A program made the translations under genes and the position numbers. The notes beneath the pieces are model-generated. The model was given only the letters and a program-made list of their open reading frames with translations. It ran no database searches and was not told where the DNA came from. From assembly GCA_964525635.1 (NCBI GenBank), contig CAZGJX010000003.1, positions 32,001 through 96,000 on the forward strand: a stretch of 64,000 bases of DNA, in the 5' to 3' direction. This DNA is from an uncultured archaeon (GTDB lineage Archaea; Asgardarchaeota; Lokiarchaeia; Sigyniarchaeales; SOKP01). The number at the start of each line of letters is the position of its first letter. Within the stretch, counting starts at the first letter, position 1. Positions 1 through 64,000 of the stretch are shown piece by piece.

Positions 1-57
1 TATTTAATAAGAAATAACTTTAACACAATTTTTCATCGTTAAAAAAAAACACCAATA

Positions 58-2256
58 ATGTCTAATAACAAATTAACCGAAATAGAACATTTAGTTCTAC
101 ATGGAAAATATCAACAAGCATTAAAAATCCTAAATTCAGTTGAAAAAAAGAGAACTATAACAGATGATGAAATGTTAATGAAGTTATATTTAATGATTTT
201 TGTGCATCTTGATAAAGGTGAATTTCAAAAAGGACGAGATCTTGCTGATGAGATGTTAAAAATTTCAAAGGAACAGAATAATAAATTGCGGATGATTGAT
301 TCTTATATTGGGAAAACTGAAAATACAATATGTTTAAGCTTTTATGAAGAGTCATCTAATACCATTCAAATTGCGGAAAAACTCTTAGAAAAATTAGAAG
401 ATGAAACTTTGCAGGAATATAAACATAGAAAGGCTTACTTGAAATTTTTAAAAGCAAGAATTTATCAAGATTCACATGAAATCATTAAAGCAACAGAATT
501 ATTTGAACAAAGTTATGAATTAAGAAAGCAAATAAATGATAAGTTTGGAATGTTGTTCACTTTATTAAATTGGGGTATTTCAACAACGGCTATTGGAGAT
601 TTTAAAACGGGTGAAAAATACCTAAATAAGAGTCTAAATATTGCAAAAGAATTAAATAATGAAATAGGAATTATTTGGAATATCGTATATTCTGGTTGGA
701 TTAAATATCATCTAGGGGATCTAGATACAGCAATTTCTCACGCAAAAGAAGGACTTTCGATATGTGAGCCAAAGAATCTTGATTATTCAATAACTCATTG
801 TTATGATCTTCTTGGAAATTGTTATCTTGTTAAGGGTGATTTAAAAAAAGCATTATCTTATTTCGAGAGAAATTTAGAATTTAGATTAAAGCAAGGATAT
901 AACAATTTAATAACTCAGTCTTATTATAGCATTGGAAATGTATATTATCAGAAGGGTGAACTTAAGAGAAGTTTATCATATTACAATAAAATATTAAAAA
1001 GTCCTGAGGTTAAAGAAGACACAATATCTAAACCAACATATTTAAGCACAATTGGTAAAATTTATGGAGAACTCGGAGATTTTGAAACTGCTAAAAAGTT
1101 CCTATTGGAAGCATTAGATTTACTACGAAAGAGGAAAATATTTATTTATCATTATTTAAATTTTGATATTTCAATAGCAAAAACAATTCATTATTTAATT
1201 GTCCTCTCAGTAAATAATAATGATTTTGAAAATCTCAATCATTTATTAGAAGAATTGCATAAATTAAGCGATCAATTTCCTAAATTCAAACAAATCAGGC
1301 AATTATATCGGTTAGATAAAGCTATTATTTTAAAATCAAGTAACCGATTAATGGATAAAATGGAAGCATGGACAATCTTTAAAGGAATTGCTGAAGAAGA
1401 TATAAATGATCATCAAATAACAATTGAAGCTATGACAAATCTGTGTGAATTACTGATATATGAATTAGAATTAACGGGAAATAACAGTTTATTAAAGAAT
1501 ATAGAAGAACTTTCAGATGAATTATTAATCATTGCAAAATCCCAATACCTCTATAATTTAATGGTTGAGACCTATTTTTTTAAAGCAAAATTGTCTTTAT
1601 TAAATTTGAATATAAAGGATGCACGGCTATTATTAACAAAAGCGCAAAAAATTGCGAAAGACCATGATTTAAATCGATTAGCAAAAAAAATATCAAATGA
1701 ACATGATTCTTTATTGGTTCATATAGATGATTGGGAAGAAATGATTAGAAAAAAGATCCCTCTACAGGAAAGAGTAAATTATTCTAGACATGAATTTCTT
1801 TTTTCTAAAATGATCAGATCTAAAATTGAAAGGACACCAATTGAAAAGGATATACCCGTATATATCGTAATACTTTACCCTTATGATGGTCGTTGTTTAT
1901 ATAGTAAAGCTTTTCAAGATATTAGTATTAACGATGGTAATCTTATAGCAAGCTTTATTTCCGCTATTAATCTATTTGGTAAAGAAGCTTTATCTTCTTC
2001 AGGTTCAATTGATCGTATCAAACATGGTGATTTTTTGATCATTCTTCAACCCAAAGAAAAATTATTATTTGGATATGTATTCAAGGGGCAATCCTATTTC
2101 GCAAAAACTAAATTAGATAATTTTATCGAATTTTTATTAAATTCAACTAATTGTTTTAAAGTTTTAGAAGAATCCATACATAATCATCTTGAAATCTCAG
2201 AAGAAACTCGCTTAGAAATTGAAAAAATAGTACAACAAATTATTTTAAAAAATTAA
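58..2256 (+). CDS. TPR-repeat protein with C-terminal longin-like domain (paralogue 1, subtype A)
   Basis: TPR-like helices (YYSIGNVYYQKGELKRSLSYY); C-terminal IVILYPYDGRCLYSKAF...ASFISAINLFGKEA...IDRIKHGDF resembles the longin fold. Confidence 0.8.
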   Translation: MSNNKLTEIEHLVLHGKYQQALKILNSVEKKRTITDDEMLMKLYLMIFVHLDKGEFQKGRDLADEMLKISKEQNNKLRMIDSYIGKTENTICLSFYEESSNTIQIAEKLLEKLEDETLQEYKHRKAYLKFLKARIYQDSHEIIKATELFEQSYELRKQINDKFGMLFTLLNWGISTTAIGDFKTGEKYLNKSLNIAKELNNEIGIIWNIVYSGWIKYHLGDLDTAISHAKEGLSICEPKNLDYSITHCYDLLGNCYLVKGDLKKALSYFERNLEFRLKQGYNNLITQSYYSIGNVYYQKGELKRSLSYYNKILKSPEVKEDTISKPTYLSTIGKIYGELGDFETAKKFLLEALDLLRKRKIFIYHYLNFDISIAKTIHYLIVLSVNNNDFENLNHLLEELHKLSDQFPKFKQIRQLYRLDKAIILKSSNRLMDKMEAWTIFKGIAEEDINDHQITIEAMTNLCELLIYELELTGNNSLLKNIEELSDELLIIAKSQYLYNLMVETYFFKAKLSLLNLNIKDARLLLTKAQKIAKDHDLNRLAKKISNEHDSLLVHIDDWEEMIRKKIPLQERVNYSRHEFLFSKMIRSKIERTPIEKDIPVYIVILYPYDGRCLYSKAFQDISINDGNLIASFISAINLFGKEALSSSGSIDRIKHGDFLIILQPKEKLLFGYVFKGQSYFAKTKLDNFIEFLLNSTNCFKVLEESIHNHLEISEETRLEIEKIVQQIILKN

Positions 2257-2442
2257 AAAGAAATATTTAAGGACTTCATATTTAATAATTAGACTTTTTC
2301 TTAATCCTAATAAAATAAAACAATTTTCATTTTCAATCCTTAATTATAAATAGATATTACTTACATAAATTGTATAGAATATATAAAATCGAATTATATT
2401 AGTTATTTCATTGATAAAATCAAAATTATTCTTGTAGTTGTT

Positions 2443-4638
2443 ATGTTTGATAAACAAGAGAATTTAATAGAGCAGTACATATCTTATGGTCAATTTCAAG
2501 AAGCTTTCGATGAAATTAATTCAATAGAAAAGAAGCGTCCTTTACTTGAAAATGAAATATTTCAAAGATATTATGTGAAAATTTTCCTAAATCTCGATAA
2601 AGGTGAATTTCAAGAAGGGTGGGATCTCGCTGATGAGATGATCGAAGAAACACATAGGAAAAATAAAAAGTTATATGAATTGGATGCGATTATAGGAAAG
2701 ATAGAGAATGGTATTTGTTTATCTAAATTTGAGGAATGCTTTGAGTTAATACAAAAAGCTGAGTATATTATCAATAGTCTAGATAATATATCTAAAAAAG
2801 AATTGAAACTAAGAAAAGGATATCTTACTTTTCTTAAAGGTAGAATATATCAAGAAACTCATGAAGTCTTTAAAGCATTAGAGTTTTATCAGAAAAGTTA
2901 TAAAATAAGAAAGGAAATCGGTGAAAAATCTGGTTTATTATGGTCTTTATTAAATTGGGGAATAGTAGCAAATTTTATCGGAGAATTTCAAGAAGCGGAA
3001 AAATGTCATAAGCAGAGTTTAGAAATAGCTGAAGAATTAAATAATGAATTAGGAATTATATGGAACCTCATATCTTTAGGGTGGATCAGTTATCATTTAA
3101 GAGATCTTAAACTAGCATTTTATTATGCAAAAAAAGTTCTTTCAATAAGTAAATTAAATGAATTTAAGTATATATTAACATATTGTTATGATTTACTAGG
3201 ATATTGTTATATTTTAGAAGGTAATTTACAAACAGCTTTAGATTATTTCCAAAAAAGTTTAATTGTCAGATTGGAAGAAGGATATACACATTTTCTTGCC
3301 CAATCTTATTATAACATTGGATTAATATATAGTCAAAAGGGAGAACTTAAAGAAAGTTTATATTATTTCAATAAAGGTTTAAAAACTCTCAATGTAAAAG
3401 ATGATTTTATATTTAAGCCAACTTATTTAATTGCTATGGGTAAAGTATATGGAGAGCTTGGTGATTACCCTACTGCAAAAAAATATTTGATAGAAGCTGT
3501 AGACTTACTAAATAAGAAAAATATAGTTTTATATCATTTTTTACCATTTCATGTATCATTCGCAAAAGCATTTCACTATTTAATTGTTCTTTCAATAAAT
3601 AATAATGATAAAGAAAATATTGATAATTATTTGACACAATTACATAATTTAAATAAAAAATATGAAAGGCTCAAATTAACTGACCAATTATATCGATTAG
3701 ATAAAGCAATAATATTAATTTCAAGTGGTCATCTAATAGAGATTATGAAAGCAGGAACAATATTAGAAGATATTATGAATGAAAAAATAATTGATCATGA
3801 TATTGTAATAGAAGCAATGATTAATCAATGTGATGTTCTATTAAAAGAGTTAGAAATGACAGGGAATGATGAAATATTAGATGAATTAACAGAAATCTCA
3901 GAGAGATTACTACAAATTTCTCAATCCCAATATTTATATGATTTATATTCGGAATCTTATTTATTAAAGGCTAAAATTTCATTATTAAATTTAGATATTG
4001 ATAATGCACGTTTATCTTTGACAAAAGCTCAAAAAATCGCAAATAAATATGATTTAAAATTATTAGCAAGTAAGATATCTAATGAACATGATTCTTTATT
4101 GCAGAATTTAGATGAATGGGAGGAAAAAGCTAAATTAAATATTCCATTACAAGAAAGGTTGAAAGATTCTAGATATGAATTCTTATTTTCAAAAATGATT
4201 AGATCAAAAATAGAAGAATTACCATCAGAAAAGGAGATACCAATCTATTTTGTCATTTTAAATAGTTACGATGGTCAATGTCTATATGAAAAAATGTTTG
4301 AAGATATACAGATAATGGATGGAAATCTAATAGCAGGATTTATTTCTGCAATCAATTTTTATGGAAAGGAGGCATTTTCATCATCAGGTTCAATTGATAG
4401 AATAAAACATGGGGATTATTTAATTATACTTAACTCAATAGAAAATTTTATTTTTGGATATGTATTTAAAGGTAATTCATTTTCTGCAATTAATAAAATG
4501 AATAAAACTATTGAAACATTACAATTATTTAATAGCACTTTTGAAGACTTAAATAAATCAATTCAAACTCACCTTGAAATATCTGAGGAAACTAAATCAT
4601 TTATTGATAAAAAAATCCAAGAAATATTTTTGTTATAA
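2443..4638 (+). CDS. TPR-repeat protein with C-terminal longin-like domain (paralogue 2, subtype A)
   Basis: Collinear with paralogue 1 over its full length; shares SRYEFLFSKMIRSKI. Confidence 0.8.
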   Translation: MFDKQENLIEQYISYGQFQEAFDEINSIEKKRPLLENEIFQRYYVKIFLNLDKGEFQEGWDLADEMIEETHRKNKKLYELDAIIGKIENGICLSKFEECFELIQKAEYIINSLDNISKKELKLRKGYLTFLKGRIYQETHEVFKALEFYQKSYKIRKEIGEKSGLLWSLLNWGIVANFIGEFQEAEKCHKQSLEIAEELNNELGIIWNLISLGWISYHLRDLKLAFYYAKKVLSISKLNEFKYILTYCYDLLGYCYILEGNLQTALDYFQKSLIVRLEEGYTHFLAQSYYNIGLIYSQKGELKESLYYFNKGLKTLNVKDDFIFKPTYLIAMGKVYGELGDYPTAKKYLIEAVDLLNKKNIVLYHFLPFHVSFAKAFHYLIVLSINNNDKENIDNYLTQLHNLNKKYERLKLTDQLYRLDKAIILISSGHLIEIMKAGTILEDIMNEKIIDHDIVIEAMINQCDVLLKELEMTGNDEILDELTEISERLLQISQSQYLYDLYSESYLLKAKISLLNLDIDNARLSLTKAQKIANKYDLKLLASKISNEHDSLLQNLDEWEEKAKLNIPLQERLKDSRYEFLFSKMIRSKIEELPSEKEIPIYFVILNSYDGQCLYEKMFEDIQIMDGNLIAGFISAINFYGKEAFSSSGSIDRIKHGDYLIILNSIENFIFGYVFKGNSFSAINKMNKTIETLQLFNSTFEDLNKSIQTHLEISEETKSFIDKKIQEIFLL

Positions 4639-4913
4639 TTATTTATCTTTTTAAAAATAATATAATTTATATTCAATTAAAAAGTCCAACAATTATATTC
4701 TCTCATAAATACAATTCTTCATTAAAAAATTTTATATAAAAAAAAAAAAATCTAAATCCATAATTTTATATATAATATTGATTATTATTCGATTGTATTT
4801 GCATAATAATTAGGGATAACTAATATATTTTAACTAATTTCAAATTTGTATAATGAAAATTTGAAAAAATATCATTTAGTCATTATAAAAATTATTTAAT
4901 CTAAATAATAATT

Positions 4914-7103
4914 ATGTGTCATTATCAAATAGATGAAAATATTTCATACGGAAAGTATCTTGAAGCCCTAGAAAAATTAAAATTAATTGAGAAAAAAAGA
5001 ACACTAACTAGTGATGAATATTTATTAAAAATTTATGTAAACATTTTTATATTGCTTGATAACGGAGAATTTCATAGAGGTAAGGAACTTGCTGATAAAA
5101 TGATTAAAGAATCCAGAAAACAATGCAATATTTTAATGGAAATTGATGCATTAATAGGAAAAATTGAGCATAATTATAGTTTATCTATTTATAATGAATC
5201 ATTTGAATTAGTAGAGCAAGGAGAGAATCTTTTAAAAAAAATAAATGATAAAGAAATAAATCAAATAAAAAAACGTCAAGCATATTTATTATTTCTGAAA
5301 GGAAAGCTTTACCGTGATTCACATAATATAAAAAAAGCTTTAGAGCTATTTAAACAGAGTTATGAATTAAGAAAAGAAATTAATGATAGATTTGGAATGA
5401 TTTGGAGTTTATCAGAATTAGGAATATCAAGTACTACAATTGGAGATTTTAAAATAGCTAAGAAATATTTGAAAGAGGGTATAACTTTAACTAAAGAATT
5501 AGATGCAAGAATAGGTTTGATTTGGTGTTTAGTCCATATTGGTTGGGTAAGTTATCATTTAAGAGATTTAAATAGTGCTACATCATATGCAAAGGAATGT
5601 CTTTCAATCTGTCATTATAAAAAAAATAGTATTGCAATTTCACTTTGTTATGATCTTCTGGGTCATTGCTCCCTTGTAAAAGGAGATTTAAAAAATGCGT
5701 TACTCTTATTTAAGGATGGTCTTAATATTAGAAAAGAAAACAAATTTAATAATTTAATTCCATACTCTTATTGCTTAATAGGAGAAGTCTATTGTCAAAA
5801 GGGTGAATTTAAAAAAAGTATAGAATATTTTGATAAAATAATTGAAATTAAAGACTATTATTTAGGTGATATGTTTAAGCCTATGTATTTAAATGCATTA
5901 GGGAAGATCTATGGAGAATTAGGGGAATATAAGATTGCAAAAAAATATCTATTAGAAGCTTTAGATTTTTTAAAAAAAAAAAAGATATATCTCTTTCAAT
6001 TTATAAATTTTAATATATCCACAATAAAAATACTTCATAATTTAATTGTACTCTCAATAAATAACAAAGATTTTGAAAAAGTAAATAATTATTTAGATGA
6101 TTTATATCAAATCAAATTAAAGCATTCGGAGTTAAAACAAGTTGATCAAATATATCGATTAGATAAGGGTATTATTTTAAAGTCAGGAAATCGTTTAATG
6201 AACAAGATTAAAGCAGAAAAAATATTTAATGAAATTATTGAGGAAGAGAGAATTGATAATGAAATTACTATTGAAGTAATGAAAAATCAATGTGAAATCT
6301 ATCTATATGAATTAGAAATAAGTGGAGAAAAATATATACTACAGGAAATGGAGATGCTTTCTGATAAATTATTCATGATAGCCGAATCTGAGGAATTATT
6401 TGATACATTAGCCGAAGCATATTTTCTTAAAGCTAAAATAGCGTTATTAAATTTAGATATAAATAATGCACGCTTATTATTGACAAAAGCACAGAATATT
6501 GCAAATGAATATGAACTAACACGATTAGCAAGTAAAATATCTAATCAACACGATTCCCTTTTAATGAATTTAGATAAATGGGAGGAGAAAATTGAACAAA
6601 ATCTCACATTAAAGGAAAGATTAATAAATTCTAAAAATGACTTCCTGTTCTTTGAAAAAGATAGTTTAAATTCAATTGAAAAAGAAGATAAAAATGAAAT
6701 ACCGGTCTATTTTTTAATTATAAACAATATCAACGCAGAATGTATATATAATAAAGCATTTCAGAATATAAATATGGATGATGGTAGCCTTATAGCAGGA
6801 TATATTTCAGCCATTAATATTTTTGGAAAAGAAGCCTTTAATTCTTCAGGTTCGATTAACCGTATAAGACATGGTGAATATATAACAATTTTAGCTTTAA
6901 AAGAGGAATTTTTATTTGGATATATCTTTAAAGGTTATTCTTATTCTGCTATATCTAAATTGAATAAATTTATCAAAGAATTATCATACCTTACTTCTAA
7001 TTTTGAAAATATTACTTTAGAATTTGAAAGAAATCTAAAACTCCCTGAAGAACTCCATATAACTATGGAAAATTTAGTGGAAAACATTTTCTTGATGAGT
7101 TAA
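4914..7103 (+). CDS. TPR-repeat protein with C-terminal longin-like domain (paralogue 3, subtype B)
   Basis: Collinear paralogue; has the subtype-B segment IINNINAE..YNKAFQNIN. Confidence 0.8.
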   Translation: MCHYQIDENISYGKYLEALEKLKLIEKKRTLTSDEYLLKIYVNIFILLDNGEFHRGKELADKMIKESRKQCNILMEIDALIGKIEHNYSLSIYNESFELVEQGENLLKKINDKEINQIKKRQAYLLFLKGKLYRDSHNIKKALELFKQSYELRKEINDRFGMIWSLSELGISSTTIGDFKIAKKYLKEGITLTKELDARIGLIWCLVHIGWVSYHLRDLNSATSYAKECLSICHYKKNSIAISLCYDLLGHCSLVKGDLKNALLLFKDGLNIRKENKFNNLIPYSYCLIGEVYCQKGEFKKSIEYFDKIIEIKDYYLGDMFKPMYLNALGKIYGELGEYKIAKKYLLEALDFLKKKKIYLFQFINFNISTIKILHNLIVLSINNKDFEKVNNYLDDLYQIKLKHSELKQVDQIYRLDKGIILKSGNRLMNKIKAEKIFNEIIEEERIDNEITIEVMKNQCEIYLYELEISGEKYILQEMEMLSDKLFMIAESEELFDTLAEAYFLKAKIALLNLDINNARLLLTKAQNIANEYELTRLASKISNQHDSLLMNLDKWEEKIEQNLTLKERLINSKNDFLFFEKDSLNSIEKEDKNEIPVYFLIINNINAECIYNKAFQNINMDDGSLIAGYISAINIFGKEAFNSSGSINRIRHGEYITILALKEEFLFGYIFKGYSYSAISKLNKFIKELSYLTSNFENITLEFERNLKLPEELHITMENLVENIFLMS

Positions 7104-7220
7104 TTCTTAGTTAAAATCTAGTTTTCTTGTATTTTAATAACTTACAAATTTATTTTTAATAAAATATAAATATGACTTATCCTTAAAATTCTCATAGTAC
7201 TTAAAATATGATATATTAAT

Positions 7221-7274
7221 ATGCATGCATATAAATTTAAACTCGGTTGGCAGTGGCCATGGCGTTTCGAATAA
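7221..7274 (+). CDS. trpL: putative trp operon leader peptide MHAYKFKLGWQWPWRFE (17 aa)
   Basis: Read by hand: ATG 7221, TGG at 7248/7254/7260, TAA 7272-7274; directly upstream of the trp operon. Confidence 0.75.
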   Translation: MHAYKFKLGWQWPWRFE

Positions 7275-7338
7275 CGCTCTTGCATTGGTATAATCATATT
7301 TTAGTATGTGCTTTTTAATAGAATCATGCTATTTTTTT
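7251..7338 (+). promoter_or_regulatory. putative trp attenuator: hairpin over the Trp codons and stop, followed by U-tracts
   Basis: GCGTT-tcgaat-AACGC stem (7262-7277), extendable with CAGTG(7251)/CATTG(7283-7287); T5 at 7312-7316 and T7 at 7332-7338. Confidence 0.5.
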
Positions 7339-7447
7339 ATTGATCATTTATATCTAATAAATGTGCTTTACAATATTGATTTCCTATATGTTAAAGTTAC
7401 ACATCTATGATGTTAAATTAAAATAATAAAATTAAAATGAAATAAAA

Positions 7448-7690
7448 ATGTTGGAAGAAAAATTAATATCTAAAAAAATGAATGAATTAAATGATTTAGA
7501 TTCAATTATAGATTCAAATGAGTTACATATCTCTCAAGAGAAGATCTATACTCAAGTAATGAAACTTATCAATAAAAAAAAGACAATCATTTTTGGTCCA
7601 GAAAAAAGTAAAACAGCAAAATTTATTGCTGAAAATTGTATGGATGTGTACAATATAATTAGAAAATATTATATGGAGAATTCTGATTAA
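7448..7690 (+). CDS. hypothetical 80-aa protein, first gene of the trp operon
   Basis: ORF stops 1 nt before the trpD ATG; contains no Trp. Confidence 0.55.
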   Translation: MLEEKLISKKMNELNDLDSIIDSNELHISQEKIYTQVMKLINKKKTIIFGPEKSKTAKFIAENCMDVYNIIRKYYMENSD

Positions 7691-7691
7691 G

Positions 7692-8750
7692 ATGTCTGAA
7701 GAGATTAAGATATTAACAGGATTAAACAGTGTAATTAAGAATATAGATCTATCAACCAATGATGCAGAAGAAATAATGCGTGAGATTATGAGCGGAAGAG
7801 TCACTAACGCTCAATTAGGAGCATTTTTAACTGCATTAAACATGAAAGGTGAATCTATTGATGAAATAGTTGGATTTGCAAAAATTATGAGAGAATTTGC
7901 AAATCGTATCGAACCAAATGTTTCAGGTGAATTATTGGATACATGTGGAACAGGAGGAGATAAAATAAAAACATTTAATATTAGCACGATTTCTGCAATA
8001 GTTCTTGCTGGAGCTGGAGCTTATGTTGCAAAACATGGGAATAGAGCAGTTACAAGTAAATGTGGAAGTGCTGATTTATTAGAAGGACTTGGAGTAAATA
8101 TAGCTTTAGAACCAGGAAAAGTAAAGAATTGTATTGAACAAGCAGGAATTGGCTTTATGTTTGCTCCTCTGTTTCATCCTGCTATGAAATATGCAATGCC
8201 TACTAGAAGAGAATTAAAAATCCGAACTGTCTTTAATATTTTAGGTCCTTTAACAAATCCAGCTAATGCAAAATGTCATGTTTTAGGTGTATTTAAAAAA
8301 GAGATGGTTCCAATCATGGCGAAGGTTCTAAAAGGATTAGATGCAAAACATGTCTTTACTGTTCATAATTCATATGGAATTGACGAACTTGCTCCCACAG
8401 GAGTAAATTATATTACAGAATATATGGATGGAAACCTTGAAAGTTATGCAATTACCAATAAAGAATTTAATATTCCTGATTGTTCTATTAATGAATTGTT
8501 AGCCGGAAATCTTGAGGAAAATTTAAAAATAGCAATTGATATTCTCAAAAATCAATCTTCTGGGGCAAAATTTAATACGGTTTTAATGAATGCTGCTTTA
8601 GCATTAAAAAGTATAGATATTGCTCATGATTTTCAAGAAGGTGTGGCAATTGCTAAAGAAACGATTGAATCTGGAAAAGCCTTTGATAAATTAAAAAAAT
8701 TTATTGAAATTTCTGGTGGAGATATCCAAAAATTAATGAATCTTACATAA
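7692..8750 (+). CDS. trpD: anthranilate phosphoribosyltransferase
   Basis: DTCGTGGD, FNIST, KHGNRAVTSKCGSAD, RTVFNILGPLTNP motifs. Confidence 0.97.
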   Translation: MSEEIKILTGLNSVIKNIDLSTNDAEEIMREIMSGRVTNAQLGAFLTALNMKGESIDEIVGFAKIMREFANRIEPNVSGELLDTCGTGGDKIKTFNISTISAIVLAGAGAYVAKHGNRAVTSKCGSADLLEGLGVNIALEPGKVKNCIEQAGIGFMFAPLFHPAMKYAMPTRRELKIRTVFNILGPLTNPANAKCHVLGVFKKEMVPIMAKVLKGLDAKHVFTVHNSYGIDELAPTGVNYITEYMDGNLESYAITNKEFNIPDCSINELLAGNLEENLKIAIDILKNQSSGAKFNTVLMNAALALKSIDIAHDFQEGVAIAKETIESGKAFDKLKKFIEISGGDIQKLMNLT

Positions 8751-8769
8751 ATTAAGAGTAAACTAAATA

Positions 8770-9573
8770 ATGGTTTCAGATAAAATAAGAGAAATAGTAA
8801 ACAAGAGATTAAAAACAATATCTAATGATATTGAATATGAAAAACATATGGAAAGTTCAATTCAAAATAAAAATATTTTAAATCTAAGTGAAACTATTAA
8901 AAATAATAAAGGAATTTCAATCATTTCTGAAATAAAACCAGCATCACCAACATTAGGAGAAATAAGAAGCAATATTAACGTTCCAGATATTGCTAAAATC
9001 ATGAAAGATTCAGGTGTTATTGGATTAAGTATTTTGACAGAACCAAATTATTTCAATGGTTCATATACTAATTTGAAATTAGCTGTTGAAACTACAGAAT
9101 TACCTTGCTTGATGAAAGATTTTGTTATTAATCCTATCCAATTTTCTATAGCTAGCAAACTTGGAGCAACGAATATTTTAATTATTAACTCAATTGAAAA
9201 TCTAAATTTAGAGGAGTATTATAATTTAGCAATGAATTATCATCTTGAACCACTTATCGAAATTCATGATATAGATGAAATTAAAGATATTCAACATTTA
9301 TTCGAAATTGGTTTTAATCCAAAATTAATTGGTGTTAATAATCGCAACCTGAATACCTTATTAATAGATCTTAATACATCTAAGAAAATTATACCAGAAT
9401 TAAAACAAGAATTTGGAAATAAAATTCAAATTGTAAGTGAAAGTGGTATAAATTCTCATAGTGATATTAAAGAATTGCAATCTTATGGTGCTAATGCATT
9501 TTTAATAGGATCTTCAATTATGAAATCAATTGATATTAGTAAAAAGATCCATGAATTAAGAGGTGTAGATTAA
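8770..9573 (+). CDS. trpC: indole-3-glycerol phosphate synthase
   Basis: ISEIKPASPT, SILTEPNYFNGS, KDF, GVNNRNL, SESGI motifs. Confidence 0.96.
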   Translation: MVSDKIREIVNKRLKTISNDIEYEKHMESSIQNKNILNLSETIKNNKGISIISEIKPASPTLGEIRSNINVPDIAKIMKDSGVIGLSILTEPNYFNGSYTNLKLAVETTELPCLMKDFVINPIQFSIASKLGATNILIINSIENLNLEEYYNLAMNYHLEPLIEIHDIDEIKDIQHLFEIGFNPKLIGVNNRNLNTLLIDLNTSKKIIPELKQEFGNKIQIVSESGINSHSDIKELQSYGANAFLIGSSIMKSIDISKKIHELRGVD

Positions 9574-10226
9574 TGGAATATATTAAAATCTGTGGTATCA
9601 AAAATTTTGATGATGCCAAACTATGTATTGAAAATGGAGCAGACGCAATAGGATTTGTATATAATGTCCCTTCTTCTCCAAGAAATCTAGAAATAAATGA
9701 AATTAATTCACTTATTAATCAGATAAATAATAAGATTTCTACAGTCTTAGTAACTAAATCTAATAATTTGGAGGAAATTCAAAGATTAATAAAGGAGTAT
9801 AATATTACATATTTTCAAATACATTCAAATTTAGATATTAATGAGTTTAATCAACTTCCAACTGAAATAAAACAAAAACTTATTATAACTCTTAAAGTAA
9901 ATAATGAAAATAAAGATTCAATCACATCAATCATCAATAAATTCAATGACCAATTTCATGCCTTTTTATTAGATAATAGTGAAGGTCATGGAAATGAATT
10001 AGATATAAATCTAGTAAAAAAAATTATAACCAATTTAAAAGATACGAGAATTATTCTTGCGGGAGGAATAAATATTAAAAATATTGAAAATATTATTAAA
10101 ATTTTAAATCCCTATGGTATTGATCTTAGTAGCTCTTTAGAATCTGAAAAAGGAGTGAAAGACCCTAATAAAATTATAAATTTCTTAGAAAAAATAAATG
10201 GAATAAAAAATAACATTAAAAATTGA
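9573..10226 (+). CDS. trpF: phosphoribosylanthranilate isomerase
   Basis: IKICGI, GADAIGFV, SPR, ILAGGI, GIDLSSSLESEKGVKD. Confidence 0.95.
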   Translation: MEYIKICGIKNFDDAKLCIENGADAIGFVYNVPSSPRNLEINEINSLINQINNKISTVLVTKSNNLEEIQRLIKEYNITYFQIHSNLDINEFNQLPTEIKQKLIITLKVNNENKDSITSIINKFNDQFHAFLLDNSEGHGNELDINLVKKIITNLKDTRIILAGGINIKNIENIIKILNPYGIDLSSSLESEKGVKDPNKIINFLEKINGIKNNIKN

Positions 10227-11447
10227 GTGAAAATGGACTATATTGGAAAATATCCTGATAAATTAGGAAAATTTGGTGATTTTGGGGGTATGTTTGCACC
10301 TGAGATCCTTATGCCTGCACTAAATGAATTGACTGAAGCATATAATAAATATATACATGATGATGAGTTCCAAAAAGAATTTTATGACATTCTTAAAGAT
10401 TATAGTGGAAGACCTACACCATTGTATTATGCATCTAAACTAAGTGAACAGATTGGGTGTAAAGTTTACTTAAAGAGAGAAGATCTCTCCCATGGAGGCG
10501 CTCACAAGATCAACAATGTTATAGGACAATCGCTGCTCGCAAAGAAAATTGGTAAGAAACGCTTAGTAGCTGAAACCGGTGCTGGGCAACATGGATTCGC
10601 AACGGCAATAGCGGGGGCTTATTTTGGAATGCCAACAAAAGTATTTATGGGAGAGGTAGATATAGTAAGACAATCTATGAATGTATATCGAATGCAACTC
10701 CTAGGTGCTGAAGTTATTCCTGTTAAATCAGGTTCTAGAACATTGAAAGATGCTATTAATGAAGGTTTAAGATATTGGATAGCAAATGTTCATGATACAC
10801 ATTATCTCATGGGGAGTGTAGTTGGACCACATCCATATCCTATGTTAGTAAGAGAATTTCAAAGAGTTATTGGTAAGGAAATAAAACAACAAATATTAGA
10901 AAAAGAAGGTAAGCTTCCTAATGCGATTATTGCGTGTATTGGAGGAGGTAGTAATGCTATTGGAGCTTTCTATGACTTTGTAAATGATGATGTTCAATTA
11001 ATTGGTGTAGAGGCGGGTGGAGAGGGAATGGAGAGTGGTAAACATTCAATAGCATTAGGTTTAGGACGTCGAGGTGTTTTACATGGTGCTATGCAACATC
11101 TTTTGCAGGATGAGTTTGGAAACATTCTTGAAACTCATTCTATCAGTGCAGGATTAGATTATCCAGGGGTCGGACCAGAACATTGCTATTTAAAAGAAAT
11201 TAATCGCTTAAGAGTTGGGGAAGCAACTGATCAGGAGACTTTAGAGGCATTTAAGAATTTATCTCGTGTTGAAGGTATCATTCCAGCCTTGGAAAGCAGC
11301 CATGCTCTTGGATATCTATACAAAATTAGAAATGAATTCGATAAATCAGATATAGTTATTATCAATCTTTCTGGATCGGGAAGTAAAGATTTATCAATTG
11401 TGGCAGATCATATAAAATTTAAAATACATCCTAAGAACATATTGTAA
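10227..11447 (+). CDS. trpB: tryptophan synthase beta chain (TrpB1 type)
   Basis: [16 protein letters not shown] (PLP lysine), [32 protein letters not shown]. Confidence 0.98.
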
Positions 11448-11537
11448 TTTTCTTTAGAAAATTAAATTAATTATTTAAAGTATTAATAAATGATGGAAAA
11501 TATGGGAATTAACAAGAATAAAATTGAAGAATGTAAT

Positions 11538-11624
11538 GATGATACAGTTATTGTTAAATTATCTGGTTCAGGATAAAAAGATCTTGATATAATTAAAGAA
11601 TATATGGTGTTTAAAGTAAAATGA
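11538..11624 (+). pseudogene. relic second copy of the trpB 3' end
   Basis: Reads DDTVIVKLSGSG*KDLDIIKEYMVFKVK*, versus [28 protein letters not shown] in trpB; its TGA overlaps the trpA ATG. Confidence 0.75.
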
Positions 11625-12457
11625 GTAATACAAATAGATTATTTAAGTTATTTAATGGTAGAGATGTCAATGACAAATATTTTATGCCCTTTTTTGTAGC
11701 AGGAGATCCGAGTATTGATGAGTTTAAGAATATCATCAAGAAAATTGAGCCATATGCAGATATCATTGAAATTGGGATACCATTTTCCGATCCTATTGCA
11801 GATGGTCCAACAATTCAAGAAGGAAATGTAAGAGCCTTTAAAGCAGGAATTAATACAAAAGTAGCTCTGGATGCAATTAAAGAACTAAGAAAATCAACTG
11901 ATAAACCTTTTGTTATTTTAACTTATTATAATATACTTATTCAAGGAGCTGAAACAATAGAAAAGTCAATTGATAAAACATTTAAACAATTAAAAGAAAG
12001 TGGAATAGATGGAATGGTTATCGCAGATCTACCAATTGAGGAAGCAAATTTAGTTTTAGAAGCATGTGAAAAGTATGATTTAGCATTAATATTTCTTGTT
12101 GCACCTTCTACCACAGAAGAAAGATTAAAAAAGATCTTGCTTAAAGCAAAAGGATTTATTTATCTAATATCAGTAATGGGTGTAACTGGAGCAAGAGAAA
12201 CGGTTGCTCAAATTACAAAGGAGAATATAGCAAGAATAAAGCAAAAAACTGATAAAAACCTTCCCGTTTTTGTAGGATTTGGTATATCAAAACCAGAACA
12301 TGCAAAAGCTATTATTGAAGCAGGAGCAGATGGAGTTATAATTGGTTCTGCGATTGTAGATCTTATTAAAAATAATCTAAATGATTTTCAGGAAATTGAA
12401 GGAAAATTAGTAGAATTTCATGAAAACATAAAAAATTCAATAAAGAGGTCGAATTAA
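11621..12457 (+). CDS. trpA: tryptophan synthase alpha chain
   Basis: AGDP, IEIGIPFSDPIADGPTIQ, GVTGAR, VGFGIS, ADGVIIGSA. Confidence 0.98.
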   Translation: MSNTNRLFKLFNGRDVNDKYFMPFFVAGDPSIDEFKNIIKKIEPYADIIEIGIPFSDPIADGPTIQEGNVRAFKAGINTKVALDAIKELRKSTDKPFVILTYYNILIQGAETIEKSIDKTFKQLKESGIDGMVIADLPIEEANLVLEACEKYDLALIFLVAPSTTEERLKKILLKAKGFIYLISVMGVTGARETVAQITKENIARIKQKTDKNLPVFVGFGISKPEHAKAIIEAGADGVIIGSAIVDLIKNNLNDFQEIEGKLVEFHENIKNSIKRSN

Positions 12458-12458
12458 A

Positions 12459-13955
12459 TTGGATTTTGACATACATATAGAAAAAATTGGAGAATTAGAT
12501 AATATCTTTAATTTTTATAAATATCTCATCGAAAAATATGATTTTAAGAAGCATGTCCTATTAGAATCCTCATCAGGAAACTCAAACGAAACCTTATATA
12601 GTTTTATTGCTCTTGAACCTGATTTTATGTTTGAAATTAATGGGAAGAACTATAAAATTTTCGATATCACTTCAGAAAGAGGTGAAAATATCAAAAATTA
12701 TGTTGAATCTAAAGATCCCGCTAAGGAAATACCACGTAATCCCCTACCATTTAATGATAATGTCGATTATAATATGATTGCTTTAGATACCTTAAGTCAT
12801 CTTACCCCATATTCTAAATTACCTTTTACTGAACTATTTCCAAGAAATATATTTTTTGGAGGAGTAGTAGGGGTGATCTCTTATGATATAGTAGCACCAT
12901 ATGTTGGTTATCAATCTAATAGTGAATTTCCAGATATTCTCATGGGACTTTATACAAAAGTACTTGTATATTCGCACAAATCTAATGCTTTATTTATGAT
13001 AGATAATAGCCTTGATGATTATTCAAGGGACAAGGACATTAGATATCAATTAGAATTGTTTAAAAGAAATAATATTAAAAATAAAAAGAAAGATATTCCA
13101 TTAGATCTCGACGATATAGATGAAAGTATGTTTAGATCGAATACTTCTAAATCAGCTCACGAACAAATGGTGAACAAGACTAAAGAGCATATATATGCTG
13201 GCGATATAATTCAAGCGGTTATCTCTAGAAGACTATATACTGAAAGTAAAGTAAATCCTATTAATTTTTATGAAATACTTAGAGAGCTTAATCCCTCGAA
13301 TTATATGTATAATATCAATTTCAATTATATTAAAATAATTGGTAGTAGCCCCGAAGCTCTTATAACAAAAAATAAAGATGTTCTATCAACTATGCCAATA
13401 GCAGGAACGATAAGAAGAAGTAAGGATCCAGAAGAAGACTTGAATTTAGAGAGAGAATTACTAGGTAATATAAAGGAGAGGGCCGAGCACCTCATGCTAG
13501 TAGATTTGGCAAGGAATGACTTAGCTAAGGTCTCATATCCTGGAACTGTCGAAACATTTGATTTTATGACGATTCAGAAATACCAAAAAGTTCAACATAT
13601 CGTAAGCAAAGTTAGAAGTAAGACACCTCTTGATGGTTTTCAAGCATTAAAAAGTGTTTTTCCTGCAGGGACATTATCAGGAGCACCCAAATTAGAAGCT
13701 ATGAAAATAATCCAAGAACTTGAAACTGAAAATCGCTCATTTTATGGTGGAGCAATTGGCTATTTCAGTTTTAATGGGGATCTAGCAATGGCAATTGCCA
13801 TTAGAACATTATTTGGTCGGGGAAATAAATATTTTGCTCAAGCAGGGGGTGGAATTGTCGCAGACTCCCAACCAGAACAAGAATTCCAAGAAACTTATAA
13901 CAAATTATACAGTGTTTTGAAATCAATTAAGATAGCGGAGGCAAGAGAACAATGA
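12459..13955 (+). CDS. trpE: anthranilate synthase component I
   Basis: LLES, NPSNYM, SSPE, KERAEHLMLVDLARND, FPAGTLSGAPK, AGGGIVADS; TTG start. Confidence 0.95.
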   Translation: MDFDIHIEKIGELDNIFNFYKYLIEKYDFKKHVLLESSSGNSNETLYSFIALEPDFMFEINGKNYKIFDITSERGENIKNYVESKDPAKEIPRNPLPFNDNVDYNMIALDTLSHLTPYSKLPFTELFPRNIFFGGVVGVISYDIVAPYVGYQSNSEFPDILMGLYTKVLVYSHKSNALFMIDNSLDDYSRDKDIRYQLELFKRNNIKNKKKDIPLDLDDIDESMFRSNTSKSAHEQMVNKTKEHIYAGDIIQAVISRRLYTESKVNPINFYEILRELNPSNYMYNINFNYIKIIGSSPEALITKNKDVLSTMPIAGTIRRSKDPEEDLNLERELLGNIKERAEHLMLVDLARNDLAKVSYPGTVETFDFMTIQKYQKVQHIVSKVRSKTPLDGFQALKSVFPAGTLSGAPKLEAMKIIQELETENRSFYGGAIGYFSFNGDLAMAIAIRTLFGRGNKYFAQAGGGIVADSQPEQEFQETYNKLYSVLKSIKIAEAREQ

Positions 13956-14545
13956 ATATTTTATTTATAAATAATTACGATAGCTTTGTTTATAATTTAG
14001 TTAATTATTTCTGTCAGTTGGCTCCAGACGCTAGAATCATGATCGAAGACAATAATATCTCTATAGAAAAAGTTGAAGAATATTCTATTGATAAAATTAT
14101 AATATCACCTGGCCCCGGTCATCCCAAATACGATACAGGAACTGTCATTCCTATTATTAAACACTATCATAAAGAAATTCCGATCTTAGGGATTTGTCTT
14201 GGACATCAAGCAATTGTTGAAGCTTTTGGTGATAAGCCCGATTTGGAATATATTGGACGAGCTAAAGTAGGACCTATGCATGGAAAACAATCAAAGATAT
14301 TTCATGATCAAGAAAAAATCTATAAGGATATACCTAATCCAATCCAAGTTATTCGCTATCATTCTCTTGCAGCTAAAGGGGACATTCTTCCTCAAGACCT
14401 TAAAATCACAGCTACTGCAGATGATGGAACAATTATGGGGGTTCGACATAAACAATTTCCAGTTGAAGGGGTTCAGTTTCATCCCGAATCAATACAAATG
14501 AAGCCCCATGGAATGCAAATTTTAAAAAATTTCTTAGATATATGA
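13952..14545 (+). CDS. trpG: anthranilate synthase component II (glutamine amidotransferase)
   Basis: NYDSFVYNL, ISPGPG, GICLGHQ, RYHSL, QFHPES. Confidence 0.96.
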   Translation: MNILFINNYDSFVYNLVNYFCQLAPDARIMIEDNNISIEKVEEYSIDKIIISPGPGHPKYDTGTVIPIIKHYHKEIPILGICLGHQAIVEAFGDKPDLEYIGRAKVGPMHGKQSKIFHDQEKIYKDIPNPIQVIRYHSLAAKGDILPQDLKITATADDGTIMGVRHKQFPVEGVQFHPESIQMKPHGMQILKNFLDI

Positions 14546-14547
14546 AA

Positions 14548-17319
14548 TTAACTAAGAGAAAGTTCAAGTAATTCTCTACCTAACTTAGTAAGAGAATATT
14601 TATATTGTCTTTTATTATTACTTAAGGTAGAAGGATTATAAGCAATTATTCTTTTTAAATATCTTTTCTTATAAAGATCTCGTATCATCCATTCAAGGCT
14701 CTTAATATCATCCAAGTAATTTAACTTTAATAGATCTAAAGCAAAATAAGATCCTTTGCTAAATTCTAGTAAAATTCTTCGCTGAAAATCTGTTAGATAA
14801 TTGAAACCTTCACGGTCACCTAACTTTTTTCTATATTGAATCTCATCTTCATAGTCTTCTACAAAAAATTTTCGATGATCAAATTTCGGAATGGGAGGTA
14901 ATTTTTTTCCTGTTTTTTCTTCAATCTGTCTTATTATTTTTTCTTGCATTTCTTCAAGCTCAATTTTTTTCCATTCTCCATTTCGCATTTCATATCCAAG
15001 CACTATTAATAATATATATTGTTTCTCACAAAATTCAATTTTGAACTGATCAATTTCTAATTGTCTTTCATGATCCTCTTCCTTTTTTTGCCATTCTGGC
15101 ACTCTAATATAATGTTGCCTTCCTTGTCGCTCAAAACCTACTAATAATTCAAGATTAAAACCATCTAAATGCATTCTAGTAATATCAAAATTGATTTTAT
15201 TTGGATCATATCTCGCTAAGCCTTCTCTACCTTCGATATTTAAAACTATTTGAATTAGTGGTGTCTCAAGAAATTTAATTTGTTTCTTATACAAGTAAGA
15301 AAATATTCTTTCCATATAACATCTGAATACTTTCTCATAATAACCCTTTGAGCAATGAGGACACCATGACCTTCTTTTTTTCACTTTATATATCCGCTTT
15401 TTAAAAATTTTCTTACACTTTCCACATCGCCAATTATGTAGTTTATCGCTTCCCTTATATATATTCGATAAAAATTCACCAGGTGCTCCCGTTTTTTCTA
15501 AACCCACTTCATAAGCCAATTTTCTTAATCCCTTAATAGTAGGCGTAACTTTATGAGCACACTTAGAACACCAACTTCTTCTCGATTTCACTTTGTTAGG
15601 TGTCATAGTAAACTCATGTTTGCAAGCACCACATTTCCATCTAAGTTTGGATGTCGCTCCTTTATATTCATCAGACAAACAAAATCCAGGGACTTTAGTT
15701 TTTTCTAGCCCAACTTCATATGCCAAAATTCTCATATCTTCAATAGTCTGTTCTTTACCAGCACATCTAGGACACCATGACCTTTTCGATTTTATATCAT
15801 TTGGTGTCATAAAAAATTTATTTTCACATTTTCCACAATACCATTCTAATTCTGTGGAAGAATTAATATACTTATTGGATAAACACCGTCCAGAAACACC
15901 CGTTTTCTCCATTCCAACATCATAAGCTAATTCATGCATATCCTCAATTGTTATTTGTTTATGTAAAAAATGTGGATTATTACTACATCTAGGACACCAC
16001 TCCTTTCTAATTTTCACTTTATCAGGGTTTTTTGAGAATACATATCTGCAAGCTCCACATCGCCATTTTAATTCAGTTTTCATATTTATATAATTTTTTG
16101 ATAAACACTCACCTTCAATCCCTGTTTTTTCTATACCTACCACACGGGCTAGTTCTTGCATATCTAATATAGAATATTTCTTAATTTCTTTAACCCCTCT
16201 TACTTTTAATTTAATGTTAACTTCGTTTGCTAATTGTTGCAATAAATTAAAAGAATCCTCAGGGATAGATTTACTTTGATAGATAATATCTCCAATTCTG
16301 GTATGAATATAATCACTAATAGATTTGTTTGTCATACTTAACTCTAACCTCAATTTATCTATTAAAGACTTGGTCTTTTCCTTATCAAGTATGAAATATT
16401 TTTTTATAGGGAATGTCGATTTAGTATAAATTCCATCATAAATCGTTTCGCTCTTCTTATAATCTTCTTCATTCATAAAATTATAAAATTCATAACCACA
16501 CTGACCACATTTCCATAGAAGTTTTGTTTTATTATTAAAATATTCTTTGGATAAACATTTTTTTGGAACTCCAGTTTTTTCTAATCCCAAATCATGGGCT
16601 AATTTAATCATATCTCTTATTTTTTCCTCTTTTTTCTTTTTATAAATTATAAATTTCTTTAATTCATCTCTAATTACTTCATAGAAATGAGAGAGATTAT
16701 TTGAATTCCATTTTTCTTTTATGATGATAAAAATATGAGAGATGATCCATTTTAAATATACTTCAACATCAGATTTATAAAAAGGATCTTTTTTTATTTT
16801 TTCTTGAAACTTAGCATGATATGTATTAAATTCTTCTGTTCTCAACTTTTTGTAAAGATTTTCAAGATAAATTCTTTGAATCTTCTTTTCTGTAATTGGC
16901 AAAATAAAATCTTCTAAATTTTTTAATACTTCACTTTTTAATTTACTTTTTTTTATTTTTTGCTTTAAATGTCTTTCCACATCTCCGATTATATCATATA
17001 TGAGGCGAGAGATTATAATGACGAGATTTTGTTTAAATAATTTTGGAAAATCAGGGTCATAATAAACCCTCTCGATTGGATATTTATATGTTTTTCTTAT
17101 TTCTTGTTCTTTATTGTTAATTCTTTTATCCTCATATTTTTCCTCAGAATGAATATTATCTTGAACAAAAATATTTTTTATCTCAAATTTCGTTCCACAA
17201 TATTGACAAAATGCGAATTCATCGGCTATTGGATTATTTTCTATATCTTTTATCTGTAATCTAATACCACAATTTTCACAAAATAAGGAGTTCCCATTCT
17301 TGTTTTTTGACTCATTCAT
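14548..17319 (-). CDS. multi-zinc-ribbon repeat protein with Vsr/DUF559-like endonuclease domain and C-terminal winged helix
   Basis: N-terminal CENC..CQYC; repeats with WxCxxC...WCPxC; LDGFNLELLVGFERQGRQHY...DQFKIEFC; wHTH-like end YKYSLTKLGRELL. Confidence 0.7.
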   Translation of the reverse strand: MNESKNKNGNSLFCENCGIRLQIKDIENNPIADEFAFCQYCGTKFEIKNIFVQDNIHSEEKYEDKRINNKEQEIRKTYKYPIERVYYDPDFPKLFKQNLVIIISRLIYDIIGDVERHLKQKIKKSKLKSEVLKNLEDFILPITEKKIQRIYLENLYKKLRTEEFNTYHAKFQEKIKKDPFYKSDVEVYLKWIISHIFIIIKEKWNSNNLSHFYEVIRDELKKFIIYKKKKEEKIRDMIKLAHDLGLEKTGVPKKCLSKEYFNNKTKLLWKCGQCGYEFYNFMNEEDYKKSETIYDGIYTKSTFPIKKYFILDKEKTKSLIDKLRLELSMTNKSISDYIHTRIGDIIYQSKSIPEDSFNLLQQLANEVNIKLKVRGVKEIKKYSILDMQELARVVGIEKTGIEGECLSKNYINMKTELKWRCGACRYVFSKNPDKVKIRKEWCPRCSNNPHFLHKQITIEDMHELAYDVGMEKTGVSGRCLSNKYINSSTELEWYCGKCENKFFMTPNDIKSKRSWCPRCAGKEQTIEDMRILAYEVGLEKTKVPGFCLSDEYKGATSKLRWKCGACKHEFTMTPNKVKSRRSWCSKCAHKVTPTIKGLRKLAYEVGLEKTGAPGEFLSNIYKGSDKLHNWRCGKCKKIFKKRIYKVKKRRSWCPHCSKGYYEKVFRCYMERIFSYLYKKQIKFLETPLIQIVLNIEGREGLARYDPNKINFDITRMHLDGFNLELLVGFERQGRQHYIRVPEWQKKEEDHERQLEIDQFKIEFCEKQYILLIVLGYEMRNGEWKKIELEEMQEKIIRQIEEKTGKKLPPIPKFDHRKFFVEDYEDEIQYRKKLGDREGFNYLTDFQRRILLEFSKGSYFALDLLKLNYLDDIKSLEWMIRDLYKKRYLKRIIAYNPSTLSNNKRQYKYSLTKLGRELLELSLS
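15345..16620 (-). repeat. about five ~68-aa intragenic zinc-ribbon repeats (first one partial)
   Basis: Recurrent (T)IEDMxxLAxxVGxEKTGxxGxCLSxxY...LxWxCGxC...WCPxC; coordinates approximate. Confidence 0.8.
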
Positions 17320-17568
17320 TTATAATTCATATATGCACAGGTATATAAACAAAAAAAAATAATAAAAAAATTCCCTAATTTATATCTCAATCTTCATACA
17401 TTTTTTATAAAATTTTTATATATTACTTCACTAGACCTATTAAGGATAGAAATTATTTTAAAATAAACAACAAATAGATTTCATCTTTATTTCTAACAAG
17501 AGTCAGTCACAATTAACTTTCTATATTTTTGGTTTAAATCATCTAAATATCAAGAGAAAACTACATAG

Positions 17569-19773
17569 ATGAATCATATTAAGAACGATCTAATAGAAAA
17601 TTGTATTTTACATGGTAAATTTCATGAAGCACTTAATAGTCTTAACTCAATTGAAAGAAGAAGAGTTTTATCTGATAATGAGTTGCTAATGAAAAAATTA
17701 ACTAAGATTTATATTTGTATTGATAAAGGAGATTTTAAGAAAGGTAGATCAATTGCTGATGAGATGATTAAGCTTTCACAAGAAAAAAATAATATATTGA
17801 GGGAGATTGATGGCCTTATCGGTAAGGTTGAAAATATGCTTTGTTTAGTTTTATATAATGATGCGCTTCAATTATTAAAAAAAGCAGAATCGATATTAAT
17901 TAAAGCTCAAAATATATCAATAAAAGAATTTAAACGGAAAAAAGCATATATAATCTATCTTAAAGGAAGAATTTGTCAAGATACCCATAAAATCAATGAA
18001 GGAATAAATTATTTTAAGGAAAGTCTTAAAATAAGAAAAGATATAAATGATAGGATAGGTATAATCTGGACTTTATTAAATCTAGGTATATTAACCGTAG
18101 CTATTGGAGAATTTCAAAATGCAGAAAAATATATTACCAAAAGTTTAAATCTTGCTGAAGAATTCAATATTGAGGCTGCAATTATTTGGAGTTTGATTCA
18201 TTTAGGGTGGATTAAATATCACAGAAGAGAACTAGATCTTCTAATGGTTTATGCCCAAAAATGTCTTTTGATTTGTAAATCACAAAATTTTAAGTATTCA
18301 TTAGCTTATTGTTATGATCTTATTGGACATTATCACCTCATTAAAGGAAATTTAAATGACGCTTTACATAATTTTGAAATAAGTTTAAATTTAAGATTAG
18401 AAGAAGGATATAGATATTCATTACCACAATCGTATTATAGTATTGGAGAAGTATATAGTCAGAAAGGTGAACTTAGAGAGAGTTTAAAATATTATCACAA
18501 AATTATAGATATTCCCTTAATTGATGAGAAAGAATTCTTTACACCAGTTTATTTAAGTACAATGGGTAAAATCTATGGTGAACTCGGTGATTTTCCTAAA
18601 GCTAAAAAATATTTATCATCTGCTTTAGACTTATTTAAAAAAAACAAAATGTTAACCATTCACTTCCAAAATTTCACTATGTCAATTGCTAAAACTTATC
18701 ATTTTTTAATTGTTCTTTCAATACGGAATAATGAACTCGAGAATATAAATAATTACTTAGAGGATTTACATCAAATAAGTCAGGAGCACCCAAATCTTAA
18801 ATATATTAGCCAAATATATAAATTAGATAAAGCTATAATATTAAAAATAAGTAATCGTGTTAAAATTCGAATGAAAGCAGCCAATATTTTTAAAAAACTT
18901 TCTGAAGAAAAAATAATTGATCATGAAATTACAATTGAATCTATGACAAATTTATGCGAACTTTTGATATATGAATTAGAATTGACAGGAAATGAGGATA
19001 TACTTATAGAGATAAAGGATATTTCTAATAAATTACTTAAAATAGCAGAAGCGCAGTATCTATATAATTTAATGGTCGAAATATATTTATTTAAAGCTAA
19101 AATATCATTATTAGAGTTAGATCTTAATAAGGTACATGATTTTCTATCAAAAGGTCAAAGAATAGCATTGAATTTTGATTTAAAATTATTATTAAAAAGA
19201 ATTTCCAGTGAATATGATTCATTACTAGTTAATAAAGATAAATGGGAGGAAATGATTAAAAAGCAAATCCCATTACAAAAGCGAGTGAATTATTCAAGAT
19301 ATGAATTTTTATTTTCTAGTATGGTTCGAACTAAAATCAAAAAGTCAATAGAACTTCCAGAATTGCCTTATTATTTTATAACTCTCAGTAATATCGATGG
19401 ATACTGTTTATATGAGAAGAATCTCCAAGAGAAATTAAATATAGAGGGAGATTTTATAGCAGGATTTATTTCAACTATAAATCTATTTGGTAAAGAAGCT
19501 TTCTCTTCCTTAGATTCAATTAACCGAATTAAACATGGAGATTTTTTTATAATTCTACAGTCTAAGGAAAATTTTTTATTTGGTTATGTATTTAAAGGTC
19601 AATCTTATTCTGCAATAACTAAATTAGATCTTTTCATTAAAAAATTAACAGAATTTAATGATATATTCAAAAAATTGTATTATTCTTTACAGAGCCATCT
19701 TGAATTATCAGAAGAAACTAAAATATCAATAGATAATTTAGTTAATGAGATTTTTATACAAGATAATAAATAG
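17569..19773 (+). CDS. TPR-repeat protein with C-terminal longin-like domain (paralogue 4, subtype A)
   Basis: Collinear paralogue; RVNYSRYEFLFSSMVR is closest to paralogue 1. Confidence 0.8.
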   Translation: MNHIKNDLIENCILHGKFHEALNSLNSIERRRVLSDNELLMKKLTKIYICIDKGDFKKGRSIADEMIKLSQEKNNILREIDGLIGKVENMLCLVLYNDALQLLKKAESILIKAQNISIKEFKRKKAYIIYLKGRICQDTHKINEGINYFKESLKIRKDINDRIGIIWTLLNLGILTVAIGEFQNAEKYITKSLNLAEEFNIEAAIIWSLIHLGWIKYHRRELDLLMVYAQKCLLICKSQNFKYSLAYCYDLIGHYHLIKGNLNDALHNFEISLNLRLEEGYRYSLPQSYYSIGEVYSQKGELRESLKYYHKIIDIPLIDEKEFFTPVYLSTMGKIYGELGDFPKAKKYLSSALDLFKKNKMLTIHFQNFTMSIAKTYHFLIVLSIRNNELENINNYLEDLHQISQEHPNLKYISQIYKLDKAIILKISNRVKIRMKAANIFKKLSEEKIIDHEITIESMTNLCELLIYELELTGNEDILIEIKDISNKLLKIAEAQYLYNLMVEIYLFKAKISLLELDLNKVHDFLSKGQRIALNFDLKLLLKRISSEYDSLLVNKDKWEEMIKKQIPLQKRVNYSRYEFLFSSMVRTKIKKSIELPELPYYFITLSNIDGYCLYEKNLQEKLNIEGDFIAGFISTINLFGKEAFSSLDSINRIKHGDFFIILQSKENFLFGYVFKGQSYSAITKLDLFIKKLTEFNDIFKKLYYSLQSHLELSEETKISIDNLVNEIFIQDNK

Positions 19774-19945
19774 AACTTCTTTGATTATATATTGAAGCAG
19801 TAATTTTGTATATATTTTTTAAGACTATATCTTTGTAGGGAATATAAAACTGAAAAAAAAAGATTCAAAATTATTTGTTATAAAAAAATATATTTTACTA
19901 ATGATAATTTAATTTTTACAAAACTAATAAACATATAGCTATAAG

Positions 19946-22141
19946 ATGGATGATAATCAGATAGAAAAGTATATTTCAATTGGAAAATATGAAGATGCAC
20001 TAAATAACCTCAAGTTAATTGAGAAAGAGAGAATTTTATCAACTGATGAAGATTTATTAAAAAAATATGTATTATCTTTTATTTCTCTTGATAAAGGAGA
20101 TTTTGAGAAAGGAATAAGAATTGCTGATAAACTTATAAAGGAAGCCTATGAAGAAAATAATATTTTAGGGGAGATTAATGGTATAATTGCAAAGACCGAA
20201 AATACTAGTACCTTAGGGCTATTTAAAGAATCGCTTAAATTAATAGAGGAGGGCGAATTAATCCTTAAAAATTGTAAAAATATTTTCCCAGTTGTTAAAA
20301 AACAAAAACAAGCTTATCTAATTTATTTAAAAGGAAGAATATATCGAGATACTCATTATATTTTTGATGCAATAAAATTTTTAAAAAAAAGTTATAAATT
20401 AAGAAAAGAAATAAATGATAAAGTTGGAATGATGTGGTCTTTATTAAATTTGGCCTCCATCATTAATGTTAATGGTAATTTTAAAAGTGCAGAAAGATAT
20501 TTTAATGAAAGTCTAACAATAGCAGAAGAATTAAATATTGAGGAGGGAATAACATGGAATTTAATTTATTTTGGTTGGTTAAAGTATCATCAAAGAGATC
20601 TAACTAAAGCAATTTCTTATGCTAAAAGATGTCTCTCTATTTGTGAACCAAAAAATTATAATTATCCAAATACAAGATGTTATGATCTTATCGGACATTG
20701 TTATCTTTTAAAAGGAAAATTAAACACAGCTTTACTTTATTTTGAGAAAAGCCTGAATATAAGAGAAATTGAAGGATATAAACAGATGCTACCAGTATCA
20801 TATTATTCTATTGGATTAGTTTATTGCCAGAAAGGAGAATTTAAACGAAGTTTAAGTTATTATGAAAAAACTTTAGAATTATTAGATCTTGAAGTAAGAG
20901 AACTGGTAATACCTGTGTATTTAAACGCAATTGGTAAGGTTTATGGTGAAATAAATAATTTCCAAGCTGCAAAAGAACATTTACTAGAAGCTTTAAATAT
21001 ATTAGAAAAGAATGAAATACCATTGTTTCAATTTTTAAACTTTAACGTCTCTATTACATCTACATTACATAATTTAATTTTACTCTCCGTGAATAATAAT
21101 GATCTTAAGAATGTTAAAAATTACTTAGAAAAAATACATAAAATAAGTATGGATAATCCGGATATTAAGCAATTTGATCATCTTTATCATTTAGATAAAG
21201 CTATAATTTTAAAATCAAAAAATCGTTTAATGGATAAGATGGAAGCAGTAAATATTCTTGAAAATATAATAAAAGAAGAAATTATAGATCATGAAATAAC
21301 AGTAGAGGCTATGAAAAATTTATGCGAAATTTTATTATATGAATTAGAATTATCGGGAGATAAAGATATTCTACGAGAAATAGAGGCCCTTTCAGAAAGA
21401 TTACTTGAAATTAGTAGATCAGAATATTTATATGATTTATTAGCTGAAACTTATTTCTTTAAAGCAAAAATATCCTTATTAAATTTAGAGACTCAAAAAG
21501 CACGTTTATTATTAACAAAAGCACAGAATATTGCAAATGAGCATGATTTAATAAGATTAGCATCCAAGATATCAAATGAGCACGATTCGCTTTTAAAAAA
21601 TCTTGATGAATGGGAAATAAAAATTAAACAATCTGAATCTTTAAAGGATATATTGCATAATAAAAAAGATGATTTTCTTTTTATAAAAAAAGACTTATCC
21701 GATAATAATAAAGAATCAAAGAATTATGATATTCCTGTCTATTTCATTATTATTAATAATATAAATGCTGAATATTTATATAATAAAGCATTTCAAAATA
21801 TTAATATTGATAATGCGAGCCTTATAGCAGGATATATATCAGCAATTAATATATTTGGGAAAGAAACCTTTTCATCCTCAGGTACGATCTCTCGAATTAA
21901 ACATGGAGAATATCTAACAATTCTTCAATTAAAGAAGGAATTTTTATTTGGATATGTCTATAAAGGATATTCTTATTCCGCTATCTCTAAATTAAATAAC
22001 TTTATTCAATCTTTGAGTAAAGCAACGAATGATCTTGAAAATATTACTATAGATTTTGAAAAATATCTTAAACTTCCAGAAGGTATAAGTATAACAATTA
22101 ATAATTTAGTAAATGAAATTTTCTTGGAAAACAAAAATTGA
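19946..22141 (+). CDS. TPR-repeat protein with C-terminal longin-like domain (paralogue 5, subtype B)
   Basis: Collinear paralogue; IINNINAEYLYNKAFQNIN is closest to paralogue 3. Confidence 0.8.
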   Translation: MDDNQIEKYISIGKYEDALNNLKLIEKERILSTDEDLLKKYVLSFISLDKGDFEKGIRIADKLIKEAYEENNILGEINGIIAKTENTSTLGLFKESLKLIEEGELILKNCKNIFPVVKKQKQAYLIYLKGRIYRDTHYIFDAIKFLKKSYKLRKEINDKVGMMWSLLNLASIINVNGNFKSAERYFNESLTIAEELNIEEGITWNLIYFGWLKYHQRDLTKAISYAKRCLSICEPKNYNYPNTRCYDLIGHCYLLKGKLNTALLYFEKSLNIREIEGYKQMLPVSYYSIGLVYCQKGEFKRSLSYYEKTLELLDLEVRELVIPVYLNAIGKVYGEINNFQAAKEHLLEALNILEKNEIPLFQFLNFNVSITSTLHNLILLSVNNNDLKNVKNYLEKIHKISMDNPDIKQFDHLYHLDKAIILKSKNRLMDKMEAVNILENIIKEEIIDHEITVEAMKNLCEILLYELELSGDKDILREIEALSERLLEISRSEYLYDLLAETYFFKAKISLLNLETQKARLLLTKAQNIANEHDLIRLASKISNEHDSLLKNLDEWEIKIKQSESLKDILHNKKDDFLFIKKDLSDNNKESKNYDIPVYFIIINNINAEYLYNKAFQNINIDNASLIAGYISAINIFGKETFSSSGTISRIKHGEYLTILQLKKEFLFGYVYKGYSYSAISKLNNFIQSLSKATNDLENITIDFEKYLKLPEGISITINNLVNEIFLENKN

Positions 22142-22306
22142 ACTTATAGTTAATTTTTTTTGATACTTTTCAGATTTTTTATCAAATAGTTTGACTGAAT
22201 AAAACTATTTTATAATAAAATGAGGACAATTTCAATTCCAAAAGAGAATATTAAAAGATTTTAAACATTTATGAATATAACTTTATTATTATAATATTGA
22301 ATTAAA

Positions 22307-22695
22307 ATGGTACAAGTAAAAATTTATGGTCTAAAAGTTGAATTAACTAAAATTATTGATAAATTATCAAACACAATTCATTCCTGCATTATTGAAATTT
22401 TAGGATTACCAAAGGAAAAGAGATTTCATCGTTTTTTTTTATTAAAAAAAGAAGAATTTTACTACCCATCTAATCGTTCAAATAACTATAAATAATAGAA
22501 ATTATTATGTTTGAAGGAAGATCTATAAAAATAAAGAAGGATTTAATCAAATCACTTTATAAAGCAATTGGGGAGAAGTTATTTATTTCATCAAAAGATA
22601 TTGAAATTGTAATCTTGGAAAGTCCCAAATATAATTGGGGTATTAAAGGTCTATCTGGAGATGAATTATCATTAAATTATAAAACAGATATTTAA
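22307..22695 (+). pseudogene. tautomerase-family protein split by a frameshift near 22490
   Basis: QVKIYG...KRFHRF...RSNNY then, in the next frame, IIEIIMFEGRS...NWGIKGLSGDELSLNY; the halves join into one typical tautomerase-family sequence. Confidence 0.75.
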
Positions 22696-22706
22696 TATAT
22701 ATAATT

Positions 22707-23222
22707 ATGATTAATATTAATGAAGCAGATGTAAATGATGCAGAGGAAATATTGGATTTACAGAAAGAAGCTTATATAAGTGAAGCTGAAATATATAATG
22801 ATTATACAATTTCCCCACTCCATCAAACATTAGAAGAAATAAAACATGACTTTTCATATAAAAAATTTGTCAAACTAATAATCAATAGAAAGATTATTGG
22901 CTCTATTAGAGGATTTAATAAGAATGACACTTGTTATATAGAAAGAATAATCGTTCAACCTAATTATCAGAATCAGGGTCTTGGAAAAAAGTTATTAAGA
23001 AAGTTAGAGAAAATATTTGATAAATCAAAAAGATATGAGCTTTATTCTGGATATAAGAGCGAAAAAAATTTGTATTTTTATAAAAAGAATGGATATAGAC
23101 CATTTAAAGAAGAAATATTGAATGAAAATGTAAAACTTATCTTTTTAGAAAAATATAAACAAAAGAATAATATTAATATTCAATTTGATTTCTCTAAATC
23201 TTGGATTAGCAATAATTTATGA
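22707..23222 (+). CDS. GNAT family N-acetyltransferase
   Basis: IVQPNYQNQGLGKKLL acetyl-CoA motif; NLYFYKKNGY. Confidence 0.9.
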   Translation: MININEADVNDAEEILDLQKEAYISEAEIYNDYTISPLHQTLEEIKHDFSYKKFVKLIINRKIIGSIRGFNKNDTCYIERIIVQPNYQNQGLGKKLLRKLEKIFDKSKRYELYSGYKSEKNLYFYKKNGYRPFKEEILNENVKLIFLEKYKQKNNINIQFDFSKSWISNNL

Positions 23223-23463
23223 AAAGAATAAATTAATCTATAAATTTAAAAAAGGGGAATATATTGAATCAAATAGGACTGTTTAAAAAAAAAATGATTT
23301 TAAAGAAAATTTGTTTACTCCCCTATAAAGAAATATAAATAAAAGACAAATAATCATCATAAAATAGATTTATAAAAGAATACTTCTTTATAAATTAATC
23401 AAGCAATATATCTACTCTAAAGGTTATTTGTAATAGAGAAAAAAATAAAAAAATCATTGAGAT

Positions 23464-24966
23464 ATGTCAGATTACTTAAAGAATAAAAGTTTTTTGGATT
23501 TTATTTTAAAAGAATCAAATGAAAAGTATAATTTCATACTTCAGAATACAAATGATTTGATTCAAATTCTCAATGATAAATTTAAAATTGATTATATAAA
23601 TGACCAAGCTCATTTTAAAACAATAGGATATTCTAGCGAAGATTTAATTGGAAATAACTTAGGAGAACTCATTCATCCAAATGAGTCCAAGGACGTCAGA
23701 CTTTTCTTAGAAAACCTTCTAAAAAATGGTGAAACAGAACGTGAAGGAAGATTAAAACATAAAAATGGGAATTGGATTTGGTTTAATATAAGAGGAAAAA
23801 AAATTTTAGATCTAAATGATGAGATAAAATATTTGATAATTTCGAGAGAAATCTCAAAAGAAAAAAAAGTAGAAGAAGAGTTAAAAACTTCTGAAGAGAA
23901 ATATCGTCTTATAACAGAAAATGCAAATGATTTAATTGATATTATTGATAAAGATTTTAAAATTGAATATATCAATGAAGAAGTCCATAAAAAAATACTA
24001 GGTTATTCAAAAAAAGATTTAATTGGAAAATTAGCTATTAATTTTGTCCATCCAGATGATTTTTTAACTGCTATGAAATCTTTAAAAAGAGGAATTAAGC
24101 AAGGTGAGGGAGAAGCAGAAATAAGATTTAAACATAAAAATGGAAATTGGGTATGGTTAGAAATTAGAGGGAGAATATTTATAGATATTAATGGTAAGGA
24201 GAAAGGATTATTAATTTCTAGAGATGAAACAAAAAGAAAAGAAGCTGAAGAAAAATTAAAAAAGACATTAGAAGAATTAAAACGTTCTAATGCGGATTTA
24301 GAGCAATTTGCTTATATTGCTTCACATGATCTTCAGGAACCTCTCCGTATGGTGGCTAGCTTTACACAATTATTGGGCAAACGTTATAAAGATAAATTAG
24401 ATTCAGACGCAAATGATTTTATTAATTTCGCAGTAGATGGTGCTAAACGAATGCAAGAATTGATAAATGATTTATTAACCTATTCAAAAGTAAGAACACA
24501 TGGGCAACCCTTTGAGGAAGTTGATTTAAATAAGATCCTGAAAGATGTTCTAAAGAATTTAAAATTTTCTATTGATGATTCAGATACTATATTTACCTAT
24601 GATCCTTTACCTGTAATAATGGGTGATAGCTTACAGATCTCTCAATTATTTCAAAATTTAATTTCAAATGCAATAAAATTTAATGATAAAGAACAACCTA
24701 TGGTTAGTATATCTATAAAAACAAAAAAAAAAGATTGGGTTTTTTCTATTCGTGATAATGGAATTGGAATAGATCCTAAATATTATGATACCATATTTAA
24801 AATCTTTAAAAGATTGCATAGTAGAAAAGATTATCCAGGATCAGGAATAGGACTATCGATATGCAAGAAAATAATTAAACGTCATGCGGGAGAGATTTGG
24901 GTTGAATCAGAAGAAGGAAGAGGTTCAGTATTTTATTTTTCAATTCCAAAAATTAAAATTAGATAA
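23464..24966 (+). CDS. PAS-PAS sensor histidine kinase
   Basis: Two PAS/PAC domains (HPDD, HKNGNWxW); ASHDLQEPLR H-box; NLISNAIKF, DNGIGI, GSGIGL. Confidence 0.95.
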   Translation: MSDYLKNKSFLDFILKESNEKYNFILQNTNDLIQILNDKFKIDYINDQAHFKTIGYSSEDLIGNNLGELIHPNESKDVRLFLENLLKNGETEREGRLKHKNGNWIWFNIRGKKILDLNDEIKYLIISREISKEKKVEEELKTSEEKYRLITENANDLIDIIDKDFKIEYINEEVHKKILGYSKKDLIGKLAINFVHPDDFLTAMKSLKRGIKQGEGEAEIRFKHKNGNWVWLEIRGRIFIDINGKEKGLLISRDETKRKEAEEKLKKTLEELKRSNADLEQFAYIASHDLQEPLRMVASFTQLLGKRYKDKLDSDANDFINFAVDGAKRMQELINDLLTYSKVRTHGQPFEEVDLNKILKDVLKNLKFSIDDSDTIFTYDPLPVIMGDSLQISQLFQNLISNAIKFNDKEQPMVSISIKTKKKDWVFSIRDNGIGIDPKYYDTIFKIFKRLHSRKDYPGSGIGLSICKKIIKRHAGEIWVESEEGRGSVFYFSIPKIKIR

Positions 24967-25058
24967 TTTTATTTTATACTAAATTTAAAAAGTGTGGAAA
25001 AAAATAATAGAATGGATAAAATAAATATAATTCTATTATAAAAAAAAAATGAGATAAA

Positions 25059-25496
25059 ATGACTGTTATTAATATTTTATTAGTTGAAGATAATCCTGGT
25101 GATGTTAGGTTATTTAAAGAATCATTTAAAGAAAGTGAAATTGAAAATAAACTTCATGTGGTTGGAGATGGAGTTGAGGCGATGTCATTTTTAAAGAAAG
25201 AGGGGAAGTATATAGATAGCCCACGTCCTAACCTTATCCTCTTAGATATTCGAATGCCAAAAAAAAATGGATATGAAGTCCTTGATGATATTAGAAAAGA
25301 AGAATCATTAAGTAATATTCCAGTTGTAATTCTTACTGCTACAGAAGTAAAAGATGAAAGTATTAAGAATTACTCGAGTGATGTAATTTGTTTTCTTAAA
25401 AAACCAGAGAGTATGGATCAATTTATATTAGGTGTACAATCAATCTTCCGCTTTTTATTTTTATCAAATACATTTAATAAAGATAAAGAGAAATAG
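25059..25496 (+). CDS. single-domain response regulator (Rcp1-like)
   Basis: LLVEDN, LILLDIRMP, KP motif. Confidence 0.92.
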   Translation: MTVINILLVEDNPGDVRLFKESFKESEIENKLHVVGDGVEAMSFLKKEGKYIDSPRPNLILLDIRMPKKNGYEVLDDIRKEESLSNIPVVILTATEVKDESIKNYSSDVICFLKKPESMDQFILGVQSIFRFLFLSNTFNKDKEK

Positions 25497-25529
25497 ATAT
25501 AACTATAATTTAAGAAAAAAATCAATAAA

Positions 25530-25970
25530 ATGAATAAAATTGAGATTTTATTAGTTGAAGATAATTCAGGAGATATTCGTTTAATAAAAGAAGCATTTAA
25601 AGAAACTAAAATCCCAAATAAACTTCATGTGGTGGGAGATGGTTTAGAAGCTATTTCATTTTTAAGAAATGAAGGTAAATATATGGATGAACAACAACCA
25701 GACCTCATTATATTAGATTTAAATTTACCTAAAAAAGATGGATATGAAGTTTTAACCACAATTAAACAGGATAAATCTTTAAAAAAAATACCTGTTTTAA
25801 TTCTCTCCGTGTCAGCAGCAGAAGAAGATATAAAGAAATCTTATGAATGTCATGCAAATTGTTTTATTAAAAAACCAGTTGATATGGATCAATTTATTGA
25901 TATTATAAAAAGCATTGGTAATTTTTGGTTTGAAATTGTTAAACTACCACCAAAAGAACATATAAAATAA
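25530..25970 (+). CDS. single-domain response regulator (Rcp1-like), tandem paralogue
   Basis: LLVEDN, LDLNLPKKDG, ANCFIKKP, FWFEIVKLP. Confidence 0.93.
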   Translation: MNKIEILLVEDNSGDIRLIKEAFKETKIPNKLHVVGDGLEAISFLRNEGKYMDEQQPDLIILDLNLPKKDGYEVLTTIKQDKSLKKIPVLILSVSAAEEDIKKSYECHANCFIKKPVDMDQFIDIIKSIGNFWFEIVKLPPKEHIK

Positions 25971-26004
25971 AAGAATAAAAAAAAATAAAATTAAGAAATA
26001 GAAA

Positions 26005-26877
26005 TTAATTATTTCTAGAGAGATCTAATTCCCCGTTTAACGCCTCAGATATTCCAAACCTTTTTGCCCAATTTTGAATGAATTTTCTCCTTTTGTTAAA
26101 CGTCATATCTAAAGCAATTATTCCTAAGACCATCATAAAAGCAATAAATATAGGCATAAATGGCCAAATTATATAAATTAACAGATTAGCTGCACCTCCA
26201 TCTGATTCAATTGATAACAAGTGTGTATAGAAAGTATAAAAAGAGATAATAACTGCAACTCCAGCATAGCCCTTCATAAGATATATATACCACCCACCAA
26301 CACTTCTAATTTCAATTGGATCAGAACGATCTCTTACTTTTTTCTTATTAGTATAAACAATTCCAGCATCCAACAAGAACCAAGTGGGAGAAAATATAGC
26401 CATAGAAACTCCCGTTATTAAAGGGAGTATTACCGAAAATGCAAGCATTTGTGCCATAGATGTTTCGGGTTCACGAAGGGTTATTTCTTGAATAGTTGAA
26501 TTAGCACTAAAAACTAAACATAAATTAACTGTCAATAATGCAGGAAATAATGCTTTAAAAAAAACTCCTTTAATTTTATTACTTTGAGCTCTATTTTGAA
26601 ATCCGTATATCATCTTTCGGCCAATTGTTTTTTTATGAACAAATAAAAAGAATGGTCCAAGAATATAGCCACCAACTATAGCTCCAACTATACTCCCAAT
26701 AATTGTAAAAATTAAAATCCATAAAGATTGAGTTCCTTGTGTAGGAACAGGAATAACTTTTGCATAACCTTTATCTCCCCTACCTACAACATACAATGTT
26801 ATAAAAATAAAAACCATCATTAAACCAATTATTATCAAATAAGGAGTTAAGATTTTCTTGTATTTTTCTATTGTCAT
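26005..26877 (-). CDS. hypothetical polytopic membrane protein
   Basis: About 6 hydrophobic segments in 290 aa. Confidence 0.65.
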   Translation of the reverse strand: MTIEKYKKILTPYLIIIGLMMVFIFITLYVVGRGDKGYAKVIPVPTQGTQSLWILIFTIIGSIVGAIVGGYILGPFFLFVHKKTIGRKMIYGFQNRAQSNKIKGVFFKALFPALLTVNLCLVFSANSTIQEITLREPETSMAQMLAFSVILPLITGVSMAIFSPTWFLLDAGIVYTNKKKVRDRSDPIEIRSVGGWYIYLMKGYAGVAVIISFYTFYTHLLSIESDGGAANLLIYIIWPFMPIFIAFMMVLGIIALDMTFNKRRKFIQNWAKRFGISEALNGELDLSRNN

Positions 26878-27056
26878 TTTTTAAGAGAATTAATTATAAA
26901 TTTTTGTTATAATAATTATCAACTCCATATTTTTAACTTATTTATATTCAAATGCTTAAATTTAAAAATAAAAAGAAAATATTTTTAAAAAACTGAATTT
27001 TCATCTTGAACTAATAATATGTTTATCCTCTGAATATAATAATATTAGAAGTTATA

Positions 27057-27994
27057 TTACTTATTTTTGGGATTAGCTAATCTATTTTTTTTCTCATTAT
27101 AATATAAAATATAGTTTTTTCCCAATATTTTTTCTAATTGGGAATGGAATTGGGAATTTTTTTTTTAATCCATCTCATTCCATGTTTGATTGTCTAAATC
27201 AATCTTTTTTCCACTCTGTTTAGTCCTATTTCAGTTGCTAGTTCATCATGAACTCTAATATTTGCTTCTTTAATCCAAGTTTGCATTAGATCGATTATTT
27301 TCTGTGACATATATTTTGATAAGTCCTTAATATTATTTCCCACAGATTTTCTCACAGATATTGATGGATCACTATTTAATTTAGTTAAAATATCTAAGAT
27401 CTTATCATTTTGATTTGAATCTCTTAACCATTTGATTTCTGCTTTTGGTCTTAAGGATTCAGCAACAAACCGTCTCAAATTCTGATTTTTATCATTAATC
27501 CAATTTGTTAGAACCAATAAAACATCATCAGGTTTTTTTTTTAATCCAGATAAGACACAAAAGCAGATACTCTCTCTAACAGTCCAATCATTATGATCAG
27601 CATATATTTTTATAAAGGGTACAATATCCTCAAAATTATCAGGAAAATTATAGATATATTCTGATAAAATAAGTAAAGCAAATTGTTGTATAGATCTATT
27701 ATTATAGGTTTCTCCCTATTTAAATGCTTTTTCTGATAATTCTATATAGTACTCCTTATCTATATTGATTATTTTTTTTAAATAATTCATTATCTCTTTT
27801 GAAACATATGTAGAGATATAAGAACTCCCCTTGCCTATTCTCTCATTTTCAGGAATAATATTATATTCATTTTTGAGAAATAGATTCATTTTATTAAGTA
27901 ATAAATTATTTTTATCGATCTTCCAACTCTTAATTCTTTTACAAAATTCTAATGTGCATTGCCTGATTAAATTTGAAGAACTTATTGATACCAT
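27057..27994 (-). pseudogene. HEAT-repeat DNA alkylation repair (AlkD-like) protein, disrupted
   Basis: RRFVAESLRP, DPSISVRKSVGNNIKDLSK; in-frame TAG at 27716-27718 and 27194-27196, plus a frameshift in the T10 run at 27157-27166. Confidence 0.7.
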
Positions 27995-28032
27995 TTTTCT
28001 TAATAAATAAATAATTTTTTCAAGTGATTATT

Positions 28033-29391
28033 CTATCTTATGTAATAATGATAATCACATGTTAATTCTTTATTTTCCCCTGGTGCTATTCGAATATTCC
28101 ATTTTACTAGACTATGTCCCGTTAGTGCCTCTGATCCCTTGAAAGATGCCCAATCATTACTTCTAAAATCAGATATAGTTATTTTCCCATCATGCGATGC
28201 AGTTATAGCATTACCTCCTAGATCACATTTGATTAAAAGATTTACAGATTCTTTCTTATAATTTATTATTTTTAGAGTCCCCTTTTTAGATACTTTATTG
28301 TAGTCATAATCATCAAAATGGATTGCATTTATTTCTCGTTCTATTTCTTCTTCAGAATATGTACCTCTGATATCAACTGCAATTGACAGAGGGATAAGGA
28401 GATTCTCCCCAATAGAAGTATAAGTTAATAATTCCTGACATAATGGTAATAAATCTTTTATTATTATCGCAGGTCCAGTTGTCCAAGGTACATTAGTATT
28501 ATTTGATATTTCAATTTGATGCCAAATCTCATTCTTGGTTAATTTAACAGGGGATATATATGACTTTGAGGATTTAGATTGAACATTAATACTTGAATGA
28601 CTTAAATGTAAATCCCAAGTATAGATGTGTTTAAATTCTTGTTTTGTAGAAATTAGAGGAATTATTGCTCTTTCTCCTACATTAACCGATATTTTTGAAA
28701 CTTTGTAGAGAAAAAAATCTTCTGATTTTTCACCACCTAATTCTGAGGGAATTGTAGGAGTAGTTGAGGTAAAATCTTCTGTACTAGGGGTTCTTTCTTC
28801 CATACCACCCATTCTTTGATCCATCATTACATTAGAGAACATTTGTTGTCCTACTAATTGAGGGGCTGTTTCTCTAAGAGAATTCTTAAGAATTGATTCA
28901 AAACTAAGAGGAGAAACCGAATCTTTGAATCTAAAATTGGGTACCCCAACAACTAAATCAATAGCAACATTTTCAAGATCTTCTGCTTCATTGATAAGTT
29001 CTGCTTGCATCCTAAGATTACATTCATTATTCTCATTTATTTTAATATGATATGTAGGAATCCAACGGATTCCAGGTCCAAAATAGATTATATTTGCCTC
29101 AATTGTCGTTCCTGCTGCTTTAGATTCAAATTGAAGTTCAAAATACTTTTCTTTTTCTTGAAGAGATTTTCTTGTAAAAATTTGTTGCTTTGCAATAATA
29201 TTAAGGAGTGTACCATTACTTGGAATTATCCAAAAGGACCCAATAACCATAGATTCAGGGATTTTATCAATAATTCCTTTACTATTTAGGTCTAAAGTGC
29301 CTATAGCTTTTTTAACAAATAAACAGTACCCATCTTTAAAGATAATTACTCTTAATGTCTTCAATTCAAATATATTTTTATTATTTTGCAT
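28033..29391 (-). CDS. DUF4139-like protein
   Basis: VIIFKDG, IRWIPTY, NNTNVPWTTGPA patterns. Confidence 0.6.
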   Translation of the reverse strand: MQNNKNIFELKTLRVIIFKDGYCLFVKKAIGTLDLNSKGIIDKIPESMVIGSFWIIPSNGTLLNIIAKQQIFTRKSLQEKEKYFELQFESKAAGTTIEANIIYFGPGIRWIPTYHIKINENNECNLRMQAELINEAEDLENVAIDLVVGVPNFRFKDSVSPLSFESILKNSLRETAPQLVGQQMFSNVMMDQRMGGMEERTPSTEDFTSTTPTIPSELGGEKSEDFFLYKVSKISVNVGERAIIPLISTKQEFKHIYTWDLHLSHSSINVQSKSSKSYISPVKLTKNEIWHQIEISNNTNVPWTTGPAIIIKDLLPLCQELLTYTSIGENLLIPLSIAVDIRGTYSEEEIEREINAIHFDDYDYNKVSKKGTLKIINYKKESVNLLIKCDLGGNAITASHDGKITISDFRSNDWASFKGSEALTGHSLVKWNIRIAPGENKELTCDYHYYIR

Positions 29392-29594
29392 TATCTTTCC
29401 GTCTATTACTTTATGTTATTAAAAATATTTAAGAAATAATATAAACATTTAGTTAATCAACTTTGATATCTTCAATAAAAATTTCTACGTAATAAAGAAA
29501 TAGTAGAAAAGTTAAATATATAATATGATCTTTTATTCAAATAAAACGATTAAGAATATATCCCCATAATTCATTAACTATATAAGTATTTATT

Positions 29595-30749
29595 ATGAAT
29601 ATAAGTGGTTTAGTCAGAAAAGAATTTGGTCGATTAAGAAGTGATAAAAGGACTTTAATTCTATTATTTGCAATTCCGCTTGTATTAATAATAATATTTG
29701 GATTAACTTCAGGAGGGGGTCCTTCAGAATTCTTTCATGCATCAATTATAACAAGAGATGATATGGATTCTTCATATCCGTTTCCCCCGATGAGTTCTGA
29801 ATATGATGAAGTATTTATATCGATTTTTAATGATAATCTTACCTCCTTTGGCCTTGAAAGTTATTATAATGTATCAAATGAAGAAGAATATTCTGAAGCC
29901 TATATTAATTGTAAAAATTTACTGAAAAAGGAGATTATTGATATTTTTATAGTATTACCAGAAAATTTCTCCGAGACCGTCAGGGATAACTTAGACACGC
30001 ATTTAATTTACTATATAGATGGATCGGATCTACAAGCAGTGAAAGCAATTAATGTTTCAATGTTAGAGCCTATAGTCCAATTCAAATTAAGAACAGGAAA
30101 GATGGTTAATTTTACTATGTTGTTGCCATATTTAGAATTTGAAGTACCTTTTTGGGAATCACAAGTATTAAATTATGCTTTTGCATTAACAATTCCTTTA
30201 ATAATTATAGGAACAACAATGAATCTTTCATGTTTATCAATTGTGTCAGAAGGACCTTTACCAAGAATGCTTATTACTCCTGCTTCAAAAAGATCTATTA
30301 TACTAAGTAAATTAGTCGCAAATTCATTAATTATGATACTTCAAGCAGGAGAAATTTTTATTGCAACTGCTATATTTGGTCTTTATAGTTTAGGTTCATT
30401 ATTTGATTTATTTTTAGTATTTCTTGCAATTGGATTTAGTGGAGTAACTATAGGTATTTTTATATCATCAATAAGTAAAACGGATCAACAAGCAAATCAA
30501 CTCTATATGGTCTTTTTTATTATTATTTTATTATTTTCAGGACAATTTGTAAGTGTTGGGAATCTTCCTGCCTATATGCAGGCCATTATCTATTCACTTC
30601 CTTTAGGACATGGTATACCGCTTACATTTGATATAACATTAAAAGGATTGCCATTAAATCTTATAACTTTTTCCAGTATAATATTTATATCTTTGGTATA
30701 TATACTCTTGGCTTATATCATTTATTTATTTAAAAGAATAGAGGTTTGA
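29595..30749 (+). CDS. ABC-2 type transporter permease
   Basis: RKEFGRLRSDKRTL N-terminus, extracellular loop, 5 C-terminal TM helices. Confidence 0.9.
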   Translation: MNISGLVRKEFGRLRSDKRTLILLFAIPLVLIIIFGLTSGGGPSEFFHASIITRDDMDSSYPFPPMSSEYDEVFISIFNDNLTSFGLESYYNVSNEEEYSEAYINCKNLLKKEIIDIFIVLPENFSETVRDNLDTHLIYYIDGSDLQAVKAINVSMLEPIVQFKLRTGKMVNFTMLLPYLEFEVPFWESQVLNYAFALTIPLIIIGTTMNLSCLSIVSEGPLPRMLITPASKRSIILSKLVANSLIMILQAGEIFIATAIFGLYSLGSLFDLFLVFLAIGFSGVTIGIFISSISKTDQQANQLYMVFFIIILLFSGQFVSVGNLPAYMQAIIYSLPLGHGIPLTFDITLKGLPLNLITFSSIIFISLVYILLAYIIYLFKRIEV

Positions 30750-31975
30750 AAATGAATAGTGAAAATGAATTAAAAGATAAAAAGAATGATCAAGGAGGAT
30801 TAATTAGAGTTAAGAGTAGCTTATTTAGGATTTTAAAAATGATTAAAAAAGAATTTAGATTATTAAAAACTGATCCTTGGAATTTAGTAATTGCTATATT
30901 AATACCTCCGCTCATTATTATGTTATTTTCTTTTATGACGGGAGAAGCAGGAGAATCACCACCATTACCTGTAGTTATTGTTTCAAATGATTCAAATACT
31001 TTTATAAATCCAAATAATTACACAGAATCAACATTGGATAGTTATTCCATACCTTACATAAATGCTGCGAATAAGTCAGAATTGTTAGATCTTAAGGCCG
31101 TCTATAACTCAACAAAATTTCCATATTCTATGGAAATTGCAAGAGAAGAGTTACTTAAAAGCAAAATTGGTTGTATTATTGTTATTCCTGTAGAATTTAC
31201 GGAATTGTTAGTCTTAGGATATCCCGGAATAATTGAATGTATCCCAGATTCTTCGAGAATTTCTAAAGTTCAAGATAGTATTAATGCAGTATATGATTCG
31301 ATCAAGATTTTTGTTGAAGATAATCATTTAACTCCTCAAATTATTTTAAATGGATTTGAAGAATTTTCTGTCCCAGAAGAATATAATTTAAAATTTAGCT
31401 CTAATATAATACAATTATTACCTCTCATGGTATTTGGGATAGCAAATGTATTGACGATTCTTGTTATCGTTAAAGAAAATCCTATTTCTAGACTCTTACT
31501 AACTCCTGTTAAAAAAACAGAGATACTCATCTCAAAATATTTTACTTATTCGGTCGTATTATTCTTTCAAAATTTGGCTATAATTCTTGCTACAGTATTT
31601 AGTGGATTATATATAAGAGGATCTACTTTCGATCTTTTTGGAGCATTGTATATAATTGGTTATACTGGAATAAGTATGGGTCTTTTTATTAGTTCCATTA
31701 GTAAAACAAAAACAGAAGCAAATCAATTATTTTTTGCTTCTTTTATAATAATAATCCTTTTAAGTGGATTATTTGTCCCATTAGGAAGCATGCCCATATA
31801 TCTAAGTTTATTCGCTCAATTATTGCCTTTATCTCATGCAAATCCCCTAATTAGAAGTGTATTATCAAAAGGGAACTCTATTTTCGGATATCATTTCTAT
31901 ATATTATTATTAGTAAGTTTAGCTTTGAATATTATTACATTTTTAATATTTTATAAAAGGAGGTATGAAGTATAA
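30746..31975 (+). CDS. ABC-2 type transporter permease
   Basis: KKEFRLLKTD, RLLLTPV, LSGLFVP. Confidence 0.9.
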   Translation: MKMNSENELKDKKNDQGGLIRVKSSLFRILKMIKKEFRLLKTDPWNLVIAILIPPLIIMLFSFMTGEAGESPPLPVVIVSNDSNTFINPNNYTESTLDSYSIPYINAANKSELLDLKAVYNSTKFPYSMEIAREELLKSKIGCIIVIPVEFTELLVLGYPGIIECIPDSSRISKVQDSINAVYDSIKIFVEDNHLTPQIILNGFEEFSVPEEYNLKFSSNIIQLLPLMVFGIANVLTILVIVKENPISRLLLTPVKKTEILISKYFTYSVVLFFQNLAIILATVFSGLYIRGSTFDLFGALYIIGYTGISMGLFISSISKTKTEANQLFFASFIIIILLSGLFVPLGSMPIYLSLFAQLLPLSHANPLIRSVLSKGNSIFGYHFYILLLVSLALNIITFLIFYKRRYEV

Positions 31976-32976
31976 TTCTGGGAAATTTAAATTCTAAAAA
32001 TATAATCGTCAATGTAAGAAATCTCAAAGTTAACTTTAAAAAAAAAAAAATTATTCATGACGTATCCTTTCAAGTCTACAAAGGAGAAATTATTGGATTA
32101 TTTGGAATATCTGGGGCAGGTAAGACAACTATAATTAGAGTTCTAACTTGCCAAATAAAGGAAAAAAATTGGAAAGGGATAGTATCAGTAACTAATTTAA
32201 ATCCTAAAAGAAAAAAGAATCATTCAAAAATACTGAGTAATATAGGATATGTTCCTCAGTTAGAATTACTTAATCTATATTATGATTTATCTCCTTTGGT
32301 AAATGTTGAAATATTTGCATCTAATTATGGACTAAAAAAAGAAATTGCATTAAAAGCTGCAAAAGATTTATTTTCAATTTTAGATATCCCAAAAGATACC
32401 TGGAAAAATCCATTAGAAAAACTTAGTGGTGGTGAGAAAAAGAGAGTTTCTATGGCTATTGGTTTAATTCATAAACCTAGTGTATTATTTCTCGATGAGC
32501 CAACGACAGGAGTAGATGCAAACAAACGTTATGATATTTTAAATTATCTAAAGATATTAAATAGAAAATTGGGAACAACTATGTTTTTAATTACACATGA
32601 TCTAGAAGCAGCTTTAATATGTGATAAAACAGCAATTTTAAGAGAAGGAAAATTATTAGAATTTGATGAACCACACAATTTAATATCCTCTCTTCCAAGT
32701 GAAGGAAAATTAGCAAGATTTATAATAGAGGACTTAAATGAGGATATAATTAATTTAATACAAGAATTTCCTTATTGTGAGTTTGTAGTTCGCACGGGAA
32801 ATGATGTATTAGAAGTATTTATGAATGATTTTGAAAAAAATTTTATGGAATTTATCAATTTTTTATTTAACAATAAAGTAAAAATAATTTCAATGAGTAG
32901 AGATATAGCAAATTTTAGGAGATATTTTCAAATACGAATTCAAGAAGAAGAAAGAAAAATTTATGAAAATTTATGA
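31972..32976 (+). CDS. ABC transporter ATP-binding protein (true start upstream of the track ORF, non-AUG)
   Basis: Frame open from 31969 and includes Walker A GISGAGKTT; LSGGE, FLDEPT; only ATA/ATT/CTG available as starts, after AGGAGGT (31958-31964). Confidence 0.85.
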   Translation: MILGNLNSKNIIVNVRNLKVNFKKKKIIHDVSFQVYKGEIIGLFGISGAGKTTIIRVLTCQIKEKNWKGIVSVTNLNPKRKKNHSKILSNIGYVPQLELLNLYYDLSPLVNVEIFASNYGLKKEIALKAAKDLFSILDIPKDTWKNPLEKLSGGEKKRVSMAIGLIHKPSVLFLDEPTTGVDANKRYDILNYLKILNRKLGTTMFLITHDLEAALICDKTAILREGKLLEFDEPHNLISSLPSEGKLARFIIEDLNEDIINLIQEFPYCEFVVRTGNDVLEVFMNDFEKNFMEFINFLFNNKVKIISMSRDIANFRRYFQIRIQEEERKIYENL

Positions 32977-33002
32977 TTAATTTTACCGAAAGGTGATAAA
33001 TA

Positions 33003-36000
33003 ATAGAAAGAAAGAAAAAAAGACGATTAATATATATTATATTAATTATTGGTATATTTACAGGTGAATTTATACTCCAATGGATTATCAATATACCATT
33101 TATAGAATATTTAAGTGAAAGTGAGGTAAAAAAGTATAAAGATAATATGGGTTATTTTGCTTATACTCACCAAAATCCTGACAGTGGGCTTTTTGTTGAA
33201 CCTTCTATCGCTTATAATTATAGAGCAATAGATTCAATTAATTTTTCTGACTCTACTTTTAAAAATTCTAATTTAACTAATCCTATTGATAATTCTTATC
33301 TTGATGTAGAAAATAGTCAATTTTTCTTGGATTATTTATTTGAGAAGCAAAATTCAGATGGTTCTTTTTCGGATATTGGAGGAATTGGAAATATGATTTC
33401 AACTTATCAAGTTGTTAAAACTATAGATAAATTAAATAGTTCTTATTTAGATACACCAGATAAATTGGAAAGAGTTGATAAAATTATTGATTTTATAAAT
33501 ATTTCTATGGGTGAGAATGGTTGGGGCTTTAAAGCTCATCCAATCGCAAATGTTTCAGATATTATTTCAACATATTATGCAATAAAACTAGCTAAACGGT
33601 TTAATAATTATTCAATATTACAGAATAGTAACATAAGTGTATTTATAAATTCTACTAGGTATTTAGCTCAAGGAGGTTATGGCCTCACAAGTTATAGTCC
33701 CATAGTAACTCCAGAAACTACCTATTTTGGAATAAAAGCTCATCTAGAAATGGATTATAATTTCACTTTAGAGGATTTAGTCTTACTTGAAACATTTTTT
33801 TTTTTAAGAAGAGATCTTTTAGGGGGATATAAAGACTCTATGACGGGTATAACCAATGTAATATCAACATATTATGCACTTGCTTCACAATATCTTCTAA
33901 ATATACCACTCTCTGATTCATTTGAAGAAGTTACATTAGATTTTATACTTGATTGTCAATTACCTGATGGAAGTTTTGAATATTATCTTAATGTAATTTT
34001 GGATATCCCACGATTTAAATCTGGTTGGGCTGCCATGAAAGCTATTTCTTTATTAGAATATAATGCTACAGCACCTCTTAGCGTAGCTAATAGTGTTAAA
34101 AGCAAATATTATAATTGGTTATATAAAAATCAAGCAATGAATGGTTTAGTTGGACAAATATCTCTCCAAACAAATTATTTTGGGGTATTATCTTTACATA
34201 ACTACGATATTCAGAATTATACTTATTATATTAAGATGAATGAAATCTTAAAATATGCGGATTCCTGTTACAATCCTAATGATGGTGGTTTTGGCTCTAA
34301 ACCAAATTCTAATTCAACTATTTTTTCAACTTATTGTGCGATTTTTTTATATAACTTATTTCTCCCTTATAATATATCTTATCTTCCTAATGCAACAGCA
34401 ACGAAATTATATTTTAAAACAATTCAAAATGAGGATGGAGGTTATAAAGTAGGTGAAGATATAGATGTTGTTATTTCCTTCTTTGGTTCCGTATATGAGC
34501 CAATCTTACATTTAATAAATACAAATATCTCTACAGTTATAAGTACATATTGGGCATTAAGTAGTCTAAATGATCTAGATGCATTAGATATAATCAATAC
34601 TACTTCTTTACAACATTGGATTTTTTCATGTCAGAATGCAGATGGAGGATATTCATTATTCATTGGATTTCATTCAGATGTAATTTCAACATATTATGGA
34701 TTAGAAATTCTTAGATTCTTTAATCTAGAACCCCTTTCTAAAATAGCTGCGCTAGAATTCCTTAAAAAAGCACAATCAGAAGATGGAAGTTTCATTCTAA
34801 TACCATATCTTTCGTTATTATTTGATTTACCCACTTCCTTTATTGGTAATTATTTAGGCTCAATTTCCTTATATTATTATAGATCACAACCCCAAAACTT
34901 ACCTAATCTAGCTAAGTGGTTTAGAAATTGTTTCAGTAATATTACAGGGGGAGTTGGAGATTATCCTTTTTTTGGAGGGGATCTTAGAAATACTCCTTAT
35001 GGATTACTTATAATTGATCGTATTAGATTTGATCAAGCTTTTGATCCGTTACCATGGACTCGACTGATTTTTTGGATAATGATTTCAGAAATTATAGTAC
35101 TATTGTTAATTGTGATGCTTAATATGGTTTCATATGTAAACCTATCTGTAGTTAGAATACTAAAATTAAAATTAGGTATAGGAGACAAATTAAATGTTGA
35201 ATATTTAAAAAGATATCCAGCAATATATTGTGAAAATTTAAATATCTTTGTAGGTAAAAAGCTAATTGTTGATGGTGTATCTTTAGAATTAAATCATGGA
35301 AAAATATTAGGCGTATTAGGAGAAAGTGGAGCAGGAAAATCGACTTTTATAAAAGCTTTGTTAGGTATGAGAAAATATAAAGGTAAATGTGAAGTTTATG
35401 GGATGGATGCACGGAAAAACAGAAAGAAATTTAGACCTGTTTTTGGATATGTCCCGCAAGACTTAGGTAAAATTTATTCCAATTTTACTACTCTACAAAA
35501 TTTAATCTATTTTGGAAGTCAATACGGTCTTTCTGAAAAACAAATAATTAGTAGAGCAAAAAGATTATTAAGAAGCTTAGAGATTGAAGATAAAATAAAT
35601 GAACCTGTAAAAACACTATCAGGAGGTCAAAAAAGAAGAGTTAGTATTGCAATGGCTTTAATTCATACACCAATCTTTTGTATATTGGATGAACCTACAT
35701 CTGGCTTAGATCCTGTAGTTAGAGAAAATCTATGGCTTGCACTTACTAAGATAAATGAAAGATTTAATACTACTCTTCTGGTTATTTCTCATTATCCAGA
35801 GGAATCAAGATTTTGTAATAAAGTCGTAGTATTTGGTAGAAAAAGAGGAATGATAGATTTTGGCAATCCAAAGGATTTATTAGCTCAATTACCTGGAAAA
35901 GGAAGAACTATTGAATTATCTTTTAATGATTTATATGAAAATGGAGTTCAACGTTTAGAATCAATAATAGGAATTGAAAAAGCTCTTGAAAATAAAGTAG

Positions 36001-36161
36001 GGAAGGATTTTATAATATTAACAGATTTGAATTTAAATGAAACTAAAAATAGAATTGAAATGGAATTCGGTAAAAACTCAATATCAGAATTGAAGCAATC
36101 TGATGCTAAAATGGAAGAATATTTTAGGTATAAAGCACTAGAAATTCAGGATTTAATTTAA
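33003..36161 (+). CDS. fusion: N-terminal anchor, prenyltransferase/squalene-cyclase-like repeats, TM helix, ABC ATPase
   Basis: Repeats QNSDGSF, CQLPDGSF, CQNADGGY...STYY; GESGAGKST, LSGGQ, ILDEPT; frame open upstream of ATG 33147 to ATA 33000/33003. Confidence 0.8.
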   Translation: MERKKKRRLIYIILIIGIFTGEFILQWIINIPFIEYLSESEVKKYKDNMGYFAYTHQNPDSGLFVEPSIAYNYRAIDSINFSDSTFKNSNLTNPIDNSYLDVENSQFFLDYLFEKQNSDGSFSDIGGIGNMISTYQVVKTIDKLNSSYLDTPDKLERVDKIIDFINISMGENGWGFKAHPIANVSDIISTYYAIKLAKRFNNYSILQNSNISVFINSTRYLAQGGYGLTSYSPIVTPETTYFGIKAHLEMDYNFTLEDLVLLETFFFLRRDLLGGYKDSMTGITNVISTYYALASQYLLNIPLSDSFEEVTLDFILDCQLPDGSFEYYLNVILDIPRFKSGWAAMKAISLLEYNATAPLSVANSVKSKYYNWLYKNQAMNGLVGQISLQTNYFGVLSLHNYDIQNYTYYIKMNEILKYADSCYNPNDGGFGSKPNSNSTIFSTYCAIFLYNLFLPYNISYLPNATATKLYFKTIQNEDGGYKVGEDIDVVISFFGSVYEPILHLINTNISTVISTYWALSSLNDLDALDIINTTSLQHWIFSCQNADGGYSLFIGFHSDVISTYYGLEILRFFNLEPLSKIAALEFLKKAQSEDGSFILIPYLSLLFDLPTSFIGNYLGSISLYYYRSQPQNLPNLAKWFRNCFSNITGGVGDYPFFGGDLRNTPYGLLIIDRIRFDQAFDPLPWTRLIFWIMISEIIVLLLIVMLNMVSYVNLSVVRILKLKLGIGDKLNVEYLKRYPAIYCENLNIFVGKKLIVDGVSLELNHGKILGVLGESGAGKSTFIKALLGMRKYKGKCEVYGMDARKNRKKFRPVFGYVPQDLGKIYSNFTTLQNLIYFGSQYGLSEKQIISRAKRLLRSLEIEDKINEPVKTLSGGQKRRVSIAMALIHTPIFCILDEPTSGLDPVVRENLWLALTKINERFNTTLLVISHYPEESRFCNKVVVFGRKRGMIDFGNPKDLLAQLPGKGRTIELSFNDLYENGVQRLESIIGIEKALENKVGKDFIILTDLNLNETKNRIEMEFGKNSISELKQSDAKMEEYFRYKALEIQDLI

Positions 36162-36184
36162 AAATGATTGATGTAAGAAAATAC

Positions 36185-36904
36185 TTATTTAAATCGCTCA
36201 ATTAATCCTTTATAAATTAGATAAAAACATATTATTGATGAGAGTGCTGTAATATTCATAATTATTCTTAACAATTCGATATTTAGATAATTAATAAGGA
36301 ATTCTGATAAAAATATTGCTAATAATCCAAAAACTCCCAAATAAAAAATTCGAAAATGTTCTTTTAATTTTTCATTTTCCATAGCATTGTATATTTCTTT
36401 TATAGTTCTCAATAAAGGAATAATCGAAATAAGAAGGACACAAATTATTATAAATAGGAAGAAATAAATATTAAGGACTATGTATCCTGACTTAAAGGTT
36501 ATTTTATCAAGAATAGCTGCAAAAGTCATACCTAATATTAAAGATACTGCATAAATCTTTAGATAGTTGTTAATTTGAGACTTTTGAAAAGTTATCGATG
36601 ATTTAATAATTATTTTATTTACTATATATAAAAATCCAAAAGCATAACAATTAAAAAAAGCAGAAATAATGTAGAAAATGATTAGTATAATTTCAAATAC
36701 ACCAACTATTAATAAAGTAAAATATACAATCATTGCAATACTCCCTAATGCAATTGCTATAAAAAACCAGGAAAAATATAAATTTAATTGCTCATCTTTA
36801 GATTTTAATATTTTATAGCTAAATAATAAAAAGAAACTAACTAAAGCTAACTGCATACAATATGTTAGTACTATATCATAAAGAGAGAATATTTCATTAA
36901 TCAT
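36185..36904 (-). CDS. approximately 7-TM membrane protein
   Basis: About seven hydrophobic segments in 239 aa with no soluble domain. Confidence 0.6.
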   Translation of the reverse strand: MINEIFSLYDIVLTYCMQLALVSFFLLFSYKILKSKDEQLNLYFSWFFIAIALGSIAMIVYFTLLIVGVFEIILIIFYIISAFFNCYAFGFLYIVNKIIIKSSITFQKSQINNYLKIYAVSLILGMTFAAILDKITFKSGYIVLNIYFFLFIIICVLLISIIPLLRTIKEIYNAMENEKLKEHFRIFYLGVFGLLAIFLSEFLINYLNIELLRIIMNITALSSIICFYLIYKGLIERFK

Positions 36905-37108
36905 ATGTTATTTTGAAAAGATTTTGAATTTTTTTTATGAATATTTTAATTATTATATAAACTTAGATATAAAAGTTATATTTCTATTTTTGGGAAAAAA
37001 TTATTTTTTATTTTGTAATCCTAAACTATCACAATAACTCATTCTTTTAATTTATTTTAATATATTAGGATTAATAATTTTATAATTTTCTTTTTGTACC
37101 AAAGAGAT

Positions 37109-37567
37109 TTATTTAGAGAAAAGCAATGATATTTTATCCTCTATATTATTCTTAGATATTCCAAGAATATTATCAATAATATTTTTGAATTGGATAAATT
37201 GTGTGGAATATGAAAAATCATGACCATGATAATTTACTTTAAATTTATGTAAAATGTTTTCTAATAGAGGATTAATTTTTCTTTTTACATTTTTATCGAA
37301 TTTTTCATTCTTATCTAATATAAGATAGGCAAAGATATCTGTTATCTCTGAATTAATAGTATTAATTTTTTCCTTTTTAAAAATAAAATTATATTTAGTA
37401 CTTTCAAAAGACTCTATTGGCGAAATAAGGGTTTCAGCAAAATTTAATAAACAAGAAAGTAATGCACATTTATGAATTAAATCCTCATCCTTTTCACTAG
37501 GATTAATATAATTAGCACTTATTATAGGAATACCCCCGATAATAATACCTGCTTCATAAATTTGCAT
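37109..37567 (-). CDS. longin/roadblock-like small protein
   Basis: IYEAGIIIGGIPII..., ALLSCLLNFAETL, LENILHKF pattern. Confidence 0.55.
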   Translation of the reverse strand: MQIYEAGIIIGGIPIISANYINPSEKDEDLIHKCALLSCLLNFAETLISPIESFESTKYNFIFKKEKINTINSEITDIFAYLILDKNEKFDKNVKRKINPLLENILHKFKVNYHGHDFSYSTQFIQFKNIIDNILGISKNNIEDKISLLFSK

Positions 37568-37846
37568 TTTTATTATATATTTCTTTAATTTAAATATATA
37601 TTTATAAAAATTTTAACCCGATATAATAGTAAATTCCTCTATATTTATATTTTTTTTAGGAAAAAAAAAATATTAAATTATCTTTTTATGGTACTTGATA
37701 TTATTAAATTGGGAAATAACCATTTATTCCAGTAATTCATATGAATTAACATTAAAGTTAATAAATCTAAAAATATATCAAATTCATAAGCATTTATAAG
37801 GATAATTTATTCTTAAGGTATTTATAAAATAACGGTTTTGTGAAGA

Positions 37847-39559
37847 TTGAATAACTATAGAAAAGAAGAATTAGAATTAATTAGAAAAAAAATAATAGAT
37901 GCTATTCGATTTTCTGAGCGTTATTGGATGATTTATAAGAAAAATACTTTTGGATTTTCAACAATATTAGATTTGAATTATAAAAAGAGTTACATCGAAG
38001 TATTACTATTTTCGAATTATGATGTCTTGCATGAAGGAGTACCTTTAATAGAAATAAACACACCTATAGAAACAGAACTTGATTTTAATACAATTATTGT
38101 TGATCCTGATTTTGATGATGATGGACTAATAAGTCCTATAAAAATAATTGAACGAATTAATATATTAATTAATAAGGAATATCAATATCATATTGATTTT
38201 TTAAATAAAGAAATTGAATTAATGAACGAAGAATTTGAGAATTATCCATTTAAAGATATCCCCTATTTTAGGAAAATTCGAATTTATTTCCCTGATTTTT
38301 ATATTAAATTGAAAATTAATTTTGAGCTTTATCCATCAAAACCAACATTTTACTTTTCAAAATTTCTTTCAAGAATAATAAAATTAGTAGAATTTTTAAA
38401 TATTGATCCTATTAAGAATTGGAATGAATTAGAACCTCCTCATTTAGTAGATATATTAAAATATTTAATTAAACTTATTATTAAATCCCTTAAAATTAAG
38501 AATTATTACAAAAATTCTCAATATTTATTATTAGATAATTTTTTGTTAGAAAAAGATATAGATAAAATATCTTTTAAAATTCACAGAGGACAATCAATTG
38601 GAATATTATATGAGGGAACATCTGAAGAAAATAATGATCAAACTAGCATGAACATATTATTTAAAAGTATTATGGGGGAAATAAAAAATTTTTCAGGAGT
38701 TATAGATATATTTGGTAAATTTATTCAGCTGGTAGATAGAAAAGATCTAACAGGTATTATTAATATATCTAATTCAATAGATTTCAAAAAAGAAAATATG
38801 AAAATTAAGAAAGCAATTAAATATGGTATTAAATTAAAACCTAAATTAACACCCTATAGCACAGTTATATTAGGTAACCTACAAAATAAGGATAATATAT
38901 TATTAAGAAAATCATGGCTTTTAAAAAATCCTATTTTTAAAAGTTTCTCAATTCTTAAGAAATTTAATAAAAAAAGAGAAATTATCAATAAAACTTTAGA
39001 AATAACAGGATTATCAAGTAAACTAAATTTAAAAGTATTTCAATTAAAGAAATTTGATCTTTTATTATTATCTATAGCAAGGGCTCTTGTTCAATTACCA
39101 AAGATAATAATTTTTCCGATTCCTCAAGGCATCTTAAATAGATTGGAATATGAAAGATTAAATAATTATTTAGAAATTATAAAAAAAAAGTTCCATATTG
39201 CACTTATAATTCATGGACCCGAGATAGTTGTTTCTAAATGTGACAAAATTTTAACTATTACAGGGAAGAAAGCTGATTCTGGAACAATGAAAGAATTAAT
39301 TAAAAAAATACCACAATCAGGAGAATTAATTTCAATTGAATTAAATTATCCAAAAGAGGAAGAGTTAAATGAATTATTTCAATTAGAATCGGTTATAGTC
39401 CTTGAAGAGAGAAAATATGAAAAATATAAATTATTTCCAAAAGAAGATCCAGATAAATTAATTAGAAAAGTAATCCGTATATTTGGAGCTGATTTATATA
39501 GTTTTAAACGTTATAAAGCGTCTCTACATGAATTTGTTGAATTTTTAAGAATTTCATAA
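37847..39559 (+). CDS. UEV/RWD-like domain fused to a degenerate ABC ATPase
   Basis: INFELYPSKPTFYF...NWNELEPPHLVDIL; ABC scaffold ISFKIHRGQSIGIL, LSIARAL with Walker A/B and signature motif lost. Confidence 0.6.
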   Translation: MNNYRKEELELIRKKIIDAIRFSERYWMIYKKNTFGFSTILDLNYKKSYIEVLLFSNYDVLHEGVPLIEINTPIETELDFNTIIVDPDFDDDGLISPIKIIERINILINKEYQYHIDFLNKEIELMNEEFENYPFKDIPYFRKIRIYFPDFYIKLKINFELYPSKPTFYFSKFLSRIIKLVEFLNIDPIKNWNELEPPHLVDILKYLIKLIIKSLKIKNYYKNSQYLLLDNFLLEKDIDKISFKIHRGQSIGILYEGTSEENNDQTSMNILFKSIMGEIKNFSGVIDIFGKFIQLVDRKDLTGIINISNSIDFKKENMKIKKAIKYGIKLKPKLTPYSTVILGNLQNKDNILLRKSWLLKNPIFKSFSILKKFNKKREIINKTLEITGLSSKLNLKVFQLKKFDLLLLSIARALVQLPKIIIFPIPQGILNRLEYERLNNYLEIIKKKFHIALIIHGPEIVVSKCDKILTITGKKADSGTMKELIKKIPQSGELISIELNYPKEEELNELFQLESVIVLEERKYEKYKLFPKEDPDKLIRKVIRIFGADLYSFKRYKASLHEFVEFLRIS

Positions 39560-39582
39560 TTAAATTAAAAAGAGGAAGTTAT

Positions 39583-40407
39583 ATGATTAAGAATATCTAT
39601 ATTTTAAGCAGAAATGGGATGTTGCTATATTCAAAAAATTTTATTGAACAAAAATACGATGATAATTTATTAATTGGATTCTTTACGTCAGTAGAAAATT
39701 TTAGTCGAGAAGCTTTAGAAAGTATTGTAAAATTTATAGATCTTGGTGTAGATAATAAATTAATCCTTAAACCAAAACCAGATGAAAAGATCTTTGGTGC
39801 AGCTATAGTAAGTTCTAAGGATAACAATATATTAGTGGGTAAGATACTTGATAACATATTGCAAGATTTTATTGATGATTTTTCACCTGATTATAATCTT
39901 GATAGAAAAAGTAAAAGTAAAATGGATAAAAATATAGAGGACAATCTAAAAAAACGGACATCTTCATCATTAAGAATTAGAATATTAAAAACTTGGTTAA
40001 TATTAGGACCACTTGGATTATTACTTACAATTATTAACATAATGGCGACAGAATATTTTATTTCATCCAGACAATCTGAATATGGATCTTTTTTTTATAT
40101 GGAAGATATTCTATTAAGCATAATACCACAAGTAGTTTTAATTTCTTTAGCTGAACTTGTTTTAGTATTTGGTGTTGCTAATTTCATATCTGGATATATA
40201 ATATTAGACCTCAAGCTAGCTGCTATAAATGTACTTCTATATTTTGGTTATATTCTTATCTTTTACTTTATATCTGTAAAACCTGTCTTAGCTCTGATTA
40301 TTCTCACGTTTTTTCCATTCATTATAGTCGCATCTTTATTGGCAGCATATCTTGGTTATGTTTTAGCGCTTCAGAGAATAACACTTAGAGTAAAAGAAAT
40401 AGATTAA
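39583..40407 (+). CDS. longin-like domain plus about 4 TM helices
   Basis: IKNIYILSRNGMLLYSKNF...LLIGFFTSVENFSRE; hydrophobic C-terminal half. Confidence 0.65.
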   Translation: MIKNIYILSRNGMLLYSKNFIEQKYDDNLLIGFFTSVENFSREALESIVKFIDLGVDNKLILKPKPDEKIFGAAIVSSKDNNILVGKILDNILQDFIDDFSPDYNLDRKSKSKMDKNIEDNLKKRTSSSLRIRILKTWLILGPLGLLLTIINIMATEYFISSRQSEYGSFFYMEDILLSIIPQVVLISLAELVLVFGVANFISGYIILDLKLAAINVLLYFGYILIFYFISVKPVLALIILTFFPFIIVASLLAAYLGYVLALQRITLRVKEID

Positions 40408-40583
40408 AGAGGATTATTTTCAATTTTTTTGTAACTCAAATTATTTAGTCTAATAATTCTAATGATAATAATTTAATAATCTATGAATAATCTTAAAAAT
40501 AAATATAATTTATTTATAGTAAAATAATAAAATAATGAGCTAAAGGCAACAAAGAATAGGATAAAATAAAGGGAGATATAATA

Positions 40584-42068
40584 ATGAGTTATAAAGCTCC
40601 AAATGAAAAAGATTTAGAATCTTTAAAATCAATTGTGGGTAAGGACTATGCTTCAATGGATGAAGCAATTACAGCATCTTATTTATCTAAATCTGTTATG
40701 GGTTTAGAAGGTCAAATTCCTGATATTGTCATACGACCAAAATATGTTGAAGAAATCAGGAAAATATTACTTTATTGTTCAGAAGAAAAAATAGCGGTAA
40801 GTCCCGTTTCTGGTGGCCTTTCAGGAGGATTTGCTTGTCCTACAATTAAACCTGCTGGAGTATTATTAGATTTGGGCAGGATGAATAGAATTATTGAGAT
40901 AGATGAGGATAATCGATATGCAATAATTGAACCAGGTGTTACAAACGGGCAAATTTGGGCATATATGCTTAAAAATAATTCTGATTTTGCCCCACCTATA
41001 GCTGACGGAGCCCCCCCTGCTGCAACAGTCATGGGAGATGCTATTGATCGAGGATTTTCACTTTATACTTCAAGTGTTGGACCTCAAGGGGATAATTTTA
41101 TGTGTGCTGAAGTTGTTTTTCCAAATGGAGATGTCTTACGTACTGGATCGTGGGTACTTCCAACAGCTAAACCATTTTACAAGTACGGAATTGGCCCAGA
41201 TATGTGGAGCCTTTTGATGGGTTCCCAAGGAACATTTGGGGTTATAACAAAAGTAGCTGTAAAAATTTATCCTCACCCAAAATATAAGACAATTGTTGCT
41301 TGGGGAATGTCTAATCCTTATGATATGCAGAATGTAACTTATGAATTGGGTATAAGAGAGTTTAGCATTGCCCATAATACAGTTATGGTTCAAGGGGGAA
41401 ATTACCCCTTAATTATGGCTCGATGGCCTAAAGATAAAATCCCCCACGATTATGAATTCTTTAAAGAGATGGGAATACCTAAATGGTGGATGAATTGGGA
41501 ATGTTGGGCTTGGAATGATAGGGAGTTGGAATATATAACAGAAACAATTAATAATCATTGTAAAGAATTTGCAAAGAATAGAGCTAAAGATGGTAATAAT
41601 ATGCAACCATGGGAACTTCATCCAAAACAAATAACGAGTAGATTGAAAAAACCAAATAAAATTGCGATACCTTATGCACTTTGGGAGTCTGGATTTTTAT
41701 TTATCACATGGTATACTCCCTGGAAAGATTGTGCTCAATTCGCTGAAAAATATATATCTATCTTAGAAAAATATGGTTTTCCTCCAGTAATTTGGATTGC
41801 TTCTATTGAACATTGTCGACAAGCAATATGTATGCCAATACTTGTTTTTGATAGTTCAAAATCAGAAGATATCGAACGTGTTCAAGATTTTAATAGGGAG
41901 ACTACCGAATATAGTTTAAAACAAGGTTGGCTTAATTATAGACCTGATCCAAAATTTTCTATAAAAGCATATTATCAATCAGGATTATATTGGAAATATT
42001 TAAGAATGTTTAAAAGATTGGTTGATCCTAATATGATAATGCATCCTGGAAGACTAGGATTACCATAA
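40584..42068 (+). CDS. FAD-binding oxidoreductase (VAO/PCMH/GlcD family)
   Basis: LDLGRMNRI, IEPGVT, GSQGTFGVITK, DPNMIMHPG. Confidence 0.9.
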   Translation: MSYKAPNEKDLESLKSIVGKDYASMDEAITASYLSKSVMGLEGQIPDIVIRPKYVEEIRKILLYCSEEKIAVSPVSGGLSGGFACPTIKPAGVLLDLGRMNRIIEIDEDNRYAIIEPGVTNGQIWAYMLKNNSDFAPPIADGAPPAATVMGDAIDRGFSLYTSSVGPQGDNFMCAEVVFPNGDVLRTGSWVLPTAKPFYKYGIGPDMWSLLMGSQGTFGVITKVAVKIYPHPKYKTIVAWGMSNPYDMQNVTYELGIREFSIAHNTVMVQGGNYPLIMARWPKDKIPHDYEFFKEMGIPKWWMNWECWAWNDRELEYITETINNHCKEFAKNRAKDGNNMQPWELHPKQITSRLKKPNKIAIPYALWESGFLFITWYTPWKDCAQFAEKYISILEKYGFPPVIWIASIEHCRQAICMPILVFDSSKSEDIERVQDFNRETTEYSLKQGWLNYRPDPKFSIKAYYQSGLYWKYLRMFKRLVDPNMIMHPGRLGLP

Positions 42069-42122
42069 AAAATTCTATAATTTCATTTGAATATATTATT
42101 AGACAATTTCATTATGTAAAAT

Positions 42123-43502
42123 ATGATTAAAACTAAAAATAAAAAGCCTGAAAAAACAGATTCTGGATTGCAAATATTATTTGGATTTCCTAAATTCGGA
42201 ACATCATTAATCCTAGGATTAGAAACATTTTCCATGTTTACCCTTTATCCAAGTATTTTTGGATTGAATTACATTCTAACAGGAATTTCTTTAGCATTTG
42301 GTTATATATGTATAGCTTTAGGTCAATTAACTTTTGGATGGTTAAGTGATAGACGCTATACAAAATTAGGAAGAAGAAAACCTTATCTTTTGATATTATC
42401 ACCAGTATTAGGTTTATCTTTTATTTTTCTATTTCTGCCTAATATGTTCTTACCAAATATTGATGATCAAATTATTTTATTTCTTTGGTTATTCACTTTT
42501 GAGGGTTTATTTAAATTTAGTTATGCAGTAACAATCCCTTATCAATCATGGATGGTAGAAGTCTTCCCTAATGAACAAAGACCAGAAGTATCTCAAATAC
42601 AAAATATATTCAATTATATTGGGGTAGGTCTCATGGCAGTTATCACTTTTTTTATATTTGATGAGATATATGATTCTTTTAAAATTAATCCATATCTAAT
42701 TCCAATCAAATATTTATCTATTGTTATAATCACAGGTATTACAATTTGGATAATATTTTATTTAATAGTATTAGTTTTTCCAACGGAACCATATCACGAA
42801 ATTAAACATACTGGTATCAAAGAAAGTATAAAGATTATGAAGGAGAATAAGGATTTAATGAGGGTAATTCTCTCAAATGGTATAGCAGCGATAGCATGGG
42901 CAATTTTTGCTAGTGGTACGTTACTCTTTAATAAAGAAGTATTAGGGTTAGAAAAAACACAATATTTAATCATAGGAGTTTTTCTGGGAATTGGCACTTT
43001 ACTTTTCCTATCTTTTTGGAGAGAAAGAATTGAATTAAAAGGAAAAAAAAAAATTCTTTTACAATTATTGATTATAGCAACTATTTTATCACCAGTCACA
43101 TTATTGGGCTTATTATGTGATTATATTTATCCATTAATTATAGGAATAATATTTACCACTTCAATGGGATTAATAAGAGCAGGTTTGAATTTATTTCCAT
43201 ATATTATATATGCAGATATTTCCCAAGATAATGCAAAAAAATCAGGACAATTATTAGCAGGTATCTTTACAGGATTCCCTCTAATGATTTTAAATGCGTT
43301 TCAAGCTCTTGGAATGATATTATTGGGTATTTTTGGTACCTTTCCAAAAATAACTATTAATTCAATTGAATTTCCGATAGGATTAACTCTATGGGGACCA
43401 GTTTGTTCTATTATATTAATTATAGCTTATCTAATTACAAAAAAATATGTTATTTTAGATTTTGAATGGGAAAAGAAAAAAAATGGTAAAAAAGAAAAAT
43501 AA
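42123..43502 (+). CDS. MFS transporter (GPH/MelB-like)
   Basis: GWLSDRRYTKLGRRKPY motif; about 12 TM helices. Confidence 0.88.
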   Translation: MIKTKNKKPEKTDSGLQILFGFPKFGTSLILGLETFSMFTLYPSIFGLNYILTGISLAFGYICIALGQLTFGWLSDRRYTKLGRRKPYLLILSPVLGLSFIFLFLPNMFLPNIDDQIILFLWLFTFEGLFKFSYAVTIPYQSWMVEVFPNEQRPEVSQIQNIFNYIGVGLMAVITFFIFDEIYDSFKINPYLIPIKYLSIVIITGITIWIIFYLIVLVFPTEPYHEIKHTGIKESIKIMKENKDLMRVILSNGIAAIAWAIFASGTLLFNKEVLGLEKTQYLIIGVFLGIGTLLFLSFWRERIELKGKKKILLQLLIIATILSPVTLLGLLCDYIYPLIIGIIFTTSMGLIRAGLNLFPYIIYADISQDNAKKSGQLLAGIFTGFPLMILNAFQALGMILLGIFGTFPKITINSIEFPIGLTLWGPVCSIILIIAYLITKKYVILDFEWEKKKNGKKEK

Positions 43503-43516
43503 ATTTAGATAAAAGT

Positions 43517-44286
43517 TTAAACGTCTCGTGTTCTAAATCTTAGATAAGCAAGAATAATACTAGGAATTAAATAACATAGCAACATTACTACTACCCAATC
43601 GACTTTTAATATAATAACAATTTCTTCAGAGGTAACTTCACCTCCAAAAATAGATTGTCCGACTAATTCAGAATAAAAAGGGAAATAATAGGGGCTATTG
43701 ACAAAAGCAAGGAGTATTCCAAAAGCAGCTCCTAATATAATCAGTGTAATAAAAGCCATAGTCATAGCTTGAGAACCAGATCGGAAAATGGTACTATGTA
43801 ATATATATATAGCCGCATAAGTGATTCCAGATAAGCAAGAAAGCCCAAACCATATAAATAATTCAGTTGGAATTTGTTGATAATATATAATTGAATAGAT
43901 CATTAATTCAATCAAGCAAGGTCCAATCCATATTAAAATAATTGTTAAAACAGCAAGAGTTTTACCAATAAAAAAGTTTGTTCTCCCTGTTTTAGTAAAA
44001 TTTGTAAGTACTGTTCGTTTATCAAACTCATCTGTTAAAATTCCTCCTGCAAAAAATAGGGAAATAATTAATATTATCATCCCATAATTTTGGGTTATGG
44101 AGGATAAAAACTCTTTCGGATTTGGTGGAAGAAAAAAACCAATGAGAATCCCATATAAATTTATAATTAATATTCCTAAAAAGAGAAGATGTAAATATCT
44201 TTTCTTTTTAGAGATAATTCAAACTTATAAACTTCAGATATTAATCTTGGATTAGTTCCTCTTTTGATTTCTATATCAACGGACAT
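43517..44286 (-). pseudogene. ABC-2 permease, frameshifted near 44200
   Basis: The ATG 44286 frame ends KRKDIYIFSF*; the coding frame resumes RYLHLLFLG... into the track ORF (ILTDEFDKRT, FRTRDV). Confidence 0.7.
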
Positions 44287-44287
44287 T

Positions 44288-45322
44288 TTAATTATAACCT
44301 CTTTTCTTTTTTAATTTAGAATCCGTTTCAATCAGATCTAGATATAAATCTTCTAGACGAGAAGACCTGACTTTACTAAATCCAATTATAGGTAGCTTTA
44401 AATCTAATGATAAAATATCATGTATTTCTTTTCTCGATTTAGGCTTCCCATCATAGTATATATAGAATCCAGATAAATTTTCATTATATTGAACTATTGC
44501 TTTTGTATCTTCAACACAATAAGGAACGATTCTTTCAGATAAATCTTTAGTATAGTATTCAATTTTATTATTTTTGATAGGATCAAGTAATTCAACGGCT
44601 ATTTCTTTTATTGTCATTTTTTGTTCAAGATTAACTATTTTATCAACAGCTATGAGTTCTCCATGATTTATAATGGCAATTCTATCACAGATTTCAGATA
44701 TTTCATATAGCATATGTGAAGATAAGAAAATTGTTTTTCCTAATTCTTTATTTTTTTTCATAATGTTTCTTACTTGTACACGCCCTTCAGAATCCAATCC
44801 GGTTTGAGGTTCATCTAAAACAGCCACAACGGGATCATGAATAAGAGCTTGAGCCAATCCAAGTCATTGTGTCATTCCATTTGAAAATTCTTTAATCTTT
44901 TTATTTTTCCATTGGATCATTTCAACCAAATCTAATACCCAATCAATTTGCTGTTCTATTTTATGTCTTGGAACACCTAATAAACTACAATAATAGCTAA
45001 GATTCATTTTTGGTGTTGCCTATCCATAAAAAGCGGGTATATCAATTAAAAAACCAAATTTTTTGTATAATTCTAATGGGTGATCATTTATATTAATAAA
45101 ATCTCCATTACCTGTGTTAATTTCAATAAATCCAGAGGTTGGTTTAACTAATCCACCGAGCATCTTCATCGTAGCTGTTTTACCCGCACCATTTGGTCCT
45201 ACAAATCCTAAAATCTCTCCTTTTTAAACTTCAAGATTCAATTTATTCACCGCTATAAGATCACTATATTCCTTAGTTGTGTTATTAAATCTTGCGATAG
45301 TGTTATCTATCATATTTCTCAT
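44288..45322 (-). pseudogene. ABC ATP-binding protein with two nonsense codons
   Basis: [19 protein letters not shown] (TAA 45224-45226) and GMTQ*LGLAQAL (TGA 44864-44866). Confidence 0.85.
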
Positions 45323-45553
45323 TTAATTTGATTTAGAATCATATCAATTATCTTTTGTTTGAAAAAAGTCATATTTAATTTTAAAAAGATTTGGAGTCCA
45401 ATTTTTCAATTTATAAGAGTGCCATGACCTTAAATAAGAAAATATAATCAGATGTAACTTTTTAAAAAATAACTGAAATTGAATTAATCATTATAATTAA
45501 AATCAAAATTCTTTTAATTGATTTATTTTTATTAATTAAATAGAATAATCATA

Positions 45554-46966
45554 ATGAATATAAGGGAAATGTCAAAGTCAGGAATAGAACGATTAGAAGA
45601 ATTAAAGTCAAAAATCTATCAATGTATTCATTGTAAGGCTTGTAGATTTGCCTATTCAGGTCAACCAAGTAAGGAAGGCATTGGTGAATATGAAGGGAAA
45701 CAGGGAAAAATTCTTTATGAAGGTATGATTGATTCCTGCCCTGCAGGTATTGAATATGGTTGGGAAGCTTTCTGGAATGCTGGGATAATCTGGATTGCTC
45801 GTTCTATTTTAAGTGGAGATCTAAATATTTCTGAATCCGTGAGAGATGTTATTATGCCATGTATTACATGTGGAATGTGTTCAACTCAATGTGAAAATAA
45901 AATTCCAACTGTAGATATCATTGAAGCCTTAAGAGCTGCTTGTGTTGAGGCAGGTGTACCTTTAGTAGAAAAACATGAAGTAATTAAAAAATTAGTAGAA
46001 GAACTGAATAATCCGTATGGAGGAAAAGCTGAAGAACGTTTTCAATGGGTAAAGGATGCTGGTTTCGAAAAATATATTAACAATAAAGATGCAAAAATCG
46101 CTTATTATGTTGGATGTACAGCAAGTTATCGTCAAAAAGAAATCGCTATTGCAACCTGTAAAATTTTTGAAAAGCTTGGAATTAATTTCACCCTGATCCG
46201 TGAAGAAGTTTGCTGTGGAAGTCCATTTTTCAGAATTGGAGCCACAGAAACAGCCCAAGAATTAATGAAAAAAAATCTTGAGAGTTTTAAAAAAGTAAAA
46301 AAAATATTTTTCTCCTGTGCTGGATGTTATAGAACTTTTACAATTGATTATCCAAAATGGAATAAATCAAAAAAAAATCCATTTCAGACATTACATGCTT
46401 TTGAATTAATCACACAATTGATAATTGATGATAAAATTAAATTTAAAGCAAATAAAAATCTGAAGGATAAGGTAGTTACTTATCATGATCCATGTCATAC
46501 GGGTAGACACTTTGGTATCGAATTTGAACAAGAACTTATTGAACAGAGTGAAAATTTAATGTTTGATATGAGGAAACTCAATGAAAAACTTGAGGAATGG
46601 TTTGAAAAACCACGTATCATTCTAAAAAAGTTAGAAGAAGATGTAGGAATTCAATTTAAAGAGATGTATCGTATTAAAATGGATTCTATGTGTTGTGGGG
46701 CTGGAGGCGGAGTAAGAGCAGCTTATCCAGATTTCTCTCTAAAAACTGCAAGTCTAAGGTGTGATGAAGCCAATGCTATAGGCGCAGATATATTAACCAC
46801 AGAATGTCCCTTTTGTTTTCGAAATTTAAGTGATGCTAATGAGAAATTTAAACATGAATTACAAGTGTATGGATTATTGGAAATTATCGATAAATTCGAT
46901 TTATTAGAGATAATAGATACTCCATCTGAAGAATATGTATTAGATTTAAGGAGAAATATTCTCTGA
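45554..46966 (+). CDS. HdrD/GlpC/GlcF-like Fe-S oxidoreductase (4Fe-4S plus two CCG domains)
   Basis: CIHCKAC, CITCGMCSTQC, CCGSP, YHDPCH, CCGAGGG, CPFC. Confidence 0.9.
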   Translation: MNIREMSKSGIERLEELKSKIYQCIHCKACRFAYSGQPSKEGIGEYEGKQGKILYEGMIDSCPAGIEYGWEAFWNAGIIWIARSILSGDLNISESVRDVIMPCITCGMCSTQCENKIPTVDIIEALRAACVEAGVPLVEKHEVIKKLVEELNNPYGGKAEERFQWVKDAGFEKYINNKDAKIAYYVGCTASYRQKEIAIATCKIFEKLGINFTLIREEVCCGSPFFRIGATETAQELMKKNLESFKKVKKIFFSCAGCYRTFTIDYPKWNKSKKNPFQTLHAFELITQLIIDDKIKFKANKNLKDKVVTYHDPCHTGRHFGIEFEQELIEQSENLMFDMRKLNEKLEEWFEKPRIILKKLEEDVGIQFKEMYRIKMDSMCCGAGGGVRAAYPDFSLKTASLRCDEANAIGADILTTECPFCFRNLSDANEKFKHELQVYGLLEIIDKFDLLEIIDTPSEEYVLDLRRNIL

Positions 46967-47076
46967 TATGAAATATCATTTATAGAATTTCTCACTTCTT
47001 CCTTTATTAATTAACCACAAAAAGGTTTTATCTAAGTGATTTTAGATTAGTTTATCAGTAATTTTAATAATTTTCT

Positions 47077-48606
47077 TTAAAAACTTATTACAGCAATCAT
47101 TCCAATTATAATTAAACTTAAATTAATTGATAATATTATAACTTCCAATCTCCTACCCTTCTTTAAAAACCTAAGAATAAATGTTAAATTAACTATTAAT
47201 GCTACATTAAAAATAAATAAAAGAAGAGCACGAATATTATCATCAATAGTAAATGAGGGTAAATGAAAAAGATCACGAACTATAAATAAAATTCCATATA
47301 AAATTAAGCTAAATATTATTATTGCTAATATTGGTTCGAACTTCTTCTGCTTACGGATCCACTTCCCCAATTTATTATATGGATAAGCTATTAAAGTAAT
47401 ACCTATTAGCATAATAGGGAGGGAGATGAACCAAAAAGTTCCAAGATAAACACCATCAAAATAGTTATAAAATATAAGACTATTTGTTTTTACTGAAAGG
47501 TTATGTAGTATATAAATTGCAAATATCTCTCTACCAGGTAATTCAATTGCTTTCAAAACTTTATTTGGTTTTTTTTTTATCATGGTAAAAGCGAATATAA
47601 GAACAGAATATCCTATCATAGGAAAAATAAATGTTCTAATAATATTTGTAAAAGGAATGTGAATATCTGGTATATTTAGAATTATAAAAGCACGGCTATC
47701 TGTAGTTAAATAGCTTCTATTTCCCCATGGATGCATAAAAGATGCTAAAATCAGGTATAATCCAATAAAAAATGTCAAAGATATAAAAGAAATATTCCTG
47801 ATTGTTACACTTTCCTTTAATTTTTTTAAATTTGCCATATTATCTTGACTTAACCAGTATCCAAACATAACTCCAAAAAAGAATGAGAAATATTTTGGCG
47901 GTAACATATACATACCTTCAATATATAGATCTTGGTTTAGAAGATCTTTACTTAAATCTATAGATAATTCATTTAAATTTGTATAAAAAATAACATAAAG
48001 AACATAAAGAATAATGACTGAAATTAATGTAATATAGAAATATCTTCTTACCAAATAATAAAATAGTGGAAAAATTAAATATACCGATAAAAGAAAAGTA
48101 ATAAACCAATAATGGGCGCAAATCCCCCAGAAATTAGTTCGAGTAGCAAAAGGATATGATTGTAATCCACTTAGATATAATAAATCATTATCTAAAGAAT
48201 AAGGTCTTAAATCATCTTGTTGGAAGTAAAAAATAAAGATGATATTTATTATTACACCTAAAATAAATAAAGGAAAGATCCTTATTAATCTACTTTTATA
48301 CCATTTTAACCACGAATGGTTTTCTCTTTTTCGTGTCTCTATACCAATTACCAACAACATTCCAATAAAAACTATGATAACTTCAACCGTAGGATATCCA
48401 ATCTCTATTAAAAACATGAAAATTGGATGTCTAGTATCTTTAGAAAATGGAATAAATGACATATTCCAATGTTGGACAACAGTGAATAAAATAAAAATAG
48501 CTTTTAATAGATCTATTGCTGAGGAAGTACCTGGATCAATAGGTAACTTGCTTCTTGGAACTTTTTCTAAATTTATTATTGATTCTATTTCATTATTTTC
48601 CGTCAT
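47077..48606 (-). CDS. acyltransferase family 3 (OafA-like) membrane protein
   Basis: IDLLKAIFILFTVVQH, RLIRIFP, YWFI...YLIFP, IYILH. Confidence 0.75.
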   Translation of the reverse strand: MTENNEIESIINLEKVPRSKLPIDPGTSSAIDLLKAIFILFTVVQHWNMSFIPFSKDTRHPIFMFLIEIGYPTVEVIIVFIGMLLVIGIETRKRENHSWLKWYKSRLIRIFPLFILGVIINIIFIFYFQQDDLRPYSLDNDLLYLSGLQSYPFATRTNFWGICAHYWFITFLLSVYLIFPLFYYLVRRYFYITLISVIILYVLYVIFYTNLNELSIDLSKDLLNQDLYIEGMYMLPPKYFSFFFGVMFGYWLSQDNMANLKKLKESVTIRNISFISLTFFIGLYLILASFMHPWGNRSYLTTDSRAFIILNIPDIHIPFTNIIRTFIFPMIGYSVLIFAFTMIKKKPNKVLKAIELPGREIFAIYILHNLSVKTNSLIFYNYFDGVYLGTFWFISLPIMLIGITLIAYPYNKLGKWIRKQKKFEPILAIIIFSLILYGILFIVRDLFHLPSFTIDDNIRALLLFIFNVALIVNLTFILRFLKKGRRLEVIILSINLSLIIIGMIAVISF

Positions 48607-48958
48607 ATAAACAAATTTTAAAATAATATATGAATATTAAATTTAATTTAATACTATAAAGGTAATTATGATTAAATCATCTATTTTTCGCAAATCCAAT
48701 AATTCTTGATTATGATTGTTAATATCAGCTATAATTAACTAAAAATTTATAAAAACAAAAAACCAATCAAATAAATTCCTCGATGATTATAATTATCATA
48801 AAAATAAAATTTTCATATAAATCTGTTGAAAAATTTAGCTTATAGTTATCCTAAGAAAAAAATAATCATAAGGAGATTGAATAAATTAATTTAGAAAAAA
48901 ATACTTGCAGATTTTAAATATCATTTAGAATTGATAAGAAGAGAAGATTTTTGGTATA

Positions 48959-51553
48959 ATGAATATATTATTTGAAAAGATCTTAAAATATAAATTTGAG
49001 ATCATTTGTTTTACTATATTCTTCTATTTTTTATTATATTTAAGGGTCATTACTCCTTATCACGATACTTACTTAGAATGGAAATTTGATCCTTATCACG
49101 ATACTTACTTAGAATGGAAATTTGATTGGGATTTTTATAGACTTATGTACAACGATATAACAATTGTCTTTAACCGGGAGAACCCAGAGGTTATAGCTCC
49201 TTTTTGCTATAGGATTTTAACACCACTTGTAGTAAGATTATTTCCTTTTGAAGACATGACTTTAAACTGGGGATTATATAGTTTTATTTTTATTTATTTA
49301 ACGGGTATAGTGCTTTATTTTATATTTAGAATTTATTTCAATAAATATATCTCAATGGTGGGACTTATTTTATTCTGTTATTTGTGCTTTACCTCTCCAA
49401 CGATTCCTTCATTTGGTGATAGTATATATGATTATTATTTTATGCAATACTATTTTTACATGGTTTTTCATGTTGATCCTTTAGCGTATTTTCTTTTAAT
49501 GTTATGTTTCTATAGTATTTTAAAATCAAATAAAAAATTATTTTGTATTTCTCTCTTATTAGGTATATTAACAAAAGAATCTATTCTATTCACAATTCCG
49601 GTGTATTTAATCCATGAATATTTAAAGAGAAGAAAAATCAAGAATCGAGAAAAATCAATCTATAATTTTCTAAACGGTTTTAAACCCATAGTACCAACTA
49701 TATTAATCTTTATTTTAATGAGAATTATAATTACTCCAAAATCTTCCTTAGAAGAAGTCTATTGGGATGAATACTATCAAGGAAATGAATATATGTCATT
49801 AGGAATGATAGAAGTGTTATTAAAGTATTTAATTTCCGATTATCATGATTTTGGCTGGGGTATATTGGATTATTCAATTCTTTTTTGGAGTCCACTATTA
49901 TTTATTTTATTTTGTTTTAATAAAAAGAAAGATGTCTTCAATTGGTTTAAATTATATAGTGTTTTTATAGCTGCTATATATTTTCAAATGATGATAGCAG
50001 GTGAAAGATCTCGTGCTCTCTTTTTTGGTTTTTTCCCAATACTTTTATTAGCGGTTTCTGGAGTAAATAATATTTATGAAATTATCCAAAAAAAAATCAA
50101 TTATCGAAAAGCAAAAAAAGAGAATAATAACTTACCAATTAAAGAGGTTTTAATAAAAAAAGAAGAATTAATCCCATTGGATCCTATTTCACAATCCCAA
50201 TTATTTTTTAAGCATCCTATTCTTCCAGAGGTACTTTATGGTGCTGTTATTTTAAGAGGGAAGTTGAAATTGGATGTATTAAATAATTCATATAAAAAAG
50301 TTATGGAAAAAAATCCTCATCTTCACGATATTTTAATTAAAAAGCGTGTGGGTGTGTTTTATAAAATATTTAGAAAACCTATTCAACCTCTCCCAATAGG
50401 AGAAATTAATTTGGTAAATTCAAATCTTCCATATCGGGAAAGATTACTTGAACATTTTAAATCTTCATTATCTAAGCATATTGATCCATTTAGAGAACCG
50501 ACTTTTTATGCATATTATGTAAAATTAGATGAAAATATATTTGCTATTGCTTACATTTCTCATCATACTACATTGGATGGAATTGGATTTGTAAATTTTT
50601 ATCAGGAATTATTTTCATATTATTATAAAGAAATCTATAAAAAAGAAAGTGAGTGGTCGAAGTCAGTAGGATTTATAAGCCTTAGAGATAAAAAAAATGA
50701 GGGTAATATAAAAATGGTCCCTTTAATTAAGCCACGATTTTCAATTAAAAAAACTATAAAAACAATAACAGTATTTTTATCATTTAGAAAAGCCCGAAAA
50801 TTCACAATAAACCGTCCTTTATCTGAACTAAGCCATGCAAACCTTTTAAAAATCGAAAAAAATACTTTAAAGAAAATAAAACAATATGGAAAATCACTTA
50901 ATTCTACTGTAAATGATGTTTTATTAGCATTATTATTTAGAACACTCTTTATTATATTTCCTGAGATAGAGAATAAAAAAAAAACCCATTATACAATAAG
51001 CGTACCAATTAATATTAAGAAAAAAATATCACCTAATAAAAGGATTATAAATAACATGACAAGCCTTTTTATTAGCATAGAAGGTTCTCAATTTAGAAAT
51101 GTGGAAAAGATACTTAAAATAATAAACACAACCAAGAAAAAACAAATTGAAATGGGATTAGATATTTATCAATATCATGTTTTACGCATATTATTAAAAA
51201 TCACTCAATTATTTCCCTTTAATCTAAGTCGGAAATTATTTCATAAGTTATTTCAATTCCCATTTACGTCATTATTTAGTAATTTTGGGATATTATGGCC
51301 TGAAATTGTTGATGGAGGCGTTACGGGGAAAAGTTTCTTAACAAAAATTGGAGACGAACTTGAAATATTAGATGTAGATTTGGGTTATTCTCTACTTCCC
51401 CATATTGGACATGAATTTGTTACTTTTACTTATCGAGAGCAACTTCATATTTATCTTTCTACTTATGATGCATTTTTTTCTAAAGAACAATCAAAAAGAT
51501 TTATAGATGTATTCCATCAAGAAATAGAAAAATTATCAAATAAAAAAAGCTAA
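48959..51553 (+). CDS. polytopic membrane domain fused to a condensation (HHxxxDG) acyltransferase domain
   Basis: APFCYRILTP, LTKES membrane domain; ISHHTTLDG, STVNDVLLA, VPIN, FSNFG. Confidence 0.75.
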   Translation: MNILFEKILKYKFEIICFTIFFYFLLYLRVITPYHDTYLEWKFDPYHDTYLEWKFDWDFYRLMYNDITIVFNRENPEVIAPFCYRILTPLVVRLFPFEDMTLNWGLYSFIFIYLTGIVLYFIFRIYFNKYISMVGLILFCYLCFTSPTIPSFGDSIYDYYFMQYYFYMVFHVDPLAYFLLMLCFYSILKSNKKLFCISLLLGILTKESILFTIPVYLIHEYLKRRKIKNREKSIYNFLNGFKPIVPTILIFILMRIIITPKSSLEEVYWDEYYQGNEYMSLGMIEVLLKYLISDYHDFGWGILDYSILFWSPLLFILFCFNKKKDVFNWFKLYSVFIAAIYFQMMIAGERSRALFFGFFPILLLAVSGVNNIYEIIQKKINYRKAKKENNNLPIKEVLIKKEELIPLDPISQSQLFFKHPILPEVLYGAVILRGKLKLDVLNNSYKKVMEKNPHLHDILIKKRVGVFYKIFRKPIQPLPIGEINLVNSNLPYRERLLEHFKSSLSKHIDPFREPTFYAYYVKLDENIFAIAYISHHTTLDGIGFVNFYQELFSYYYKEIYKKESEWSKSVGFISLRDKKNEGNIKMVPLIKPRFSIKKTIKTITVFLSFRKARKFTINRPLSELSHANLLKIEKNTLKKIKQYGKSLNSTVNDVLLALLFRTLFIIFPEIENKKKTHYTISVPINIKKKISPNKRIINNMTSLFISIEGSQFRNVEKILKIINTTKKKQIEMGLDIYQYHVLRILLKITQLFPFNLSRKLFHKLFQFPFTSLFSNFGILWPEIVDGGVTGKSFLTKIGDELEILDVDLGYSLLPHIGHEFVTFTYREQLHIYLSTYDAFFSKEQSKRFIDVFHQEIEKLSNKKS
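49055..49126 (+). repeat. perfect 36-bp tandem duplication (PYHDTYLEWKFD x2)
   Basis: CCTTATCACGATACTTACTTAGAATGGAAATTTGAT at 49055-49090 and 49091-49126. Confidence 0.95.
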
Positions 51554-52686
51554 TTTTTTTCTAAATAGTCAGGTATATCATAATTCCATTCCTTTAAAGC
51601 AAAATCCCAATATTTCTTAACCTTTTCTATTGTAGAAATACTATATACATATTTATTCTTTTTATAATTTGCAGTTTCTTTAAGATAGTCTTTAAAAAGA
51701 GGTTTAATATCTTCAAATCCATTCAATTTGAACTTTTGATAGATTTTTTTTAATTGCTTAATTGGATTCTCTTCTAAATCTTTAAAGGTAAGTTCAATGT
51801 AATTTTCTTCTGGAATTAAATCTTTCTCTTTTAAGAAAGTAAGCATCATATCTTTATATATCGTTATTATGTTTTTATCAATTTCTTTTTTGGAAATTGG
51901 TTGCAAATTGAGCCATGGTAATACAGAATCATATAATTTATGAGTTGACATATAAATTTCAAAAGGATTTCTATGAATATTGATAAACTTTGCGTTGGGG
52001 AATAATTCCAAGAGAATTTTTATACGAACAGTATTAGCAGGGTTCTTTATAACGAGAGACTTCCTTCTAATGTAGTATTTCGCTTTCTTTAATAACTCAA
52101 GATAAACTCTTTTCCATTCTTCCTTCACTTTGGATGGAACTTTTTTTAAACATGTGTATTTTATATAATTCTCTATCATTTGTTGAGGAAAATACCAACT
52201 AACATAAAATCCATAAGGACATAAACTTCCTAAAGCAAATTCATCTTCTTGTGGCTCATCAACTCCAATTTTTACATTATCTTGGGGACGTGTATCTGGC
52301 ATAAAAACTTTCATCATATTTCTGAAAATTTTAAGATATATAAATGATTTTGGAAAAAAAGCTTGAGTCATTGTGACGTACCCAAATTGAGGGTCTTTAC
52401 ATAGTAAATTATGAAGATGAGTTGTACCACTCCTCCAATGACCTAAAATAATAACAGGATCATCTGGTAATTTAACTTTCTCAACAATTTTCTTTAATTT
52501 CTTAGATTCAAGATAACGAACTGGTATTCCAATCATATTTATAAGAACAATCCCTACTAATCTTGGAAAATATTTTTTAGATATCGTTCGATTCATGACA
52601 AGGATTCTTATTAAATTTCTCAATGAACCTCCTATAGCAGGATTTATTGATCTCTTCTTTTTCTGTTTCTTATCATTTGAAACCAT
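51550..52686 (-). CDS. PAPS-dependent sulfotransferase
   Basis: GHWRSGTT 5'-PSB loop; KNP; IHRNP...S. Confidence 0.88.
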   Translation of the reverse strand: MVSNDKKQKKKRSINPAIGGSLRNLIRILVMNRTISKKYFPRLVGIVLINMIGIPVRYLESKKLKKIVEKVKLPDDPVIILGHWRSGTTHLHNLLCKDPQFGYVTMTQAFFPKSFIYLKIFRNMMKVFMPDTRPQDNVKIGVDEPQEDEFALGSLCPYGFYVSWYFPQQMIENYIKYTCLKKVPSKVKEEWKRVYLELLKKAKYYIRRKSLVIKNPANTVRIKILLELFPNAKFINIHRNPFEIYMSTHKLYDSVLPWLNLQPISKKEIDKNIITIYKDMMLTFLKEKDLIPEENYIELTFKDLEENPIKQLKKIYQKFKLNGFEDIKPLFKDYLKETANYKKNKYVYSISTIEKVKKYWDFALKEWNYDIPDYLEKN

Positions 52687-52821
52687 TATCCCTAACCTCT
52701 TATAAAGTTTTAATATCTAACCAGTTAGTAAGGTAAATCTTTTTTTTGTATTAAATCTATAGCTTATTCGAATATCTTGGTAAACTTAAACTTTTTAAAA
52801 ATAAAAAATTTTTAAAATTAT

Positions 52822-54123
52822 ATGAGAAAAATAAAACCAAAAAGGATTATATATTTGGGTTTTATACTTTTATTATTGTTTTCAAACCTCATAGCTTTTT
52901 ATATTTTTAGTTATAATGATTGGTTAGAGGGATATTTTGATGTTCAAAGAAAAGAAAATGGAAACACCCTTATTTGTAGACTTCCTTTGGCAGAAATATT
53001 TGAACATCCTAAAAGAGTGGCAAACCAAATACCAGTAAAGCCAAATAGTTCTGGTCATAAAATATTTGAAGTTGATCAATATAAAAATGTTGTATGGGAA
53101 TTCAGTGGTTTAGCATATCCTCATGATATGGAAGTGCTTCCAAATGACCATATATTAGTTGCTGATACTGCTTATGATCGAGTTATAGAAATTAATTATC
53201 CCAACAAAGATATAGTATGGAGTTGGGAACCTGCAAAAATAAATTGGACAGAAGTAAATCCTGAGTGGATAGATAAACCTCTCTTGCCACATTATTATTT
53301 ACATAATTTTACTTATGATTGGACTCATCTTAATAATGTTGAATTTAAGAATTATGGAAGCTATGATGCATGTTTAATTTCTATAAGAAATTTTGATTTA
53401 ATCGTTGAAGTAAATTATACTGCTGAAAGAATTGGGCCTTCAAACAATCCAGATAATATAATCTGGTGGTATGGAGATTATAGGAATGTTACTTTAATAA
53501 GTCGTCAGCACAATCCAATATATACAAGTTATGGTACTATTTACATTCCAGATTCAGGAAATAACCGCATTATTGAAATAAATATGACAACTAATAAAAT
53601 TATCTGGAATTATAGCAAAGGACTTGATTGGCCTAGAGGAGTGGATAAATTAGAGAATGGAAATCTTTTAATCACAGATTCATTACATAATAGAATTATT
53701 GAGATTGAGAAGGATAGTAAGAAAATTGTTTGGAGCTATACCAGAGATTTAATTATTCCCTATGATGCTGATAGATTAGAGAATGGAAACACGCTAATAA
53801 GTAATGGATATAGTGGAATTGTTTATGAAGTAAACAGAGCAGGGGAGATAGTTTGGCGCTATGGTCTATCCTTTGATAAGAGTATGATTTACTTAAATGT
53901 TATCATTATGCTTGGATTTTCCTCAACGGCAATTATATTTATATCAAAAGATATTATTAAAAGAAGAGAATTAACTAAATTTAGGAAAGAAATAAAGGGA
54001 ATAAAGATTGGAATCTTAATTATCCCAATTATATTTAGTTTGTTAGTACTTTTTAGCTATACTACTATTATTGGAAACTTAGTGATCGAGACTATGAAAA
54101 ACATATTATTAAGTTATAGATAA
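52822..54123 (+). CDS. membrane-anchored aryl-sulfate sulfotransferase (ASST)-like beta-propeller
   Basis: DWTHLN, LISIRN, RQHNP; repeats xDxLENGNxLI; N- and C-terminal TM helices. Confidence 0.7.
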   Translation: MRKIKPKRIIYLGFILLLLFSNLIAFYIFSYNDWLEGYFDVQRKENGNTLICRLPLAEIFEHPKRVANQIPVKPNSSGHKIFEVDQYKNVVWEFSGLAYPHDMEVLPNDHILVADTAYDRVIEINYPNKDIVWSWEPAKINWTEVNPEWIDKPLLPHYYLHNFTYDWTHLNNVEFKNYGSYDACLISIRNFDLIVEVNYTAERIGPSNNPDNIIWWYGDYRNVTLISRQHNPIYTSYGTIYIPDSGNNRIIEINMTTNKIIWNYSKGLDWPRGVDKLENGNLLITDSLHNRIIEIEKDSKKIVWSYTRDLIIPYDADRLENGNTLISNGYSGIVYEVNRAGEIVWRYGLSFDKSMIYLNVIIMLGFSSTAIIFISKDIIKRRELTKFRKEIKGIKIGILIIPIIFSLLVLFSYTTIIGNLVIETMKNILLSYR

Positions 54124-54165
54124 ACACTTATTGATATTAAAATCGATAAAATTTTATTCAAAAAT

Positions 54166-54516
54166 TTATTTTTTTTTTAAAAAATCAGGTATTATTCCTT
54201 TAAGTCCCAAACTTTTCAAGATTGTTTCTTTTATATCCATTTGTAGCTTAAATTCAGACATTTGTTTTACAGTATTCTCCAAAGAAGTTGAAAAGTTAAG
54301 ACTCATATCTTTGATTGTTTTCGACATAAGATCAAATGATTCCTTCATAGTGATATTGGTATCTTGAAGTACAGAACTCATCTTATTAACAGAATTAGAA
54401 ATTTCTGAACTAAAAGTAATTAAATTTACTGAGAGGTTTTTTATTTGTTCTGCTATAGCTTTCATCTCAGTATTCATTTTAACAAGTTGTTCGTTAAGAT
54501 CTTTTATTCCCAACAT
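54166..54516 (-). CDS. small coiled-coil hypothetical protein
   Basis: Continuous heptad-like Met/Ser/Ile-rich helix. Confidence 0.6.
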   Translation of the reverse strand: MLGIKDLNEQLVKMNTEMKAIAEQIKNLSVNLITFSSEISNSVNKMSSVLQDTNITMKESFDLMSKTIKDMSLNFSTSLENTVKQMSEFKLQMDIKETILKSLGLKGIIPDFLKKK

Positions 54517-54623
54517 TATATTTCTGATAATGTAATTTGTTTAAAATATTTAAATAATTTCTAATGCTTTTTAATTATAACTTATTAATTATCATAATTT
54601 CAATAAGAATTTAAGAATAAAAA

Positions 54624-55388
54624 ATGAGCGAAAATAATAATAAAAATAGATTCTTTAAAATGGCAGATATTTATGATAAGCTAGCTCAGTATCTTGTGCC
54701 AAAATATGACTATCTACAAGAGGAAGTAATAGATCTTTTACCTTTTAATATAAATAGACAATATAATGTTATAGATTTAGGTGCGGGAAGTGGGATTTTT
54801 TTAGAAAGATTTTTAAAAAAATATCCAAATGTTAAATGTTTTTGGATTGATTATTCTGATGATTTTCTAAATGTAGCAAAAAATAGATTGAATAAATACA
54901 ATAAAAGGATTAATTTTATAATATCTCCAATAGAGGAGGATTGGACAAAATTAATTCATGAAAAAGTTCATTTAATAACTTCTATGTCAGCAATTCATCA
55001 TTTAGAAACCCAAGAAAAAAAAGAATTATATAAAAGATGTTATGATTTGTTAGAAGAAACGGGTTGGTTTTTTAATATAGATGAGATGAAAACATTAAAT
55101 TTTGATGCTTATAAAAGTAGTTTAGAAAGATGGTATAAACATGGTGAAGAAATTAAAAAAAAAATTCCTAACCATTTACTCAGTTCTTATAAACTATTAA
55201 AAAATCAATTTGATAATTGGAAAATAAGAAATCTTGATAATATTGAAAAGCCAAAAACTAAGGGGGATGATATACATGAAACATTTATAGATCAAATTAA
55301 TTGGTTGAATGAAATTGGATATAAAAACGTTGATCTTTTTATTAAACATCATCTTTGGTGTGTAATTGGAGGACAAAAATTGAATTAA
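54624..55388 (+). CDS. class I SAM-dependent methyltransferase
   Basis: VIDLGAGSG, SAIHHL. Confidence 0.9.
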   Translation: MSENNNKNRFFKMADIYDKLAQYLVPKYDYLQEEVIDLLPFNINRQYNVIDLGAGSGIFLERFLKKYPNVKCFWIDYSDDFLNVAKNRLNKYNKRINFIISPIEEDWTKLIHEKVHLITSMSAIHHLETQEKKELYKRCYDLLEETGWFFNIDEMKTLNFDAYKSSLERWYKHGEEIKKKIPNHLLSSYKLLKNQFDNWKIRNLDNIEKPKTKGDDIHETFIDQINWLNEIGYKNVDLFIKHHLWCVIGGQKLN

Positions 55389-56033
55389 TTACATTATATT
55401 TCTTCCTGCTAATTCATCTTCAAGGTATTGATCTCCATAATTTTGTCTTATTTTTTCTAACCATTCATTTGTTTTAATTTTAACCATCCCTACACGATTT
55501 CCCTTTATTTTTTCTATTGTTTTACAAACAACTCCTTCTTTTAAATTATATTTATTTTTTCTTACAGATTCTATAAACTTTAGAGTTAAAGGTCCTTCAT
55601 AAATCATTCTTGGGGTTCCAAGATGTCCAAAATCTTCAATAAATTCTTTTGGAGGTATAATTCCCTTTCCAATTGGATTTACATCAAATAATATTAAATC
55701 AAGTTCATCATCAGGATTATGTCTACCTGCAAAAGAATGTGGTCCGACCCATTCACAAAAAACAATGGCTTTTTTTGTTTTATTATATTTAGGATTACTT
55801 TTAAAAATATATACCAATTCTTTTGCATATTTTAGCATAAACAATGAAATAGCAGCACTAAATTCTTTATGTGAAGGATTAATTATCATTCTTCGTGTAC
55901 CAAATTGATACCAACCCATTTTTTTGGACCATTCAAAACGCATATTATTCCCGTCCAGTTTATCGAATGCTATTATTTCTTTACCTAGTAGTAATTTACC
56001 AACAAAATATGGAATAGATACATATTGCTTCAT
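55389..56033 (-). CDS. ATP-dependent RNA ligase-like nucleotidyltransferase (Rnl2-like)
   Basis: KLDG (motif I), CEWVG (III), LFDV (IIIa), EGVVCK (IV), VKIK (V). Confidence 0.75.
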   Translation of the reverse strand: MKQYVSIPYFVGKLLLGKEIIAFDKLDGNNMRFEWSKKMGWYQFGTRRMIINPSHKEFSAAISLFMLKYAKELVYIFKSNPKYNKTKKAIVFCEWVGPHSFAGRHNPDDELDLILFDVNPIGKGIIPPKEFIEDFGHLGTPRMIYEGPLTLKFIESVRKNKYNLKEGVVCKTIEKIKGNRVGMVKIKTNEWLEKIRQNYGDQYLEDELAGRNIM

Positions 56034-56244
56034 TTTTCGACCATTTTAATATATATTATTAACTACTCTTTTGGAATATCATAAAATTAACCATTAACTT
56101 ATTATCATTCTATTTTGATAAGGAATTATTATTTATATTAATATTTAGTTAAAAATTTTAAGGTAATAATAAATATATTTTATACATTCAAATTTCTTAA
56201 TTTTTAAATGTGTAATATGACTATTCTATTTTAAGTGATATTTT

Positions 56245-57432
56245 ATGATTAAACAATTTAATTTTACTAATATTCCCAAAATAATATTTGGCTCAGGAAA
56301 ACTTCAAGAGCTTTATAAAATAATTCCAGATTTTGGGACGAATATTTTATTTGTTATTGGAAAGAGTTCTCTAAAAAATTCAGGTAAATGGAAAGAAATT
56401 ACACATAACATAGAAGGAAAAGATTTTAGTTTTTCTCATGTTTCAATTTTAGGAGAACCATCTCCTTCAATTATTGATAAAATAACATCAGAACTGAGAA
56501 ATAAATCAATTGATTTAATTATTGGAATAGGAGGAGGAAGTGTAATAGATGCTGGAAAAGCTATATCCGCTATGTTAACCAAAGAAGAGTCTATAACAAA
56601 TTATTTAGAAGGTGTTGGTTATAAACAACATAATGGATCAAAATTACCATATATCGCTATCCCTACTACATCAGGTACTGGAAGTGAGGCAACTAAAAAT
56701 GCTGTAATAAGTCAAGTTGGCCCACATGGATTTAAAAAATCTCTTAGGCATGATAATTTTGTTCCGAATATCACAATTATCGATCCTGAATTAATGATCA
56801 CCTGTCCATCCTCAAAAACAGCAGCTTGTGGAATGGATGCTTTCACCCAATTACTTGAAACATATGTTTCTTCAATTGCAAATCCAATAACGGATGCTTT
56901 AGCTTTTAGTGGAATAAAAGTGATGAAAGATAATCTTATACCTGCTTGTACTTCTGGATCGAATGATATAAATGTAAGAAGTGGGATGGCATATGGAGCT
57001 TTAATGTCAGGAATAACATTAGCAAATGCAGGTTTGGGAATAGTGCATGGATTGGCATCACCAATAGGAGGTTTTTTCGATATTCCTCATGGTATAGTAT
57101 GTGGAACTCTTTTATCTAATGCAACAAGAATTAACATAGAAAGATTAAAAGAAATAGGTCAAAAAGGAAGGAAATCCTTAAAGAAATATGCTGAAATTGG
57201 AGCATTAATTTTAAATCAATATAATGTGGAAGAAAAGAAGATAAATCATTATTTAGATACTTTATTGAAGACATTAGATAAATGGACAAAAGATCTAAAT
57301 ATAGAAAGATTAGGATCTTATGGAATTACTGAAAATGATATAGATAAAATAATAAAAAATACAAGTCTGAAAAACAATCCAGTAGATTTAACAGCTAGAG
57401 ATATAGAAACAATAGTAATTAATAGATTATAG
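56245..57432 (+). CDS. iron-containing alcohol dehydrogenase
   Basis: GGGSVIDAGK, PTTSGTGSE, GMDAFTQ, VHGL, PHG. Confidence 0.93.
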   Translation: MIKQFNFTNIPKIIFGSGKLQELYKIIPDFGTNILFVIGKSSLKNSGKWKEITHNIEGKDFSFSHVSILGEPSPSIIDKITSELRNKSIDLIIGIGGGSVIDAGKAISAMLTKEESITNYLEGVGYKQHNGSKLPYIAIPTTSGTGSEATKNAVISQVGPHGFKKSLRHDNFVPNITIIDPELMITCPSSKTAACGMDAFTQLLETYVSSIANPITDALAFSGIKVMKDNLIPACTSGSNDINVRSGMAYGALMSGITLANAGLGIVHGLASPIGGFFDIPHGIVCGTLLSNATRINIERLKEIGQKGRKSLKKYAEIGALILNQYNVEEKKINHYLDTLLKTLDKWTKDLNIERLGSYGITENDIDKIIKNTSLKNNPVDLTARDIETIVINRL

Positions 57433-57517
57433 ACCAATTTATAAAAAATTTTAGTAATATTTTAATTATACCAATATATACTTAATATAGCTAATAAATA
57501 TCTAAGGAATAAAAATA

Positions 57518-57619
57518 ATGAAGATGCTTCAAAATATAAAAGATAATTATAATATGAGCAATTTGGGGCAAGTTTTATCCTTAGGTTTACTTTTAAATTT
57601 ACTTTTATTATTATTATAA
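57518..57619 (+). CDS. leuL: putative leu leader peptide MKMLQNIKDNYNMSNLGQVLSLGLLLNLLLLLL (33 aa; alternative starts 57524, 57554)
   Basis: Read by hand; 13 Leu codons, six consecutive before TAA; ends 98 nt upstream of leuA. Confidence 0.7.
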   Translation: MKMLQNIKDNYNMSNLGQVLSLGLLLNLLLLLL

Positions 57620-57623
57620 AGCG

Positions 57624-57678
57624 CCTTCTAATGTTTTATAAGATTTGATAATTCTACTTCTTATAAACATCTAGAAGG
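57624..57678 (+). promoter_or_regulatory. long hairpin immediately after the leu leader stop
   Basis: CCTTCTAATGTTTTATAAGA (57624-57643) pairs with TCTTATAAACATCTAGAAGG (57659-57678), one bulge per arm. Confidence 0.75.
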
Positions 57679-57717
57679 TTATTGAATTAATACACAGTTT
57701 AAAGTAGGTAAAAGAAA

Positions 57718-59331
57718 ATGGTGGAAATGGATGAAATAAGTGTTTCAGGAATGATGGAAAAGATTAGGAATACTCTTACTCTTCCGGAGAAGGCATATTT
57801 TTTTGACACAACTCTTCGTGATGGAGAACAAACACCAGGTATAAGTTTTACTCATGAAGAGAAGCTATCAATTGCCGAAGCACTTAGTAATTTAGGAATA
57901 GATATTATTGAAGCAGGATTTCCCATAACTTCTGAAGGAGATTTTACCGCTTGTAGAGATATCGCCAAGCTTGGATTGAATTCTGAGGTAATTGGATTAG
58001 CTAGAATGAAAAGAATTGATATAGACAGAGTAATAGAGGCAGACATGGACAGTATTCATGTTTTTATTTCAACTTCAGACTTACATCTAAGAGAACAAAT
58101 AAAAATGACGAGAGATCAGGTAATAGACTGTATTATTGAAGAAACTACATATGCAAAAGAGCATTATAATACAGTATTATTTTCTGCTATGGATGCGACT
58201 AGAACAGATTTAGATTATCTAATAAAAGCAAACTTAACTGCAGTTGAATGTGGTGCAACACGGGTTAATATCCCAGATACCGTTGGAACGATTACACCCA
58301 CTGCTTTTGGACATATTATTAAAAAAAATTATGAAGTTTTACCTAAAAATATAAGGATTGCTGTTCATTGTCATAATGATTTTGGTCTAGCAGTTGCAAA
58401 TACTATTGCTGGTTTTGAGAATGGTGCTTCTGAAGCTCAAACGGCTATCATGGGTCTTGGAGAAAGGGCTGGAAATGCCTCTTTTGAAGAGACTGCAATG
58501 TCCTTTTACGCTCTATATGGATTGCCTATGAACATTAATACAAGACTAATATTTCCAACAGCTAAATTGGTAGAGAGTTATTGTGGTGGAAAAATAAAGA
58601 TTGGACGCTTGCAACCTCTAATAGGACAAAATGCTTTCGCACATGAGGCTGGAATTCATGTAGCTGGGCAGATTAAACATGCAAGAACTTTTGAACCAAT
58701 AACTCCTGAATTGATAGGAATTAAAAGAACCGATAATCTAGAAGAAATAGTCAAACAATCTATAAAACTTGGAAAACATACAGGAAGTCATGGATTAAGA
58801 GCAAAATTATCTGATCTAGGATTAAATCCAACAGAAGAACAGTTTAAGAAAATCTTTGACCATGTTAAAAGTTTTGGGGATAAAGGACACGAAGTCTCAG
58901 AGGAGGATCTCTTTGCTATAGTTAAAGACGTGATGGGAGAGCTTCCAGAAGTAGAACAATATGTGATACTTGAAGAACTTACAGTCTTGACTGGTTCAGT
59001 AACTCCTACCTCAACAGTTAGATTAAGAATTAGGGACAATGGTTCCTCGATTCGTAAAACTGCTTCTTCGGTAGGAGTTGGTTCTGTTGATGCTTCTATT
59101 AAAGCAATTGTAAAATGTTTTGGACCAATGAGTAAAGTAAAACTACTTGAATATAATATTGATGCAGTTACAGGAGGGACTGAAGCATTGGGTCATGTAA
59201 CAATTGAATTAATGGATCTGGATACAAATCAAATTGTAAAAACAAGTGCCACTCATGAAGATATTGTAATGAGTTCTGTGCTTGCACTTCTTAAAGGTCT
59301 AAATCAAATAATGAAGTATAAGAGTGAATAA
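57718..59331 (+). CDS. leuA: 2-isopropylmalate synthase (LeuA/CimA family)
   Basis: DTTLRDGEQ, HCHNDFGLA, GLGERAGN, HEAGIH, C-terminal regulatory domain; the Leu-rich leader favours LeuA over CimA. Confidence 0.85.
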   Translation: MVEMDEISVSGMMEKIRNTLTLPEKAYFFDTTLRDGEQTPGISFTHEEKLSIAEALSNLGIDIIEAGFPITSEGDFTACRDIAKLGLNSEVIGLARMKRIDIDRVIEADMDSIHVFISTSDLHLREQIKMTRDQVIDCIIEETTYAKEHYNTVLFSAMDATRTDLDYLIKANLTAVECGATRVNIPDTVGTITPTAFGHIIKKNYEVLPKNIRIAVHCHNDFGLAVANTIAGFENGASEAQTAIMGLGERAGNASFEETAMSFYALYGLPMNINTRLIFPTAKLVESYCGGKIKIGRLQPLIGQNAFAHEAGIHVAGQIKHARTFEPITPELIGIKRTDNLEEIVKQSIKLGKHTGSHGLRAKLSDLGLNPTEEQFKKIFDHVKSFGDKGHEVSEEDLFAIVKDVMGELPEVEQYVILEELTVLTGSVTPTSTVRLRIRDNGSSIRKTASSVGVGSVDASIKAIVKCFGPMSKVKLLEYNIDAVTGGTEALGHVTIELMDLDTNQIVKTSATHEDIVMSSVLALLKGLNQIMKYKSE

Positions 59332-59479
59332 TTAAATTTTATTTTTAGCTTCTCTATCTTTTTATATTATATTTCTTGCTTTTTCAAAAAAAGAAGATAT
59401 CAGAAAAATATATTCTCTATATTTAAAAATAACCATATCTTATTTCTTTACAAATAATTATAAATTTAAATGAGAATAT

Positions 59480-60970
59480 ATGGATCCAAAAAAAAAAAAA
59501 TTTTTAATTCCATTATTAGCAATTATCATAATTATTGCTATATTAATTCCTATGTTAATTATATTATTGCAACCTCCCCCAATTAAAAATAGATTAGATG
59601 GAGATGAAGGAGTTAGAAAAGCAATTATTCTATGTAGTGCTAATGATTTCTATGGAACTGATGTAGAACTCCATTTTACAGCTGAAGGAGATTTTGGACC
59701 TGTTTGGGAACTGGAAAATGAAGGTGCTTGGAATTATGGATCGAATCCAGGTTTTGGAAATTATACTCCAAATGCATTATATTTCGAACCAGTAAATTCA
59801 CCACCTGCATACAGTATCGCTAATTACACATATAATTATGTTGATAGAGGTAATAAGTTAATGGATGAAAGTTTTTATATTTTGTCAGCAAGTGTTTATC
59901 TAAATACTTCAGAACCAATAATAGGACCAGGTGCACGAGTGGGAATACAATGGTTAAATGGCAGTGGTGTCGTGAGAATTGACTGGTCAAGAAATATAAA
60001 TTCCACATTATATCAATGGAGATTATTAAGCGTTATGAGTCAATTTAATAATAATAGTATAGACAATATTACAGAAATGAAACTAGTATTATCAGTTAAG
60101 GGTATTTTTATGGGAGTACCCACGGATCGTGTTTATTTTGATGATGTATTTTTAGAACGATGGGATGCTGTTAATAAAACTGATCCTACCAATCCAAATA
60201 CAAATAACTTATTGAATACTGATGGATTTCCTGCCCAAGCACTTCAAGTCTATAAGACTTTAAAGAATCATCAGTATACAGATGATAATATATTCCTTAT
60301 GTTATATCATACAGGAGACGATACAATAGATATTGAAACGGGAGATGGAATTTCAAATGATTTAACTGGAGTTATAATAGATGTAGAAAATGATGATGTT
60401 AATGCTACTAGATTCAAACAAGAGCTTAATGTTTCTGAAACCGGCTCATTTGCTTCTCAAATTAATCCAAAAGATCAATTAATTATCTTTATGTCAGATC
60501 ATGGTTCAAATGGAATACTACCTGACCGAAATGCAACATTTCATTTTGAAGCCGATCATAGTTATATCATGGAATTAGAATTTTATAATTTAGTTAAGGA
60601 TATTAATTGCACAAGAAAATTAATTAATGTTGATAGTTGTTATAGTGGAAATTTTCTAAATGAACAGACACCAATAGGTGCTAGTTGGTATAATTTAACT
60701 AATTGTACTTATATAAGTTCTTCAGCGGACCTAGTGTCTTGGTATTGGAGCACAAATCAAAATGGTGATGGTTGGGCGGGTTCATGGTTTTTCCATCCTT
60801 TCTGGAGTCAATTAGATCAAGGTCAATCAATTTCAAATGCGTTTAATTTTGCGTTTAATTTTATTCCTGCAGGGCATACACTACCAGTAGGTATGCGTCA
60901 ATCACCATTAATATATGATAATATGGGAATAATTAATACATGGAGTTTTAACGGTCCAATCCTGCTTTAG
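59480..60970 (+). CDS. membrane-anchored clan CD cysteine peptidase (C13 legumain/GPI8-like) with inserted beta-sandwich
   Basis: N-terminal TM; YTDDNIFLM, IFMSDHG, NVDSCYSG His/Cys dyad. Confidence 0.7.
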   Translation: MDPKKKKFLIPLLAIIIIIAILIPMLIILLQPPPIKNRLDGDEGVRKAIILCSANDFYGTDVELHFTAEGDFGPVWELENEGAWNYGSNPGFGNYTPNALYFEPVNSPPAYSIANYTYNYVDRGNKLMDESFYILSASVYLNTSEPIIGPGARVGIQWLNGSGVVRIDWSRNINSTLYQWRLLSVMSQFNNNSIDNITEMKLVLSVKGIFMGVPTDRVYFDDVFLERWDAVNKTDPTNPNTNNLLNTDGFPAQALQVYKTLKNHQYTDDNIFLMLYHTGDDTIDIETGDGISNDLTGVIIDVENDDVNATRFKQELNVSETGSFASQINPKDQLIIFMSDHGSNGILPDRNATFHFEADHSYIMELEFYNLVKDINCTRKLINVDSCYSGNFLNEQTPIGASWYNLTNCTYISSSADLVSWYWSTNQNGDGWAGSWFFHPFWSQLDQGQSISNAFNFAFNFIPAGHTLPVGMRQSPLIYDNMGIINTWSFNGPILL

Positions 60971-61082
60971 TTTAATATCTTTTTTCTTTTATTTTCTATA
61001 TATTTTTAACAATAATGTTTTTTTAAAATTATTTTATATTTATCCACTATAGAGTATCTAATTATTCTGAGACTTCTATAAA

Positions 61083-63143
61083 TTATTCGATATAAACTAC
61101 CAGTAGTTCTTTTAAATTAATAAAATTTTTAAAAGAATTAACTAAATTTCCTTTTTCTAAGTCATCTAATCCATGGTTATTCAATTTAGTAATCTTTTCT
61201 TTTAATTTTCCGTATTTGTGGAGTTCTAATAACCCATAATGATTTTTTACCTTTTCTATTGCCATTGGACCAATATTCCATTTTATTAGATTACTTGAAT
61301 TCGATTTTGTAATTTTTTTAGGCTTTATATTTTTTGGTTCAATTATAATATTTATAAAATAATTAGGGATAATATCTTCTATAACAATACTCTCTAATTG
61401 TTTTCCATATCTATTATTAAAGTGCATTTTTACATCATAATGACCTTCAATTTCTCGATTTTCTATATTTGAATGAGTTTTTATTAAGTTAATTTGATTT
61501 TCTATAATAAAAATAATCGTTCTTGAGATTCTTTTTTGTAACTTATATGTTATTTCAAATTTTTCCTTTTTCTTTACTTCTTGAACATTCCATATTAATT
61601 CTAGTCCTGAACCCGTTAAAGTTTTTTTAGGTGATTTACCTTGATCAACAGGATTACCATTTAATTCAATATTTGTAAGCTCAAAATTATAAGGAATAAG
61701 ATCTGTTAAGATCCCTTCTTTAATAATATCATTAAAGGAGTTTTCAAAACCAGATATTACCTGAAAACTTGATATTTTATCAGATTCATTGTCATTTTCC
61801 TTTATATTTCGGATATTGATTTTTTTTTTTAACTCAATAATTTCGCCAGAAGCACTTGTAAGGACGTATTTATTCAAAATTTCATTTTTAATCTCAACTC
61901 GATGGTGGTCTAATAATGAATTTATTTGTTTAAACATCTCTTTTTTATCATCAGATAAATCACCTACAAGTTTTTTTACGGAATATTTATCAATTATGGG
62001 TAAAATATCTTCATCTGTTTCTATTATGTTATTAAGTTCTTTAGCTTTTTCAATAAATTTTGATATTTGATTTTTTCTTAGCTCTTCTGATTCTTTTAAA
62101 TTTGTTTTTAAATTATCAGATAATTGATTATACTTACTTTCCTTATCCTTATCTTCAATTTCCTTAACTAATTTTATTATATTTTTACAAATAGAGATTG
62201 ATCTGAGGATATGATTATTATTTTGTGATTCTTCAAGTTTCTTTTCTAATTCTTGAAGATTTTTAATTTTTGTGTTATATATTTCCTCAAGAGTAGATAT
62301 ATCATTCTTGATATTTTCTAATTTTTTAAGTTGTTCGGGTAAATCTTTATTTTTTAATTTTTGGATGATTGAGGTTAATTCAATTCTTGCTTCAGTATAA
62401 CGCTTATTTTCTTTTAGAATCTTACATTCAGATATTACATTAGCTATATCCCTTTTTAATTGATTTAAATCTTTAATATGGATATATCTTTCTTCGAAAT
62501 TGCTCCATTTTTTGAGAATATCATCATCATATATTTCTTTCAGAAAATTTTTAGATTCATTTAAGATCTGTTCTACTGATTTAAGATCGTAAGAATCTAA
62601 AGAATTAATAATTCTTTTTTCAAGTTTAGCTAGATCCTTTTTAATAGTGTCTTGTTTCTTTTTAAATTCCTCCCAATTTTCTTTCTCTTCAATGAAAAGT
62701 GCCCTAATATCAGAAATAGATTCAAGTTTTACTTTAGTTCCATATTTTTTTTTGAAATCTATGATCAAATTATGTGCTTGAAATATTTTCTCTTGTTCTG
62801 TTAAATTAATAAATTGAGTTTTTAATCTTTCATAAATAGTATTAATCTCTTTAGTTAATTTTCTTTTTTCTATTAATAATTCACATTTCCTAATATATTC
62901 TTCTTGTTCTTTAACAATTGATGGTAAATTGCCTTCTTTAGCAAGTTCTATTATATCCTTAGTTACTTTTATTGCTTCTAAGAAATCTCCAAGCATAAAA
63001 CAATTATTTTGAGGTATTGTTAAATCTTCAATTCTTTCGAGATATACCATTTTTTTCTTAATTATCTTTTTCTTCTTTTTTTTTTCTATATCATACTCTT
63101 CTTCTTTATTTTCTTCTACATTATTCTCTTTCATAATCATCAC
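61083..63143 (-). CDS. coiled-coil/helical protein with two C-terminal Ig-like beta-sandwich repeats
   Basis: Lys/Glu-rich helical N-terminal half; repeats ILTDLIPYNF..LIWNV and VIEDIIPNYF..IKWNI. Confidence 0.65.
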   Translation of the reverse strand: MMIMKENNVEENKEEEYDIEKKKKKKIIKKKMVYLERIEDLTIPQNNCFMLGDFLEAIKVTKDIIELAKEGNLPSIVKEQEEYIRKCELLIEKRKLTKEINTIYERLKTQFINLTEQEKIFQAHNLIIDFKKKYGTKVKLESISDIRALFIEEKENWEEFKKKQDTIKKDLAKLEKRIINSLDSYDLKSVEQILNESKNFLKEIYDDDILKKWSNFEERYIHIKDLNQLKRDIANVISECKILKENKRYTEARIELTSIIQKLKNKDLPEQLKKLENIKNDISTLEEIYNTKIKNLQELEKKLEESQNNNHILRSISICKNIIKLVKEIEDKDKESKYNQLSDNLKTNLKESEELRKNQISKFIEKAKELNNIIETDEDILPIIDKYSVKKLVGDLSDDKKEMFKQINSLLDHHRVEIKNEILNKYVLTSASGEIIELKKKINIRNIKENDNESDKISSFQVISGFENSFNDIIKEGILTDLIPYNFELTNIELNGNPVDQGKSPKKTLTGSGLELIWNVQEVKKKEKFEITYKLQKRISRTIIFIIENQINLIKTHSNIENREIEGHYDVKMHFNNRYGKQLESIVIEDIIPNYFINIIIEPKNIKPKKITKSNSSNLIKWNIGPMAIEKVKNHYGLLELHKYGKLKEKITKLNNHGLDDLEKGNLVNSFKNFINLKELLVVYIE

Positions 63144-63998
63144 TTATTTTATTTTATATTCCTTAAATTGATTAATGATTTTTTCATAGAATTGTAATGT
63201 TTCTAATAAATTGCCATTATTTAAGGAATTAATACCATCTCTAGCAAGATCTTTAATGCTATTTTTTAGTTCCTCATATTTATATAATTCCATTAATCTA
63301 TAGTTAAAATTAAGAACATTTTTTTCTATATTCTCGATAGACCATTTAATAATATTACCTATTTCAGTTTCATTTTGTTCTGAAGGTAATATATTTTTAG
63401 GTTCTTTAATTGAACTGATATAATACGAGGGGATAATATCTTCTATAACTAATCCATTTAATTGGTTTCCATATGAATTATTAAAAGGCATTTTTGCTTC
63501 AAATATACCCTCTAATTGAAGGGAATTTAAATTATTATGTGTATTGATTATTTTTATTTGATCGTTAAAAATATATATAATAGTTCTTGAAATTCGCCTG
63601 CGAAGTTGATAATTAATTTCGATATTTTCTTTCAGTTGGATATTTTCAAGTTTCCATTTATATTCTATTCCATCTTTAGTAAGTTGTTTATCGGGAGTTT
63701 TTTCTACTTCTTTATTATTTATTTTTATATTAGTGATCTCAAAATTATATGGGACTAAATCTATAAGAATTGCTTCTTCAATTATCTCATCAAAGGGATT
63801 AGAAAATCCAGAATGCCCATATAATAGCAATTTTTCATTATTTTTATTTATTTTTTTTATTTCCGTGTCTTTTTCGAATTCATGAATTTCTCCTGATAAG
63901 CCAAAAAGGAATACTTTAGTTTTTATATTTTTATTTATTTTTACACGATGTTTTTCAAGTAAAACTCCAAGTTTTTCAAGTTTCTTATTAGGTTCTTT
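63144..63998 (-). CDS. paralogue of 61083-63143, 5' end cut off by the window edge
   Basis: Frame open to the window end; LLEKHRVKI vs LLDHHRVEI, RRISRTII, IEDIIP. Confidence 0.75.
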   Translation of the reverse strand, partial: KEPNKKLEKLGVLLEKHRVKINKNIKTKVFLFGLSGEIHEFEKDTEIKKINKNNEKLLLYGHSGFSNPFDEIIEEAILIDLVPYNFEITNIKINNKEVEKTPDKQLTKDGIEYKWKLENIQLKENIEINYQLRRRISRTIIYIFNDQIKIINTHNNLNSLQLEGIFEAKMPFNNSYGNQLNGLVIEDIIPSYYISSIKEPKNILPSEQNETEIGNIIKWSIENIEKNVLNFNYRLMELYKYEELKNSIKDLARDGINSLNNGNLLETLQFYEKIINQFKEYKIK

Positions 63999-64000
63999 AC

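Follow-up and report, generated by a model that had tools for sequence, protein, structure and literature searches.

Control of Trp biosynthesis genes by a ribosome reading a leader peptide is known from bacteria. For archaea, the published regulators of trp genes, TrpY of Methanothermobacter and Tar (TK0271) of Thermococcus, are DNA-binding proteins that act at initiation, and a leader peptide is undescribed (PMC6737238). With most subscription journals outside our search, we found no published case of archaeal leader-peptide attenuation. Archaeal termination relies on U-tracts and aCPSF1 (FttA), and the Lokiarchaeum aCPSF1 orthologue works with U-tracts in Methanococcus (PMC8716108); Spt5 bridges FttA to RNA polymerase (PMC13675443), and FttA acts by analogy to Rho (PMC13681488). 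In bacteria, Rho attenuators gated by an upstream ORF (uORF) provide a precedent for the design considered here (PMC12360218).

We analyzed a 64,000-nt stretch of DNA from an uncultured archaeon of the Lokiarchaeia (the window), in which an earlier, sequence-only reading had placed a Trp-rich uORF that senses Trp-tRNA ahead of a trpDCFBAEG operon. That part of the reading is supported by conservation, by occurrence before two types of trp unit, by sister leaders for other amino acids and by a covarying hairpin; the likeness to TrpL and a classical RNA switch were not supported. The nearest named relatives are Promethearchaeota, which places the host among Loki-type Asgard archaea. Comparative sequence analysis shows the cis-element to be real and conserved, and it very probably gauges Trp by means of the ribosome, in a domain where we found no such control described. 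Its features are collected in Table 1.

Table 1. Positions of the leader elements, putative signals and controlled genes in the window.
Feature	Position	Strand	Remarks
Putative TATA box	7165–7172	+	56 nt 5′ of leader ATG; implied start near 7190–7195
Weak Shine-Dalgarno-like site of leader ORF	7209–7212	+	G enrichment in the family
Leader ORF	7221–7274	+	17 codons; Trp at codons 10, 12 and 14; kept before trpD and trpB2
Hairpin I (1:2-like)	7251–7288	+	Trp-codon region with arm after stop; core 7262–7266/7273–7277; lower stem ends 7283–7288
U-rich, G-poor spacer	7289–7360	+	T4, T5 and T7 tracts; proposed zone of aCPSF1/intrinsic termination, from family composition
Hairpin H2	7361–7404	+	Three stems, 3-nt 3′ bulge, conserved loop; A-rich sequence after
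80-aa helical ORF	7448–7690	+	First operon cistron in a subset of genomes; homologues at ≥8 loci
trpD-C-F-B-A-E-G operon	7692–14545	+	Controlled genes
Leu-rich leader ORF and long hairpin before leuA (57718–59331)	57518–57680	+	Conserved in the family

The Trp-codon leader and its distribution

The leader ORF lies in a 344-nt intergenic gap between a TPR gene (4914–7103) and the 80-aa ORF. Re-translation returned the 17-aa peptide that had been claimed for it, with three TGG codons (at 7248, 7254 and 7260) and a TAA stop at 7272–7274, and the GC-rich patch described with it was also found, positions 7243–7289 being 53% GC as compared with 9–25% across the remaining intergenic region. At least three Trp within 10 codons occur in 6 of the 3,428 short ATG-initiated ORFs that lie upstream of genes in the whole genome. 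Among 75 family members, TATA-like hexamers peak at −60 to −52 relative to the leader ATG, and G occupies positions −11 and −10 in 57% and 48% of leaders, compared with 1–17% at the remaining upstream positions. A translated leader ORF with a short 5′ UTR would be expected to have these features. RNA-library contigs of a relative connect the interior of the leader ORF with trpD (in three runs, all from one study; the contigs carry no ends or levels). Their common end at L046:7390, tried as a transcription start, was rejected because two leader copies have 36 nt in common there, which explains it; the lack of coverage further upstream is not evidence for a start either.

The gene order of the operon is as previously read; what had been missed is the conserved 80-aa ORF between leader and operon, which adjoins trpD and takes this position at at least 8 loci. 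Pfam searching gave no family for it, and its homologues are in Loki only. The 80-aa protein has an invariant Gly-Pro-Glu-Lys motif; its best fold match, a protein of unknown function with a Z score of 7.3, is at chance level for small helical folds and was discarded as an identification. Trp is nearly absent from the controlled proteins, with one codon among 2,295 in the eight downstream ORFs (80-aa ORF included). The genome encodes aCPSF1; no TrpR was found in it above cut-off, and no TGTACA box was seen in 7100–7450 when the sequence was read by eye. Five tandem paralogous TPR genes of ~730 aa each flank the operon (window positions 58–7103 and 17569–22141). A gene on the minus strand (14548–17319) converges on trpG, with 2 nt separating the stops; its 923-aa product contains a zinc-ribbon-like Cys-x-x-Cys unit repeated many times, and one end may be nuclease-like.

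Whether relatives carry a Trp-rich uORF had been set beforehand as a refuting test of the sequence-only reading, and such uORFs are present at ~110 loci. We searched for TrpD in 40 relatives, across the class and in 400 genomes from its phylum. In one Asgard clade, 37 of the 38 trpD-first loci with enough upstream DNA are preceded by a Trp-rich mini-ORF (L049 is the ambiguous case), a short frame that ends in 2–5 Trp and lies 50–520 nt ahead of the operon. The loci extend to other families of the class and to three families beyond it, including Ca. Borrarchaeum; in distant leaders the start codon is often TTG or GTG, or is unclear. The same leader family precedes 27 of 29 stand-alone trpB2 loci, plus one doubtful case, and is found before trpB2 also in genomes where trpD was not found. 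In one genome (G049), trpD and trpB2 each have a copy upstream; the two copies share their start, diverge in the middle and keep the frame intact. An in-frame ATG lies 9–40 codons upstream at 95 of 110 loci, vs 14.8% for comparable intergenic stops. The sampled genomes are kin and hence statistically dependent, and the p-values reported below overstate significance because of this relatedness.

Leader lengths range from 12 to 35 codons and Trp counts from 2 to 6, the residues between Trp are variable, and in most leaders the last Trp repeat is 0–4 codons from the stop. The GW..WR layout shared with E. coli TrpL, on which the sequence-only reading had remarked, is chance: Gly precedes the first Trp in 8 of 109 leaders and tandem Trp-Trp occurs in 12, vs Trp-x-Trp in 95. 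Of the 109, 71 have Trp-x-Trp-x-Trp, and in 98 an Arg or His comes after Trp. In three loci of one genus (L004, L044, L036) some leader Trp codons have become Cys (TGG to TGT), which could tune sensitivity or add Cys sensing, and in seven others (L043; L375, L377, L379–L381, L385) the stop has shifted to 6–9 codons past the last Trp, L043 retaining the hairpin I sequence.

No convincing Trp leader (ATG start, or at least three Trp) was seen at the trpE-first Asgard operons and non-Asgard archaeal loci examined, and none was found before this genome's own trpB2 or trpS/tyrS. The trpB2 gene here (G000:C209, 565–2536) follows a roadblock-like gene; most relatives differ. Marinimicrobia-like bacteria (L275, L289, L304) have short ATG-initiated frames ahead of trpE that contain two Trp codons and are probably ordinary bacterial trpL. 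In a quick, unrooted tree, the TrpDs of the leader clade form one branch (SH-aLRT 96; leader present in 22 of 24 rows) whose neighbours are archaeal, and nothing in this tree points to the operon having been imported recently from bacteria.

Hairpin I, the U-rich spacer and hairpin H2

In hairpin I, a late Trp codon and the bases after it pair with an arm that follows the stop codon, which itself falls in or at the loop. The stem reported earlier (GCGTT/AACGC, at the core positions of Table 1) was recovered, and in this genome its CAGTG/CATTG extension has the minimum free energy, at −12.7 kcal/mol, with alternatives close to it; the lower stem can pair in two registers of nearly equal energy. 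The upper stem exists in at least six sequence versions in which compensatory variants keep the pairing. When arms were swapped between members, native arms outpaired swapped ones (p = 0.001, n = 23; p < 1e-4, n = 65); the same test was not significant in a dereplicated subgroup of 17, because the arms there are nearly alike. Folded as a single sequence, 7210–7345 (136 nt) equals its shuffles (z 0.12), so the case rests on conservation. RNAalifold returned zero pairs on whole alignments of Trp and Leu leaders, which are gappy, and was replaced by these anchored swap tests and by local alignment.

The earlier extent of the element, 7221–7338, takes in the leader and stops short of the conserved RNA, which continues to ~7404. 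Both T-tracts noted at that time were confirmed (T5 at 7312–7316, T7 at 7332–7338), and a T4 lies at 7299–7302 as well. Family spacers average 64 nt, 50% U, 6% G and 2.8 U4 tracts, and 59 of 65 have at least two U4 tracts, compared with 42% of stretches after ordinary gene stops. Published data put the smallest site bound by aCPSF1 at two U4 tracts in a stretch of at least 18 nt (PMC8716108), and the spacer reaches this. About 10 Trp leaders, mostly outside the family, have 0–1 U4 tracts between +15 and +75. There was no family support for a terminator hairpin conserved between +20 and +70 (p 0.17), and this includes the weak hairpin before T7 here. The post-stop arm of hairpin I, segment 2 (7273–7288), was also tested as a partner of the spacer and of the H2 loop, without support for either.

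H2 is the best-conserved structure. In the family alignment 87% of cells are paired and 8 pairs are doubly changed, a result matched by 0 of 500 shuffles; its stems are recovered by RNAalifold and its loop is conserved in sequence. A covariance model built from H2 alone has a single match in this genome (7353–7410). In the family it matches 102 sites, spread over 97 of the 135 genomes, and 100 of these sites lie directly before trpD or trpB2 (coordinates compared by reading). Outside the sequences used in model building there are 48 matches: a Trp-rich frame ends 58–81 nt upstream of 44, 2 are without one and 2 are false. Downstream, H2 is followed by A-rich sequence and then a start codon, with no U4 tract in 60 of 65 members and ~15–45 nt between the end of H2 and the first start codon. 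Pairing of its 3′ arm with downstream sequence was tested and found no support. Two loci (L336, L373) have H2 before trpB2 and no Trp-rich frame within 220 nt. A second subfamily (for example L004, L036 and L040) is without H2 and, judged by eye, may use a long-range helix instead. In several distant Trp leaders a single long hairpin directly follows the stop, as in the Leu leader described below.

Leaders ahead of other amino-acid genes

A blind leader scan of this genome returned three further leaders among its top matches. The Leu leader encodes 33 aa (57518–57619, with a second Met at 57554) and its Leu run extends to the stop codon, which lies 98 nt upstream of leuA. Within 57518–57717 the stop is followed by a long covarying hairpin, whose native arms outpair swapped arms (p < 5e-5), and then by an A-rich spacer, an SD-like site and a stand-alone leuA. 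The arrangement is found at 29 of 29 assessable family loci and also in a second family; Leu leaders have a mean of 0.7 U4 tracts.

A leader rich in Ala, Val and Leu precedes one ilvE paralogue at 17 loci and was unseen at the other 13, which apparently hold the second paralogue; in this genome it lies 146 nt before ilvE on the minus strand (L138, contig G000:C77). Leaders rich in Ala are unusual. An ILV leader with hairpin is found before a four-gene 2-oxoacid:ferredoxin oxidoreductase operon at 16 of 30 loci (here L139:579–683, on G000:C22). Most family members (L388–L418) also have a Phe-rich frame ending in Pro-Arg-Glu before pheS-pheT-pheA; in this genome the Phe frame seems to be without an in-frame ATG, and the ATG frame that runs through a T9 run is a different frame. 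No cognate leader was found before hisG or the second LeuA-like gene of this genome. The shift of the enriched residue with the pathway is the strongest argument for codon-based sensing.

This genome holds two further candidates. At about 12104–12190 (+) of G000:C6, a diverged ilvE-type leader with the same post-stop motif precedes two ABC-transporter-like genes, and a short Cys-rich frame (L140; G000:C28, 13778–13834) lies 301 nt before a CbiM-like gene.

Output of the leader, and comparison with described systems

We put the probability that the leader senses Trp through a translating ribosome at roughly 0.9. As to output, we infer transcription attenuation; early termination in the U-rich spacer by aCPSF1/FttA after the ribosome departs is favoured at slightly better than even odds, and somewhat more firmly once sensing is granted. 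Hairpin I would pause RNA polymerase until a ribosome loads and melts the hairpin. With charged Trp-tRNA plentiful, the ribosome would finish and leave, hairpin I would refold, and the exposed U-tracts would be read by aCPSF1/FttA, ending the transcript ahead of the operon. With Trp short, the ribosome would stall on UGG and stay on the RNA beside the polymerase, and aCPSF1 would be kept off, by masking, by holding Spt5 or by freeing segment 2 to refold the spacer, until the polymerase is beyond it. H2 may close the termination window or protect the mRNA, possibly as a protein-binding site.

Some observations constrain this scheme. The archaeal ribosome footprint is 27 nt and extends ~11 nt past the A site (PMC7261190), so a stalled ribosome cannot itself cover U-tracts 25–65 nt past the stop. 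Folding with ribosome-masked segments, which the sequence-only reading had proposed, left spacer accessibility at ~0.5 in every ribosome state, and gating would therefore have to act via coupling or folding kinetics. Because U4 tracts are few in Leu leaders, one U-tract model fails to cover all leaders. It counts against the explanation that it gives H2 no essential role.

More tentatively, and at rather less than even odds, the Trp, Leu, branched-chain and Phe leaders may constitute a network of ribosome-gated attenuators in Loki-lineage Asgard archaea, in which ribosome release licenses aCPSF1/FttA cleavage and termination at a spacer bounded by two hairpins. If so, amino acids would be sensed via archaeal transcription–translation coupling with a nuclease as the switch, aCPSF1/FttA being the orthologue of eukaryotic CPSF73. 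Its output is expected to depend on ribosome position, and the 200-nt element thus makes the question of archaeal coupling testable; terminator reporters, aCPSF1 depletion and complementation with Loki aCPSF1 exist in Methanococcus (PMC8716108).

The same sensor could instead act post-transcriptionally. Transcription would be constant, and ribosome dwell would set either initiation at the first gene or survival of the mRNA, the latter through cleavage of the bare U-rich spacer and subsequent 5′–3′ decay. The short distance from H2 to the first start codon suits such an output, as does the fact that aCPSF1 is also a nuclease, and the contigs that bridge leader ORF and trpD favour it weakly. Translational attenuators of actinobacteria, which reportedly comprise Cys leaders and the LEU element, offer a precedent. 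However, the ribosome site of the first gene is outside H2, within A-rich sequence (by eye in the Trp leaders), a helix between the Leu leader and its SD does no better than swaps or shuffles (p 0.42), and control of the first cistron only would be poor regulation for a 7-gene operon unless polarity follows. We consider a purely post-transcriptional output unlikely.

Equally doubtful in our judgement is an RNA switch in the classical style with the same sensor, in which a stall frees segment 2 to pair with the 5′ arm of H2 and so blocks H2, the latter being the off signal, either terminator-like or as a protein or nuclease site. A 1:2, 2:3, 3:4 chain can be drawn, in which segment 2 of many members forms 5–7 bp with the 5′ arm of H2, and before H2 is complete the predicted 2:3 pairing is 3.7 bp with the ribosome masking at the last Trp, vs 1.4 bp with free RNA and 1.9 bp at the stop. 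Native 2:3 energy is −4.9 vs −3.2 for shuffles, and the Leu, ilvE and oxidoreductase leaders likewise bear a long hairpin without a following U run. Against this, the 2:3 helix has no covariation, and swapped partners equal native ones (p 0.60 and 0.72; 0.25–0.32 in another test). H2 prevails at equilibrium in all ribosome states, it is retained at the two loci without a nearby Trp leader, and 60 of 65 members have no U4 tract after it. With no hairpin-plus-U terminator-like site found on the plus strand either, a classical terminator/antiterminator switch is not supported.

Two other explanations would replace the sensor, and we regard both as very improbable. A TnaC- or AAP-like arrest peptide could bind free Trp in the ribosome tunnel, or act in trans, and the last residues, Trp-x-Trp-x-Trp and Trp-Arg/His, are indeed similar in many members; yet neither sequence nor spacing is fixed, with length and Trp count varying as given above and spacer residues varying freely, the RNA stem accounts for Arg/His, and in the sister leaders the cognate codons simply form runs. 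Trp-induced arrest of TnaC turns catabolic genes on, moreover, which is the wrong sign for a biosynthetic operon. That the mini-ORF is a by-product of a structured RNA or DNA site (riboswitch, TRAP-like UGG repeats or operator) with incidental Trp codons is suggested by the spaced UGG repeats, which could form a protein-binding array, and by the conserved H2 loop sequence, but the repeats are in frame with an upstream ATG at many distances and mostly end close to the stop, the codons become Leu, Val/Ala or Phe before matching genes, and TrpR was not detected.

The preferred reading, a ribosome-based Trp gauge with termination in the spacer, can be set beside four described systems. TrpY and Tar control the same pathway in archaea, but they are DNA-binding proteins, whereas the element here is a leader peptide. 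The element resembles bacterial leader-peptide attenuators in the way it would work, without belonging to the trpL family. With trpL (RF00513) and the other classical attenuators of this type it shares a leader ORF with cognate codons, a hairpin over the control codons, Trp-poor enzymes and membership of a set of leaders. It differs from them in its archaeal host and promoter, in alternating rather than tandem Trp, in the lack of a covarying antiterminator, in its archaeal TrpD clade, and in having U-tracts between the hairpins and a downstream hairpin without a U run; an Rfam search that included RF00513 (Trp_leader) gave no match. Like the actinobacterial LEU element and mycobacterial poly-Cys leaders, it has cognate codons at the very end of the leader and no classical terminator; a covarying helix masking the ribosome site of the next gene was not found when looked for in the Leu leader. 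In E. coli tnaC and speFL and Salmonella mgtL and corL, as here, a uORF is followed by a loosely structured stretch of biased composition that suits a termination factor and is exposed by ribosome release (PMC12360218), and the factor-loading stretch directly after the uORF is present here in archaeal form, as the U-rich spacer. The factor would be the nuclease aCPSF1/FttA and not Rho, the stretch is U-rich and not C-rich, sensing would rely on hungry codons, and the direction of control is the reverse of that in tnaC. In layout, the element is closer to these uORF-gated Rho attenuators than to the trpL family.

Follow-up and report, generated by a model that had tools for sequence, protein, structure and literature searches.

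A leucine-rich leader reading frame ahead of leuA in Asgard archaea as a probable ribosome-read gauge of leucine supply

Introduction

Leader-peptide attenuation is a textbook bacterial mechanism. In the enterobacterial leaders leuL (RF00512), trpL, hisL, pheL and ilvL, a short open reading frame (ORF) with its own ribosome-binding site (RBS) carries a run of codons for the end product and is flanked by RNA helices, and once the first round is over RNA pairing shuts off the RBS of the leader. In the Rho-dependent attenuation at E. coli tnaC, the stall results from free tryptophan and takes place at the stop codon, and the factor involved is Rho. The element that we describe here, a Leu-rich leader ahead of leuA in an Asgard archaeon, is built like the enterobacterial leaders in each of these respects, including the predicted closing of its own RBS. 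Unlike leuL, it belongs to another domain of life and has no sequence or structure match to RF00512; moreover, its Leu run abuts the stop codon and is followed at once by a single long hairpin without a U tract, and we found no terminator/antiterminator pair. We propose that, as at tnaC, a ribosome held at the leader end decides whether a termination factor gains access to the nascent RNA beside the stop codon. In contrast to tnaC, the stall in the Asgard element would occur at hungry Leu codons, and the factor, if there is any, would be the unrelated FttA/aCPSF1, which has not been tested.

Two further systems invite comparison. In the LEU element of actinobacterial leuA, pairing between the Leu run and the Shine-Dalgarno (SD) sequence forms the basal stem of a pseudoknot (Seliverstov et al. 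2005; PMC1262725), and a structured RNA that binds a protein or a ligand was proposed after mutations of the Leu codons had little effect (PMC1262725). The Asgard element shares with it an upstream ORF (uORF) with a Leu run, a compact structure, a leuA SD and the absence of an obvious terminator (PMC1262725), but differs in that pairing between the Leu run and the SD is unsupported across loci, the insert is a plain hairpin, and an extra helix (P1) closes the RBS of the leader. Leaderless short ORFs with polycysteine runs in mycobacteria unmask a sequestered RBS (Canestrari et al., bioRxiv 10.1101/834739). Common to these ORFs and the Asgard leaders are amino-acid runs before cognate biosynthesis genes, a ribosome-directed regulon and a design that needs no terminator (10.1101/834739), whereas the Asgard leuA RBS appears accessible in every state modelled, and the leader possesses a 5′ UTR, which pairs with its coding region. 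A search of the full-text literature found no case of leader-peptide attenuation in archaea.

Results

Layout of the leuA locus

The stretch of DNA analysed here (the window) is 64,000 nt long and corresponds to contig C3:32001-96000 of the genome, and the leuA element occupies the following positions in it.

57500–57514, plus strand: 5′ strand of helix P1, in the leader 5′ UTR, holding the SD-like AAGGA (57504–57508); based on the minimum free energy (MFE) fold, covariation and a duplex test.
57518–57619, plus strand: leader ORF (leuL-like), with an ATG start, 33 codons and TAA.
57573–57586, plus strand: 3′ strand of helix P1, within the leader ORF, codons V19–G23, the beginning of the Leu block; based on the MFE fold, covariation and a duplex test.
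57575–57616, plus strand: Leu-codon block, in which 12 of 14 codons are Leu and the final six are consecutive; the stop codon (57617–57619) follows directly.
57623–57679, plus strand: hairpin P2, imperfect, about 56–57 nt, 22 bp, −20 kcal/mol, beginning 3 nt past the leader stop.
57680–57717, plus strand: A-rich spacer including the leuA SD AGGU (57706–57709); based on the genome-wide SD position and the alignment.
57718–59331, plus strand: leuA, 2-isopropylmalate synthase with a C-terminal allosteric domain, the proposed regulated gene; based on profile matches.

Translation of the leader gives MKMLQNIKDNYNMSNLGQVLSLGLLLNLLLLLL, followed by TAA. Leu accounts for 13 of its 33 residues and for 12 of the 14 final codons, the peptide ends in LLLLLL directly before the stop, and the Leu codons are a mixture of TTA, CTT and TTG. 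The gap between the leader stop and the leuA ATG at 57718 is 98 nt. The leuA product (537 aa) scored 567.9 bits against a cut-off of 517 for an NCBIfam subfamily of 2-isopropylmalate synthase, and contains an HMGL-like catalytic domain and a LeuA_dimer allosteric domain. A first-pass annotation of the window had described a Leu-rich ORF of this composition, codon mixture and distance ahead of leuA; that description is correct, and the downstream gene encodes a bona fide 2-isopropylmalate synthase.

AGGT/GAGG motifs peak 12–13 nt 5′ of the start codons of long ORFs genome-wide, and AGG in the leuA spacer is almost invariant across the alignment. The gene 5′ of the leader (56245–57432) encodes an iron-type alcohol dehydrogenase and the gene 3′ of leuA a peptidase C13-like protein, so that leuA stands alone. 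The genome, an Asgard MAG (Promethearchaeota, Loki-type), also encodes the archaeal/eukaryotic ribosomal protein L31e. Neither tRNAs nor Rfam families at gathering scores were detected within the window, and a comparison of 57300–57850 with Rfam, including RF00512, T-box and riboswitches, returned only chance-level matches at E ≤ 10.

Non-randomness and conservation of the leader

The genome (4.45 Mb in 245 contigs, 26.8% GC) contains, on both strands together, 41 strings of five Leu codons followed by a stop and 8 strings of six Leu codons followed by a stop; among all these, only the leuA leader and one other lie at most 200 nt upstream of a long ORF. We also scanned 3120 ATG-started uORFs in upstream intergenic DNA, scoring the best 10-codon window of each against the uORFs’ own amino-acid composition. 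The leuA leader ranked first of the 3120 for enrichment of a single amino acid (9 of 10 codons Leu; binomial p = 5e-8), and the second-ranked uORF was an Ala/Val-rich one before the branched-chain aminotransferase gene ilvE. The Leu leader before leuA is not a product of chance.

For comparison between loci, we assembled a set with LeuA 66–90% identical, consisting of 22 loci from species genomes, 2 from sampled genomes of the phylum and 17 from metagenome contigs (41 in total, of which 40 are distinct and one is a duplicate). The LeuA relatives at 72–90% identity all came from MAGs of Promethearchaeota (Loki-type Asgard). A Leu-tailed uORF preceded leuA in all 41 loci, and the distance from the leader stop to the leuA ATG ranged from 87 to 125 nt, with a median of 94 and an interquartile range of 91–95. 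The region from the leader 5′ UTR to the leuA ATG had a median nucleotide identity of 51% and formed 30 clusters at 80% identity. Most leaders were 31–37 codons long and had a conserved MKxLQ-like start (39–41 loci), and an SD-like AGGA/GGGA was conserved 10–13 nt upstream of the leader start, matching the position of the genome-wide SD peak. The leader frame was open in all loci; the other two frames averaged 4.4 and 2.2 stops and were open in 0/39 and 1/39 loci, respectively.

Leu was found at positions −1 to −5 from the stop in 80–98% of loci (n = 41), and the Leu fraction of the last 16 codons was 0.62, compared with 0.098 in the long ORFs of the genome. All six Leu codons are used across the loci, and synonymous codons have been exchanged at −4 to −6. 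Other residues interspersed among the Leu positions are free to vary (D, E, R, K and N all occur), which speaks for a constraint on codons and not on a folded or membrane peptide. Since the gene 5′ of the element differs in identity and strand from locus to locus, the element travels with leuA. That frame, start, SD, length and Leu tail are kept at about 51% nucleotide identity, with synonymous turnover of the Leu codons, upholds the interpretation as a cognate leader proposed in the first-pass annotation. That annotation would have been refuted by Leu runs being equally common before unrelated genes or by a lack of conservation before leuA orthologues; the first is ruled out by the rarity of strings of six Leu codons with a stop and the top rank among the uORFs, and the second by the presence of the leader in 41/41 loci.

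None of 18 loci from distant Asgard families (LeuA 42–49% identical) had such a Leu leader, and a covariance model (R1) run on 150 genomes of the phylum gave matches in only 6 genomes, all belonging to the family of the window, in a search of limited sensitivity (28 scored candidates for each genome). Within the window’s family, a leuA of this type is present in only 6 of 25 sampled genomes; thus leucine synthesis looks patchy in the group.

Two conserved helices around the Leu codons

RNAalifold on MAFFT alignments yielded no consensus structure, and covariance models (R1 and R2) together with alignment-free tests were used instead. Because the R1 and R2 alignments were fitted to their own models, we added an alignment-free test, in which the duplex energy of two strands from the same locus was compared with that of strands from different loci.

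P1 pairs the SD segment of the leader with the first Leu codons (S/P-L-G/E-L), enclosing the leader start and about 17 codons. On the R2 alignment (35 loci), 73.7% of the P1 cells were paired, compared with 65.5% in shuffled and 42–54% in slid controls, and compensatory changes were found at 12 of the 16 pairs. The alignment-free test gave −12.6 kcal/mol for matched and −8.2 kcal/mol for mismatched duplexes (p = 0.0005).

P2 started between −3 and +7 nt relative to the stop (median 2), was 45–67 nt long and had a median ΔG of −19 kcal/mol over the 41 loci, with a mean z-score of −4.0 against dinucleotide shuffles. In the R1 alignment, 73 cells had changed on both sides, compared with 41 ± 6 in shuffles, and 70.5% of cells were paired, compared with 47–59% with a slid partner. 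Matched arms were again more stable than mismatched ones without recourse to an alignment (−20.3 vs −11.9 kcal/mol, p = 0.0005). P2 was stabler on the plus (sense) strand in 38/41 loci and contained 91 G-U pairs, supporting an RNA structure and not a DNA operator. Its 5′ half tends to fold alone (mean z of −1.8).

The lower stem of P2 has a peculiar composition in the 35 aligned loci. Its 5′ side always consists of pyrimidines (CCUUC-like, resembling an anti-SD) and its 3′ side of purines (GAAGG-like, resembling an SD), with transitions as the only changes.

Search for the output signal

The longest U run within 25 nt after P2 was at most 3 in most of the 41 loci, these 25 nt being A-rich or mixed, and a U run of at least 4 in the loop or the upper 3′ arm of P2 was present in only 10/41 loci. 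A T7 inside leuA, considered as a terminator signal, merely reflects the codon choice for YFF; ten loci have TTC instead, and the run is not conserved. With no U tract after P2 and the T7 explained by codon choice, there is no recognisable archaeal intrinsic terminator. The first-pass annotation had likened the locus to LeuL attenuators. In this comparison the cognate leader holds, but the mechanism does not carry over, since there is neither an Rfam match to the leuL family nor a terminator made of a hairpin plus a U tract.

Sequestration of the leuA RBS was predicted for the window itself but was not general across loci. In the MFE fold of the window, the Leu run and the leuA SD region are paired with each other on either side of P2, and masking of the Leu block lowers the cost of opening the leuA RBS from 6.0 to 1.65 kcal/mol. 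The mean opening costs over 33 loci, however, were 2.98 kcal/mol in free RNA, 2.52 with a ribosome on the Leu block and 2.62 with a ribosome at the stop (p = 0.10). Complementarity of the leader to the leuA RBS was not above that to shuffled RBS sequence (z = +0.3), pairing of the leader with the P2 arms showed no excess over shuffles, and neither the leader block nor the P2 arms matched the RBS in a locus-specific way (p = 0.94–0.97). The leader block paired slightly better with the purine-rich upper 5′ arm of P2 from its own locus (matched −7.5 vs mismatched −6.7, p = 0.0065), with p = 0.08 in a refined test. Among the pairings predicted across loci, no statistically solid alternative that excludes P2 was found. 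With neither a U-tract terminator nor specific RBS sequestration found, the link between P2 and leuA output is unresolved.

Two further candidates near P2 were rejected. A second mini-ORF right after P2, behind the SD-like 3′ arm, had a start-like codon in only about half of the loci as judged by eye, which is near chance. A frameshift at the UUA run into leuA is not feasible, as both shifted frames stop inside P2.

Other amino-acid leaders in the genome

The first-pass annotation had extrapolated from Trp and Leu leaders to a wider leader-peptide system, and within this genome the extrapolation gains support from leaders with Ile (before the citramalate synthase CimA), Ala/Val (before ilvE) and Trp (before the trp operon), whereas no leader was found upstream of its leuB- and leuC-like genes.

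CimA is a LeuA paralogue encoded on contig C20 (TIGR00977, 664.8 bits against a cut-off of 450). Upstream of the gene lies an Ile-run leader, MKKTIIPIVIIIIDGII followed by a stop (locus L201:1597-1936, minus strand); a hairpin of about 57 nt begins directly behind the stop, and part of the 5′ UTR is complementary to the Ile codons. By its predicted structure, the CimA leader shares the design of the Leu leader, namely 5′ UTR pairing and a post-stop hairpin. Two paralogous enzymes, each with a run of its own end product, are hard to explain except by charged-tRNA sensing, and the nature of the runs gives the expected sign of the response: starvation turns the gene on.

On the minus strand of contig C77 (locus L196), about 146 nt separate ilvE from the Ala/Val-rich uORF, MTLNNTNMENIVINYLAVALAAANVVVL plus a stop, behind which come a short GUCA..UGAC hairpin and U5CUUCU. 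The Trp leader before the trp operon has 17 codons, three of them Trp (MHAYKFKLGWQWPWRFE), and a T7 run lies at 7332–7338, about 60 nt behind the leader, both within window 7222–7338.

The enrichment scan also returned uORFs that we do not interpret as leaders. A Leu-rich uORF before a 538-aa gene on contig C73, which encodes an unnamed protein, was read as chance. The Trp-rich uORF MWGWRSFWTWCSA (contig C49, locus L195:1-400) is probably due to chance despite its high enrichment rank; it lies 87 nt before an IS1634-family transposase gene (550 aa).

Discussion

A ribosome-read leucine gauge

We interpret the leuA element as a leucine gauge that acts in cis, is read by the ribosome and corresponds in archaea to the leader peptides of bacteria, with a probability of about 0.8; this figure is for the sensor and not for the output, and there are no expression, ribosome-profiling or genetic data behind it. 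Asgard archaea at these loci thus very probably gauge their leucine supply with the ribosome. The transcript is predicted to begin upstream of 57500, and the leader, on the strength of its conserved open frame, to be translated, again without support from expression or ribosome profiling.

Transcription and translation are coupled in archaea, and a ribosome protects about 12–13 nt ahead of its A site. With such a footprint, only a ribosome that has come to the stop codon, or to one of the final two Leu codons, could open the base of P2. Under a shortage of Leu-tRNA, the first ribosome would dwell on the Leu codons, so that P1 is kept open and P2 is free to fold once transcribed; slow passage over up to 13 Leu codons would make the pioneer ribosome lag, P2 would fold behind the polymerase, and leuA would be expressed. 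When Leu-tRNA is plentiful, the ribosome would reach the stop in time and its footprint would hold the base of P2 open, and P1 would close behind this ribosome, shutting the leader RBS. Through this closure, each transcript would be read about once. Folded P2 would therefore correspond to leuA ON, and P2 blocked by a ribosome at the stop to OFF. One point against the model is that P2 would stay folded both after an early stall in the Leu block and when no ribosome loads at all, so that ON becomes the default state.

For the output, we prefer a co-transcriptional step, in which the unfolded nascent RNA behind a just-uncoupled RNA polymerase would be exposed to early termination or to cleavage, for example by FttA/aCPSF1. 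This factor terminates polymerases with accessible nascent RNA, whereas archaeal intrinsic termination requires oligo-U. The preference rests on three points: P1 makes the leader a one-shot device, the leuA RBS looks open in all modelled states (about 3 kcal/mol), and the sister Trp and ilvE leaders carry U tracts. It nonetheless remains tentative and short of an even chance, because no terminator signal was found. It also counts against it that no hairpin has been shown to affect FttA or the archaeal RNA polymerase at a site of this kind. A translational output step is somewhat harder still to credit, though it remains possible, and what is left falls to mRNA stability or other routes.

Applied to the Leu, Ile, Ala/Val and Trp leaders together, the model would amount to an Asgard ribosome-directed regulon, in which a hairpin placed 2–3 nt behind the leader stop senses that the ribosome has arrived there, and this signal is converted into premature transcript loss through the eukaryote-like FttA/aCPSF1 acting on uncoupled RNA polymerase, without a bacterial-type terminator. 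We regard this extension as doubtful, and offer it as a conjecture.

Alternative interpretations

The same sensor could instead have a translational output. In RNA free of ribosomes, the U-rich Leu codons would pair with the leuA ribosome-binding region, P2 having placed them beside the A-rich spacer and the SD, and a ribosome stalled on the Leu codons would free the RBS. The MFE fold of the window shows just such a pairing, with a drop of the opening cost from 6.0 to 1.65 kcal/mol on masking; the order of Leu run, structured insert and SD is that of the LEU element (PMC1262725), RBS unmasking by stalled ribosomes is documented for the poly-Cys uORFs (10.1101/834739), and the distance from stop to ATG is kept within a tight range (interquartile range 91–95 nt). 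The pairing is not general, however, as the opening costs over 33 loci hardly depend on the position of the ribosome (2.98, 2.52 and 2.62; p = 0.10), and the complementarity between leader and RBS is at the level of shuffled sequence (z = +0.3) with no locus-specific match (p = 0.94–0.97). In addition, P1 shuts the leader’s own RBS, which would be odd for a sensor that is continuously translated. We consider this mode of action unlikely, while keeping it in view.

Much less probable is that P1 and P2 together make up a structured RNA with a protein or ligand as its binding partner, the open frame being tolerated or incidental and not acting as a sensor. P1 and P2 are indeed the best-supported features of the element, the doubt over the actinobacterial LEU element provides a precedent (PMC1262725), and the fixed pyrimidine and purine sides of the lower P2 stem hint at a sequence constraint. 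Such an RNA would not explain, however, why the frame is open in all loci when the other frames have 2–4 stops, why Leu persists through synonymous changes where the sequence between P1 and P2 is unpaired, or why the stop codon keeps its place beside P2; nor would a ligand or protein site predict the Ile run of the CimA leader in the same design, and no Rfam match was found, T-box and riboswitches included. Hardly credible are the remaining two possibilities, namely that the ORF product is a small hydrophobic protein with an independent function or that a transcription factor uses the inverted repeat as a DNA operator. The C-terminal half of the leader is hydrophobic, but conservation is limited to the Leu positions, with D, E, R, K and N between them; the repeat in the window comes close to a perfect palindrome, but its arms covary, with the 91 G-U pairs and the greater stability of the sense strand in 38/41 loci that are the signature of RNA.

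Implications and further observations

If the leucine gauge is real, archaea too control biosynthetic genes through reading by the ribosome, in several product-matched versions, and this would imply tight coupling of the pioneer ribosome to a eukaryotic-type RNA polymerase. If reading of the regulon through FttA also proved true, it would be the first example of attenuation in Archaea, and one that rests on transcription-translation coupling in the prokaryotes most closely related to eukaryotes. The leader, P1 and P2 provide a defined cis element for asking how archaeal termination and mRNA fate are linked to translation. They also suggest an annotation rule, by which, among near-identical enzyme families, a Leu-run leader marks LeuA and an Ile-run leader marks CimA.

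The surroundings of the trp operon deserve mention. An 80-aa ORF (7448–7690) precedes trpD, and the trp genes follow in the order D-C-F-B-A-E-G (7692–14545). The window also encodes five paralogous proteins of about 730 aa (58–2256, 2443–4638, 4914–7103, 17569–19773 and 19946–22141), which form two tandem groups flanking the trp operon; the one that was scanned (4914–7103) contains TPR repeats and a MalT-like TPR region.

In another Asgard family, a Leu-rich ORF 255 nt before leuA, a candidate from the 18 distant loci, proved to be the off-frame shadow of a conserved V4R-domain gene, and was discarded. At five loci of another Asgard family (L090, L093, L096, L097 and L098), a conserved 101-aa V4R-domain gene (PF02830) precedes leuA and there is no Leu leader; this arrangement may be a protein-based alternative form of control. 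The same five loci carry a small conserved ORF (M.KFLSA.LNHFT.FHHN...) about 25–100 nt before leuA.
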